Assembly (NCBI GenBank): GCA_001643675.2
Contig: LSRY02000066.1
Coordinates: forward strand, 62,001-126,000
Direction of reading: 5' to 3'
From: Monocercomonoides exilis PA203
Lineage: Eukaryota > Protista > Preaxostyla
Length of the DNA stretch: 64,000 nucleotides
The notes under the pieces are model-generated. The model worked only from the letters and a program-made list of their open reading frames with translations, made no database searches and was not told the origin of the DNA. A program made the position numbers and the translations under genes. Positions 1-64,000 of the stretch are shown in pieces; position 1 is the first letter of the stretch; each line of letters begins with the position of its first letter.

Positions 1-870
1 TTCTCAACTCCGCCCTGCTCTGGGTCAGCCCGCTCTTCAGCGCACTCATCAGATCCAACCGAGCCCTCGTTTGCCTCTCTTCGACTGCTGCATACACAGG
101 CACTTTCCGCAGCTTCCACACAAATTGCGCGTTTTCCTCGCTTTTGATTCGCACATAGCGGCAAGGCACATCCAGTTCATCGCTCAAATCTTCAAAGTCA
201 GAATTAGCTAAATCATTCAGCATGAGGTCCAATTTCCGCTCTCTTGTCAAAATTGGAGTTTGGTTTTCTTTCGCCTCTTGCTGCGCCTCGCTGGCCATTT
301 TGTTCTCTTTCTGGTTGGTCGGTGTGCCTGTCTCAAGCTGTGGTTGTAGTATTCCTTGGATGCTGTTAAACAGATTCTTGTCTTTTTCTTCTTTCTCCAT
401 TTTCCTGCTCTCCCGCTCTTCTTTCTTCTTTTGTATTTCCTGCAGCTTCATCAGCAGAAGTAGTTTTTATTTCTGATCATCAGATTCCAATGAATAAAAC
501 GTGATTTTCGTCTCTTCATCATCCACTTTCCCTTTCTCATCCTGAAACTCATCTTGTATCGCTCTTGTCACTTCTTTGTTCAAATCTTTCATCCCCATCA
601 CACCCAATGTCACCCCTCCTCCTCCTCCAACAGCAGGTGACAGCTGAGTCGTAGGTGTGCCAACAGATCATCTACCCATCTCCATCTCTTGGCTGTATTC
701 AATCAACACCCTCCCTCTGACTCCTCTCCATCCACCGTCCATTCACTTCACTCGCGTAAAGCGTATCGTTCCAAAGGCATCTCTTGCTGAAGTATATTGT
801 TTAGGCTGTGGAGAGAGTGAAGGTGAAGATGGGGGAGAGGGAGTTGTTATTGCTGCTTTTGCGATGAAAA
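1..870 (-). pseudogene. Decayed coding fragment, product unknown; runs off the left edge
   Basis: One minus-strand frame reads as protein (AAITTPSPPSSPSLSPQPKQYTSARDAFGTIRFTRVK*MDGGWRGVRGRVLIEYSQEMEMGR*SV...DQK*KLLLLMKLQEIQKKKEERE) with three in-frame stops. Confidence 0.55.
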
Positions 871-900
871 AGGCTTTATTTTTGGCTCATTATTATTCGT

Positions 901-1770
901 TTAGCCTTTTTTGTTGTTTTGAACAGACTCTTTTGCGTTTGCATTCTTGTCTGATTCTGTTTGATAGTCTTTCTTTTGAAGCATTTCAACACTTTCTTGA
1001 ACTTCGTTGTTTTCGTTTTCTTTCTTTTTCATCGAAGCACTTTGTTTTGTTTCAGTGTCATTCGCATCATCATCATATGCTCCTTCCTTTTCATTCACAT
1101 CGCTTTCTGAGCTGTCAGTTGATTCGTCATCTGATAGAATTCCCCCAACATTCACCACATTCCCATAGCTCATCAGCTTCAGAATATTCTTATCATCTGC
1201 ATTGTCCTCTTCAGACAGCCAGCCGTCCCCTGAGCTTATGTTCCGTCAGTCTTCATCATCGAATTCTTCTCAACTTCTTCGGAACACTGTCAGAATCTTT
1301 CTTAGCTTCTTTCACTCCCTGCCCATCTTCATCTCTCTTGTTTTGCCTGTAGAGCTTATCCAACACTTTATAAAGTTCTTTTCTTCACTTTTCAATCTTT
1401 CACACAATGATTTTGTTCTGTGACATTTCATATTTCAGATACACTTCCTAATAAAAAATGAATATTGATAATTTGATAATAATTTCATATCACACATTAA
1501 TAGAAATACAATGACTGGATTTTATAAATTTTTCAAATTAATAATAAAAACAAACTTTGTCAAAAATGAACAAGAATTAATATAGTCACATTGAATGGTC
1601 TTTCTGTTTGCACCAGCAAAAATAGTCGATGTGTCAAATAGAAAGACTGGTTTCTGAACAAATAAATCAAAATTCTTGTATTTGTGAAAAATAACAACGA
1701 TTTGTTCCAAACCTTTTTGCACTTTTGTCAGTACAAGTCAAACGTTCTCACATATTAAATATATAGAATG
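901..1770 (-). pseudogene. Relic of a repeated intron-containing gene overlapping repeat R copy 1
   Basis: Frame ENV*LVLTKVQKGLEQ...CSFLTKF, a putative intron, then EVYLKYEMSQNKIIV*KIEK*RKELYKVLDKLY...RRIR**RLTEHKL, continuing in frame into ORF 901-1173. Homologous relics at 5460-5690 and 14460-14910 differ partly at synonymous positions. Confidence 0.55.
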
Positions 1771-2140
1771 ACTGTAAAATAATAAGAAAAATCTTCGAAG
1801 ACGGTGCATGGGAAACAATTCATTTCGCACAACACTTCATCCCAAATAAAAAATATGTTAAAAAACAAATTATTACCAACTTTTTCCACTAACAGATTTT
1901 CAAAAAAAGCATCAGACATGTTTATTATCGTTATTTATTCACATTGAGCAAAATAGATCATGGTATTCTTAATGGCGCCATTAATAATAATTTGTATTTT
2001 TTATGATCAAAAATTTCAAAAATTTTTCAAAATTTTTTATTTTTGTTTCATTTAATTTGTGAATATTATTGCTTTGTTAATGCAAACATGTCATCAGAAA
2101 TTAGTTTTGATTTTTTTAATGTTTGATTAAAGGTGAAAAA
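1310..2140 (-). repeat. Repeat R, copy 1 (inverted relative to copies 2 and 3)
   Basis: Reverse complement of 1584-2126 reads identical to 14096-14638, with diverged similarity continuing to about 1310/14910. Contains the palindrome TTAATGGCGCCATTAA. Confidence 0.95.
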
Positions 2141-2243
2141 AATTAATTTTATTCAAAGAAATATTTTATTGGTATTTTTTTTATTAAAAATGTTAATTAA
2201 AAATGAAAAAAAAATTACAAAAAAAAAAAAAAAAAATTAATAT

Positions 2244-4715
2244 TTATTCAATAAGTTGATAAAATGTTAATCCTGACTTCCATCCTTCCAGTGATAAATT
2301 TTTCCAATACTGATTCCATTTATCAAATGCTAGCAGTGAAACAACCTCATCGTCGCATTCAAAGAAAATGCTTTTCTCTTCAATCAAATGCTTTTTATCC
2401 TTCACAACTGCAATGAAATGTCCATCTTTGAATTTTGATGTTGAATGAATCACAGTTCCACAAAGCTGATATTTTGCTGCAATCATATTATTGTCAGAGA
2501 AGAATTTCAGGGAAGTTTTTGCTTTCAAGGGATCAAAAAAGCAGATATCAAAAGGGCCATTTCCTTTTTCAGCAACAAACAGTTGAGTTGGAGGGGGATT
2601 GACTGATGAAGGTGTCAGATTGTTATGAAACACACACAAAACACAGGGAAAAGCATCAAGCCTGATCCATTTCAATTCAATTCTTCCAGTTGAACATTTT
2701 CCACACACCTGTTTCATTTGATCCTCCTCCTCTTTCACGACAGAAAAATAAGAATTTAAACCTTCAACAATATCAGCGTTTGATATTGGCACCTCCAACG
2801 TGATTCCCCTTGGCTTTGAAGTCAATTGATTACAAGACTGACATTTCATAAACTTGTGACTATGAAGTTGAAACTTTTTAATAACACCATCATCCTCCTC
2901 CGACAATAACTCCAGAAATTTTTCATATGTTGAAAGAGAACCTTTGGGTTCCATCAATGGTCCAAAATTATTCTCATACATCTGAATCATTCTCTTCGTT
3001 CCCCAAAAGAATTTCTGAAAATCACACCCACTCAAACATTGCAGAACCATTTGAAGCGATTGTCGATCTGTTAAGTTTCTTTTGCTCGTAAAGCTCCTTC
3101 CCAAATCCAGAGATGCAAAACATTGACATAATGAACTGAATGAACAAGTCTTTCCCAGATTCCTCAATCCTCTTTTCGAAATTTTGTATTTGTAAACACA
3201 AGATCTTGAACCCACATCACCATCCATCACATGCATTGATAAACAGTCGATAAATCTCTCAATTGGTGCAAACATCAGATAAACTGTGTCAGTTCTTGAA
3301 GGGTTTTTTGAATTGGATTCCATATCGTCATCTTCATTTGAAGATATTTTCTTTTTGCTGTGAAAGAGTGTTGCAAACTCTGACTCAAAGGGTGATAAAG
3401 TTGACAAAGTTAAAGAGGGAGAGGAAGGGGAAGAAGAAGAAGAAGAGGAGGAGGAGGAGGAAGAGGAAGAGGAAGAGGAAGAAGAAGAAGAAGAAGGAGA
3501 AGAAGAAGGAGAAGAAGGAGAGGAGTGAGATGGAGGAAAAGGAGAAGGGGAGGATGAAGAAAAGGAGAGGAAGAGGAAGAGGAGGATGAGAGAGAGGAAG
3601 GAGAGGAGTGAGATGGAGGAGAAGGAGAAGGAGAAGGAGAAGGAGAAGGAGAAGGAGAAGAAGATAAAGAGGAAGATGAAGAGGGGGAAGCAGGAAAGGA
3701 AGCAGATGAGAATGCGGATGAAATAGTTGAAGGATGAATATTCGAAAGAGTTAGTGGGAAAGAAGAAGATGGAAATGATGGAGAGGAAGAAGATTTAAAT
3801 GAAGATGGAGAAGCCATATTCAAAGGATGGAAAGAGGATAAATTTGAAGCAGAAGGGAAGGATGAGGAAGAAAATGAAGTCGATGGGAATGAGGAGGAGG
3901 AAGGAGATGAGAATGATGGGAAAGGTGAAGAAGATGATGGAATTGATTTTTCTGATGGAGGAAAAGCAGAAAACATAAAAGGAGATGGAAAGGAGAGAGG
4001 GTTGATTGAGGAAGATGAGGATGATGATAATGTTGAAGTTGATGGTGATAATGAAGATGATTTCGGAGTGTAATTGAGTGAAATGCAATCTTCTGAATCT
4101 TCCATATCCATTTCTATTGTTTCAATTTTTTCATTTTCGGCTCCAAGATATCCAAAATATGATTTTGAAGAATCACGTTGAGAAGAACGTTGTTTCCTTT
4201 TCATTGACGGTGTTCTGTCTGTTGAAATTTCTTTCTTTTGATCGAAAAAGGATGCTCGAAAAGGCGCTGGTTTAATTACAAACCCAAACTCTTGGCTTAG
4301 TGTCTGCTGAGAGAATTCTTTTGTCAGAATCAATAGCATTTCACTTTGTAATTCATAGGAGAGGCTATTGAAAACATGACTCAGCTCTTTTATGGTTCGT
4401 TTCAGTGGATCTTCATATTGCAAAATAAAATAATAATAATAATAATTATTTATAAATAAAAAAAGAATATTTAAAAAAACATTGAATAAAGAAAAATTAC
4501 ATAAATAAAACATTGTTTAAGAAAGACACGCCATTAAATGATTTTAATAAACTTTCGAAAAGTTGCCTTCCTACTTGTGTTTGTTGGAAAAACATAAATG
4601 AAACCATTTCTGCGTGAGAGAGTGACATTTTTTGAAAAAAATTTGTGAGTTGGACCATATCCTTCTGCAGGCTTCTAAATTCCAATCCATTATGAACCCT
4701 TTTAGCTGACAACAT
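2244..4715 (-). CDS. Transposase-derived N-terminal domain, Ser-rich linker and ubiquitin-specific protease (peptidase C19) domain; no transposase core; one apparent frameshift near 3562
   Basis: Exon 1 4715-4532, intron 4531-4411 (GC-AG), exon 2 4410-2244. Cys box GLRNLGKTCSFSSLCQCF, Zn-ribbon pairs KCQSC and CGKC, YQLCGTVIH, His box GHFIAVVK, FFECDD, LTFYQ. The N-terminus aligns with the 9239 gene. Confidence 0.8.
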
Positions 4716-5139
4716 TGTCGATAAACCGATCCAGTCAATGAAATTGCAATATATGGGAATTTTTTTATGAGAAATGGAACTCATAAAACAATAAAAAAAA
4801 ATAATAAAAATCAAATTCAACTAAATATGTTAAATTTCTGACCAATAAAAAATTGAACATAAAAAAATAAACAATGTTTATCTATTTTTGAACAAATATA
4901 AAATAAGATACGATAAAAAAAATATTCAAAGTTTAATGAAAATTTCTAAATTTTTTTCATTGAGGAAAAAATAATTAACAACTCATATTGCTTTCTCATT
5001 ATTTGATAATTAAAAAATAAATTTCAAATACTAAAAAAAAATATTTAAATTTCTAATAAATATTATTTTTATTAATTTTGATATCACATTAAAAAAAAGT
5101 TTTAATAATTAATTAACAACATTCATATGACTTTTTTTA

Positions 5140-5712
5140 CATTAATAAAGCAATAATATTCACAAATTAAATGAAACAAAAATAAAAAATTTTGAAAAAT
5201 TTTTGAAATTTTTGATCATAAAAAATACAAATTATTATTAATGGCGCCATTAAGAATACCATGATCTATTTTGCTCAATGTGAATAAATAACGATAATAA
5301 ACATGTCTGATGCTTTTTTTGAAAATCTGTTAGTGGAAAAAGTTGGTAATAATTTGTTTTTTAACATATTTTTTATTTGGGATGAAGTGTTGTGCGAAAT
5401 GAATTGTTTCCCATGCACCGTCTTCGAAGATTTTTCTTATTATTTTACAGTCATTCTATATATTTAATATGTGAGAACGTCTGACTTGTAATGACAAAGC
5501 TGTATAAAAGGTTTGTAACAAATCGTTGTTATTTTTCATTAATATAAGAATTTTGACCTATTTATTTAGAAACTGGTAATTTTGTTTGGCACATAGACAA
5601 TTTTTGCTGATACAAACAGAAAGACCATTCAATGTGACTATATTAATTCTTGTTCATTTTTGACAAAGTTTGTTTTTATTATCAATATACAAAATACTCA
5701 AAAATCAATTAT
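5140..5712 (+). repeat. Repeat R, copy 2
   Basis: 5147-5480 is identical to 14147-14480 (offset exactly 9000). 5481-5611 is diverged, and about 5613-5681 matches copy 1 instead. Confidence 0.95.
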
Positions 5713-5949
5713 TGTCTTTTTTTGAGTGACTGAAGTGATGACAAGAAGATGAATGAAGCTATAAAACATAATATAAATAAATGCATCATTTCGAGAAAAA
5801 TTAGAAAGGCTTATTGAAATGTTTCGTGTTGTTTGCCTTTTCATTAACGATTATATATTTTTTTTTCCAACTTTTGAGTTTATTCAAATAAAGATGTTCA
5901 TTCCTGTTTTTTTTCAATTAAATAATGTTCAACCTCAATTCCATCATTC

Positions 5950-8000
5950 ATTCAGAACCAACTGATGAGAGTTCTCGACAACAATGTGTATTTCTCTCTT
6001 GTCTCTTCAGCATCCTCCTCCTCTTCTTCTTCCCCTTCTTCTTTATTGACTGATCTGTCAATTTGACCGCTTAACGGAGCCATTTTTGCAAGAACACACG
6101 AAAAAATCAAATACTTTTTTCGCCCAGTTCTTCGCATGTTGAACACATGTAGTTCTGTATTTGTGGTTGAAACAGACAATCAAAAAACAAGTGGATGCTT
6201 GGAGAAATTTACTGATGCTGGAGACATCAACAGACCATCGCAGTCAGTTCGCATTGCTCCCGCCTGTTTCTTTAATTTTCGGATAAAGAAGAAGAGCAAG
6301 ATACCAGCGAAATGTGAAAAATTGCATCAACAACAGCACAACTGCATTGCATGTGGTGGCTGGCCTGTGGATCCTTCCTTCTGCAACTGTTGTGGATGTG
6401 CACCGCCACAACACGGAGAAGGCGATTCTATGGAAAGAACTAGCTTTGATCCAGTTGAACCACGCGTTTGCCCACGAGCTCGCTCCAGCCGACGAGACAT
6501 TCAACCGCTACGATGGGCTGCTCTACACAGAGGCTGGCATGCGCTTACTGCCGGATCTGTTGCATTTTCCTTTCAATTTAGGTACCAATCCGCTGCTATA
6601 TAAAGACACAGAGGTGTTTGTGTGTGTGTGCAAAGCAACATGAAAATATCCTATTGATTGGCAAACACACAATTTTACAAATTTTAATGTGAGAGTGGAG
6701 TATTGAGTGGAGGAAGGAAATATGAGGAAGGGGATGATGCATCAGATGGGAGGGATGGGTCTGGGTGGAAATGGATGTGGAGGAGCAAGTGGAGGAGAAG
6801 GAGGAGGATAAAATGATAACAATGGAGGAGATGGAAGTTGTGGAAATCAAGGAGAAAACAAATGAGAATGAATATGTCCCATTTCAATAGATCCACGCGA
6901 GGGACATCTTGAAGCCGGAGAAGAACGTGTGAATAGATTTTCATGTGACAGCCACAGCAAGTGTATTCATCAAGCTTCGTTCATCTGAAAGCATCTGGGA
7001 GGAGGGAAGCACGCGGTGAAGAAGATTGCATGCCAGATGCTAATTCAAATCAAAGCACGTGTTGGGTTTGAGAGCGAGCGAGAAGAAGAAGAAACGGAAA
7101 TGCATTTACTGGAATAAATAACCCATCGGCGAGGTGGATGCACCAATGCAGTCGATCGTGATGCGGAACAAAGGTGGGACGAGCATCGACAACAGACTCG
7201 ATCTGACTGATGAAGAGCGGCTGAGTTTTTCCACATCTGAATATTCACTGTTTGAATAACTTTTCACAACAGGGATTGTGCAAGCGCATGAAATGTGGAA
7301 AACAAATTGTTTCTTCCGTCCGCTGATGCAAAGAGGTTATTTGGAAAGGATTCCGATCAATCTGGGAAGCAGGTACAGCTCGATGAGTGTGATGAACGCG
7401 AATGTTGGAATAGGAGGAGCAGTTTGAGGAGATGGGAATGTGAATGGAACGAATCATTCACCATCATCGAACAATGGAATAGTGATGGGAATTGGTGGAG
7501 CACAAGGAGGAGCACAAGGAGCAGCCGGAGGAGGAAGTGATGGAACAGAAGGCATCACACACGCGGAAACAGTTCTGCAAGCGCTGCTGGCGGGCGACGG
7601 TTTCATCGCGAAGGAAGGAGCAGAGCCACTTGTGGATGAGAAAAAGACAACTATTCCAGCTCCTCTTTCTCCTTTGCCTAGCAAGCTGTGCTTATTGTCA
7701 CATGAGCAAATTGGCTTTGGGAGTGTGGCAGATGGGAGCATCGAGCGGAGGCTGGTGTGTCTGGTGTGTCTGCGTGCGAGGAGCATCCTGCATTGCAGAA
7801 GAGGGCATGTGAGAAAGGAGAGAAGAGAGAAATTATATTAGATACAGAAGAGAGTCGTCCACTGATCAAGTCGGATGCTTCGATAATTTGGCCGATTGGA
7901 GGAAAGAGGACAAAAGGAGAGAAATGCGTATGTGTGTTGTGCAGTCGCATGTTCTTAAAGGCTGTTCAAGTTGAAGAAATTTCATTTCAATGAATTATCA
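5950..8000. other. Patchwork of short, GC-richer exon-like fragments in both orientations
   Basis: Protein-like segments end at GT donor-like sites, e.g. 6314-6612 (...LHFPFNLGTNPLLYKDTE|gtgttt) and 7440-7763 (...SKLCLLSHEQIGFGSVADGSIERRLVCL|gtgtgt). No complete gene can be built. Confidence 0.45.
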
Positions 8001-8675
8001 TTATCGTTATCTTCACATTTTCGATCTCAAATTGTTATTATCTTTTTCAAATGTGAATGAAGTCGGTGGTGAAATTACAAAAAAAGCGAAGCAGAAATGG
8101 ATGATTATTGGCATTAGGAGAAAAAAGTGATCAAAAAGAGGATATATGTGTTTTGATTGTGATCGATGAATAATTATGTGAAAAAGAAAATAAAAGAAGA
8201 TTTGTGAAATGAAACAAAGAAAAAATTAAAATTGTTTATTTATAGTTATTGTTTCATCTCGGATATTTCAAAAAGAAAATAAATAAATAATTGTTGATGT
8301 TCAAACAATAATCAAACTTATTATTTTTATTTGTTCATCAGTTAAACAAATAATCTCTATTCAACACATCTGTGCAGTATTTAAAAATTTATATATCTCT
8401 CTTTTTTTTATTATTATTTGCTCATTTCAGAATTTTTTATTTAGAAATAATTTTTTTTATTTCTATTTGTTATCAAAACTAATTTATTTTAATGGTTCGT
8501 TTCATTTTTTTGATTTATTTTGCATGAAAAAAAATATTTAATAATGAAAACGAACTTTAACAAAAAAATGAGTTAATCAATTCGAATTGAAGAAAAATAT
8601 ATATATATATTCGAAGGTTTATTAATTTTTTATTTCATTTTTTTTTAAAAAATTAAAAAAATTCCAATTCACATA

Positions 8676-9108
8676 GTTCAAAAACATCTGCATCATTTTA
8701 TTTTTCCAAATAAAAATAATCACAAAAATGACGACAAGCTCAAATGAGAAGTGTGATCAGTCACTAACAGATATTTGAAAAAATGAGTATGATTAATCAT
8801 TTCGATGCAGATGATCAGTATTTGACAAAAACAAGAAGGAAAAATTTTGCAAGAGGGAATGTTATTGGAAAAAAAAGAAACACAATGATAGATCAAAATT
8901 TCGATCATTCTTTTTCAAATAACACTCCCTCTTGCAAAATTTTTCCTTCTTGTTTTTGTCAAATACTGATCATCTGCATCGAAATGATTAATCATACTCA
9001 TTTTTTCAAATATCTGTTAGTGACTGATCAAACTTCTCATTTGAGCTTGTCGTCATTTTTGTGATTATTTTTATTTGGAAAAATAAAATGATGCAGATGT
9101 TTTTGAAC
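8676..9108. repeat. 433-bp near-perfect palindrome (foldback) upstream of the transposase gene
   Basis: GTTCAAAAACATCTGCATC... pairs with ...GATGCAGATGTTTTTGAAC. Arms are about 200 bp with very few mismatches, the loop is about 30 bp, and there is no clear TSD. Confidence 0.95.
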
Positions 9109-9238
9109 AATATAAAATTATTAGTCATTTTCGAAAAAATATTTATTTCTAAAAAAACAAAAAATAAAGAAAAATCCCGAGTTGTCAATTTTTTATTAAT
9201 TGATAATAATTCCATAATAAATTGTAATAATCACTAAA

Positions 9239-12200
9239 ATGTCATTTTCAAAACAGGAGTCAACTCTAAATTCACGATGCAACGTTCTATGGAAAGAAAT
9301 ACAACGCATCGGTGGAGATGACGTTGATTCATTGCTCGTCTATTTGTTTTACAACTACAGAAAATCATCTTCAGTAATTAATGATTTACTGAAGTCCTTG
9401 AATGGTTTGGACTTCAAAATTTTTTGATTGTTAATAACTTTAATTTATCTATTATTATATTCATTTATTATTAATATTTATTTTTTTGTTATTTAAAAAA
9501 CTTAGAATATTACGAAATACTTCTGAAAGATCTCTCTGTTGTGTACAAGTACGCACAATTACACACGCAAACGATGATCCTACAAGCACTGACGCGCAAC
9601 GCATCATTATCTGAGCTTCTGGACTATGGATTTGACATTACTGAAGGAAAGTATAATTATGCAAAACAAACTCTTACAAAAAACCAAGGATTTTTAATAC
9701 CAGCACAATTGCCTCACCCACCATCATGTAAAAGTGGTTTGTATTAAATATTATAATGATTTCTTTTTTTACTGTTTTTTTATTTTTTCAATTATTTTTT
9801 TTTTTTAAGGTCTTAATGAACAAGATTGGGAAAAGGGCAACAATTGGATGTTGGCCCATTCCACAGAAGCATCAACGTCATTGCAATCAGCCAAGAAAAA
9901 ACCAAAAAAGGTTCCAGATTACGAGCAGTTCATTGAGGAATCTGCATGGGATGATATCATAATTACAGAAAAAAATAATACAAACAAAAAACTATCTTCA
10001 TCATCGAAAAAGACAAATCAAAGTTACAACAACGCCAAGCTCATTCCATCTGTGAAACCTTCTTCTACAAATAATACACCTTCTCAAACAGTAAACAATC
10101 CAATCAGCACTCCACTTCGTGCTGAAAGAAAGACAATAAGAATTAAACAAAAAAATTCATTTCATCATCGTCATTCTTCTCCATCACTGATTCCTATTCA
10201 CAAACTTTACAAAGAAAAAACTTCATCATCATCTTCATCATCATCATCTTCTTCTTCTTCTTCATCTTCTTCTTCTTCATCATCATCCTCATCATTTTCA
10301 TCATCATCATCATCCTCATCCTCATCATCATCATCCTCATCATCATCATCCTCATCATCCTCATCATCATCATCCTCATCATCATCATCAATAAGAAAGA
10401 AAAAGAAAGAAATAGATAATACTCCTCCAACAGACAAAGTTTCATCATCCTTTAGCAACGAAAATATGTGGATTAGTGGTCAATTGATTGAATATGCCAC
10501 TTCTCCCACTCTTATTCCTCCACTGGCATTTCAAAATCTTCTCTCAACATTTCCAAAAAATAATGACATTTCAATTACTCCATCACAATCACCTCAATCA
10601 AATCAAAACGAATTAACAAACAATAATAGATCATTGAAAAACATTTCAAATAACAACACAATGAATCTTCATCCTTCTAATCCGTTAACATCTCCATTTC
10701 CTTCATCACATTCACAAAACTTAACAAACATAACAAACACTAGTTTTAAAGGATTAATCAATTTAGGCAACACATGTTATCTTGCCTCTCTTCTTCAGTG
10801 TTTTTCTTCAATCACTTCACAAAAACCATCAATCATTTCGAAAACACGCTCAAAACAAACATTATCATTTCAAATGATGAGTATTTGCAATCAAATCCTC
10901 AAAGATGGAAAAAAAGTACATTCATGGATCCCATCAATTGTTAGCAAATGGGAAAATTTTTGCAGATACGGAAGCAAGCAGCAGCAGAATGTGTCAGAGG
11001 CATTCGATAATCTTCATAGACTTTTCGAAAAAGATGGATTGATAAAGAAAGATTGCTTCTGTCCTATTATAATTTCTCATTTCAAATGTTTTAAATGTCA
11101 AAAACTCACATCACACATCGACAACATCAACAATAGCATAATTATCAATTCTTCATCAACTCACAATGGTTTGTCTTCTTTGTTTTCAACTGAAATACAA
11201 GATGGGAAAAATTGTGTTTATTGTGAAGAGTGCAAAGAAAAATGCTGCACTGCAAGGTGGGAAGAAATGATATCATTTCCTGAGGTACTTGCCCTCTCCC
11301 ATGAATGTACTGATCCTGCAAGTTCTCCACCTTCTCGAACACATCTTATCGAGACTGATATGTCGAACAAACGTTCATTTTGCAAAGGATATGCAAATGA
11401 AAAAGATTCAACATTTCACAACAACAATAAAGAAACAACATTCTATCATTTCATTGGTCAAGTTCTTCACAAACAGTTTGATAACAGTAATGGTCATTAC
11501 ATTGCTGTTGTGGAAAGAAAGAAAGGAATTAGAAAGATGTGGATCACCTGTAACGATGATGATATAAAACAATTTGATAGTGACAATTGGACTAAGACTT
11601 GGAAAGAACTTTACGCACAGGGTTACACTCCTTCACTTTCATTCTACGTAAAAGAAAACTCACTATCTACGCATCCAACAATTCAATTTGGTGGTTCCTC
11701 TATTTCTTCCTCCTCTTCTCAATCTTTAAATATCAACAACACAAACACAGACACAACTCCATCATCATCGTTTATCACACCACCACATCATTCTTCTTCC
11801 ATTCCACAACTTTCTTCATCAATAACAACTAACTATGGATTGGAAGCACTAAAAGAAAGAAGAAAGAAAACGGGCATCTTTTCTCCCAATGAAAAGAGAT
11901 TAATCTTCAAGCCCAAGACTAAATTATGGAAAGAGTTTTCCGAAGAAACAAATATTAAAGTATCATTATCACACTTCTACAAACTCACCACAAACTTTTC
12001 CAAAGCAAAAAGGCGCACAGATCTCTGTGGAATGTGCGAGAAACTCAACTATCTGGAAAACAAACTGAAGTCATCTCAAAACAAAAATGGACTTTCTTCT
12101 GCCGAGTTTCATACACTCAAACTTCTTCGTCAGCATCGACTTGTTGCAGAAATGCAACGAAAACATTATCAATCAACTGTTGACAATCTGAAAGAGGGAG

Positions 12201-13135
12201 AAGCAGTCTTCGTCTTCGACTTTAAAGAAAAATGGAAACTCCCGATCAGAAAGAACCAACTTCAACAAGAATTCTTTAATTATCAACAGGTTTCTCAATT
12301 CACAATCATCTCTCTTCAAAAAATTAATAATCAACTAATTAAAAGAACATTCAACTTCTTCTCCGACTGCCTCTCAAATGATCACAGATTTGTTATTGAG
12401 TGTCTGGAATCTGTGATCAAAAGACACTTCTTCTCAGACACTCACACTTTTAAGTTCTTCTGCGATTCGGGCCCACACAACCGAAATCGCTTCCTTCTTC
12501 ACTTCATCCTCTCCAAACAATCAAAACTTCTTAAAAAGAAAAATACACAACTCAATTACTTCGCTGAGCACCACGGAAAGAATATATGTGATAGTGAATT
12601 TGGTGCATTAGTTAATTCAATCGACAACAATCTATCAACTGAACACATCACTACACTTCATGACTTAATCAACTTCTTCGAAAACAATATGAATGTTTCA
12701 ACATCTGTTTCATCATCATCACAATTGAATATTTTTGAATCATCCTCATCAAACAACTCCCCATCGTCATCATCTATCAAGGAGTGTGTGCATGAGAGGT
12801 ACTTTGAAGAGTATGTACCATCTCAGCAAATTTCATGGCCATCACTGTCAGTCCCTCACATGAAGGACTATTTATACTTTGAGCGCAAGGGCTCATTTGT
12901 CTGCGCATCTGCTGTTGGATATCTTCCTCAACGCTCTCTGGTTGCCCTCGAATCTTCGACAATGAAAGAAAAGGTTCAACGTTCAAGAAAGTCATTTCAC
13001 TCTGATATCACATCATCTAACTCTTCTCTTCTTTCTCAATCTTCTCAAGATCTTCTTTCAAGAAGATTTGATCTTCTTCTTAACTCTTCATCTTTAAATG
13101 AATCTCAAAATTGTATTAATAGTGTCCCTTTTTAA
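9239..13135 (+). CDS. Sola-like (Sola2/Sola3-type) DDD transposase with an internal USP (peptidase C19) deubiquitinase domain, about 1240 aa, 3 exons
   Basis: Exons 9239-9404, 9506-9736 and 9810-13135 join in frame via GT-AG introns. USP motifs at about 10745-11655: GLINLGNTCYLASLLQCF, QQQNVSEAF, KCFKC/YCEEC, GHYIAVV, WITCNDD, LSFYVK. Transposase motifs at about 11890-12950: KLWKEF...KVSLSHFYKL...RTDLCGMC, VFDFKEKW, FFSDCLSND, FFCDSGPHNRN, NYFAEHHGKNICDSEFG. Confidence 0.85.
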
Positions 13136-13142
13136 GAAACTA

Positions 13143-13274
13143 GTTGTTGTGTATGCTTAGCTAGCACTCTATCGGAAGGGTGCTGGACATGACTGTTCGT
13201 ATTAGATATTGCAGCCTTCGGGCTGCAATATCCGGACCTGGATACGACGAACAGCCTCCCAGGTACACAATAGT
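13143..13274 (+). ncRNA. Candidate structured RNA element directly after the transposase stop codon
   Basis: GC-rich island with a closing stem 13143-53/13264-74 (G-U pairs), hairpin 13161-86, stem 13193-200/13247-54, a perfect 12-bp hairpin with cUUCGg loop 13205-32, and a crossing pair ACCTGG (13236-41)/CCAGGT (13259-64). Confidence 0.55.
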
Positions 13275-14079
13275 TAGAATCCGATTGTTTTCTTACTGTT
13301 TCTGTCCCTATAATGTCCCTATTTGCACTTGGTAATAGTCCCGAAATTTATTTATGTATATCTTAATAGAGATTCATTTTTTGATGGGTGTTATGAAGAG
13401 TTTCAATGATTTTTGGATTAGATTTCAGGAAAGGGGAATAGCTGAGAGTGTGAAGTGATGTTTCATCACTGTGTCTGCCTTTTTTCTCTGTTGAATTTGA
13501 TCTTTTTGAGTTAGGACAAGAGAAATATCAGAAAGGGTGGAGTAGGTAGAAAACAAAGGATAAACAGTCAAGTTTGTTTTTACACCTAAAGTATTTGTAT
13601 TCTTTTGTGTTTTGAATTGACTATGATACCATGTATTTGTTGATATAGTAATGCTTTTTTTTGAATCTTTTATTGTTCATATGAATTGATATTGAATTGA
13701 CTGTCGGGAAATGTTTTAATGATGATATAGTAAAAATATATTCCTTTGAGAGTGATGCAACAAAAAAAGAAACTTATATGTTGCTTTCAATATTTAAGCT
13801 GATTAATACAATGAAGTGCTGTTGTTATTTGTGTGTTATTTTGTTTTTTGATTGTTATCGAATTAACAATGAATTTATTTTTATGTTTTTCTCATCACTG
13901 AATATTCATCAACCGTTGTAGTTACTCAACAATGAAGATATTGATATCAAAACATTTATATATTGAATAGAACAATAATTATAAACATGTTCATTCAAAA
14001 ACAAAACATTTTTAAGTGTTTAATTTTTCAAAGATATTTTTCTCATTTGAAATGAAAATTCAATGAAAAATAAAAAAAC

Positions 14080-14910
14080 ATATTTTCACCATTATTCAAA
14101 CATTAAAAAAATCAAAACTAATTTCTGATGACATGTTTGCATTAACAAAGCAATAATATTCACAAATTAAATGAAACAAAAATAAAAAATTTTGAAAAAT
14201 TTTTGAAATTTTTGATCATAAAAAATACAAATTATTATTAATGGCGCCATTAAGAATACCATGATCTATTTTGCTCAATGTGAATAAATAACGATAATAA
14301 ACATGTCTGATGCTTTTTTTGAAAATCTGTTAGTGGAAAAAGTTGGTAATAATTTGTTTTTTAACATATTTTTTATTTGGGATGAAGTGTTGTGCGAAAT
14401 GAATTGTTTCCCATGCACCGTCTTCGAAGATTTTTCTTATTATTTTACAGTCATTCTATATATTTAATATGTGAGAACGTTTGACTTGTACTGACAAAAG
14501 TGCAAAAAGGTTTGGAACAAATCGTTGTTATTTTTCACAAATACAAGAATTTTGATTTATTTGTTCAGAAACCAGTCTTTCTATTTGACACATCGACTAT
14601 TTTTGCTGGTGCAAACAGAAAGACCATTCAATGTGACTTTGATAATTATTATTCATTTTTAACAAAGTTTGTTTTTATTATCAATTTGCAAAATACTAAA
14701 AAATCAATTTTTTTGCTGCTTTGAATGCATTCTGTAAATTATTATCAATATATCTGATTATTTTTTTATCAGGAAGTGAATCGGAAATATGAAATGTTTC
14801 AAAACAAAAACATTGTGTGAAAGATTGAAAAGTCAAGAAAAGAACTATATAAAGTACTGGATAAGTTCCGCAGACAGAGCAAGAAAGATGAAGAATAGCA
14901 GGGAGTGAAG
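14080..14910 (+). repeat. Repeat R, copy 3
   Basis: 543 bp identical, inverted, to copy 1. ORF-track entries 1522-1722(-) and 14500-14724(+) share their first 47 aa. Confidence 0.95.
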
Positions 14911-17900
14911 AATGGTGAGGGAGATAATGATAAAGCTTAACAGGAAACTGGAAGAGATGAAAACTAAATTGACGGAAATGAAGATGAGCAAGATGATTCT
15001 TGACCTGAAGAGGAGAGAGGAATTGTGAAGAAAGTTCTATTAGAATCGAAAGCAGTAAGCGCAAGAGTGTATAGGAGAAGGGTGGAATGAAGAAGGGTAG
15101 ACGAGAAGAGAATTATTTTATGGAATGAGAACAAAGACATGAAGACAAGCAAGGAGAAGTCTCAATTCAATGACTGCGGGTTGAAAGACAGTGAAAGAAA
15201 GCGGAAACAATTATCTAAGAACTACATGGAATTCTGTTGGACGACTTTAAGGAAGAGCATGAAAAGGAATGGGCATAGGCGTATGGAGACATCTTTGTTC
15301 AACCAGTATTTAAAAATCATTTCGCTTTCAACTGAGAAACAAAGGAAAATGAAGCTGAAATTGATTGAAGCAGCGCAGAGCAGGAAAAGGAAGAGGAGAG
15401 GGAAGATTAGGGTGAACATGGAAAAGAAGCTGGACAAGAGGAGGGAGGAGCATTATTAAGCTCATAAGGTTATGAAGGAGGAAGAGAAAGTGAAAAAAGA
15501 ATTGAACATAAGAATTCTTTTCAAAATTGGAAAAGATGGAACATCAAAAAGAAACGTTGATTGAATGGTCCATTTGGAGATATAAGATAAAAGTTGAACA
15601 TCTTTTGTTATTTATTCTTCAAAGAATAACAATTGCCTTGAAAAGTCGTTTCAGAGGAAGAATTAAAATGTTCAATTGTCAAAAAGCAGGAAGCAGAAGC
15701 AGAAGGGGAGAATGCAACGAGGTCAAACATAAGAGGAAATGAGCAATTATGTATCGAAGACAAGGAGGAAAAAGAGAGATGGAAAAGCGAGCTGAACTGC
15801 AGCATGTCTGAAGCATCAAAATCAGCTTCAAGAAAAAAAAAAGATATTCTCGTGACATTTCTTCAGTAATTTCATCGTCATTATCTTCTTCTTCATCGAG
15901 CAACTTGAAGTTTTTCCGGGATCCAAAGGATGAATCCAAAATGACAGCGAAAGGGAAGAAATGCAGCAAAGATGACATGGTTCCATTCCAAGCAGACGAA
16001 GATTATTTCTTCTTGTTAAAAAACACAACAACAAACAAAGCATTAAGCCCATCTATTTCTCAATCACAGGCATCGTCTTCATCTTCCCCTCAGATTTCTT
16101 CATTGATTTCTCCACAAAGTGCCAGCAAACACACAAAGGTTCCACGAAGCAGCCTTCTTGTGATGATGGAAGGGATAAAGAGGAGGAAAGAGGAGAAGAA
16201 GAACACAGATTTTCTCTTGCTGTTTTTATCGCTGGTACCTGAAATGATACTGACTATGATGCCAGTTGGCGATATTTCGCTTGTAGATGGCAAGTGGTTT
16301 GAGGAGGAAGTGAAAGATGTGGATGTGGTGAGAGGAGTGGAAGAGGAGGAGAACGAAAGGAAGAAGGAGAGAAAGGAGTACTTGTTGAAATCGAAGAAGA
16401 AAACAAACGAAAAACTGAGTTGAATGAAAGAAAGGAAGCTGAGAGAAGAAAAAGAAAGAGAATCATTTAGAATAAACAGATCATCTTTTCACAAACAAAA
16501 TGTCATTACGCAACGTTAGTTGGAATAAATCAGACTCTTCAGTCAACGCTTCAATCAACTGGATCAGCATCCTTCTCTTTTTCTCCTTCCTCCTCTTCCT
16601 TATCATCATCATATCCTTCTTCTCTATCCTGACATATTCCATCTGATTACAATCATATTGATTATGCTTCACATCCTTCAACAGCATCACTTTCACCTCC
16701 TTTTTCAAAGTTATGTATATCTCCATCTTCCTCAAATACCTCAACTTTCACAAGTCAAATATTGTATCCCGTTTCTTCTTCGTCATTGTGCTTTCCTGAG
16801 CTAAAATTGTCGACTATTCCAAGCTTCATCGAACGAACTGAGTTAGAGAAAGCGATACAGACGAAGATGAGAAGATGCAGAAGAATGAGACAGAGAAGCT
16901 GGGAGAGGAGCTGCTGGAAGAAGAGAAGGAAAACTCGGAGAAAGATCGGGAAAAGCTCGAAGACGAGCAAAAGAAGGCGCTGGAGCAGGTTGAGAAGAAG
17001 AAAGAGGCGTTTGTTTCGTATCTGAAAAAGATGAAGATTGAAAGCGAATAAAACTTTAAAAGTGGAGCAAAGCAGAAGAAGGTGTGGATGAAGGAGCATT
17101 TCGAATAGCCTATTGTTGTTTGTGTAATGAAGATGCTGTTAATTTGAGATGATCTATCTTTTGATCGGTAGGCAGTTTATTTTGGAAGCTGTGCAGATGT
17201 GTTTCCTAATAAAAGCTCATTTTTGACTGTGGAAGAAGGATAAGGAAACAATTCAGAAAACTTGTCATTTTCAAAAGAACAACAAAAGAAGAAGAGGAAA
17301 AAAGAAAAGAAAAATGATGAGGAAGTTAGAAACAAAAAAAGGATACGCTGATGATGAAGAAACTTTCGAGTTGATTTTCCTGAGAGAAAAGAAGAAGAAA
17401 GGAGAGAATTGAAGAGAGAAAAAAGATGAACTCTGTTTCAAGTTTCAATGGCGAGATCTGTGATGATAAGATACAAGACGGAGTTTTTTATAATTGTCGA
17501 ACTGGAATATGATTTAAAATATTTTGAGGGAAGAGAGATTGCTGTTGGAGAAAAAGTTGCATAAATTGGGAAGAGCACAAAGAGCGGGTTTAAAGAGGAG
17601 TAGATTTTCTCTTCGAAAACAATGGAGCTTGGAGTTGAGGTTCAGATGCATCTCTGTTGGAGAAAAGAGTCAGGAGATAAAAGCAAGAGATCCGAAAAGG
17701 ATGGAGAAGAGGGAAGACCGTGCAAAAGAGTTTGAATAATGTGAAAAGATGTGACGGAAATTGAGAAATGAACATCAGCGAGCTGGCAGAGGGAAAGCCA
17801 ACAAAAACAAGATTTTTCTAAACAGATCCAATTCGAAAGTTGGAAAGGCAACGCTGGCGGTTGATGTGCAGGACGGCTGTGGAGGTGGGTCCCAGGTGGA

Positions 17901-18433
17901 CAAGCGCGGAGCCGAACTGGCAGATAGAGAAGCATATATTTTGTCAGTAGAATATCAGCTTGGAACAGCAGAAAATGATAAAGTGGAGGCGTGAGGTTGA
18001 AGTTGATGCACAACATTGCAACTCTTCACTCACACCGCTGACAAGCGCAAGCCGGATATCGCCAGACTTATGAGAGCATAATGTTTGTGAAGTTGGTTGA
18101 TTTCAATTCGAATTCTGCTCTGGGTTTGTCGAATACAGCAAATGAGAGAAGCTTAAACACCTCAAAGGGATGAAAGCAAGAGGAATGCGAGTTTGGCAAA
18201 AGTGGATGGAGAATCGATGAGGATAAATGGCTGTGACTAGGATACTGAGGCGAAAGTGCAATGATCCAGATACACACTCCCTTTTTGCTGCCTCAGCAGT
18301 CACATATGAAAGGTGTGATTGGGAAGTTCGTATTGAAAAGGATCATCGAGCTAAAAGTGGATCAGCTGAAAGAGAAACAATGAAAGTGGGACTCAATGAA
18401 CAAGGAATGCGATTCCTCAGAGGTGGATTATAG
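14910..18433. other. Patchwork of decayed coding fragments in both orientations
   Basis: Short protein-like frames with stops and strand switches, e.g. + strand about 16800-17050 AKIVDYSKLHRTN*VRESDTDEDEKMQK...SYLKKMKIESE* and minus strand about 17530-18110. Confidence 0.4.
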
Positions 18434-19064
18434 TTAAGAAAAAAAGCCAGCTGTACATCAAAATATTTTGAAGTATCTGAAACAGAAATATTTGTATTTT
18501 TATTTATTTATTCATTATTATCTTTGTTATTTTTTTCGACAACTTTGATCAATTTATAAAAAGAACTTCTTTAAAATATTATTTGCTTTTATAGAAAAAT
18601 AAACAGCAAATATTTGAATATCTGATGAATATCTAGTTTAACTATTATATTTTTCATTTGTGTTTTTGAAAATTGTTTGTTTTCAACTAAAGTTCTAAGA
18701 TCTTCAAAATAAATATTAAAAGATCTTTGTAATAACTCATAAAACTAATTTTCATATTTAAAAATTATTGATTTCATATTGTTATTATCGTTATCATGTT
18801 TTATTAACGAAAAAGCAAGTATTTTGTTCTGTTTATTTAAGTTTCGATATTTTTGAATAATTTTTTATGTTTTTTTCAAAATATGAAATAAAAACAATTG
18901 GAAACAAATTAAAACCAACAAATAAATTATATTAACAACATATTAATGTATTTTTTCGAATTATTTTACAAAAATAATTTCGATTCAACCCAACCCTTAA
19001 TGAAAAAAATTTATGATCAAACGTCGGAATTTTTTATGATATCAAAAAAAATCACCCATATATC

Positions 19065-19282
19065 GAAATCTCGGTAAAATAGGATTTAGAGTTTCTCCGA
19101 GATTTTAAAAAAATTTTTTCTGAGCACAAATGAAGCTATTTTGAAAGATTTGTATGTTACGTGAGTTTGTATCAATGTGATGTATTTTGAGGAAAATTTA
19201 CTGAATTTTTCCTCTTGCAGTTACTGTGAAATCGGTCATGTCCGGTATTTTGTGCGATGTCCGGTATTTTATGCAATATCTG
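19065..19282. mobile_element. MITE family A, right half
   Basis: Matches the central hairpin and right arm of 49735-50096; ends ...ATCTG followed by TA. Confidence 0.75.
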
Positions 19283-19469
19283 TACGACTGTTAACAATTT
19301 TCTGTGTGGATAATTATTACAATATTATTTACTTTTTTATACGGTTTTCTTGAATTTTTTTTATACAGAAACTTTTTTATTGAACTCATGAAATTAATGA
19401 AATTATTCCTCAAAATATGGGATCGATCAAAATATTTGATCAAAATATTAATTTTGCAATTTTTTCTGA

Positions 19470-20489
19470 ATGCATATTGAGGATCGCAAATTCAAAATTA
19501 GCATCTTTAACGAATTATTCCATAACGCAAATGATACATGGGAATGGTTCAGAAATGAAGTGTTAAATAAAAGATACAAAGAATGCAGAAATTGCCATAA
19601 GGAAATGGTTCTCTATGAACGAAATCCTAATTCCAGACAATGGAGGTGCTTCAGATGCAACAAAACAATAAGCCTGCCATCAAATCTATCAAGAAAAAAT
19701 CAAAAAATAGGAATTGGAAAATTAATGCATATTTTCGTTATCAAATGGATGAATATTTCAATTACGCATACTTCTTCACTTCTTTGTTTGCATAGAAACA
19801 CAGTTGGTTTTTACTATTCACTTGCAACAGCAGCAATGGCACAGAGCGCATCATCATCGTTTCAGCCAATTGGAGGTGAAAATTCAGTTGTCGAAATTGA
19901 CGAAGCAGTTTTGAACAGAAGAAAATATCATAAAGTCAGATGGAAGAAGCAGATCTGGGTATTTGGAGCTGTAGAAAGAACTGAGTATGAAAATCATGGA
20001 AGCTTTTTTATCATCAGAGTACATAATAGAAAAAAAGACACATTGCTTCCAATCATTCATGCAAATATCTTTCCAGGAACGATGATTCACAGTGACGAAT
20101 AGAGAGCGTTCTCATCTCTCAATGATCTCGGTTGTGGCCACAAAACAATATGCCATAAATATCATTTCAAAGACCCAGAAAGCAAAATATGAACCAACAT
20201 GATTGAGGGACTGTGGAGTCAATTTCGAAGAGATTAGCCTCGCACGGGGCTGAAGGAGAAATTCATTGATGATTATATTTCTTCTTTTGTGTTTCAAAAA
20301 AGAAAACAATCAACATTTGTTGAAACTGTGAGAGAAATTTGCCAATATAAAGTGAATGAATATATTGAAGAAGAAAAGGAAGACCACAAAGAAGATGTGC
20401 CAGTTTTAGCTGAACAAAACGAAGAAATTTCTGAGGATTCGATGGAAGTTTGTGATGGAGCGGAGCATTCTGAATATGAACCCGAATAA
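19470..20489 (+). pseudogene. Merlin / IS1595 (ISXO2-like) transposase pseudogene
   Basis: Zn finger CRNC...WRCFRC, IGGENSVVEIDEAVL, RRKYH, WVFGAVER, TLLPII...IFPGTMIHSDE*RAF (W to TAG), HKTICHKYHFKDP, *TNMIEGLWSQFRR, then a frameshifted tail. Confidence 0.9.
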
Positions 20490-20922
20490 AAAACAATTGC
20501 ATTGCTTAAATCATATTTGTGAATAAAAATTTGATTGCATATCAATCTCAAATTGCAAATATTTTGAAAATTTGATTGAAAATTAGAAAAAATTTTTGAT
20601 CAAAAAATAATTACTCAAATATTCAATATTTTTTTTCGAGTTTCCACAAATAACTATAAGAAAAAAACATATGTGCACGACATGTTATCATCATAGCTTC
20701 AACATATGTTAATTTTATTCACTGTAGTATATTGTGCATTAACCCATCATATTAATAAAAGGAACTGATCGGATCACTCTTTTTGATATATTTTATGTTG
20801 GAACATCTAATATATCTGAATAATTTTTATCATGCAAACTTTGGATTGCATTGCAAACGCACGTTGAAACTTTTCTGGCTCTGAAAAAAACAATGATCGA
20901 ATAAGCTGTCGAATATAAAAAA

Positions 20923-21870
20923 TGAATTTTGAAATGGTTTTTTTGGTCTCACTGGTTTTTCATAAAATGAATTCGATATTCTTCTTCAACTTCTCGATCA
21001 AGAAATTACTCCGCATCGAGGTGGAAAAAAATATATCAACAATTTTCAATATCAACTTTTTGTTTTGTCGAATTTTCTTCATTTCAAATCGACAACAATG
21101 ACTTGATTAATAACAAAATCATTTTTCAATTCTCATTCATTGTTATTAAATATGTTCGTAACATTTTCTGCTTAATGAAATAACCACTTTTGGACTCACT
21201 ATTATCTTTTGGAAAATATCGTATCAGAGAAATTCTGGATGTGGGATTAATTGTTGATTGCATTATTCTACCAATAAACAGACCAAGTGGAAAAATAAAA
21301 GTTGGAATGAAGTTTTTCAGTGGAAAGCACCAGACTTATTGTGTTAAAGTGGAAGTGGGCATCAATCCCAAACTTGGAATTCCCAGCACCAAATGTGAAG
21401 TTTTTTCCTGGAAGCACACATGATTATGTTGTTTCAACATCAGTATCCAACGTTTGAAAATAAATTATGAAACGCAAAACTGTTGGCAGACTCAGCTTGC
21501 ATTGGAGCAAAAACATGGTTCGGTGAATGCACCATAAAAACGTAAGGAATCCCTGAGTTATAAAAGAAAGAAGTGATTTTTGAGCAATTTATTGGAATCT
21601 TTAAAACAGTCTTCTCTGTATTTCGACAGCATTATCCATTGAGCATCGAAATGATTGAAAATTTTTATATTGTTGCTGTTTGTTTAACAACATTTCATAT
21701 TTCACAGAATTCTTTGACAGCTTTAGATTTTGAAGCTAATAATATTTTTTTTTGCTGAATTACAAATGGAATATGCAAGAAAGCATAAAGTTAAAAAAGA
21801 AGTTAATTCAAAGGATTTTGAAAAACAAAGAAATAGATTGAATTCATCATCACCGACAACTTCATGTTCT
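20923..21870 (+). pseudogene. PIF/Harbinger/ISL2EU (IS5-like, DDE_Tnp_4) transposase pseudogene
   Basis: Across frameshifts: LTGFS*NEFDILLQLL...HRGGKK...QLFVL (HTH region), LIVDCIILPINRP, FFSGKHQTYCVK, PGSTHD, LADSA, IFEQFIGIFKTVF. Confidence 0.8.
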
Positions 21871-21929
21871 TCAGTATTTCGTAATAACTATTTAGGCTTT
21901 TATTTATTTTGTGATCCTTATTGATGTTT

Positions 21930-22525
21930 TAACTTTGAAAAAACAACATTTTCATCAACAATATACCATTATTAATTAATTCGAGAAGTCTTAATGGAAT
22001 GCTGTGACCCATACTCAAGTGCAACAACACATGAAAAAGATCATGAAAAGAAAAAAAAGATAAAGGTTTGTGAACGAGATGTAAGACAAAGAAAAGAAAA
22101 TAAAGATCAAAGAATAATTGAAAATGATGTCCACGATCATGAAACCACAGACTACACATCTTCATGGCATCTTACCTTCCAATGGAAAGCTGCATGTCTT
22201 CATAGAGCTTCATCATAAACAAATTTTCCAATCACTTTTTGTTCATCTCAATCTTCATCAACACAACCTTCTTCAACTCAAACAACATCTCGATTTTCTT
22301 CGACTCAATTGTCTTTATCTTCACAATTGCTTTCAAATTATATATCTTCATCAATACCCCACGTCCTCCTTCTCTGCTTTAACCAAACTTGTATTTTCTT
22401 TCAAATCTCACTCTTCCTTCTTCTTTTTGCGTATTTCCTCCTCAAAATTGTTTCGAACAATTATCTTTGATTTTCACAGCTTCTTCAGATTCAATTTCCA
22501 CTCGAAGCACAACTTCTTCATCTAA
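21930..22525 (-). pseudogene. Decayed convergent ORF, possibly the second gene of the Harbinger-like element
   Basis: Minus-strand Glu/Lys-rich frame followed by EQKVIGKFVYDEAL*RHAAFHWKVR. It lies tail-to-tail with the DDE_Tnp_4 relic, a layout known for two-gene Harbinger elements. Confidence 0.3.
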
Positions 22526-23527
22526 AAATTAAGGCATGTCTTTTTGAAAAACGAAATAAAAAAGAAGCTAAATATTTTATTATTTATGTATCACAGATTT
22601 GAATTATCATTGAGTTTAATAATCACTATTTATTTTAATAGTTTTTGATTCAATAATTTTTTAAGTATTCGTCATATGATATTTGTTTTGCACATCACTC
22701 ACAAAGAAAACAAAAAAAGTTGCTAAAATTCTTTTTACATTCTTCTTTTTTATTCATCTTTCTATTTTATGTGATTGAGATGAAAAACTATTCCAATTTA
22801 CAAAAGAATGACAATTTAAAAAGGATTAACAAAATTATGTTCAAAAAAAGACAAAAAAGTTATTTTGTGAAATTTGATATGAGAAGAAAATAAAAAAAGA
22901 AAAACAGATGAGATTTATGTTAATGAAATTGTTTAATATTCCATCCTCGTCTTTCTTTTGAAAAAAACAAAAAAGTTTCAAGAATCGAATCAAACATACA
23001 GAAACAAAAAAATTCTTAAAATTACAGTTTTATAAAGAATAAACAAACCTTCTTTTTGATTTTTAATTGTTTATTTATATTTGTTATCATAAATTCTAAA
23101 ATAAAATAAATTGCGGTCAACAAAGCTTTGATCATAAAATTTTATTTTGCTACAGAAAAAAGAAAAGAATATTTCAAAAAAGATTGAGTCATTCTCGATA
23201 AGAAAAAAACATTCACAAAAAAATAAACAATTCGCAAAAGAAATGCATATTCGAGTTCAGGTCTTATGTGTCTTATTTTTATTTTTTGAAGAACAAAGAC
23301 GAATGCATATAATTGATTTATCTTCTTTATTGCAAATCTTTCTCTTTTTCTATGAAACCATATAATTTTTTATTAAATTAATCTTTGTTTCATGTTGATC
23401 TGTCATCTCAACGAAAATAATCGTTTCAAAATAAATTTATCAAAATAATTATCCATTTGATTTTATATGCGTGATTATTTTTAATATCTTCACTTTCTTT
23501 GCGATATTGATAATTGCAAAGTTTTTT

Positions 23528-23820
23528 CAGATTGTGCAAAAAATACAGGGCATCGCAAAAAATACCGGATAAGATAGATTTCACAATATCCACAAAGAAA
23601 TAATTCTTTAATTTCCCTCAAAATAAATCTCATTTCTATTAATTCATTTCATTTTCACTATTTTCAAAACAGCCTCATTTGTGTTTTGAAAAAATTATTT
23701 TGAAATCATGGAGTAATTGGATTTTGAGTAAAATTGACAGAATTATTTCTCTTGTGGATGTTATGAAATCGATCTAATCCGGTATTTATTGTGATGCTTG
23801 ATATTTTTTCCACAATTAGA
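23528..23820. mobile_element. MITE family A, internally deleted copy
   Basis: Left end CAGATTGTGCAAAAAATACAGGGCATCGCAAAAAATACCGGA is the inverse of 19223-19282; partial right arm at 23720-23820. Confidence 0.7.
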
Positions 23821-24668
23821 ATCATTAACAAGTTTATTTGGAACGAAAAGACAAATACATTGCAAAATGGATAAAAAGTCAATTTTTGATATTAAAGAAA
23901 GTCAAATGTTTCTTGAAAAATGTGTTGTTTTTTCATGTGTTCTTTTTTAAACGTAGAACACGACTTTTCAAACAGAAAATTTTGATAAAAATAACACGAT
24001 TTCAAAAGCAAACACAATTGTGTTTAATTGAAAGCACATTTCAATTATCTCCTTTAAAGAAATGCAGATTTTGATAACTTCCATGTTAAATATATAAAAA
24101 CAAGAATAGTATTTCAAAAATAAAAAAAATATTTTTCATTTGCCAAAAATTTTTTTGAAAAATAAAATCAGTGGTGTATTTTTAAATAAAACAAAAATGT
24201 TTCATTTCGATCAAAATTCTGTCACCACTCACGAGACTTCACGAGAACGTTCATAACAGTATTATGAAATTATTATTTTCATTTCAGAAAAGAAACATAA
24301 GTGTGAACAGAAATTTCATGATATTATGACATTTTTCATTTGAAAATTACACAAAAAGAAATTTATAAAAAAGAATTAGCCATATTATTTACCCAACATT
24401 CTGAACTGTCATTTTCATTAATTGAAACGAAGTATTGTTTATTTATTGATTTATATATTTTAATATTAATATATTTATTGATTTTTTATTTGAAAAGTTC
24501 AAATCATCACTTTCATCATCGATTTCTGTGATTCTAATATCGTTTCGGACTCACTTTATAATTTTTGTTTCAGAATCAAAAGAATTGTGTGCACACAAAA
24601 GATCTCATTTGAAAGAATCTTTCCTTCTTGTTCTTCTCACAATTGTGTTTGCAGATATTGCATTTACC

Positions 24669-24925
24669 TGGGTGATAATTTTTGAAATCATAACTTTTTT
24701 CGGAATGTTGATTCTTTGAAGTTTTCATCACAAATAAAATGAATTTTTCATTCAAATGAAATAAGAATGATAACTGTAAAAAAGACAATATTTCGGTTGA
24801 TTATCAAAAAAAAATATCTTTGTAAGGAGAAATTTAATTTCAGTGTTCATTTATCAATATTCAATGAAAATTAACATATTGAAATTTTTTGATAGAAAAA
24901 AAAATGAATTCAAAAATAATAACCA
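24669..24925 (+). mobile_element. MITE family B (TIR TGGGTGATTATTTTTGAAATCA)
   Basis: TGGGTGATAATTTTTGAAATCATAAC ... ATGAATTCAAAAATAATAACCA; similar to 48745-49002. Confidence 0.65.
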
Positions 24926-24999
24926 ATCTTTAAACTCAAATTCATTTTTGAAGCGAATTGCATCAATTGCAAATCTTCAGAAAACACAGTAATTGAAGA

Positions 25000-25800
25000 C
25001 ATAGAAGTTTCAACTGAATAAACACATTTTGACACTTCCAAACGGTTGATAGATTCGAACTATCTCGGTATTAAATTAATCACTTTAATAATCGAAAAAG
25101 ACGAAGAGTCAATTTGGATTCTGTTATACTGAATTCTGAGCTCATCCTCAATTGGATTTTTTTCAAATTGCCAAGAAGCTGTATATTGAATATTGTGATG
25201 TGTTTTATAAATCTGTTCAAGCACTTCTTCAACATTGTGCATTCTCATATAATCATTAATTGGTACAACTGATTCCTTTGTTTTTTCTTAAATCCCTTCG
25301 AAAAGATACAAAAGAAACGCTCTTTCAGCCAATTGATTCACTTTACCGAGAACAAAAGGGGAAAAGACAACTTCACATTGATCGCTGATCAGTGATAGCG
25401 AAAATCCTTTCAGAAGAAGTTATACTTCTTTTATCAACAAATCTCTGAGCAACCTGGCTTCGACACCTTTCTGGCAAACGAATACAGCTCCATGGACTTT
25501 CATCCAAAAATTTCAATATTTTTTCTGTTGTTTTCAGATCTTCACACTTCATAATATATTCTATTCTTTGCAATTTTGATCGATCAGAATTTCTTTGTTC
25601 TTCTTTGAACATGACATTTTTTCATCGTAAATATCGAAAAACCTTGCTTTGCTGTTGATTTTGAAGAAAGACGTTTTGAGACTGAAGAAGGATGAACGGA
25701 AATGTTTTGTTTTTCTTTCAGTTTCTTTCTCATAGAGTTAACAGAAATTCTCGGATTTCTTTATCAGACCTTCGACTTGAACATTAAAAGCATCCTTCGT
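25000..25800 (-). pseudogene. Decayed ORF, product unknown
   Basis: ORFs 25373-25612 and 25060-25248 lie on the same strand, linked by frameshifted protein-like sequence. Confidence 0.3.
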
Positions 25801-25859
25801 AATTTTTCTTCAGAAAAATTGATATCATGCATTTGGAAAATTCAAATTCAAGTGATATT

Positions 25860-26118
25860 TGTGTGATTATTTTTGAAATCATATTTTTTGGCACAAGATT
25901 TTTTGTTTCACAATAATTTCAAAAAATTTTGTCAATGAACACAGAAAAGTTATGACTCCATTCAAAAACATCTTTATCGTTCTTTTTCATCAACAAATAG
26001 CTTTTCAAACGATTGAAAAACAACTTCCTTTCAAAAGATGATTTGTTGGCAAATAATAATGAATTATCAAAGTAATTAACATCCCGAAAAAAGTTTTGAT
26101 TTCAAAAATAATCACCCA
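25860..26118 (-). mobile_element. MITE family B, inverted copy
   Basis: GTGTGATTATTTTTGAAATCATA ... CCGAAAAAAGTTTTGATTTCAAAAATAATCACCCA. Confidence 0.7.
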
Positions 26119-26660
26119 TTTTGAAATGTTGATGAGTTATGTTCATTAATTTTGTTCAATTGTTCGAGAAAAACAAATTATTCTTTCTCATTTTTTCTTT
26201 TTTTCCTTTTCTTCTTTCTTTCCTTTTCTTTTCTTTTTATCTTTCATTTCTAATTTTTTCACGTTCATCATAAACGATTTTGATGAAATGACACACATAT
26301 TCCTTCATTTCTCCTTTGGAACAAAGTTTTCATTTTCTCCTTTTAAATCTTTTTAATTTGAAATATGTGTAATTCTATTATGATTCTTTTTATGACATTT
26401 TGGGGGAAAATACGGACTTTCAAGCTTTTTATGCACAAAGCATGAAAAAATTGTTTCCCTTATAACAATATTAAACTTTATCAGATTTCAAAATACATTT
26501 GATTTTAAAATCCGTAAACTGGCACAGTTGAAATCAAACCATTAAGGATTATTGCATTTCATGAATGTCAAAAAATGAACCCATTTTTGTTGTGTTTTTT
26601 GATATAAAATGGTCAATGAAAAATGCATAATTATTTAATGCAAATGCCTGAAGTGATATA

Positions 26661-26902
26661 TGGGTAATTCTTTTTGAAAAGTCACAAATGTTTAATTTTC
26701 AAAAAAATCGATATTTTCATATTTTGCCCAAATTTCTGTTTCAGCTCACAAATCTCCTCAAAAATGTCTGAAATAGTATTATCCAGAAATTAATTCCATA
26801 TTAGAGAAGTTTGGTGTATGCAAACAAAAATTTGAGCAAAAAAGGAAATATTCAGTTAATTTTAAAAATAAACATTTGCGACTTTTCAAAAAGAATTACC
26901 CA
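26661..26902. mobile_element. MITE family C, TIRs of about 45 bp, TA flanks
   Basis: TA|TGGGTAATTCTTTTTGAAAAGTCACAAATGTTTA ... TAAACATTTGCGACTTTTCAAAAAGAATTACCCA|TA. Confidence 0.85.
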
Positions 26903-27063
26903 TATTTTGCCCCATTTTTTTTGATATTCAATAGATATTTTTGTTCCGAAATTTTTGTGTGAAAGTATTAAATTCCAAAAAAAAAATCACAGATATATTT
27001 CATAATATTGAAGTTTTTTTTATTTTCAATTTTTGTTGCAACACGGATGATGAAATCTAACTA

Positions 27064-27322
27064 CAGTCTTAACCGGATATAACCACATCGCTTGCAATCA
27101 CATTCGTTTATAGTTACATTTTTCGATGCACCGACATTTTTGGACAATTTTCCATTCATTTTCCATCGCATACAATCACAGGGCTGAAAAAATATTATCA
27201 CATTATTTCTTATTATGTGTGCCTTTTTCAATGAAAAATCGATATTATATTCAAAATTAAAAATTTTTGATTTTTCAAAAACACATTATAAACGGTCTGA
27301 ATAACTTATTAAAACAAACAAA

Positions 27323-27381
<59 letters not shown>

Positions 27382-27581
27382 AAAAAAAAAAAAACAAGTT
27401 TCTATTGAGAAAATTGTTTTTGTGAAGAATTTCCAAAAATAAAAAAATCGACACATAATTAATTATTTTTTAAATTAATTTTTATTTTCTTCTGTGAATA
27501 GCATCATCGTGTATAATCACAATTGGATATAGTCACAAAAAGTTGTGCAAAAACTGATGTGATTATATCCGGTTTCGACTG
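27064..27581. mobile_element. Non-autonomous pogo/Tigger-like (Tc1/mariner) element with an internal poly-A tract
   Basis: TA|CAGTCTTAACCGGATATAACCACATC ... GATGTGATTATATCCGGTTTCGACTG|TA; A-run of about 70 nt at 27323-27394. Confidence 0.85.
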
Positions 27582-27639
27582 TATATTACCGATCAGAATG
27601 CAATGTCTTTGGATAAAAATTCGTTAAAGCTTCAGTTTG

Positions 27640-27937
27640 AAGATATGATTTTTGAAATCATAACTTTTTACCGCGTGTCATTTTTTTTCAAAATTTTTTG
27701 TCATTGGGAAGTGATTTTGTATTCAAACTGTCAAGTGATCACAACTGTTTTAAAAACAAAAGTCAAAAAATAAGCATCTGGATGTTTCTAACAAGCCTTT
27801 TCATTTTTCAATAATATTTAATTTAATTTAATTTAATTTAATTTAATTTAATTTTATTTTATTTTATTTTTTTTTTTTTATTCAAGACATAATTTCAAAT
27901 CGAAATTATTGTTTGAAAAAATGTGCTCTCAAAAATA
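27640..27937 (+). mobile_element. MITE family B copy containing an (AATTT)n microsatellite
   Basis: ATTTTTGAAATCATAACTTTTT ... CTCAAAAATAATCACCCA; internal sequence parallels 48745-49002. Confidence 0.65.
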
Positions 27938-29141
27938 ATCACCCAAATGGATGTGGAAGAAATCCCAGATTCTGATGACATTCTTTCTATATATGAAGAA
28001 GTTGAGATAAAGATCTTTTTGGAGCAGGAGATGGAGAAAAAACCGTTGTATTAAACACTTCGGAATAATTATTCAATTGCATTTTCTGCAGTTTTATTCA
28101 ATTTAAATCAGAATAATTTCATGTACCAATATTTATTTTTATTTTTTTGGAATTTTTTTTTTCCAAATAGAATGATATCCTAACTCTGATATTTTTACAA
28201 ATAAATTAAAAACAATGATAAAAACTTCAATCATAAAATATCGAAAATTCTGATGGACATGTGAAGTTCCTATTTGTCGATTTCATTTGAACTTCAATTT
28301 AAATTATTTTTCACAAATGAATATTTGGTCTCGTGAATTCTTCAAAAAACCAAAAAATTGTGTGAAATTGTGATTAATGGGTTTTCAAATATTCATTATG
28401 GTAATTGATCAATTATGATATTTTTAAATGAAAAATAAATAATTTCGAATTATATTTGTTTGATGGTATGCAAATTTGTTTCTGTGTATTATTCATAAAA
28501 GATGATGATCAAAATTGACTTAACCTTTTGGCAACTGATTTCTTGATGAGAAATCAATTTAATTTCATCTGAAACACATTGCAATTTTAAAGAAAAAAAT
28601 TTACCCACTTTTTTGAAAACTATTTTTTATCATTAAAATTGATGGATTTATATTGCAATTTGCTTATGATTTATTTTTTTCTTTTTTTCTCTTTTTTGAT
28701 TTAGATTTTTTTCTGCAAAGAAATTTCAGTCATTTTGTTTACTATGAATTTGAATGAATTTTGCGAATAACTCATTAAGGAACGTAGCATTCGAGATGTT
28801 TTCTTGATTTTTTTGTGATGAAATGTTTTTCAGCGAGTAGATGAACTCGTTATTAATAATATGATTTGAATTTGTTGATTTATTTTATGTACATAATTAT
28901 ATTGCATTCTTTTGTTAAAAGTTTGAATCTAAACAATGCGAAAATATAAAAATCAAGTGACAGTGACTATCGTAAACTTTGAAAAAAAATCAAGAATTTC
29001 TCTGAAATTTTCTTTTCTCAATATTCAAATGATGACAAATAATCAATTATCAATGTTAATGTGAGAATGTTAAAAATTTTGTGCAATCTGTTTTCGATTT
29101 TTTGAATTTTTTGATCTTTTTTGTAATTTTATTATGAATAA

Positions 29142-32100
29142 ATGACAATTCCCGTATATGGTCGGAAAGAATTGCTTGATTGGTATCTTAAAAATTAATT
29201 TATCAATAATAAATTTGTGACATTCAAATAAACTTTTAAAAGGGCATCAAAGCAAGTTTCGAAAACTTTGACAAAAGAAAGTGAATTCCAGGTTTTCTTT
29301 CGATAATATGAACTTTTTTATTTTCTTAATTCGCTTTTGATATGCGGTAGGATGGAATCATTTTTTTAACCCTTTTTCAAAAAGCCTTTCCAGCATTGAA
29401 AGTTCGAATAACAACATTTCAAGTTTGATAATTTAAATATTAATTTGCTGATAAATCTATTGATAAATTTAATATTTTTAAAATTATTGTTTATTAGCAA
29501 CAGCCACCACCTGCAAAGGAAATATCAAAGAATTGGATGGAAATTCATCGCATTTGCTCTGAAATGGGAATACCAGGAACAATCTTCGATTACAAAGCTG
29601 TTTCGCTTGGAAAACCAAATGCCGTTTGCTCGCCATTGGTCCTGCTGTTATTTTTGACGGTTTGATTGAGTTAATCGAAAAATAGCGAACAATATTGTGT
29701 TTTTTTTGTTCAATTTTTTTAAAGGCAATTCCAAAGCAAAAGGAATACTCAATTGATTTGAACTTTACTATTAACCCCGAAGTGACAAGCTTTCTTGAAA
29801 GTAAAAAGCTGATATCATCTCTTATTAAAGGCGGGTTTGATTGATTTTTTTTTTATTTTAAAAAAAATCTAAATTAATTGCTGAAACATATGTTAATGAA
29901 ACAATTTATTTCCAGATCATTAGAAGCGTCATCAAAAAACACATTCCCGACTTCTTCTCATGCTTTTACAGACTCATCATTGCACGCTAAAGGAATGCAA
30001 TCAGAGGATAATATTTTTTCAAATTCTTCTCGTTCTTCAAAATTTGATGCAAATCAATCTGATGAAAAAGAAGACAAGCAGAAAGATATAACTATGAATT
30101 GTGCAAATGAAGCAAATCACAAAAAAATTGGAAAGATTTCGAGAGGCATCAAAGAAAATGGAAAAGAAAACGAGGTTATTTGGGAAAATGAGACAAATGA
30201 TTTGAGAGAAAGAAGCGAATTAGCAAAAAACAAAGAAGGATTGAACGCTGCTGCCGAATGTTCAGAATTGGAGAAAACGAAAAGAGCGCTGAAAGGTGTG
30301 TCTGAGCTGCTTTTCCAGAGCAACAGGATTGTTGGAGACAGAATTTGGAAGCAAACCAACTTGCCACCAGAGCAGCTGAGACAGCAAAGCGGAGAAGAAG
30401 CACCAAAAGAAATGAACAGCATTTTGAAAGAAATAACATTTCCGCTTTTGTTCCATCCATACACCGTTCAGAAGGAGCAGAGCCATTCTTCAGCACCATC
30501 ACGTTTATCACTTCATCCTTCAGTCACTTCATCACCATCATTCTCTTTGTCTTTATCATCATCTTCTTCTTCTTCTTCTTCTTCTTCTTCTACATTCTCA
30601 TCAAATGAATTAGAAAAACTCAAACTGGAAAATGCGAAATTGAAAGAAGAAAACGAGCTTCTGAGAGAGTGCTGGCTGGAAGAAAGAGAAGAAAGGCGAA
30701 GAAGAATGAAGGAAACGAAGAGCGAAGATGCAAAAGAAAGATTCATGTTTTCATTGGATAATGAGGTTGCATGTCAAATGGAAGAAGAGCAAAGAAAAGT
30801 GAAAGCAACAGACGATGTCAAAAAAGAAGAAGAAAAAGAAGAAAAATGCAAACAGAAAGAGAATGTTCTTGAAAGAAATGAAAAGATTTGGAAAATGAAA
30901 GAAAAGGAATTAAACGAAGAAATATCGAATTTGAATGCTGCTTTTGAGTTTTTGCTGAATCATTGGAATTTCAAAAGAGAAAGAGAAAGCGAAAGCGAAA
31001 CAAAGCATCGTTTGGGAAAAGGAGTTGAGCAAACAGACGAAGAAATGAAAGAAAAGAGCGATTCTTTTGAAGAAGTAGAGAGCGGAAATGAAGAATGGAA
31101 TTATGACTGGTTTCCAACCACGAAAGTGCGATGGCCTAATGAAGCAGAGAGAGAAGGAGAAGAACAAGCGAACGACGAAGAAATAGGAGATGGATGGGAA
31201 AAAGCAGCAGAAGCAACAAAAGAAGAAGGAGCGAGCACAATTGGAGACTTGCTGAGAACAACAGAAATGAAAGAAATGCAGAAAAGATTTGCGCGCTATT
31301 CAGCTGCAATGGAAAGACTCGAAGAACTGTCTTCGTATATTTGTCAAAGCAGCGCTTTTGAAGAAGACAAAACGCAAAAACAGGCAGAAGAAGAGAACAA
31401 AACATCAGAGCAATCTTCTTCTATTCCGCTGTCTTCGTTGTCTTCTCTGTCAGACTTTCTGCTCTTTCTGTTCTCTTATGTGGAGATTCTTGCCTGCCGC
31501 ATCAGAAAATCGCAGCGAACAATCCAAAAAGCGCAGATGATGCATTTTGCATTGGTGGAAGAGAGAGGAGAGGAAAAGAAGAGGAGGATAAAAGAAGAGA
31601 GGGAAAGAGAGAAGAAGGAAAGAGAAAAAAACAGAGAAATCGAAGAGGAGTGGAGAAAAGTGAGCGTGATGAAGGGGAAAGTGGAGAGAGAAAGAGCAAA
31701 ATTGGAAGAAGAGAAGGAAGATTCAGAAAGGGAGTTGAAGCTGCTGAAGGAAGATCTTAAAAAATGGAAGAAGATGGTGATTCAGTTGAAAATTGAAGAC
31801 GAAATGAAGAAGTTAGAGGCAGTTTGCGAAGGAATTGAAGGAGAAGAAGAAGAGAAAGAGAAAGAGAAATGCAAAAGAGTAGGATGCAAAGACAACAAGA
31901 GCAGAGCGCTTACAAAAGGAACTCTTTCTTCTCTTCCATTGGAACTGAAGTTGCCTTTTGCTCATCTTTCTCTTTTGGAGAAGAAGGAAAAAGAGATGAA
32001 AAGGCTGTCTGATGTGCAGAATCAGATTATTGAAGTGTTACTTGATGAGATTGAAAAGATGGTTGAAGAGGCAAAAACAAACAATGATGATGATGCTGTT

Positions 32101-33546
32101 GATGATGAAGAGAGCAAAGGAAACAGCAGAAATGAGAGAAGCAGAGCAGAAGGAAAGCTCAGCAATGAAAAGAGAAAGATTGAGAGAATCGACGCAAAAG
32201 AAGAGCAAAAAGCTGACAGTCGAAATTTCTTGCAGACAATTAAAGATTTGAAGACAGAAATGTGGGAACTTGATGGAATTATTGAGAGTATTTCTGAAGA
32301 AGAAGAAGAGATAATAAAGAGGCAGAATGAAATGAAGAAAGGAAACATCGAAATTGGAGCAGAATGGCTGAAGTTGATGAACGATGCAAAAGAAGAAGAA
32401 TTGGAAGAAGCAGAAACGGAGGCAGAAGCAGAAAGCAAAGAGAATGAAAAGAACGAAAAAACTGAAAGTGAAGGAGAAAATATGAAATCAGAAAGGAAAG
32501 GCAAAAAGTCATTAAACAATTCCATTTGCACAGAAAAATTCTTCGGCATTGTCCAATCAATCAGAAACAAAAAGGAGGAAATTTTGGCTCAACCAGCAGA
32601 TTCATCAGAAACACCATCTTCATCTTCATCTTCATCAGCTGACATAAGTGAATCTCTTGGGATTGCCTTTTCTCTATCTTATTCTCTCTTCTGTTCCACT
32701 CATTCCCTTCTTTCAACACTTTCATCATCTTTTTCTGAACTTATGAACAAAAACGAGTTATTGGAACAAGAAATGAAGACATTCAAAGAAGACAGCCAGA
32801 AAGAGAAAGAAGAAAGAGAAGCAATTTTAACAACGCAAAGTGAAGAGCTGGCTGAAGTGAAGGCAGAAATGGAAGAAAGAGAGAAAGAGATCATAACAAT
32901 GCTGAATGACTTGGCAGAGAAAGAAGCCAAAGAGGAATATTTCATGCTTGAGAAAGAGAGCGAGGGTGAGCTGCTTAAAAGAATGAATGAACAGGAAAAG
33001 AAAGACGAGAGAGAATTCGAAGAAGAAGCGGTGAAAAACTTTTGGATGAGGAGAGAAGGAGCTAGTTCGATGGAACTCAAAGAAGACGAGAAAAAGAAGG
33101 AGGAAGAAAAAGACGATGAGGAAGAAGAAAGCAAGAAGTTGATTACTGAAAGTTCTGGATATCAATCGAATGTGACAGCAAACATATCTTCGTATTCTCC
33201 TTCTTCTTTGTCGAAGTGTTTTGAAGTGGTATCTTCGTTGCTTGACACAATGCTCGACCAACTTGACACGAATCCGTATTTAATAAACCCACATTTGGAA
33301 GAAGAAAGCGAAGAAAAGGAAAAGAACGAAGAAGAAGAAGGAAAAGAGGAACAAACTGAAGGCGAAAACGAGAAACAGAAAAATTTGGCAACTAAAAAAG
33401 AAAAAGTGGGTAAGAAAACAATCTCGAAAAAAGGAAAAGCTAAGTTGGATTCAGACGTATCACTTCAAGAAAAACAAAACGGAAAAGAAGAAAAAACAGA
33501 AAAGAAAAAGCACATAAAGCATGATCAAAAGAAAGGAAAAAAATGA
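29142..33546 (+). CDS. N-terminal calponin-homology (EB1-like CH) domain plus long coiled-coil protein, 6 exons
   Basis: Short exons from 29142 splice in frame to MTIPVYGRKELLDW-ASKQVSKTLTKESEFQ-DGIIFLTLFQKAFP...KNWMEIHRICSEMGIPGTIFDYKAVSLGK...LVLLLFL, then join the large E/K-rich ORF ending at 33546. Confidence 0.75.
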
Positions 33547-33729
33547 ACAGAGGCAAGACGATTCTCAGGATTTTGTTTTTCTTTCGACATTTGTTTTTTT
33601 CTATTTCAACATCACTTTTGTATTTATTAAACATTAATCAACTAATTCTTTAAAAAATTAACTTTTCACTTCGCTAAACTTTCTTTTTTAATGTTTGATA
33701 AGATTCGAATAAGTCAATATTTTTATTAT

Positions 33730-35173
33730 ATGGATCGATCAGAGAAAAATTTCAATTTTGCAATGGAAGAACATGAACAGTCATTAAAATGGGCTGCTCT
33801 TACTCTTTTTCTCTCTCTCACGCCTACAGTTCTATTTCAAGTTGTCAAAGATGCAATTTACGTATTATTGGGAAGAAAATATTGGAGAAACTTTCCGATA
33901 AAGAGATATCCAGATGGATGCCTTCAGAAAACATCAAGATTTGCTTTAACATATTGTTCTGGTTCTGCCAATGCTATTATTCCACCGTTTCTACTCCATC
34001 ATCAAAACGCTATCATTTCTTCTTCGTTTAAAATTTTTGTTGCCATTTGTCAATGCATTTCATTTTTTGTGAGAGCATTTCCGTTTGCAAACATTATTTC
34101 TTGTGATAATTTCAATTAGATGCTTTTAACAGATATTTCTCTCTTGGCGCATTTTTTGTTTTTATTATCCCAACCCTCCTTCTTCTTTCAAAGAACTCTT
34201 CAAAAATAAAGAAGAACTTGCTTATTGCGTATTACTTTGTAGTGCTTGTAGCTTCATCTGTTTTAGTGGCTGTAGCAGGATTTCGGTGCAAAGAGGGCTA
34301 TGATATCGGAGTATTTACTGCGCATTTTCTGAACACTTTCTTTATATTCGCTGGAAGTCTTGTTGGTTCAATTTGGGGGTTAATAAATATTTATAAAAAC
34401 ACTGGGAAAATTATTGAATGTCCGATGTATTGCTGGACAGGGATTTTGATTTACGCTGCCTCATATTTCTCTGGCGTTATATCAACATGGATGAAAGACG
34501 TTTGCATTTTTTTTTTTCGTTTTTGATTTATAAATGTTTTTTCTTTTGTTATTTTATTTCTCAGATTTTGAAAGATCCAAGACCATCGTCATTCTATCCT
34601 CCAGATACAATTCAATGTGCATTGTCATATGGAAACCCCAGTGAACACACCATGACTGCGTTTTCATGGTTCTTTATTATTGTTATGGAAAAAAGGCACA
34701 AAGTTATCATGGAAGTTATGCGTTATCGAGATCTTGTCAACGAAATTCATCAAAAATCACAAAAAGATGCCGCTGCAGTTGGAGTTGAGGTTACAGCTGT
34801 CCCTCCACCTCCTATTTTACCCCCTCGCCCTCAGACAAAGTTTTGGTCAGCAGCCCTCGTTGCCTGTTCAGTGGTAATGCTTATTCTTGTACCAGTCTCC
34901 AGATATGCTCTTGGATACCACACTTTCATCCAGCTTTTCTTTGGAGTTCTTGGAGGAACTGCGATTGTGTGGATATTTTCAATGATTGATTGGATTGTTG
35001 AAAGTGCAGATGAACTTTGGCAGAGAAGAAAATTAAAGTTGAAGGAAAATAAAGCAAAAAAATCACTGAAAGATGCAGGAATCATTGAAGATAAACAAAA
35101 AGTTAACAAAAAGGATGTTATGAGAAGAAAGTCAAGCTCAAAAGTTAAAGGCAATAAAGAAAAGGAGCAATAA
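33730..35173 (+). CDS. PAP2-superfamily membrane phosphatase (dolichyl-pyrophosphate phosphatase-like), multi-exon, start uncertain
   Basis: Motif 1 WMKD|ILKDPRP split by an intron, motif 2 SYGNPSEH, motif 3 SRYALGYHTFIQ, and several hydrophobic helices. Confidence 0.8.
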
Positions 35174-35404
35174 TATGTTTTTCGTTGCTCTTTTCTTTTT
35201 CACTGTTTTTTGTCTTGAGAATTTTTGAATCATTTCAAGTTTTATTTGACTTAACCAAACACGAAAAAAGCTAATTATGCATTCTTCTTATTGTGAATGC
35301 AAATTAATTATAAAAAACATAATAAAAAATACGAACAAAGATGATATGACACGCAGGAATGAGGATTACCGATAAATAAATTGGGGAATAGATCAAAGTT
35401 TGAG

Positions 35405-38400
35405 ATGCCAAATCTACTTTTGCAATCGGGTGACATTGATCCTTATGGAGTTGCAATAAATCATTTACCTTTCTATGTTCTCTCTGAAGATTTGGCGTAT
35501 CTATTTTCACATTTTGGTTCGATAGTTTATGCAAATGTTCAAGTGTGTAATTTTAAAATATTCCATTTACAGAACATTTACCTTTATTACCTTGATTTAA
35601 TTTCAATTTAGCTATCACTTACTACAGGAGATTCACTGAAATATGGATTTATTCGGTTCAAACATTCTTGTTCAACAAATATGGCAGTTTCTCTTTTAAA
35701 CAAAGCAAAAATTGGCAGGAAAACAATTACTGTTCGCCAATTTCGTGTTGGAGCTGAAGCATCTATGCCTCCTTCTGAAGTCTCAATGAAAATGATCCCC
35801 AATAATCTTATTCCTTTGTACACTCTGCACGACCTTCCTCCGGATCAAAGCCTCATTGAAAAATTGCTTCCATCAATTCTGAATAAAATAGTGAATAATG
35901 CTCTTGGTAGAAAAGCAGGAAAAAAGATTTTGCAATTTAATCCTTGGCCAGTTCAGCAAAGTCCACCTGGCTATCCACCTTCAAATTCGGTTCAAGCTGT
36001 TGCATCGACTCATCAACGTCCGATAAGAGTTAGCAAATGTCGTTCCAAACAATTTGTAAGTGATTCATATCGGAAAGTGCTCAATCCTGAATCCAAGAAC
36101 CAAGCAATCGATCCAAGGGCAATGGTAAAGCAAAATAAAATTTTCCGGACTGATTCATACAATGAAAAATTCTTATTTTGTCCTCAAAAAAATAAAGCGT
36201 GTAATATGTATGATTCAAAAGAAACAATAGTGTCGCCCGAAAGTGCCGTGCCTTATCAATACTCTTCCGATCCATCAGAGGTTACTATTTTGGAGACGAA
36301 TTGTGCTCAACCACAGATTTCATTGCTGTCTGCATTTCCGCCATTGTTTCAACAAATTTCACAAGAAAGTGATGAAGTCAAAAAACCTGTATGTGAAGGA
36401 TTTTTATATGATCAATCTTCATCTGATACTTCCGATGAAGATTTGAAAAAGGAGAGAAAGAATAAAAACAAGCCAAATGCTGAAAGTTGTATTGCAATTA
36501 AAGAAAAAGAGATAATTGAATCTGACAAAGGAAGTATAAACTCAGGAGATGAAGAGTCAGAAGGGAAATCGCAAAGCAAAAAAAGAATGAATGAGATGAA
36601 AAGTTCTGTTGGATTGGATCAATCAGCAGAAAGAGAGACAAAAGAGCATCGCCATTTAGAATCAGTGGCTGCAAAGATCGAATTGAATAAGATCAGAAAA
36701 AAGGAAAATTTAACTTCGTTTTATTATTCGACGTTGCCACAGGCGCAGATGGCTTCAGTTTCATTGGATGACACTTATTCCACACATGTCACGCAAAATA
36801 CAACTTCTTTGAAAAAAAGTGAGAAATTTTCAGAAGATTTATATGATGAAGAAATGTTAGAAGAAGCAGAAGTGGAAGAGAGAGTGAAAGAAGAGATGTC
36901 AATTGAAAGAGAAGGAGAAGAAATTGAAGAAGAGAAAAGAAGAGAAAGAGAGTTTGATGAAGATACGATTGGAGAAGAAGAGAAGAAGAAGAAACAAAAT
37001 AAGAAGAAGAGAAAGAAGAGTGAATGCAAGAGGAAAGAGAGGAAGAATCAGAAAGAAAAAATGAATAAAGGAAAGCAAACGAGAAAACATAAAAGAAATA
37101 AAAGAAAAGAGGAAGAGGAAGAAGATGATGAAGAAAACATTTCAATAAGTCTTTCAGATGATTATATTGGCAGTGATTCTGAAGAAGGAAAGGAAGGGGA
37201 AGGAGAAGGAGAAGGAGGAGAAGAAATGATGGATGAAGTGAAAGAAGAATATGAAGACCTTTCTGAAGATTCAATGAAAACAAGAAAAGACAATGTTGAT
37301 TTTGAGAGGAATGTGAAAGTGAAGAGAATTCAAAAGAAGAAAAGGAAGAAGAAGAAGAGAGCGAAAAGGAAGAGTGAGAATGAAAAGTTGATTGAAGCGA
37401 AAGATAAACAGGAAATGGAGATGCTAAATGAAAACAGAGCATTTTGTGAAGAAAACAGTAGTTTTCCAATGACACCTTATTATTCTTCATCATCTGCAGC
37501 TATGTTTGCTCCTCCATTCAAATATTCTTCTTCTTCTTCTTCTTCTTCTTTACCTCCATCTTCCTCTTATTGTGCACCCAATCTCAGTCTCTTTGGCCCC
37601 ATTCCATTTGAACCAGAAATACAGAAATTCGATTCATTCACAACTGTTTCTACTCCATCATCAGATAGCAAGCAGATTTCTGTTAATAATCCTTTTCATC
37701 CTTTCCCTTCTCTTCCTCCTCTTCCTTCTCTGCCATTGTTTTCTTCGTATGTTCCTGTGAATAGCTTTCCTCCTCTTTCTCCTCCTCCTCCTCTTATTCC
37801 TCTCTCTTTCTCTCTTCCTCTTCCTCTTCCTCTTCCTCTTCCTCTTCCTCTTCCTCTTTCTGCCTATCAACAAGAACTTATTACTGCTTTTCATCATTCT
37901 CTGCCTTCTTCTTCTTCTTCTTCTTCAACTATTTCTACTTGTTCGTTTTCTCCTTCTCCATTGCCATCTCCTTCCTCTCCCTTTTTGTCTTTCTCCACTC
38001 CTCTCTCTTCTCTTCTTTCTCCTCTTTCATTCTCTTCTTCATCTTCTTCCTTCCCTTCTTCCTCTTCCTCTTCTTCATCTTCCTCTTCTTCCTCTTCTTT
38101 CCCTTCCTCCTCCTCCTCTTCTTCTTATCCCTCCTCCAACCCCATCTCCTCTCTCTCTGTCTCTCCTGTCTATCCCAATTCCACTCCCCTCTCTTTCCAC
38201 TCATTCCACTCATTCCACACAGAAGATGCATTCAGCACTCCAATTGAACATCTCATTAACAGCCAGCTCATTCTGCCTGCTGTTGATTCTTCTCATTCTA
38301 TGGAGGGGTTGGAGGAGGAAATGGATGAGGATGGTTGTTGTTATTGTTCTTCTTCTTCTTCTTCTTCATATTCTTCACCATCAGAAATATCAACAGTAAC

Positions 38401-39679
38401 AACAAAACCAGAAATTGAGACAGAAATAGAGATATCTTCAATATTGATGATGCCTCCATCGTGTTCATCATCATCATCTTCTTCTTCTTCTTCTTCTTCT
38501 TCAGATGATGTTGAGTGTTTGTCTGAAAGTGACTCTGATGCTTCCTCAAGCATATCTCCTGTCTCTCCTGTGTTTCATTCACTCAGAAAGATCTCTCCAT
38601 TCACTTCTCCTCATCCTTCTTTCGATTTTCTCTCTGCTCTTTCTCCTTCTTCTTTTTCTCCTCCTTATTCTTCATCATCATCATCATCATCATCTTCTTC
38701 TTCTTCTTCTTCTTCTATTCATGCTCATTATTCAAATTCTTCTGTTATTTTATCATCTTCCTTAACTAATCCATTATCATCTTCCCTTTCCTCTTCCTCT
38801 TCCTCTTCCTCTTCCTCTTCCCCTCTTTCCTCTTCTCCTGCTTCTCCTCTCTTTCCTTCTTCTTCCTCTTCTTCTTCCTCTTCTTCCTCTTCCACTTTCT
38901 TTCCTTCTGTCTCTACAACCCTCTCTCCCAATTCTCGCCCTCTCTCTCCTTCTTCTCTGAGCATCTCCAGCTTCTCTGATGTCGCCCCGAACATCGTCGA
39001 AAGCTGTGCTTCTTCTCCTGCCTCTCTTCATTCCTTGCCAAATTGCGTGGTTAGTCCTTCATTGGCTTTGCCCTCTTCTTCTTCTAATTCTTCTTCAAAT
39101 TCTTCTTCTTATTCTTTGTTTTCCTCCACCACCACCACCTCCTCCTCCTCCTCCTCTTCTTCTTCTATAAAAAGTTGCATGCCTCTTGCCAATTCCTTCA
39201 TAAATGTTTGTTCATTACCACTAAAACCATCAACATCAAAAACTTCATCATCATCATCTTCTTCTTCTTCTTCTTCTTCTTCTTCTTCCTCCTCCTCCTC
39301 CTCCTCCTCTTCTTCTTCTTCTTCTTCTTCTTCTTCAAACAGAAAAGAGTCCTTTTCCAGCAAAATTCAACCAGAAAGCACCCGTCTGCTCCGATCGAAG
39401 ATGCGAGCACTCACATTAGCCTCTTTCCCTTCTGCCATTGACGATTCCTCTTCTCCTTGTCTGCTTCCTCCCTCAACGATGAATGATTGCTCTTCTTCCT
39501 TTTATGAGGATGGATTGTTCGTTCCAGCTGAGATGGAGATGAATCAGTCATTTATGCTGCCCTTGCCTCTTCCTCTTCCTTTGCCTCTTCCTTTGCCTCT
39601 TCCTTTGCCTCTTCCTTTGTCTCAGCCTCAAATTGAGTCTTTTGTTGGTTCTTCGGTTCTGATGGAATCAATGCAATAG
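35405..39679 (+). CDS. RRM-containing protein with a very long low-complexity K/E- and S/P-rich tail
   Basis: Exon 35405-35542 (VAINHLPFYVLSEDLAYLFSHFGSIVYANVQ) plus an exon from 35612 (TGDSLKYGFIRF...AVSLLNKAKIGRKTITV) give RNP2 and RNP1. Confidence 0.8.
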
Positions 39680-41841
39680 GAATTAGAATGTGGAATGAAA
39701 AAAGAGAAGAGAAGAGAAGAGAAGAGAAGAGAAGAATAGAAAAAAGTATTAGAAAAGCAAAATAAATTACTTGACTCTTCGTCTGTGTGTGTCTCTCTCT
39801 CTCTCTCTCTGTGTGTGTGTGAATTTTGTATTGTGGACTTCTTGTTTCTTCAGCTTCTGCTTCTGCTTTGCTTATTTTTTTATTGGCATTGACTTCATTT
39901 TTTTTTAGCACCTCTTTCTGTGTTCATTGGGCAGCCCAGCACGAAAAGTGCAGATGAATGGACGATTCTGTTTGAATGTGCTCTTTTGCCTTCTGTTGAG
40001 TTGTTGTTAGCGTTTTCTAAGCAGCAAAAAATGGTTGGAATGCAGTTGGAGTGATGCTGGTGAGGTCTTTGCTTTGCGTGAATAAGATGTTTTTATCCCT
40101 TCAAAAGAAAAGAAAAGATAATTTTTGTCACTTTTTTTAATCAATCTTCATCTGCAGCATCATGTTCTGAGTGTTCTGAGTGTTCTGAGTTAACTTCGTT
40201 CTATTTTTTGATAAGTTATTCGCACTTCTTTGTCTCTATTTGTGTTGTGAGCGAATGACAATGTGGAAAGTGCATAGCATTGCCAATAGAAATGTTTGTA
40301 TTTGGGGTCATTTAATGCAATGGAGTTTTGTTGAATACATTTATTTGTGAGAGATGGTGATGATGATGATGATTGCACCGCTAAAACAGATAGTTTTTCT
40401 GAGTTAAGCGTTGTGAGTCGTTAGTTTTTACTGTTTTTGTTGTTCAATTTTAATTTTTATTAGATAAATTAGTTTGACTATAGTTGAAAGTTAATATTTT
40501 TATTTGATTTTGTTTTTTCTGTTTTTTTCTTTCTGTTTTTATTTTAATTTTTTATTTCATTCACTTTTCGTTCAAAATAGAAATATTAATTTTTTTGAGC
40601 TCTTCATCAGGCCACACATTCATTCACAAGCACTTTTCTTTGATATTTGTGTTATGTTTAGACAGCAAATATCCTGTTTTCTAATGTTTTGTTTTCTTTT
40701 GCTGTTTTTATTTCAATGTTAATGTTTCAGTTGAATTTATTATTGTTTTATTTTAACTTATAATGTTTGTTTCTTATCTTATTTTTTATCTTCATTTTGA
40801 TGATAAAATTAGTTTTATCAAATCGTCTGTAATTGATGTCGTAATAATTATTTTGCTTTTTTAAATTTATTTATCAGTAATGTTTATCATTTTTATTTTT
40901 AATTTTATTTAAATGTTTTTTATGCTATTTTTTCGTGTGTTTTTGTTTGTTACAAATATTGGACGGTTATTGATTCATTACAATTTTTACAAGTTATTGT
41001 TGTCGTGTCTGTTAATAAGAAAAAATTTTTATGCCCAAATTCATTTTAAATTATGACATACAATAAAAAAAAGACAATAATATTACAAAAAGCAACATGA
41101 AACAGCGTTTTTCTTGATGTGTTGAAAGTTGGTGAATCTTGGTGTAATCTTCTTTTTTAAGGCTTACCGTTTTCTTCGATTTTTAAAAACCATGAACAAT
41201 CAGCTTTCTCAAACTTTGATGCAATAAACTGTAACGAGACAATTTAAACTTGAATTTGAATATTGAATTTCAATTTTTCCTGGTGATATGAGAATAAAAA
41301 AAATTACTCAGGAAAAAATATCTATAATAATATAAAAACAAACCATCGCTTTTTCGATTGCCTTTAGCAGTGCTATAAATGTGAACAGATGATTCCTTGT
41401 TTTCAACGATGAGCGTTGTCACTTTTGAAATAATACATTAATTTCATTTTAGTGAAAGCAAAATGCAAACATATGAACTTAAATGGAAGCTTCAATGATT
41501 GAAAATCCTTTATTGATAAGTCATGTATTTGTTCAATCCATTGTGATACTAAATCATGTTGATATTGCTTTCCATTTAACACTGTTTCGGAAGCCTTTAA
41601 AACATCATGTTAAACTATGACTTCAAATAAAGAAATATACAAAACATTTTTAATTATTGATGTTATAGTTTCGTTTGGTAAGCTTGCGTCCTCAGGAAGT
41701 TCTGAAGACATCTTTTTTCTATTTTTTCATATATGGGATAATTCCTGATTAAGAACTTCAAAATCCACAAGTCATCCTTTGCCTTTTTCTTTCCTCTTAA
41801 TTATTCTTTGATTTGATACCCCTAAAAATTGTGCAAACTAT

Positions 41842-44800
41842 ATGTCAATCGATGCTCATAAAGCCAGCACCTTTGTACCGCAAATGAGTTTGCTGTTATT
41901 GTTTTGAACAAATTTTTATATCGTTTTTTTGATTTTATTTCATAACATTTGATTTTTACGAATTGATCCTTTTGTTTAAAATGAACGATTTAAATTTTAA
42001 AAAACTTTCAATGTAACTGTTAAACTTTAGATCTGTCAGCTCAAGGTATTTTACGAAAAACTGAATTAATTTTTAACAGTTTTGTTTATTTGTAAAATTA
42101 TATTTTATTACAAAATTTTCAGCAGTTCATAACAATCCAAATAAAACAGATAAACCTAATGAAACGCCTGAAAAAGAACAATCACAACAAACAAGGCTCA
42201 AAGTTACATCAAAGCCATTTAAGCCTCGTTGTTTGCCATCGTCAATTGGACACACAAAAAATACTGTCGGCCAACAAAATTCTCAACAAACATCATCTCA
42301 TGATCAAGAGACATCCTCTTCGACTTCTTTGTCTAGCCCACTTTTGCCAACAAAAACACAAAATCCTGCAGATAGCGCTCCAGTAAGTAAAGCTCCAATT
42401 CTTTCAACTCCACCCCATTCCATTCTTGCTCATAATGCAGGTCAGTCACTTGTTGCATCTTCAGTGCCCTCATTTTCTGTGAATCCTTCACGTCCACTTC
42501 AGGGTGCAGCTCCTGCTCTTCTTCCAATGGCAGGAAATACAGATTTAGCATCTTCAATATTTTCTTCAAAGTCAGGGTCAGGGCCTTCTCTTTTTACAAA
42601 TGATACAGTTACTCATGCATTGGAAAAAGTGAAAGACAAAGGCTTCAAAGTATTCAATCCAAAAAAAAAAACCAGCGTTCCATCTGCTTCATCATCAAAC
42701 ACATCTTCAACAACTTCATCTTCAAACATCACATCAACGTCAATACCTGTTGCAGCTCAAACCAACGCATCAGCACCAGCAGATGCCGCAGTCAAGCCAC
42801 TTCCCCTCAACTCTGGAAATGCGTCCATTGCACAGCCTTATCCGTTGAAGCCAAGCGACGGTGCATTTGATTCTTCGTCATCTTCTTCTGCTTCTGTTTC
42901 GGTTTCTTCATCAGAAGTTCCAAACACTTTGCAAAATATAGTTAAAAAGGGATTCAAAGAATTTTCAGCGCAATCACATTCGAACCGTTTATCTTCTTCA
43001 GTTCCTTCATTCACACCTAAATCAGCACCTATCTTTAAACCTTCGGTTAACAATATAAATTCTCCAGTGCTTTCTGAATCTCCTGTTGACTCTCCAGAGT
43101 TATCTGTATATCCAGCTTCATCTCCATCTCCATTTATTCTTCAATCAACCGACCAATTTGCGTTTGACACGCAAAAACTCAATGCTGCAGCATTCGACAA
43201 CAGCTATTCTTCACCAGTTTCAACAAGCCAATCAGACACACAAATGTACAAATTGGTTTCTGCACCTCCAATCACTGCAGATCGCCTTGGTGTTTTGTCT
43301 TCAGCTGAGGAAGATGAAGAAAGCGCTGCAAATGATGGAAATGAGAAAGGATCCAACGCAAAGGCATCAAAAACAGCTGTTATTAAGCCCCATGCAATTA
43401 ACGCTGCTGAAACATCAATGGCAGATAAAGCAGAAAAAGAAGAAGGAGCAGATGGTCCATCAGGATCAAATGAAGGGGAAGAAGAGTCTGCTGAAGCAGA
43501 AATATGTGGTTTGTTCACGAAAGATCAGCAGATGGCAAGCATTCCTGCACGTGCACGTGAGATTGAAGTGCGTATGGAGTTCATTCGAACAGGCCAAGCA
43601 CATTCACAGACTCCGCAAGATCTGTCAACGATGGACAAGCTGGTGAATAACACTGATGAAAGCACTCAGCTGTATTCGTACATGTTTATGCTGAACTTTG
43701 AGCCATATTTCACGACTGTTCCAGATGATTATGACAAAGTCTATCTGAAGCACATTCAAGACAGAGTTGGAGGTGATGGAGACAAAGGCGGAATGGGCGG
43801 ATCAGGCGGAGGGAGATATGAAGACAGAATGCGCTATGGCAGAGGAAGCAAGAGAGGAGGATTTGGCCAGCGAAATTCTTATTCTTCAGCAAGTTTCTCG
43901 TCGTCTTCGAACTCTGCCAGCTCAAGCAGCTCTGCAAGTGCATCTGCTTCTGCGTCCTCAACATCGGGTGCTGTATCGTCCTCTTCCTCAGCTTCTGCTT
44001 CTGCTTCATCATCATCTTCATCGTCTAGCTCCTCCACTCGCTCTGAGAGAGAGAGAAAGAGCAAGTCTTCTCTTCCCAACCGTACAGATGCTGCTTGGAA
44101 GCCAAAGAGCCATGCAAAAGAAAGCCATCCAAAAGAGAACCACGCAGGGAAAGCATTGTCTGTTTTGAACAGAGTTGCACCAGCCAACTTTGAAGCGCTT
44201 TTGCCTGATCTTTTCCTTGAGCTGACAGACAGACAGACTTTGATCGAAGTCATTGACTCACTCTATGACAAGGCTGTGTATGAGTCAAAGTATGTGCCTC
44301 TGTATGCTGAGCTGTGCTTGAGAATCAGTGAGGCCGAGTCTCGTTTGGGGCAAAACTGGGTGGAAAAGACCACAACTCCACTTCCTGGAAAGTCACCATC
44401 ACCATCGCCTTCTTCGTCGCCTATTCCTTCTCCATCCCCTGTTCCTTCACCAGCTCCAACCCCAGCCACAGCAGCTGGAATATCCAGAGAAGATGTGTTT
44501 AGACGGCTTATTTTGATGCGATGTGAGGAACAGTTCAAAAAGGATAACAAATTCCATTTGACTGAAGAGGAGGAGAACACACTGACACCAGATGAGATTG
44601 AAGAGAGGAAAGTTCTATACAGATTGAGAGTGAAAGGAAACATGGTGTTTGTGGCTGAACTGATCAACAACTCTCTTTTGAATTACAAAGTCGGAATGAT
44701 GTGTATGGAAAAGTTGAAAGCTAGGACAACACCTGAAAACCCAAATTTGGAGGATATGGAAGCATTGGCAGTGTTTTTGAAGGCTGTTGGTGCATCAATC

Positions 44801-47800
44801 ATGAAAGCTCGTCCGCCTCTTATGAAAGACAATGTAGAATTTATTAAGAAAATTATTGCTGGGGGCAAATTGACGAATGTTGTGAAATTCCCTCTTATGG
44901 ATATCATTGATATGTTTGAAGGAAACTCATTTACACCATACCGCAGGATCTATCAGGCAATCCCATCTGCCAGCCAATCTCCTGTTGCTCCGTCAACATC
45001 AACCACACCTTCTCCACTTGGCTCCTCAACAACATCACAAAGTTCTTCTCCTTCACCTGCATTCAGAGCATATTCTTCACCCGCACTTTCATCCAATCAG
45101 CAGTTTGCAACCGTGTACACTCCATCACCCAAGCCAGGAAACAGCCCAACAGGCGGAATTCCTTCAATGGGATCACTTGAAAGCAGCACTCACAACAGTT
45201 ATGATTCTCACGGAGGAAAGTCTTCAAGCTCAAGTCCGAATCAATACACACCATCGTCTCCAAACGCTGGTTCAAAGCATTTCCAACCAACAGCTCAACC
45301 AAAGAAAATAATACAGTCACCTGCCTCGTCCAGTTATTCTTCGGGACAATTTACTTACTCTCCTCAAAACTCAAGTTCATCTTCATCAAAGAGTGCTAAT
45401 AATTCAACAACTTCAAAAGAGAACGCAAACGCAAATTCAGCTTCTTCTCAAAATGGAAAGAAGGCAAAAACTGAAGGAGACAAATCGAAGCAAAATGCAA
45501 ATGCAAATGCAAATGCCTCTGCTGCTCCAAATCCAAAGAGCAAAGCACAAGGAGGAAAAGCGAAGAAAGACAATGAAGGATCATCGAACTGGAAGGAGAA
45601 GAAATTGAAGGGCAACAAGAAAGCAGCACAAACATCTGCAAATGCCAATACAAGCCCACAACAGCAGACAGAAGAGCCAACAGTTAAACTTGTCGACATG
45701 CAAGGAAAAGCTGCTCAATTTTCAACTCAGCCTCTTCAAATCTCGAAGCCCACACCAGAAATTGCTGGAACTCTTCAGGAGGATGTGGACGTTCCAAGCA
45801 CCCCAACTCCTTCGAAGCCTTCTTCTACGTTAAGCTCTCCCGACATCTCAGCAACAGCTTCTCGTTCTCCTTCATCTGTCACGCGAACAAGCAGCGACAT
45901 ATCCACCCCAACACCTTCTCCTTCACCATCTCCAACGCCTATTGGTCAGGCACCGTTGGAAATGTGTGTGGATAATCTGAACCAACTGAATGATCGAGTG
46001 CATCTGATTCTGTCAAAATATCGGTCAAAGGAAATTGAATCTGTGAGCGTTCCAATTGAAGCAGCTATCAGCATGTTCCATGAAATCAGAGAGGAGCTAT
46101 CTGCTGAAGAAATTGCAGCGAAAAAGAAAGAACAAGGAGGTGAGAAAGCGCATCATCTACATTTCGAGTTTATTAAAAAGAAGGTTAAATATCTGGTTCC
46201 TCGTGCAGCACTTGTCCGTGCTGTGATTGTGAGTGTGCTGGAAGAAGCAGCTACACATCCAGAAACAAAAGAGAGAATTGGAAAGAAAGATGGAGGAAAA
46301 CCACGTTCGTTTGATTCATCATTGATTACAACGTTTTCTCAATCTTTGATGACAGAGGCGATGCTTCCTGATGCTCTGGATTCATTTATCACTCTGTTGT
46401 TAGAGCTTACAGAAATGAAGCAGATTGCAGAAAGAAATAAAGCCAACATGAGCGCATTGCTTGAAGCAGCAAAGGCAAATGATGCTAATGCGAAAAAGGA
46501 AAAGAAAGGAAAAAGCAGCCAAGATGCAACTCAAGTGAATTTGAAAGAAGAAGTTAAAAAGGGACAACGGAAAGTTATGAAGCATTTGAAAGACTACAAT
46601 CAGATTATTCCATTTTCTAAGCCAATATCACTTTCCATTTGTCAATTAGATGAATCTCTTACACCACCACTGCCAGTCTCTTTGTTTGTTACCACTCCAT
46701 CTGGTAGTTCTGCAAGTTCATCGACTACACCTTCAACGACGGTTGCACATTCTGTTCTTTCTGCATCGATGTCTGCTTTGTCTGAGATTATCAAAAATGT
46801 TCTTGGCAATGCACTTTTCAAAAGTTATGTCACATTGGAGGATGTTGTCTCGTTCAACACTGGATTGAAATTGTCTGGACCACACTTCTTGTCAATATTG
46901 CAAACAAGCTTTGAGGAGGTATCTCAGAAATGGTGCATATCTTCTCCGCTTCGCTTGAAGACTTTGCCGTTATTGAGAGACCTTGCATCATCATATGAAA
47001 TGTCAAGTTCTTCATCAACACCATCTGCCTCGTCATTGGCTGTGTATTCAGAAATGCCGAATCTTGTTACAAACTTGACTTTACAACTCACTGCACAAGG
47101 TAATTATTGCCTTGATAAATACTTCATCCCACAAAATGGAATGAAAGTTGAGCAATGGAAAGTTTCATTTTTGGAAACTGTGATTACGCATCATGCATCT
47201 TTGATCCTTGCTGAACGTGCAAAGTCTTTATACCAAGAAGAATTGAAGGGAAAAGAAGCATCTCAGATGTCACTTTTTGCACAGCTGAGAATGTTGTTTA
47301 AAGAAAAGAAAGAAGATCCCTCAATTCTCTTTTATCCATTTACTCAAAAGCCTTGGGTTTCAGAGCCGTCTCAAAGTATCTTTTCACCTTTTGCCCTGCC
47401 ACTCCTAACAGCTTTTATAAGAATGGTGTTATTTGCATGTGCATTTTCTCCTTTGGACGAATCGGAGAAAAAATCGGCTACTTCGGATGACAAAATGGAG
47501 AAAAGTAGCGGAGATTATGTTGGAGTTCCTCATTTGCTGATTGCTAATAGATTAAAAAATGTATTGGTTGAAGCTCAACCGTTTATCAAATATCTTGTTT
47601 CTTGTTTCACTTCTGCTGTTTCCGAAGAAGATAAAGAGCAGCAAACTTCTTCATCAATTTCGCAATTTGAGATCTCATTAGCAAAGCATTTGTACTCAGA
47701 CTATCAACTTTATAATGATGCAACAAAGAATCAAGAACTTGTGTATCAGTTGGTCTGTGAACCATTTATAACATGGCAGTTGTATAAACCTGAAGGACAT

Positions 47801-47977
47801 TCGTCTGCACTTGATGCTATTTACACTGTTTTGAAAGATTGTGAAATTGTGTCTATTGATTCGTTTATGGAATTTACAAAATCGAAGAGCTTTGATCATG
47901 ATCTATTTTATTCATTTAAAGTTAAATTAATGACGGCATATAGAAAAGCACATGAGGATGATGACGACTTTGATTAG
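41842..47977 (+). CDS. eIF4G: Eukaryotic translation initiation factor 4G-like protein (MIF4G domain)
   Basis: MIF4G motifs LSVLNRVAPANF, LYDKAVYESKYVPLYAELC, FRRLILMRCEEQF, KGNMVFVAEL, EDMEAL, VKFPLMDIID; upstream 4E-binding-like YSYMFML. Exons 41842-41887, 42031-42045 and 42123-47977. Confidence 0.85.
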
Positions 47978-48744
47978 TTTTATTTAAAGTATTTGTTTGT
48001 TTTTTATTTTGCTATTTGTTCTTGGTCTTTAATTTAATACTTTAATTCTATTTTCTGTATTTTTGATCGTGAATAAAAAATAGATTTTTTATGTATAACT
48101 TTATTCTCCAAGATATTCAAACAAATTCCATTTGAAATATTTTGTGAATTGTCAGGTTTCAAATGAAAGGAGCGATTTATAAATCTTGTTATCTATTTTG
48201 ATTAAACGGAAAAAATTTTTGCATAGTAAATAATCTTTGAAGCATGAAAAGAAAAAGATTAAAATAATAATAAATGCTGCTTAACTGAAAGAATTGAATT
48301 CCACAAAATTTTTTATTATATTTCTGTTTCACAATAAAATCTAGAAACTATTATATCAAAGCAAGATAATGTTTCCGTCATTCAAAAACAACTTCACTTA
48401 AATTTTGGAAAAACTGCAATAAAATGAATGAATACATATCAATTGTTTTTCTGATTTTGAATGGCTAAGTATTTTTTCTAATTTGCTTTTGTTTAATGTG
48501 AAAATAAAAAAGAAAGAAAGAAAGAAAGAAAATGTGTTAGAAAACATTTTAAAATATCGATTATTTATTCCCACTCATTTGTTTTTGTTTGAATATTCAA
48601 CACGGCATTGTCTTGTGAGAATAACACTCTTCATATAATGAAGTGAACGGAAACAAAAATATTAATCAAAACTGGAGTCTTTTTCGATTTTGATGGTTAA
48701 ATATTAGTGATTTTTCGCAAAAAAATTTCCTGAATCAAAGAATG

Positions 48745-49002
48745 TGGGTGATCATTTTTGAAATCATAACTTTTTTCGGTGTATTGTTTTTTCAAAGATA
48801 GTCTATCATTGGGATGAGATTTTGAATTCAAATTCAAAAACTATCATTTCTGTTTAAAAACCAAAGTTCTTAAGTTAATACAAAGAAGAAGATATCTTTT
48901 TAAAGAACTTTCACTTTTCAGTGTTCTTTTGTTTATGTTCTTGTTAAAATTTCGAACCGAAATTTTATTTTGAAAAAATATGATTTCAAAAATAATCTCC
49001 CA
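48745..49002 (+). mobile_element. MITE family B
   Basis: TGGGTGATCATTTTTGAAATCATA ... TATGATTTCAAAAATAATCTCCCA. Confidence 0.75.
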
Positions 49003-49299
49003 TGTTCTTTCACTTTCAATCTTGACTATTCATTTCACTATCATCAAAATAACATCAAATTTCAAATGTGTGATTGCTTTTGAAATCATAAGTTTTTCAC
49101 CAGTATGATCCTTTCGAAAACATCTTCGAATGTTAAAAAAAGAACATAAACAAATGACAAAGCAATTTTCATTTATAATTTTTCTAACTAAAACCAAACA
49201 TTGGCTTTTTAAAAATTTTCAGAAATTTGTCTTCAAAAAATACTTTTAGTTGATAATTTAAATACATTTTCAAAATTATCAACTTGATAAAAAAATAAG

Positions 49300-50106
49300 T
49301 GGGTGATAATTTTTTAATCCTTATTTTCTCTCTCAAAAATATCTGTTTGAGAATTCACATGGATCAAAACATATTGCTTTATATTTTTTGTTCCACGAAA
49401 TATTTACTTTTCTTTTTCTCTATTTTTTTAATTATCTGTAATTTTTTTTTCATTATTTTAGATGACTTTTTATGTTATGATAGCAGAAAAAGTTTGGATC
49501 AAATCATTGAATTTTTCATTACTGAAAAAAAAAAACTCCCACGTTGAATACAAACAAATAATCGCTGAAAAGTTGTGACTCATTTCTGAGAAAATATTTT
49601 TCATGCATATAATCTCAAACGTTTTAATTTTTAATAATTTTCCTCCTTTTTTCTCAAGCCTGAATTATTCCTTTTTAAAGCAGAAAAACCTTTACGGAAT
49701 CAACACTCCGAAAAAGAAATGATTTCAAAAATTACAGTTTGAACAAAAAATACGGGACAAGATCGATATCTCAATAACCGCAAGAAGAAAAATTCTGTCA
49801 ATTTTCCTCAAAACACATCTCATTAATACAAACTCGCGTGATACAAAAGACTTTCATCACTTCCTCGTTTATGCTCGTGAAAAAATTTAATAAAAATCTC
49901 GGAGAAACTCAAAATCCTATTTCTCCGAGATTTTCAAAAACAATTTTCTCTGTACACAAAAGAAGTGATTTTGAAAGATTAGAAAATCAATTGAGTTTGC
50001 ATTGATGAGATATATTTTGAGGAAAATTATCAGAATTTTTTTTCTTGCGGTTTTTGAGATATCGATCTTGTCCGGTTTTTTTTTTTTCATTAACTGTATC
50101 ACCCAT
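49300..50106 (-). mobile_element. Longer family B-like element whose right TIR is interrupted by the family A MITE
   Basis: TGGGTGATAATTTTTTAATC at 49300; the right end GATTTCAAAAAT(TA)TCACCCA is restored when 49735-50098 is removed. Confidence 0.6.
49735..50096. mobile_element. MITE family A, full-length palindromic Tc1/mariner-type element
   Basis: TA|CAGTT...AACTG|TA, imperfect arms of about 170 bp, central hairpin AAATCTCGGAGAAA/TTTCTCCGAGATTT. Confidence 0.9.
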
Positions 50107-50846
50107 ATCAATTATCTTCACACAAATTATAATGAAATAGTGTTATTTTCACTCTTGAAATAAAAAAAATTATTTAAGGCTTTTCTTTCAAAGAATTTGA
50201 TCGAAAATTATATGATAGAACGAGAGCGATTAGAAAAAACGACTCCGTTTAAATTCACATTTATTTTGAAAAAGAAGAATAAAAAAAGAAATTCGTTATT
50301 CCAAATTCGTCTCACTACGTTTCAGTCAGATTAAAAAAAAATAAATTTTAAAGAAGATTATTCTCTTTTTAATAATATATGCCTCTCCATTTTTGTAATT
50401 GTATTACATCACAAAAATAAATAAGACCACAATCATTGTAATTTCTATTCTTGAGTATTTCAATCTTTAACTAATTGAAAAAAATAAAAAACACATGTTT
50501 AGCTTTCAAAAATACAAGAATTGGAAAATTGAGAGTAACATCATTATCAACATCGAGTGAAACAAACAAACGTCATATAAAATAAAAGAAATCAATAAAA
50601 ATATGACTTAAATTTGTAAAACTTATTTCAACATAGTTCTTTATAAGAAGTTGTTTAGAAACAATGATATGATGTTTTGAAATGGTAATTGTGGAATAAT
50701 TAGATTATTTCCCCGTTAACTTCAACATACGCAAATAAAGCTCAGCTTTATTCATCATTCAATAAATAATATAATATCACTTTCTGCATTATTCTTCAAA
50801 TGTCAGGGCATTGAAAATTAATTGAAATGACCATTTTTCACTTGAA

Positions 50847-51445
50847 TCAAGTCAAATAAAATGCCTTTTCATTTATCAGTATATTTGCACTTTGGATTTG
50901 TTGAATATAGTTATCCAAAAATAGAATATTTCCATAAATCTCCGCAAAGCATCCATTATCTGTCCTTTTAACTTGTAAAGCCTTAATATTAAAGAAGATT
51001 AAGAGCAAAATAAATACAATGAAGAGATTCATACCCTTATTGCTATTTTTGTTAAAGTCTTTAATATTTTTCCAGTGTAGAACTTTTAACAATTATTGAC
51101 AAAATGTAAAAATTTGATTTCCATTTACAACATAAATTATGATTATTGGAGAATGAAGATATCTTAGAATCCATTCGTCACATTTCTCCTCATCATTTTT
51201 ATTCTGAATTCCATGTTTGAAAAAACTATAATTCTGCAAATGACTATTGAAACTCTTTTGCAAAGGATTCTGCAATTCCAAATGATAATTCAACATAATC
51301 TTTAGAAACGATTTAAATTTGAATATGCATGCTAATGCACACGCCTTCAAAAAAAAAAATGCGATTTGTAATCAAGTCACAGAAAATATAAAACACACCT
51401 ATTTGCTAAAAATTCAACCATTGCCCTTTGCAAAATAAAATTCAT
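50847..51445 (-). CDS. Hypothetical small multi-exon gene
   Basis: Consecutive minus-strand ORFs 51093-51350 and 50847-51092 with acceptor-like sites; structure uncertain. Confidence 0.25.
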
Positions 51446-51459
51446 CGGGTAATGTTGAT

Positions 51460-51985
51460 TCAATGCATTTTTTCCTCAGAAGTTGAAATTATGAAAAGAA
51501 CAATAATATCCATTAAGAATGGAAACCAGCTGTTTAAAAATGTTTGAAAAATGTTGTTGGAAAAATATCAAAATAAAAGAAAACCAAACCATCCTAAAAT
51601 GCAGGAAATCAGCCACTCAACAAATCCCCCAGCACAAGTACGCAAATAAACAAACATTAGAATGCTAACTGCATGCAAAATAAAAGCTAAGAGATTGTTC
51701 CCTTCCATTAAAATTGACGCAAAAAATGTGAAATATTCCAAAAGCAAAAAAAATGCTATGAGTGTTAAATATTACAATTTTTTTTGAAGATCATAAAAAT
51801 TCAATTCACAATTTGTTAATGCAATTCAATTGATATAATAATAACATACAGCTTATAACAGTGATAACAATGACTTCAGAAGACCATTCAAATGGATTGA
51901 AAGTGGTACCAATTTGCGTTGCAAAATTTATAAAAAATACTCCTTGTAATACTTGAAAAGCAAAACGTAAGCCAGAAAAATACAT
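51460..51985 (-). CDS. TMEM107-like ciliary transition-zone membrane protein, 3 exons (absent from the ORF track)
   Basis: Spliced product MYFSGLRFAFQVLQGVFFINFATQIGTTFNPFEWSSEVIVITVISSFFLLLEYFTFFASILMEGNNLLAFILHAVSILMFVYLRTCAGGFVEWLISCILGCWFPFLMDIIVLFIISTSEEKMH. Four hydrophobic helices, with RF, TFxPxE, E, H, W and P..D positions matching the TMEM107 pattern as I recall it. Confidence 0.6.
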
Positions 51986-52081
51986 TCAAAATTCTTAAAA
52001 TTATTATTACTTATTGATCATAACTGATCGCATGTGATATTTGTGTCTTTACCGTTATTAAAATTTTTTCTTTTCTGTTTA

Positions 52082-53805
52082 ATGTCTTCCAAATACGCAA
52101 CAGCACAGAAAATTCCTGAGGGGCTACCAGAATTGCTGAAAGATTTTGCAAGAGAAGTACTTCGAAAACAACCAGTCAATGTTTGTTTATTCTGATTCAA
52201 TTTTTAAAAATTTTTGTAATTGCTATTCATTTGAAGATTTATGCATTTGGAGCAAAGTACTTCAAAGAACTTTTGGAATATCAATCGACTTCTCCTTTTG
52301 CTGCAATTTCTGAGCAAGTTCAAGAAATGTTGGAGTCAACAGATTCATCTCATTCTGGAGTTGTCACTTTTGAACAATTCAAAAACATTCTATTTGATGA
52401 ATCATTGAATTTACCAGAACGTCTTTCCCAAATGGCTCTGATTGAACAGTCAATTAATGATGATGGAACGTGCAGCTATCAGGGATTTCTTGAGATTTTG
52501 ACTCCTTGTTTAGATGCCGCCAATCTGGTGCAACCAAACATTCATGGAGAAGAGCAACCAAGAATACACATTCATGGTTTAATTCGAGACGAATTCGAAC
52601 AAACATTGTCTTTGAAATTACAAGAGTTTCAAGCATGCGGGGCTGGAGAGATTGAACGTGCTGCGATTCGAAAAGCACTTCAGGATCAGGAACTTGGATT
52701 AACAAGAAAGGAAATAAATCTTTCAATGGGATATATAGAGCAACAATACCCAGATGGAACATTTGATTACGCAGAGTTGGCATCAAATTTATATGAACTA
52801 TTGTTCCATTCACACGAAGAGAATTTCCTGTCTCTTCCAATGGACAAAGATAGTGCCAGAGATGCTTTAATTCGCGCATTTCAAGAAGCAGCACCTGAAG
52901 GAGTGTATGAGACCTTTTTTTCTTGGCTAAAATTTGATTTATTTTTTTATCTAAAATGGTAACATTTTGTTCAATCTATTGTTGTTGTAATGCAACTTGC
53001 TGTTAACGCGATCTAAACTAATTTAATTTTTGACGCCTGTTTTTATAGGCAAGAATTACACGCTTTAGACATTGAAAGCATCCTGTTCAGCTGTGATTTG
53101 GGCTTCACCGAGCTGCAAACTCACGCAATCATTGGAGTGTTGGCTGATCTCACTGTAGACGTTGATTTTGTTGCGTTTGCTAGCTACATTGCTGGCTGGG
53201 TCGCACAATTTGAACAAGGAACAGATTTGGTATGCTTTATTGAAAGTGAACAAATGAGAAAAATTTATTTGCCATTGAGAAAAAGCATATTTGATTCTAA
53301 TTTTATGATATAATTGTTGCAATATCATTGCGAACTTTTTTTATTCTTTAATTTTCATTTATTTTAATGATATTATTATTCACAGAGGGAAGTTGGTCCA
53401 ACTGTTGCTGGAATGGAGAGGGAGGCACTTCAAGAACATCTTCTATCAGAATTTAAAAAGGTCGATACAAGTGACACTGGTGTGTATTATCTACTTGTTA
53501 TTATTTCCACAAATGTTTACGATTTTTTTCCCCCCAAATCATCAAAATTATTTTGAAAAAATGTTGTTTCCTCACATTTTTTTCTTCGATTGATTTCTTC
53601 AGGTTATTTACCATACACAACAATTGCTGAGATTATTTCTCAATTACCTTTCTCACCTCGCGAAAAAAGCGCTGTTTTATCATTTGCTTTGCCTTCGATG
53701 AGTGATGAAGAGGGAGTACCTTATATTGTAATTGTGCAAAATGTGGTTAATGTTTGCTTTATGCAAACAAGGCTGGCACTTGATCTTGTAGAATCTGAAC
53801 AATAA
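52082..53805 (+). CDS. RIIa dimerisation/docking domain plus multiple EF-hands (radial spoke protein 7-like), about 5 exons
   Basis: Exon 1 MSSKYATAQKIPEGLPELLKDFAREVLRKQPVN|IYAFGAKYF is an RIIa domain; EF-hand-like loops DSSHSGVVTFEQF, NDDGTCSYQGF, LGLTRKEINL...PDGTFDYAE. Confidence 0.8.
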
Positions 53806-54091
53806 ATTTAATAAAAATATTTGAATTAAATTATAATTAAATATAAACAATATTTATCTGTTGTTTCTTTATGCTATTATTCATTTCACAATTTTTTTTC
53901 TTTTTTGATTAGCAATTTGAATTTTTCTTTTTGAAAGATTTTTTTGAAGAAAATTTAGAGTATTTTCTTCAAATTTATTCTCCTAATCTGTCTTCACAAA
54001 ATACAATTCAAAACTTCATCTTCATCTTCATCGCTGTTTTTTAAAGTCCCAAACAATACAATAATTTGTACTTGTTTCTGCATTTGAAATA

Positions 54092-55099
54092 GGGTCAGCT
54101 TTTTAATGGGACTTTTTCCTTAATTGGCACTTTTTTTGTTTTCGCTTGCAAAATGTCGAGAAATGAGAAGTAGTTTTCAGCATTTTAAAAATCCTTTTTA
54201 ACAAATTTTATTCTATTTATTTATTGTTTTCATTTTTATTTTCGTTTTTTACACATCGAGAAATTTCGTTTTTTTGTTAAATTTAATAGTACTTTTTCTA
54301 GCCAACCAGGCAACTCAAAAAAAATTGGGTACATGTTTTATATAGCATTTGCTTTGAACTATTAATCTTTTAAATCTTTTTTTTCACAAACACTTTTTTC
54401 TTGATTTTTTCGCATTTCAAAATTTCATCAACATGATAACATAAAACTGATTATTTCTTTATTAATATAATGAAATGACAAAAATAAAAATATGATATGA
54501 ATAACTAACACTTTAAAAACCAAGTGTTGCGAAAATGAAACATTAATTTTTTCTATTTGTCTTTTTCCGGCAAATGGCGCAAACCAAAAATGATCAATGA
54601 TCAAGTCTTTGTAACAAAGTTAAATACTTGACAAGTAGATACAATTAATATTTTATTGGTATAATACTTCATTGTTAAAGCATTTGTTTTACATGTCATA
54701 TTTTTATTTTTGCCATTTCATTATATTAATAAAGAAATAATCAGTTTTATGTTATCATGTTGATGAAATTTTGAAATGCGAAAAAATCAAGAAAAAAGTG
54801 TTTGTGAAAAAAAAGATTTAAAAGATTAATAGTTCAAAGCAAATGCTATATAAAACATGTACCCAATTTTTTTTGAGTTGCCTGGTTGGCTAGAAAAAGT
54901 ACTATTAAATTTAACAAAAAAACGAAATTTCTCGATGTGTAAAAAACGAAAATAAAAATGAAAACAATAAATAAATAGAATAAAATTTGTTAAAAAGGAT
55001 TTTTAAAATGCTGAAAACTACTTCTCATTTCTCGACATTTTGCAAGCGAAAACAAAAAAAGTGCCAATTAAGGAAAAAGTCCCATTAAAAAGCTGACCC
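54092..55099. mobile_element. 1008-bp foldback element with near-identical TIRs of about 405 bp and TA flanks
   Basis: TA|GGGTCAGCTTTTTAATGGGACTTTTTCC ... GGAAAAAGTCCCATTAAAAAGCTGACCC|TA; arms at about 54092-54499 and 54692-55099. Confidence 0.92.
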
Positions 55100-55862
55100 T
55101 ATGGGACAGACTATTTCACTTTATGAATTTTGTTCCAAACAAAAATTTCTCATATTTTTCTCAATTTTTTTAATTTTTTTGCATTTATTTGCATTGTAAT
55201 GGTTGACTTTTTATGATGTTATTGCAGAAAAAGCTTGCAACAATCATTGTTTTCTTCATAAATGCAAAAATTATACGCCAAAGACATGAGAAACACTGAC
55301 AAAGAGTATCCAGTCGTTTGAGGTATGATACAATCAAACAGCATAAGGGTAAATTGAATCTGGATTACGCTCTTCGATGCACAGCCATTTTGAGCAAAAA
55401 AAGGAAATTATTTTGACAACTATGACTATTTCAACATCACTGCCAGTATTAGAAAAATTGGCAATCCACATTCTTCAATTGCCTTCCAACATTATTATTG
55501 TTTTCCTCTGCTTCTAGGTGAACTCATGGGATACTGGATATTGTGCCTTGATTTGAAAAATGCATAAGATTCATCAAATTGTTATTGTTTTTCAGAAAAA
55601 TATAAAATTGACATGGTTTGATTAAATTATTGAAATTGAACGATAAACCAAACGAAAAAAAGAAAAGAAAAGTTGAGATACAAAAATGAACGTCGATTAG
55701 GAATACTCAGACATTTGACGGAACGTCAAGTTCTTCGCCAAATTTTTGACCAATAAATTAAAAATATCAAAATTTCTTGTTGCGACGAATAAATCCAGAT
55801 GCTATTTTTATGTTGATTCAAATAAAAAAACGAGAATATTCTCAATTCGAAAAGACGAACAT

Positions 55863-57095
55863 TCATGTGAAATCATTAGTGATCATCCACTTTGGTGGCT
55901 CATTCATGCAATTCTTTTTCCAAAACGTTGCCATTGTCCATCCAAAATTGTCGCTTATAGTAATGTCATGTCTCATCCACTCAGGTGGCTCCGTCTTTGT
56001 ATGATAAATCCAAAGCATTGCCATTGTTTCTCCATTCTTATTAGCAATCGTAATATGGTGTCGCATCCATTCTGGTGGCTCTGTTTTAACCATTTCGATC
56101 CATATCTTCGCCATTGTCCAACCGTCTTTACTGCAAAGAGTAATGTCATGTCGCATCCATTCTGGGGGCTCTGTCTTAACTTTTGTGATCCATATCATCG
56201 CCATTGTCCAACCGTCTTTACTGCAAAGAGTAATGTCATGTCGCATCCATTCTGGTGGCTCTGTTTTAACCATTTCGATCCATATCATCGCCATTGTCCA
56301 ACCGTCTATATTGCAAAGAGTAATGTCATGTCGCATCCACATTGGTGGTTCTGTTTTCATGTATGAAATCCATATCATCGCCATTGTCCAACCGTATTTA
56401 TTGCAAAGAGTAATGTCATGTTGCATCCACATTGGTGGTTCTGTTTTCATGCATGAAATCCATATCATCGCCATTGTCCAACCGCCTTTATTGCAAAGAG
56501 TAATGTCATAGCGCATCCATTCGGGAGGTTCTGTTTTAACCATTTCGATCCATATCATCGCCATTGTCCAACCGTCTTTTTTGCCAAGTGCATTTTCATG
56601 ACGAATCCATTCTGGGGGTTCTGTTTTAACTTCCTTTATCCAGTGCATTGCCATCGTTCGCCCGCTGTTATCACACAGAGAAGTGTTGTGTCTCATCCAC
56701 TCAGGTGGCTCCGTCTTTGTATGATAAATCCAAAGCATTGCCATTGTTTCTCCTTTCTTATTAGCAATCGTAATATGGTGTCGCATCCATTGTGGAGGAT
56801 CCGATTCAATAAATATTATCCAGTACATAGCCATTGTCCAACCGTCTTTACTGCAAAGAGCAATGTCATGTCGCATCCATTCTGGGGGCTCTGCTTTCAC
56901 GTGTATTATCCATATCATTGCCATAGTATAGCCATTGTTATTACATAGAGAAGCGTCATGTCTCATCCACTTTGGTGGTTCTGTTTTTTTCTCCACGATC
57001 CAGCTCATTGCTTTCGTCCTTCCCCATTTATCCCTCATTGTTAATTCTGTTTTCCTTTTTGATGAATTCACTTTTTTCTCACTATAATGGATCAT
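55863..57095 (-). CDS. Intronless protein of 13 tandem 30-aa (90-bp) repeats, ankyrin-like GxTxAM motif
   Basis: Consensus GWTMAMIWIxxxKTEPPEWMRHDITLCNKD; open frame of 410 aa. Confidence 0.9.
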   Translation of the reverse strand: MIHYSEKKVNSSKRKTELTMRDKWGRTKAMSWIVEKKTEPPKWMRHDASLCNNNGYTMAMIWIIHVKAEPPEWMRHDIALCSKDGWTMAMYWIIFIESDPPQWMRHHITIANKKGETMAMLWIYHTKTEPPEWMRHNTSLCDNSGRTMAMHWIKEVKTEPPEWIRHENALGKKDGWTMAMIWIEMVKTEPPEWMRYDITLCNKGGWTMAMIWISCMKTEPPMWMQHDITLCNKYGWTMAMIWISYMKTEPPMWMRHDITLCNIDGWTMAMIWIEMVKTEPPEWMRHDITLCSKDGWTMAMIWITKVKTEPPEWMRHDITLCSKDGWTMAKIWIEMVKTEPPEWMRHHITIANKNGETMAMLWIYHTKTEPPEWMRHDITISDNFGWTMATFWKKNCMNEPPKWMITNDFT

Positions 57096-57651
57096 GACTT
57101 TTGTGTTGTTTCCTATAATGATTTAATAATAATTTTATAAAAAAGTTTGCTTCGATTTTTTTAAAAATATCTCTGATCATCCCATCATTATAAACAAACT
57201 CTCCCAAAACAAAAAGATTATTATCGAATCATTATTATTTTTTGACAATTCATACTGATTACCAAAAGAAGAATTCATAAAAAATCAAATTGCACTTCGT
57301 TCTTTCCATCATGGTTTGAAGTCGTTTTTTAATTGAATAAAAAGTTGTTTTTTTATTTTATTGAACTAAACTTTGAAAGACAAATGGGATGATATCTTTT
57401 TGCTTCAAACATTTTGTTCCATTCAATTTTTTCTTCTATATATAAATATGTATTCTATATAATTATGCATGAGAATGAAAGATATATTATGATAAAATAT
57501 CAGAAATAGTTTGGAACAAATCATTGCTTTTTTTCATAAATGAAAGAATTTTACTCCATATGTCAAAATACTTAAAAAATTTTGAAGAAATAGATTATTG
57601 CAAAACAAATTGTGGTTATTTTTCAAATATTTATTTCCAATTTTTCAATTA

Positions 57652-60600
57652 ATGGACGATTCGGCAGACCGTTTGATACTTATCTTATAAGAGATTTTTA
57701 TTTTTTATTTTTTTTTATGAAAAACTATTTTGTACAACCCAGCTCAGATGGAAGATGATGATAGTGATGTTATAATAATAAATTCTCCAACAGAAAAGTC
57801 GTTTATCACAAAAATCATTCGAAGTCAAAATCACAAAACAGTTTTCTATTGTTTTTAAAATGGAGATTCAAAACTTTACTCAATTTCTTTTTCTTTTTTT
57901 CAAAAGAAATTAACTGACAAAGAAGATCCTTCAAATTTAACACAAGGAACATATAAAGGAAAGAGAATACTTGTAAAAGAAGACGACAGAGGAACGCCAA
58001 CATTTCATCAAAATCCAAAAACTAAACCTAAACAAAAAAAGAATCTGAAGAAAAAAGGAAAACAGCAGAAAACTTTAAAGTTAAATGCGAGAAAGCAGAC
58101 ACAAACTTCTCGTAACACAAACTCAACTTCAAAGTCGTCTAATCAAATATCAAAAAATAAAACAGTTGCTCAAAATCAAGATGTTAAGAAAAGTGAAGGA
58201 AAAGAAGAATTATTGAACAAAGATAAAAATATTACAAAAAATTCGCAACCAAAATGGCCAATTGAAGATACAAAAATTCCATTTGCTCTTCATCAATTTA
58301 TAAACCAGGTTAATGAGCTTCAAAATGGATTTCAAACAAAATTGCCATTTACACAATTTTCCTTCAACATACCAAATTTTAATTCGTTTATATCTGTACC
58401 TCAAGTAATAATGGACGATTTTATTGAGACATATGATGGATTGCTTAAAGTGTGCAAAGCATTTAACATTCCTTCATCAACTTTTACAATCACTGAACTG
58501 GAGAGGGTGCTTTTATGGGAGAAAACCAATCTAAAACATAAAAGCACAAACGAGTCAAGCAAAGTCGATGATGAATGTAAGTTGCCTTCTTCTCCCTTTG
58601 ACGCTCCTTCCTTTTTGCGTAAAGAGCCATTGCTTCAGCCTTATGGAGAGTGTCCCTTGTGGCTCAGTCGTATTCTGTCTATCATCTGCCGTGTGTGGAT
58701 AATTGAGAGAGGAGAAATAGGCGAGGAAACATTAAAGAGAAAAACGGGCAGCAAAACACGGAACGGACTGACAACAGGAATTCAATACTCTTCTCTGACA
58801 TCATCTTTCTTCACCTCATTTTCGTCTTCTGTGTCAAATGCATTGTTGTCTTCTTCCTCTTCTTCTTCTTTTTCTTCATCGTCATCATCCTCTTCTGCAT
58901 CCACTTCAACACTCTTCCCACTCACTTCATTCCTTTCTCCGCTTTCTTACAATTTTTGGGTTATTCCTTTGTGCTTGTCAATAGCTGACTACATTCAAGA
59001 TCTGAACAAGAACGAAAGCAAGAAAAGGAGAGAAGAAGAAAAAGAAGAAGTCGACAGAATTTGCTATTTGTGGAGGAGAAGAGAAGAAGAAAGATATGAA
59101 AGAGAAAAGGAAGAAAAGAAGCGAGAAGCAAGAAAAGCTGAATTAGAGAAAGAAAAGATGCAACAAGAAGCAAACAACGAACAAGAAAAATTGAAAGGCA
59201 AAGATAATGAGAATAAAGGAACGAATGATAAAGAAAGAAAAACGAAAGACAAAAAGAAAGAAAAAGAGGAAGAGGAAGAAGCGAAGAGGAAGAAAGAGGA
59301 AGAGGAAGCGAAAGCAGAAGCAGAAGAAAGAGAAGAAGAAGAACGAGAAAAGCGAATGGATGTGTTGGAGCAGTGTTTGAGAGAGAAAGTGCGAAGAGAA
59401 TTGCGACTGAACAGAATAAAACAGGAAGGAGAGACGACAGAAATGAGGGCAAAGCGCATTTGCCTGCTTCTTTTGGGAGACGAAATAAACGAAGTGAAAA
59501 AGAGGATACTTGAATTGGATGACGAAGCAAGCGACGATGAAGACGAGGATGAGGATGATGAGGATGAGGATGAAGAGGATGAAGAAAGCGAAGATGAGAG
59601 TGAAGACGATTCAGATGAACAAAGCAGCGAAGAGTCAGATGAAGATGAGAGTGAAGAATCATATCGAGGAAGAAATCGAAAGAGACAAACGAAACAGAAA
59701 AAGAAGACGAATTCAAAGAAAAACACAAAAAATGAGAAACGAAAATCCAAAAAGAAAACGCAAAAGTCGAAGCAATCTGACCATAAGTTGATGAGAATAA
59801 GAGGAGGAAGAGGAGGACCTCGTAAAAGAAACACGGGACGATCAAACGATAAAAAAGAAAGCAACCAACAGAATGACAATGAAGAAGAACAAAAAGAAGG
59901 CGTTGAGGCAAAAGTTGTGGAGACATATAAAAAGGAAGGAGAAACAAGTGAAGAAAAACAAAAAGAGGAAGAGAAAGAAGAAAATGTGAAAAAACCGTTC
60001 CGCAAAATGGGAAGCAGACTTCTCAAAGAACTAGAATCTTTGATTCCTGCCACAACAGAAACAACAGAAAAAGGAGAAGGAGAAGGAGAAGAAGAGACAA
60101 AAGACCCTGCCACTCAAAAACGAAGCAATGAGAGAAATACAACATCCAAGACACGCTCAACAAAGAACGACGAAAAGAAAGCCAAAACATCGAAAGCTGA
60201 GCAAAAAGAAGATAATATGCTGACAGTCACAAGAAGAGAAACAAGATTATCATCAGCAGCCAATTCAGCTCCGGAAACGAATTCTCAAAGCCAATCAGAA
60301 CAACCCAATTTGAGACGGAGTTTGAGAAACCAGCAAAAACAGGACGAAACAGAAAAGAAGGAGAAAAAGAGTGTCGAAAGAAGAACATCCAGAAGTGGCA
60401 CAAGAAGCGAAGAGAAGAAGAAAGCAGACAGAAAAAGCGATAAAGAAAAGGAAGAAGAAAATACTGAATCAAAAGAAAAAGAAAGTGCAGAGGCAGATTC
60501 AATGAGTGGAGAAGCAAAGAAAGAAGAGAACATTTCAGTTGTTCCCAACAAAATGTTGAGAAGGTCAGAATTGAGGATGTTGGAGGAGTCGCTCTTTCAG

Positions 60601-60870
60601 ATGGAAAGACGATGGACGGACGAGGCGAAGAAGACGAGAAGCGCGATGAGAGAGAGCTATTCAACCAGAAGCAGCACAAACACGAGAAGCGGATTGCGCA
60701 ACAGAAAAGACAGCAGAAGCACAAGAAATACAAGAAGCTCTTCTTCGAGAAGTGCGAAACAGAAAAGAAATTCAAGTATTTCGAGAAAGAAAAGAAATGA
60801 AGAAGAGGATGAAGAGGATGAAGATGAAGATGAAGAGGAGGAGGAGGAAGAAGAAGAGGAAGAAGAGGAG

Positions 60871-60929
<59 letters not shown>

Positions 60930-63900
60930 TCTAAATGATGACAAGTGTTTCATATGCAAAAAAGAAGGAGAGCTTCTCTGTTGTGATGGTAAATGTCTTC
61001 GTTCTTTCCACACTTCGTGTTTGGGAATGACGAAAATTCCGAAAGGAGAAAAATGGCTGTGCCCAGAATGCAAAGCATATGAGACATTGTTGAAGATACG
61101 CCAAACGAGAATGAACAACAAAATGGAAGAGGAAGAACAAGTTGATCAGAAAATTGATAACAAAAATGAGAATGAAATGAAAAAGGAAACAGAAAGCGAA
61201 GAAAATGGAGCAAAAAGCATTCAAATGACTGAAGATGGAGAATTGGCACTTCAAAATAAAGATATATTGTCATCAGCATTAGAAGCAACATCAATGGAGA
61301 TTCCACCAGAACCATTATCAGCCTCTTTATCTCCTTCTCCAAACACATCAGCCTCTTCTTCTCTTTCTCCTTCTGATTCATCCTCATCAAATTCATCATC
61401 ATCAACATCTACAGAAGAAGATGCAACGTCTTCTCTTTCCTCTCCTGTCAATCCAACAGTCACACCAACACCAACACCTTCATCATCATCATCATCATCG
61501 AATCAGACAGACATTAAAATACATTCAGCTGCTGTTTCTGCTCTGTCCACACCACAGTTTGTGGAAGGCACATGGACTGTCACAGAATGGATGGAAGCAG
61601 ACAGAGAATCCTCTTTCTCTCAGCTTTTGCAGTCTTTCCAAAGAGAAGAGGAAGAAAAACGTGCAAAAAGGAAAGGAAAGTCGCACAAATACTTTGATTC
61701 AATGGAAGTTGAACAAGACAACTTCCAAATGGCTCCTTCTTTGTACAAAGTTGAGCCTCGCCAGCTGTTTAAAGTTGGTTCTCCCAATTCAGTTTCCTAC
61801 TCATCATTTGACATTCTTTATTCGTCTTCATCTGCTTCTTCTTCTTCTGCTTCAATTCAGCAATCGTCTTCTTCTGCGTTTCACAATCCATTTCATCACA
61901 TGATTTCTCAGTCATCTCAAAGCCTTTCTCCTGCTTCATCCTCCTCCTCCTCTTCTTCTTCATCTATCTCTTCTGCCCTGAATTCTCCCTCATCAATGTC
62001 TATTGCCTCTCCTTCTCCTTCTCCTTTCCCTCTTCTTTCACCCACCCCTTTCCCATTCCAATCAGCTGCCTTGTCTTCAAACACTCCAATTCAGAACAAA
62101 ACATTCTCACCAACTGTCTTCTCACCTCCTCCTTCTCCTTCTTCTGTCTCTTTTTCGTTCTCTGGCATTCACATGTCATCTGACTCAGAAATCAAACAGA
62201 ACTTGTCTGATGCTTCTTCTCATTCAACTACAAAACAGGGTGATTTAATGGCATTTGATACACTTTCTGCAAATCAGTCTGCTTTTCAACAGCTTTCTTC
62301 GTTTTTGAATTCTTCCACAACACAAACATCGACAGATGCAACTTCTTCTTCTTCTTCGTCTTCATCTTCTGTATCAAATGCTGATTTATCAACTTCTCCT
62401 CAATCAGCAACCACTACAACCAACCAAACAACTGATTCATCATCATCATCATCATCATCATCATCTTCTTCTTCTTCATTCAAACCTCATTCTGGTTTTA
62501 TGTGTCTGTCGTCGTCTGATCGGCTGTTTTTGCTTCGCCTTGCGTTGCAAATGGCACTCTCAACAGAGACATTCAGAGAAGAACAAGCAAAAACAACAGA
62601 GAAAGCAGCAGTGAAGGAAAAAGAAAGGAAAGAAAGAGAGAAAGACATCAGAAATGCATACAATGAAATAGAAAAGGAGAGAAAAGAACTGGTAAGGAAT
62701 ATATTTGAGATAGAGAAAGCATTGATCAACGAGAAATACACGAAAAATGCGGATGATATCAAAGCACACTTTGAAAAAGAAGGATTGACAGCACCGAAAA
62801 AGCTGCTGAGCATCGCATTTACACCACAGAAACAGGAAGAGAAAGGAGGCAAGAAAAAAGATGAGGGCAAAAAATCGAATAAAAAAGGAGGAAAAGAAAA
62901 GAAGACTCAATCAAAGAATTCGAATAAAGCAGGCAAAAAACAAGAGAAAGGTGCAGAGAAAGAGAAGAAATCGGAAGAACAAAAAAGTGACGAGAAAAAT
63001 TCAGATGCAACTGAAGCAATAAATCAGAAAACACCACAAAAATCACAAAGTGCACAAAAGGAAGCAAAAGAAAAAGAACAAAAAGCACAAAATGAAAGTC
63101 AGATTTCCTCTTTGATTGAAGCAGCAGTCAAGAAAGGAGGACAAACAAAGACAAACAAGATTCCTTTACAGGAGCATCCATTGTATTTATTGCTTGTTGA
63201 GAACTTGAAAGGGATGAAGAAAAAATTGGCGAAGAAGAACGAATTGAAGCAAGCAATTGAGATGATGAATGACAAATATGGATTTGATCAAGAATTATCA
63301 GAAGCGTTGAGAACAAAAATCTTTGGAGAAAAGAAGGATTCAAAAGAAAAGAGTGAAAAAAGCGACAAGAATGAAAAGAATGAAAAGAATGAGAAGAACG
63401 AAAAGAATACCAAAAATGAAAAGAACGAGAAAAACAGCAAGAAAAGCGAAGAAGAAAAAGAAAAATCTGACAAGTCAGAATCTTCAATGCCTACTGTGTG
63501 TTTGCCAGCAAAAGCGCTATCTTCTTTCTATTCACTCTTTTTGTCTTTTCCTTCTTTGTTGGTTGGGCCAAATGTTGTTCCATTGTCAATAACATTGCTT
63601 GGCTATGACAGAATGTTCAGAGAATATTTCGTCTTTTCGGGTGAAAAGGGAAGAATATGGATCAGAGACAAGATGAACAGAATAAGAGAATTCTCAATCG
63701 AAAAGGAAAAAGACGAAAGTGCGAAAAAGAGCGAGCAAAATAAGATACATATCCAAAACTATCCCAGTCTTTCTTATTCAAATTCTCCATCTTTCCCAGC
63801 ACTTTCTCCAATTTTGTCTTCTTCTCATTGCTCAGACACAACAATTCCATCATCATCATCTTTATCTTCATCTCATTTAATCACATCTTTGTATCCAACA

Positions 63901-64000
63901 GACTCTGTTCCCATCCATTCATCTTCTCTTCTTCCGTTTTCCTCTTTTTATGACAAGAATATTCCACAACATTATTCTTCACCTTTTTCACAACCTTCTT
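57652..64000 (+). CDS. DDT + PHD + WHIM1 + WHIM2 protein (ISWI-complex regulatory subunit, ACF1/BAZ/Itc1-like), truncated by the window end
   Basis: Exons 57652-57670, 57743-57840 and 57907 to the end (frame 1, open in the stretches I translated). KWPIED and DDT-like VPQVIMDDFIETYDGLLKVCKAFNIPSSTFTITELERVL at about 58400, PHD CFICKKEGELLCCDGKCLRSFHTSC...WLCPEC at 60946-61071, WHIM1 GFMCLSSSDRLFLLRLALQMALSTETFR at about 62500, WHIM2 LGYDRMFREYFVF at about 63600. Confidence 0.85.

Follow-up and report, generated by a model that had tools for sequence, protein, structure and literature searches.

The window analysed here, a stretch of 64,000 nucleotides of Monocercomonoides exilis PA203, contains two related genes on opposite strands (Table 1). 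Gene A encodes a transposase with a ubiquitin-specific protease (USP) in its interior, while gene B has the N-terminal domain and the USP of this family and lacks the DDE-type core. We consider gene B to be a strongly diverged sister of gene A which likely serves their common transposon family as an accessory deubiquitinase gene, a reading to which we give a probability of about one half. The USP occurs at this locus both in fused and in stand-alone form, and the slot which it occupies in gene A holds an OTU-like domain in one relative. As the initial annotation of this DNA had claimed, gene B is a stand-alone USP beside a transposase-USP gene: it has no DDE-type core region and its stop lies at the USP boundary.

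Table 1. Features of the gene A/gene B locus (positions counted from the first letter of the window)
Feature	Positions	Strand	Description
Gene A	9239..13135	+	1240 amino acids, three exons: 9239-9404, 9506-9736, 9810-13135
Gene B	4715-2244	-	N-terminal domain, linker and USP
Gene B, exon 1	4532..4715	-	61 codons and one base; first half of the transposase-type N-terminal domain
Gene B, predicted intron	4411..4531	-	GC-AG, 121 nt, 14% GC, phase 1, AT-rich
Gene B, exon 2 start	4200..4410	-	remainder of the long helix and three-helix HTH-like unit
Gene B, linker	3324..4199	-	Ser/Pro-rich, low complexity
Gene B, frameshift zone	3538..3597	-	reading switches near the T4 run 3563-3560
Gene B, USP (peptidase C19)	2244..3185	-	Cys 3146, His 2420, Asp 2354/2351, four zinc-ribbon Cys
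Arm A1	1495..2153		inverted relative to A2 and A3; outer end fades
Arm A2	5071..5738		upstream of gene B
Arm A3	14069..14727		downstream of gene A; 74-88% similarity to the A1 side continues to about 14910

The N-terminal domain and the intron of gene B

The spliced N-termini of genes A and B align significantly, as the initial annotation had supposed, with a score of 62 which none of 5000 shuffles reached (z 6.8). Taken by exon, exon 2 alone was matched by 5 of 5000 shuffles and exon 1 alone by 497 of 5000, which is not significant. A profile of the domain was seeded with gene A and its relative P0002, then rebuilt from 45 segments (one Streblomastix protein among them) excluding gene A, gene B and all M. 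exilis-named proteins. With this profile gene B scored 28.6 bits, while the highest of 2000 shuffled sequences reached 13.4. The score was obtained with the GC-AG form of the intron, the best of the six splice forms compared; the other five, four of them with GT donors, were rejected at 13.4-21.6 bits. From the profile score and the comparison of splice forms, we therefore concluded that the front of gene B is the N-terminal domain of gene A's transposase family, and that the GC donor is the best model of the splice as predicted from homology.

This agrees with the earlier proposal of a GC-AG intron at 4531-4411, whose ends are indeed GC and AG. Exon 1 ends, as proposed, with LLKSFN and one base, in phase 1, and exon 2 begins DPLKRTIKELSHVF, again as proposed. 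Intron 1 of gene A (9405-9505, with a GT donor) lies at the same aligned codon and in the same phase, and the public annotation of P0002 reads through the matching junction. Upstream of the start codon retained here (ATG at 4715) there is a further in-frame ATG at 4784. With both domains and the intron position in common, the paralogy of gene B with the transposase-USP gene, and the descent of its N-terminus from the transposase, hold as they had been put forward.

The reading frame of gene B

The frame of exon 2 meets a stop at 3410, that is, before the USP, which is read in a different frame (3794-2244); within the Ser/Pro-rich part, the switch occurs near a run of four T. Because of this frameshift, gene B as assembled does not encode the fusion protein. 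An open reading frame ending right after the USP had been described: the stop of the USP frame (2246-2244) does fall four residues after the last conserved USP motif (FY), but the gene is not one open reading frame. An extra intron was tried as a repair of the frame and rejected, with no fitting pair at 40-400 nt among 12 donor-like and 12 acceptor-like sites. In this copy, either the assembly is wrong at this point or the linker has recently undergone a mutation by slippage.

The same frameshift favours another explanation, according to which gene B is a decaying relic, either an accessory gene or a truncated transposase, which no longer works. The frameshift would then be real, the GC donor would be a decayed GT, and the element between the arms would be only non-autonomous. 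Yet this is one break in about 780 codons, it lies in a slippage-prone tract, and homopolymer frameshifts are an error documented for M. exilis assemblies (PMC8767320). Weighed with the evidence given in the following sections, such decay seems to us rather unlikely. Should the frameshift be real and gene B silent, the interest of the locus would be confined to the architecture of gene A.

The USP domain of gene B

Gene B matches the Pfam model UCH with 42.6 bits (cut-off 23.9), and gene A passes this model as well. The Cys box (GLRNLGKTC, with the oxyanion Asn), the His box (DGHFIAVV) and the Asp-Asp motif (ECDDEVV) hold the residues which have catalytic and oxyanion roles in solved USPs; the Cys, His and Asp are all kept, as had been claimed. 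The zinc ribbon (CQSC and CGKC) aligns with that of the A family and of P0006, all four Cys being present. A Gln box, which is of the QQD or QHD type and serves to bind the ubiquitin tail, is absent from gene B: the aligned residues are QQQNV in the A family and QQDA in P0006, but PKGSLS in gene B. This loss is in keeping with decay of the gene; the intact catalytic and zinc residues argue against it.

The USPs of genes A and B align with a score of 279 (0 of 1000 shuffles) at 30-32% identity. In searches at one database size, the two best A-family USPs match the gene B domain with 88-91 bits and the best solved USP with 25 bits; an unrelated USP gives 12 bits. Among the USPs compared, it appears closest to the A family, as judged by pairwise score and not by phylogeny. 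A structure model of this domain, built on an alignment of 2 sequences, has a pLDDT of 33, too low for any reading of the fold.

The fold of the N-terminal domain

The model of the N-terminus of P0002 (pLDDT 84.6) consists of a long helix and then three short helices. Its comparison with the TIR-binding domains of SETMAR (Z 4.2, rmsd 2.9, 53 residues aligned) and of Mos1 (Z 3.7, rmsd 3.0, 51 aligned) gave scores which are tied with those of unrelated helical proteins; none of 48,161 chains reached Z>=5, and Foldseek returned no match at E<=0.001. The HTH-like unit of gene B keeps its hydrophobic core. At positions 106-107 of the profile, in the predicted recognition helix, K or R occupies 64% and 60% of the 45 rows and gene B has Phe-Phe, while the helix which follows is missing in gene B. 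The loss of these basic residues is another point for decay. A family motif, G-K/R, is kept by gene B and lost from gene A. Gene B had been called "DNA-targeted" in the initial annotation. The term keeps some force, DNA targeting by the N-terminus being weakly suggested, but the fold match does not exceed Z 4.2 and is tied with unrelated proteins, and two basic positions of the helix are Phe-Phe.

In a tree of N-terminal domains (30 rows; 18 of the 45 segments, shorter than 140 amino acids, were left out), gene B was not grouped with gene A and stood on a long branch (2.84). A clade uniting gene B with gene A and P0002 is compatible with the AU test (p 0.139).

Gene A and its transposase family

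In gene A, the N-terminal domain is followed by a Ser-rich linker, the USP (amino acids 445-746) and the DDE-type core (amino acids 828-1087). The closest relatives are M. exilis-named proteins, 90-93% identical over the transposase part. Nine M. exilis-named relatives of gene A were found, most of them annotated as fragments, and such fragmentation of many A-family copies would also suit decay of gene B. Together with the stop-bearing copies of gene B, they show the family to be dispersed and in part decayed. A search of 1.84 billion representatives gave the core 681 relatives at E<=0.001, with 150 among the matches listed. It resembles clusters of DUF7869 (Atlas 0.95), and its D, D, HGK and D residues do not vary across 25 aligned rows, likenesses which place gene A beside the DDE-type transposases of DUF7869 (PF25273); gene B differs from these in having no core. 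With Pfam at E<=0.001, 7 of 63 relatives matched a model, 6 of them DUF7869 and one of these above the cut-off, and gene A itself had no Pfam DUF7869 match. DUF7869-type transposases of this kind are presumably those which go under the label "Sola-like". At the time of PMC5751038 there were no Pfam models of Sola, and the parts of PMC5751038, PMC4455052, PMC10045372 and bioRxiv 2021.09.26.461848 which we drew on offered no means of assigning gene A to a Sola subgroup.

Among the 156 proteins compared, a USP was found only in M. exilis-named members of the family and in one unrelated USP. In the relatives without it, the core begins almost directly after the segment which follows the HTH-like unit. 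Since the linkers and the USP of gene A separate segments which adjoin in these relatives, we concluded that the USP is an internal insert. The relative P0017 has an OTU-like domain (residues 285-445) inserted at the same site. This insert was detected by the Atlas only, through matches (0.92-0.93) to clusters with OTU in 19-44% of their members, and by neither the Pfam nor the PDB sequence searches. Between gene A and P0001-P0005, identity is 53-61% in the USP and 93-96% in the core, a contrast which reflects either fast evolution or an exchange of modules; P0009 is an exception, the tail of its USP being close to that of gene A.

A more distant M. exilis-named transposase, P0008 (43% identical to the core of gene A), begins with a USP-like tail, which suggests a third USP-transposase subfamily. 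This bears on a further explanation of gene B, by which there would be a separate, B-type subfamily of USP-transposases and a loss of the core at this locus would have left only the front two-thirds of one member. Gene B would then be a deletion derivative and not a selected gene. Besides the existence of a third subfamily, the G-K/R motif which is absent from gene A and the unread 3' flank of one diverged copy would favour such a deletion. However, the stop of gene B lies only four residues after the last conserved USP motif, the tail of P0008 has no match to gene B, and no long B-type protein occurred among 5351 candidates of 549-2000 amino acids, a search in which P0001-P0003 were missed. 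We find a deletion of this kind quite improbable. The earlier argument that the two proteins are too strongly diverged for gene B to be a recent deletion copy is valid for a deletion from gene A, but not for one from an unseen B-type transposase.

Copies of gene B and signs of selection

Gene B is present in contigs of four runs, presumably of DNA, from one sample. Of 5 runs listed none was of RNA, which says nothing about expression of the gene. Exon 1 and the intron had no contigs in 4 of 4 runs, which proves nothing on their absence, and contig depth gives no copy number for the gene. A comparison of the window with the main contig version, which covers gene B on either side of 3406-3691, shows 8 changes among the 983 bases of one contig. 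Of the 7 changes listed for the USP frame, 4 are synonymous (P 0.035); in the linker and the N-terminal part, this is the case for 1 of 5 codons.

The shallower contigs differ at 8-9% of sites. The reading frame of these diverged copies is interrupted by stops at codons 2348, 2339, 2471 and 4162, and directly ahead of the catalytic His a Gly is replaced by Glu. The 40 variants entered (those listed being 40 of 78 and 40 of 54, with a few in the linker which are perhaps unrelated low-complexity matches) comprise 18 synonymous, 18 missense and 4 nonsense changes. The synonymous excess has a P of 7e-4 with the counted site share of 0.21, and of 0.03 with a share of 0.30 which allows for transition bias. 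In one diverged copy, the contigs run 1.3-1.8 kb beyond 2301.

We take this as signs, read from sequence variants, of purifying selection on gene B, the synonymous excess being obtained on small and partial lists and being expected for transposon cargo as well. From this excess together with the stop-bearing copies, we therefore suppose that gene B was once selected and that it also left dead copies, as transposon cargo does. For decay of the gene, the excess found in the USP of the main version is unfavourable evidence, while the stops and the Gly-to-Glu change of the other copies are favourable.

Word-limited searches found no B-type protein, and no orthologue of gene B in related species, among 1171 candidates of 205-653 amino acids or among the 5351 longer ones, of which the latter search recovered P0004 and P0005. 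This is weak evidence for decay. Nine proteins predicted in the window have no exact match in the protein collection, which is uninformative, their starts and introns being guesses.

The inverted arms

Gene B lies between the inverted arms A1 and A2, and A3 repeats the arm behind gene A, so that both genes are enclosed by A1 and A3. A1 shares a stretch of about 500 nt with A3 and one of about 330 nt with A2, both at 100% identity; the arms are most alike on their inner side and diverge outward, with no sharp outer end. No target-site duplication was found: A1 and A2 have no direct repeat of at least 7 nt, and the one 8-mer direct repeat of A1 and A3 is inside their shared flank. The arms may be the terminal repeats of a 13-kb unit with two genes and an extra inner arm, or of a 4-kb unit with gene B only.

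The arms bear on the idea of domestication, by which the host would have obtained a chromatin deubiquitinase from transposon parts and would now keep gene B for the cell's own use. Its deep divergence from gene A and the signs of purifying selection would agree with this; moreover, the arm ends fade and may not be true termini, and the main version may be single-copy, depth giving no copy number. Far from being a single copy without flanking inverted repeats, however, gene B has arms on both sides, which are common to the transposase gene, and diverged copies with stops. The window copy has a frameshift, and no orthologue was found, though the collection has transposase relatives named from Streblomastix and Blattamonas. 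Because the inverted arms recur behind gene A and copies carry stops, we prefer transposon cargo to domestication, to which we give little credence. The initial annotation had left the choice between "accessory" and "domesticated" open; the first term is the likelier one.

At 5293, 5395 and 5419 and at the matching sites of A1 and A3, all three arms of the window share CG-site alleles which are absent from the main listed contigs. This sharing is due either to concerted evolution or to a collapse during assembly polishing. An attribution of the 2:1 split in arm depth to A1/A3 versus A2 was dropped; neither listed haplotype matches the arms of the window. The flanks beyond A1 (1290-1495) and A3 (14727-14930) are 74-88% alike and resemble decayed coding sequence. 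A fourth piece of the arm, short and diverged (72%), is found at 57452-57552. Scans of metagenomes yielded 0 of 53 and 8 of 280 stretches. No USP and no match to the arms was present in any of these 8, and the 5 loci among them which were checked for inverted repeats had no long arms.

A possible history and role of gene B

The origin of gene B and, if it is expressed and active, its recruitment and substrate might be as follows. A DUF7869-like transposase would have received a USP in the loop which joins its HTH-like domain to its core, and the resulting transposase-USP gene would have been duplicated long ago. One duplicate, ending at the USP boundary, would have been kept by selection as cargo of the element. 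By means of the N-terminal domain, the USP could be drawn to the element, either to its arms or to transposase bound there. The USP would then take ubiquitin off chromatin or off the transposase, which would lead to less silencing or to less degradation. In this, gene B might act by analogy with the Ulp1-bearing VANC/KIU genes which serve the plant VANDAL elements. We count against the cargo reading the frameshift, the absence of the Gln box, the Phe-Phe pair, the absence of sharp ends and of a target-site duplication, the placement in the tree, the run-on beyond the 3' end in a diverged copy, and the 1 of 5 synonymous codons of the linker part.

A more elaborate form of the same reading is conceivable, and we hold it to be unlikely. 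The insertion site would be an exchangeable deubiquitinase slot, with a USP in Monocercomonoides and an OTU-like domain in another lineage, and the USP would change much faster than the core (53-61% against 93-96% identity). Gene B would be an active second subunit, joining the transposase or the arms via its N-terminal domain, with a USP of different specificity. Together the two genes would then form a two-deubiquitinase counter-defence in a 13-kb element with three arms, engaged in an arms race with ubiquitin-based silencing by the host. Since both domains are small and assayable, the locus allows a direct test of transposase protection versus chromatin opening.

Comparison with known systems

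Trichomonas vaginalis, a metamonad, has a protein similar to gene A in that a USP is fused with a DNA transposase. In this protein, XP_001314237.1, Peptidase C19 is combined with transposase_11 (pfam01609) (PMC2836005). The transposase is thus a different one, the part of that source which we drew on mentions no stand-alone sister, and in gene A the USP is inside the transposase.

Ubiquitin-family proteases on transposons, including USP and stand-alone Ulp1 genes, are already published. Capture of ubiquitin or SUMO proteases by DNA transposons has recurred often, and these sources do no more than suggest what the proteases do there (PMC2836005, PMC11417382). Ulp1 and OTU occur on Ginger1, Mutator and Helitron proteins, for which a role in repair has been proposed (PMC2836005), and UCH occurs in HLE2 Helitrons (PMC11417382). 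Gene A resembles Ginger1, the MULEs with OTU or Ulp1 and the HLE2 Helitrons in this capture. The protease additions of Ginger1 are C-terminal, whereas the family of gene A has an internal insert, an OTU-like domain at the same site in P0017 and a core-less paralog; Helitrons have a rolling-circle enzyme, whereas gene A has a DDE-type core.

Closest to gene B as a working analogue is KIU (Kaonashi), a separate Ulp1-bearing VANC gene of VANDAL elements, which are non-TIR MULEs of Arabidopsis, with anti-silencing activity (PMC13317346). Both are separate genes, KIU inside a DNA transposon and gene B perhaps likewise, which combine a targeting domain, in gene B a predicted one, with a ubiquitin-like protease beside a transposase gene. 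In KIU, Ulp1, a SUMO protease, is carried on a VANC domain and anti-silencing has been shown, whereas gene B has a predicted USP on the transposase's own N-terminal domain. Gene B, with a USP in place of an Ulp1 protease and a transposase-derived N-terminus, would not be a homologue of KIU by these two features.

In the literature covered, which lies outside most subscription journals, Repbase Reports and supplements, we found neither a published report of a USP in this DUF7869-like family nor one of a sister gene without the core. The gene A/gene B family would give a name to one of the many unclassified repeats of Monocercomonoides, such repeats making up about 35% of the M. exilis assembly (PMC8767320).

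Other features of the window

Just past the stop of gene A, the segment 13140-13277 (+) has 48% GC and a predicted three-way junction with a UUCG-capped hairpin. The fold of 13136-13300 has an energy of -57.5 kcal/mol (z -4.0, 0 of 200 shuffles). Rfam gave 12 matches over 1-20000, all under the gathering score and none of them at 13140-13277.

Long near-perfect palindromes with short spacers, similar to MITEs or foldback elements, occur at 8668-9116, 54089-55102, 49733-50098, 26658-26905 and 23531-23816; the first of these ends about 120 nt before the start of gene A. A fragment of an ISXO2/Merlin-type transposase (PF12762, E 2e-7) lies at 19066-20102, and a repeat beside it is related to the palindromes at 23531 and 49733. 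An open frame of 1966 codons at 42077-47977 (+) contains a MIF4G domain (E 4e-18), and a coding tandem repeat with a 90-nt unit in at least 10 copies extends over 55883-57017.

Follow-up and report, generated by a model that had tools for sequence, protein, structure and literature searches.

A Sola2-like DNA transposase from Monocercomonoides exilis with a predicted ubiquitin-specific protease between its N-terminal domain and catalytic core

Sola2 DNA transposons are members of the Sola superfamily, which is said to have been described by Bao, Jurka, Kapitonov and Jurka in 2009. Sola elements are defined by a 4-bp target-site duplication. Their terminal inverted repeats can be as short as 11 bp or as long as 1124 bp, and whole elements measure from 2 to over 15 kb (PMC10741241). 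Majorek et al. 2014 (PMC3985635) place Sola2 in their RNase H cluster E.12, and a Sola model is absent from Pfam (PMC5751038). Several other transposons encode proteases of the ubiquitin and SUMO systems. Ginger1 transposases have a C-terminal OTU or Ulp1 domain, and some MULEs carry Ulp1 (PMC2836005). Helentron/HLE2 elements carry UCH, OTU or VTD deubiquitinase domains at a fixed position, and cleavage of ubiquitin chains by VTD domains has been demonstrated biochemically (PMC11417382; PMC9741609); UCH domains are stably carried in Helentron-like elements according to HELIANO (PMC11417382). In Trichomonas vaginalis, the protein XP_001314237.1 is listed as combining a transposase_11 domain (IS5-like, PF01609) with Peptidase C19 (Bao et al. 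2010, PMC2836005, after Gladyshev & Arkhipova 2009).

The Monocercomonoides exilis enzyme analyzed here resembles the T. vaginalis protein, as listed there, in joining a ubiquitin-specific protease (USP/C19) to a DDE/D transposase in one protein of a metamonad protist, but its transposase is Sola-like rather than IS5/Harbinger-like. We have evidence of selection and of a multi-family radiation for the M. exilis enzyme, whereas the account of XP_001314237.1 in PMC2836005 gives none. Like Helentron/HLE2 elements, the M. exilis element encodes a deubiquitinase, here one predicted from sequence. Those elements, however, are rolling-circle RepHel elements with the protease beside RepHel, whereas the M. 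exilis enzyme is of the DDD cut-and-paste type with the protease inside it. With Ginger1 and MULEs it shares the fusion of a cut-and-paste transposase to a cysteine protease specific for ubiquitin or SUMO; in those elements the protease is OTU or C48 and terminal, while in M. exilis it is C19 and internal. The first-pass annotation of this DNA knew of no described Sola-USP fusion. Fusions of USP/C19 with a transposase have been reported, in T. vaginalis (PMC2836005) and in Helentron-like elements (PMC11417382), and are thus already known. Only the combination of a Sola2-type transposase with an internal USP appears undescribed.

The host, M. exilis, is an amitochondriate protist. The gene has three exons and lies on the forward strand at 9239–13135 of the window, the whole stretch of 64,000 nucleotides that was analyzed. 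Its parts are as follows.

9239–9404, + strand: exon 1, with 55 full codons and one further base, first stretch of the N-terminal domain, ATG at 9239
9405–9505, + strand: intron 1, 101 nt, GT..AG, phase 1, in-frame stop at 9425–9427
9506–9736, + strand: exon 2, with the N-terminal motif that is conserved across the Sola2-like transposase family (..MILQALTRNASLSELLDYGFDITEGKYNYAKQ..)
9737–9809, + strand: intron 2, 73 nt, GT..AG, phase 1
9810–13135, + strand: exon 3, encoding a linker, the USP, a second linker, the transposase core and a C-terminal tail
10205–10400, + strand: poly-serine tract in linker 1, made of TCN triplets, differing in length between copies
10751–11584, + strand: USP/UCH (peptidase C19) domain, ORF residues 302–579, Pfam PF00443
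12017–12037, + strand: TDLCGMC motif (xDxCxxC) preceding the core, ORF residue 724
12200–12631, + strand: RNase H-like catalytic core with DDD triad, placed from an AlphaFold2 model and family alignments

The exon 3 ORF, defined by its ATG (9848–13135, + strand), encodes 1095 residues with no internal stop, and the spliced gene totals about 1240 codons. Both introns have the donor G/GTTTG. When the gene is compared with 10 other copies, the exons contain no indels and preserve the frame, as expected if the spliced reading frame is uninterrupted, which had been claimed from the letters alone. The introns carry indels, intron 2 among them, and diverge far more than the exons; in copies L029 and L030, for example, identity is 83% in exon 1 vs 48–52% in intron 1. 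The GT donor of exon 1 is conserved in all 11 copies. The three-exon model is therefore consistent across copies, on the basis of comparison between them. Homology searches were done with individual exons.

The C-terminal part of the protein is, on the structural model, a DDD transposase of the RNase H fold. The three candidate catalytic aspartates proposed in the first-pass annotation lie in the motifs FDFKE (ORF residue 790; D791, 12218–12220), CDSGPH (872; D873, 12464–12466) and HHGKNICD (908; D915, 12590–12592). All three occupy invariant columns in family alignments of 28 and 43 sequences. The two cysteines of TDLCGMC are invariant in both alignments as well, and its aspartate is invariant in the smaller and at least 90% conserved in the larger. 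The enzyme has 658 homologues at E≤0.001. AlphaFold gave a pLDDT of 40.5 from the single core sequence, so we used the run with the family alignment instead. It has a pLDDT of 85.9 and the order b1 b2 b3 a1 b4 a2 b5 a3; D791 sits on b1, D873 where b4 ends, and D915 in the final helix. The model matches the integrase cores of PFV, HIV and RSV, Mos1 and IstA with Z of 10–11.7, in agreement with an RNase H-like fold in the C-terminal region.

To place the core, we took published Sola cores from supplement 5 of Majorek et al. 2014 (PMC3985635) and compared them visually, not statistically. By eye, five blocks (DFxEN; Q..[FH][WY]; SD...HD; D[GS]...[FY][KR]N; NFF...HGK) are collinear with Sola2-1_HM and also with the sea-urchin E.12 core, while Sola1-1_AP and Sola3-1_HM match the blocks less well. 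The conserved blocks thus fit the published Sola2 core best, and on this visual assignment the enzyme is Sola2-like, as the annotation had held; the DDD triad and the compact RNase H-like fold are further likenesses. The M. exilis family is nevertheless distant from Sola2. The window core has no match to Pfam DUF7869 (PF25273) even at E≤10, whereas the relatives P0128, P0158 and P0140 pass this model with 29–36 bits against a threshold of 26. The nearest ESM-Atlas clusters are also DUF7869, with a score of 0.96.

The USP domain is complete by its catalytic residues and zinc ribbon, as predicted from sequence and as first claimed. Residues 302–579 of the ORF match Pfam UCH (PF00443) above the gathering threshold (E 6.9e-15; 55.8 bits, cut-off 23.9) over profile positions 2–241 of 254. 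The PDB matches are USP12, USP8, USP34 and USP14. When aligned with USP12 (5k16), the domain has the Cys box GLINLGNTCY, the two CxxC pairs of the zinc ribbon, and the motifs GHYIA and NDDD. The predicted catalytic residues are Cys310 at 10775–10777 and His550 at 11495–11497. The Cys box, His box, NDDD and zinc-ribbon residues are retained in 13 of 13 intact copies. Long low-complexity linkers lie on both sides of the domain.

Where the USP sits relative to the family architecture can be seen from relatives in other organisms. The exon 2 peptide alone, in phmmer and jackhmmer searches, matches the N-termini of 48 of them. In 43 relatives the spacing from this N-terminal motif to xDxCxxC is 38–241 residues, with a median of 85, vs about 737 residues here. 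The separation between the HSTEAS and KRLI segments is about 670 residues, the same as that given in the annotation. Unlike Sola2 transposases, the M. exilis enzyme has about 650 residues (two linkers and the USP) between the N-terminal domain and the core. These distances support the earlier proposal that the USP interrupts the usual architecture of the family, as an insertion between these two domains. We rejected an end-to-end fusion of two genes by chance read-through, since the USP has the N-terminal domain on its upstream side and the core on its downstream side. None of 20 long relatives from other organisms contains a USP, and a search for long relatives that carry one returned M. exilis proteins only.

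We searched the M. exilis genome (82.3 Mb, 101 contigs) for further copies. Among 478 candidates, at least 93 copies were scored, with 87–98% amino-acid identity; the core is free of stops in 63 of the 93, and about half of the copies have open frames of at least 1050 residues. Estimates of dN/dS were 0.20 (USP) and 0.047 (core), from copies picked by C-terminal similarity and with dS uneven along the gene (0.08–0.78), which points to recombination between copies. By this measure the USP is under purifying selection and the core under very strong constraint. The USP was present in all six diverged families examined, five by Pfam and the sixth by a weak BLASTP match. Of the five families other than that of the window gene, four have Pfam UCH upstream of the core and the fifth has a degenerate USP. 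Among those four, identity is 39% in the USP and 61% in the core; against the window family the values are 22–27% and 41–43%. Across the six USP-carrying families the cores are 41–63% identical. These comparisons show, at the level of sequence, that the USP co-diverges with the core and has been retained through at least six families.

The gene is flanked in the window by repeats and by a paralog.

1311–2153, no strand given: copy of R' in inverted orientation, about 7 kb before the gene, 93% identity
2244–4715, − strand: transposase-less paralog, N-terminal domain plus USP, ending directly after the USP
5136–5728, no strand given: third, direct repeat copy (R)
14069–14909, no strand given: right-hand terminal repeat unit R', with its inner ~65 bp at about 14100–14165

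In an alignment of ends, the inner ~65 bp of R' is common to all subfamilies and the two outer parts are subfamily-specific. As in Sola elements, long terminal inverted repeats are present in other copies of the M. exilis element: they measure 438–597 bp at 95–99% identity around the gene in L022, L024, L025 and L026, and in L029 they measure 198 bp at 99%. Beside the gene in the window, the right repeat alone is present; no left inverted repeat was found at its usual place. With a right repeat and no matching left one, the window copy is probably not mobile by itself. The paralog sits between inverted R copies, is 29% identical to the gene over the USP (tblastn) and matches Pfam UCH with E 6.8e-11; it has at least seven copies at 93–98% identity, five of which adjoin copies of the Sola-USP gene. 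Five neighboring ORFs (6136–6603, 7440–7841, 14696–15064, 15905–16423 and 17642–18016) have no Pfam match. The first-pass annotation had proposed counting copies and defining inverted repeats with 4-bp duplications. The copies and inverted repeats were found; the 4-bp duplication that marks Sola, and exact termini, were not. The flanks of seven copies contain no direct repeats at the inverted-repeat ends, no target-site duplication borders the 13.6-kb composite in the window at its outer ends, and neither such a duplication nor an unambiguous terminus was found among the copies compared. Homology between copies runs past the inverted-repeat ends.

We regard it as likely that the gene encodes the transposase of a young, high-copy, Sola2-like family of cut-and-paste DNA transposons in M. 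exilis. It could instead belong to a domesticated or duplicated host gene family, in which segmental duplication of large blocks multiplied a USP-transposase fusion that has lost its mobility and keeps the inverted repeats as relics. The missing target-site duplication is consistent with this, and so are the flanks: class-A copies have at least 0.5 kb of common flank on each side in at least 10 loci, with no empty site seen among loci with common flanks; C42 and C45 have a stretch of at least 28 kb in common, with 88–92% identity, equal to the element's own divergence; and about 15 kb is common to the copies of the window, C2 and C39. Flank searches also show that the sequence around L029 and L025 itself belongs to larger repeated units. 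Larger composite units or block duplication thus account for part of the copy number. However, the copies fall into several flank classes (window type, L022/L024, L025–28, L029 and L030), and the arms within one copy are 97–99% identical where copies differ from each other by 5–20%. Several diverged families occur side by side, stops are found in 30 of the 93 copies, as expected for decaying transposons, and the core is very strongly constrained (dN/dS 0.047). Considering both sides, a host gene family seems unlikely.

The USP might also be a passenger, a fragment of a host USP captured and carried without serving the transposon. DNA transposons commonly capture genes, as with the captured domains of Helitron-like elements (PMC11417382), and the dN/dS of the USP is about four times that of the core. 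But the domain continues the reading frame of the transposase and separates two parts that adjoin each other in every other relative; all 13 intact copies preserve its catalytic Cys, His and zinc-ribbon residues; and six families, with cores only 41–63% identical, have kept it as it co-diverged. We therefore give this reading a very small chance. Nor do we expect the locus to make two products, an N-terminal-USP protein and a separate transposase, by transcription or processing. The transposase-less gene is a multi-copy unit of its own, low-complexity linkers flank the USP, and the public gene models of the transposase are fragments of 250–900 residues, all of which would suit two products. 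About half of the copies, however, have no stop, frameshift or conserved splice signal between the parts, the public models P0002, P0013 and P0001 cross the USP-transposase junction, and a core on its own would lose the conserved N-terminal module of the family. Two products are thus about as improbable as a passenger USP.

The modules of the spliced gene run from the N-terminal domain through a Ser-rich linker, the USP, a second linker and xDxCxxC to the DDD core, and the USP entered this arrangement a single time, at an early stage. Under the preferred reading, a Sola2-like transposon family, the DDD core would excise and integrate the element at its long terminal inverted repeats. The USP would act in cis for the element, as a part of the transposase, which would be a parallel to the OTU, Ulp1 and VTD proteases that other DNA transposons encode. 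Most likely it would strip ubiquitin from the transposase itself and so prevent proteasomal turnover; alternatively, it may target ubiquitinated chromatin or repair factors at donor or target sites. A bolder version, which we put forward tentatively and hold to be rather doubtful, is that the USP is a working integral module, the first USP-class deubiquitinase inside a Sola-type enzyme, acquired once and indispensable while at least six families radiated. In that case the elements would be two-gene composites, in which the divergently placed N-terminal-USP gene, with no transposase of its own, binds the same ends and regulates or assists transposition.

The Sola-USP family classifies part of the unclassified repeats of M. 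exilis, which make up 35% of the genome (PMC8767320), and many models named "uncharacterized protein MONOS_*" are fragments of its transposase. Unrelated DNA transposons repeatedly carry proteases for ubiquitin and SUMO: MULEs and Ginger1 have Ulp1, and Helitron-type elements have OTU and VTD. M. exilis offers a natural experiment, with a canonical internal USP, purifying selection, co-divergence, dozens of intact copies and a separate N-terminal-USP derivative; with these features combined, the transposon's need for a deubiquitinase becomes directly testable. If the bolder version is true, removal of ubiquitin would be a required step of transposition, or of evasion of host control, in M. exilis.

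The gene consists of a 1095-residue ORF without internal stops (9848–13135, +) preceded by two short exons:

9239–9404 (+), exon 1
9506–9736 (+), exon 2
from 9810 (+), exon 3, starting 38 nt ahead of the long ORF's first ATG

Introns 1 and 2 (101 and 73 nt) are both GT..AG, with the donor G/GTTTG and phase 1. Each exon was analyzed singly, and the splice model rests on comparison among copies. In 10 other copies exons 1 and 2 are free of indels and unchanged in length and frame, and GT and AG are kept at every compared splice site but one. Indels fall in the introns, which diverge much faster than the exons: the loci L029 and L030 share 83% identity with the window copy in exon 1, but only 48–52% in intron 1. 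The predicted three-exon structure is supported by conservation among copies.

Residues 302–579 of the ORF match Pfam UCH (PF00443; E 6.9e-15; 55.8 bits, cut-off 23.9). Solved structures matched in sequence are USP12, USP8, USP34, USP14, USP21 and USP46; alignment to USP12 makes visible the Cys box GLINLGNTCY, two zinc-ribbon CxxC pairs, the His box GHYIA and NDDD, in agreement with the intact USP read in the first-pass annotation.

The C-terminal 456 residues matched no Pfam family; a search of 1.8 billion representative proteins gave 658 homologues at E≤0.001. Family alignments of 28 and 43 sequences show invariant residues at both cysteines of xDxCxxC, the Asp of DFKE, the Asp and His of DxGPHF, and HGK...D; the Asp of xDxCxxC is invariant among the 28 and nearly so among the 43. 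AlphaFold2, given the family alignment, predicts an RNase H-like core, b1-b2-b3-a1-b4-a2-b5-a3 (pLDDT 85.9), in which the predicted catalytic residues lie on b1 (D791), where b4 ends (D873) and on the next helix (D915). Foldseek ranks the IstA, Hermes and Mos1 transposases highest for this model, and VIA-align gives Z scores of 10–11.7 over about 140 residues against retroviral integrase cores, Mos1, Metnase and IstA. An RNase H-like fold, whose absence would have argued against a transposase, is therefore predicted.

No Pfam model covers Sola (PMC5751038). Majorek et al. 2014 (PMC3985635) print RNase H cores for Sola1-1_AP, Sola2-1_HM and Sola3-1_HM in their supplement 5. By eye, the family consensus (DFKEN .. 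Q..FY .. FLS..L.HD .. W.D.GPHFRN .. NFF.E.HGK..CD) runs collinear in every block with Sola2-1_HM (DFAEN .. QSYHW .. FISDDITHD .. FTDGCAGQYKN .. NFFATSHG) and is less like Sola1 (..GHT..) and Sola3 (..RGKD), in line with the Sola2-type motifs proposed earlier. Some relatives pass the Pfam DUF7869 threshold, the window protein itself falls below that model, and the ESM-Atlas clusters nearest to the family are DUF7869.

Is the USP inserted into the transposase or fused to its end? Searched alone, the exon-2 peptide retrieves N-terminal regions of relatives in other organisms. The N-terminal motif is carried by 48 relatives, in a search iterated within the fetched set, and in 43 of them 38–241 residues (median 85) separate its end from xDxCxxC, compared with about 737 in the window protein. 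Given this difference, about 650 residues (a Ser-rich linker, the USP and a second linker) separate modules that are adjacent in all other relatives. Pfam detected neither a USP nor another protease in 20 long relatives from other organisms. Judged by these sequence comparisons, the USP is an insertion between the N-terminal module and the transposase core, not an end-to-end fusion. The Sola2-like transposase with an inserted USP, as the first-pass annotation both described and interpreted it, holds.

We searched the genome (82,301,135 bases in 101 contigs), which corresponds to the published PA203 ONT assembly (101 contigs, about 82.3 Mb); there 46% is repetitive and 35% consists of unclassified repeats (PMC8767320). 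The copy count proposed earlier came to at least 93 scored places among 478 candidates for the C-terminal 456 residues, at 87–98% identity; 63 are free of stops, and about half are part of open frames of at least 1050 residues. MONOS_* proteins of Monocercomonoides exilis are 88–100% identical to these elements. The public models P0001, P0002, P0013, P0166, P0174, P0178 and P0183–P0186 are fragments of 250–905 residues named 'uncharacterized protein MONOS_*', and that of P0001 splices out the catalytic core.

Among 13 intact copies, picked by C-terminal similarity, dN/dS is 0.20 for the USP, 0.047 for the core and 0.27–0.36 for the linkers. The Cys box, His box, zinc-ribbon cysteines and DDD motifs are retained in all 13. 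In copies so chosen dS is uneven along the gene (0.08–0.78), which points to recombination among them. The first 150 nt or so after the stop (13136–13300) are 95% conserved among 20 copies, equal to the coding core, and identity drops to 55–70% by 14200 in this sample, which is biased by how it was picked.

The genome holds further families, with cores 38–58% identical to P0003. Of five examined, four have Pfam UCH and, downstream of it within one ORF, the core; in the fifth the USP is degenerate. Identity among four families is 39% in the USP and 61% in the core, and between them and the present family 22–27% and 41–43%. USP identity thus tracks core identity, as would fit one early acquisition after which USP and core diverged together.

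The first-pass annotation proposed defining the element by terminal inverted repeats and 4-bp target-site duplications. Inverted repeats of 438–597 bp, 95–99% identical, flank the gene in other copies; their inner 65 bp or so are common to all subfamilies and the outer parts subfamily-specific. No target-site duplication or sharp terminus was found at the inverted-repeat ends of seven copies or the outer ends of the window composite. The window copy has a right-hand unit but no left unit adjoining the gene, where a palindrome and other sequence, both common to the copies on contigs C2 and C39, lie instead:

1311–2153, inverted copy of the right-hand unit
5136–5728, direct copy of the right-hand unit
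8668–9116, palindrome with 209-nt arms, 97% complementary, and a 31-nt spacer, in the place of other copies' left inverted repeat
14069–14909, right-hand unit

The palindrome resembles an insertion of the foldback or MITE-like kind. The right-hand repeat extends into a 2.27-kb unit (14083–16358) that elsewhere is solo or lies inverted to the left of other copies; its break points recur at 14236, 14726, 14909, 15093 and 16358, and its ORFs contain no Pfam domain.

Sequence beyond the inverted repeats is common to at least 10 copies, among which no empty site was seen, and one pair of loci is alike over 28 kb or more; the mobile or duplicated unit is therefore larger or composite. Blocks of at least 28 kb around one copy group, class A, are duplicated between contigs at 88–96% identity (L041–L046; C42:55000-86000, C45:561000-592000, C24) and hold another, divergent Sola-USP ORF, oppositely oriented, some 12 kb upstream. 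Block duplication may account for part of the copy number. At the loci L022 (C27) and L024 (C12) one and the same pair of outside junction sequences flanks the element, with the gene in opposite orientations; a flip of the interior by recombination between the 600-bp inverted repeats would give this pattern.

A paralog without a transposase (2244–4715, −) lies between the repeats at 1311–2153 and 5136–5728. It has both N-terminal exon peptides of the element and a USP (Pfam UCH E 6.8e-11; 29% identity to the element's USP), and ends right after it. Of at least seven copies (93–98% identity), five are within about 5–7 kb of a Sola-USP copy, in either orientation; the paralog may be a non-autonomous partner or regulator. 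Copies of the L029-type subfamily have, some 3 kb upstream of their Sola-USP gene, a short ORF of 361–401 residues that encodes only a USP; its identity to the query, the USP of the paralog, is about 27% (genome G000):

C58:1536550-1537491, USP-only ORF
C36:1465369-1466310, USP-only ORF
C80:596558-597499, USP-only ORF
C59:340791-341732, USP-only ORF
C9:367439-368368, USP-only ORF

This second case of a linked USP-only gene hints at two-gene composites.

Our literature search turned up neither a Sola-type transposase carrying a USP nor a description of the Sola-USP family in M. exilis. The earlier impression that such a fusion was undescribed appears to hold for the Sola type; USP/C19 fusions to other transposases are known. 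A T. vaginalis protein combines transposase_11 with Peptidase C19, and OTU and Ulp1 domains occur in Ginger1, MULEs and Helitrons (Bao et al. 2010, PMC2836005). Helentron-like elements stably carry UCH domains (HELIANO, PMC11417382), and Helentron VTD deubiquitinases have been shown to be active (Erven et al. 2022, PMC9741609). The Sola-USP arrangement is real, is under selection and belongs among the transposases fused to ubiquitin-system proteases; its deubiquitinase would act in cis for the transposase.
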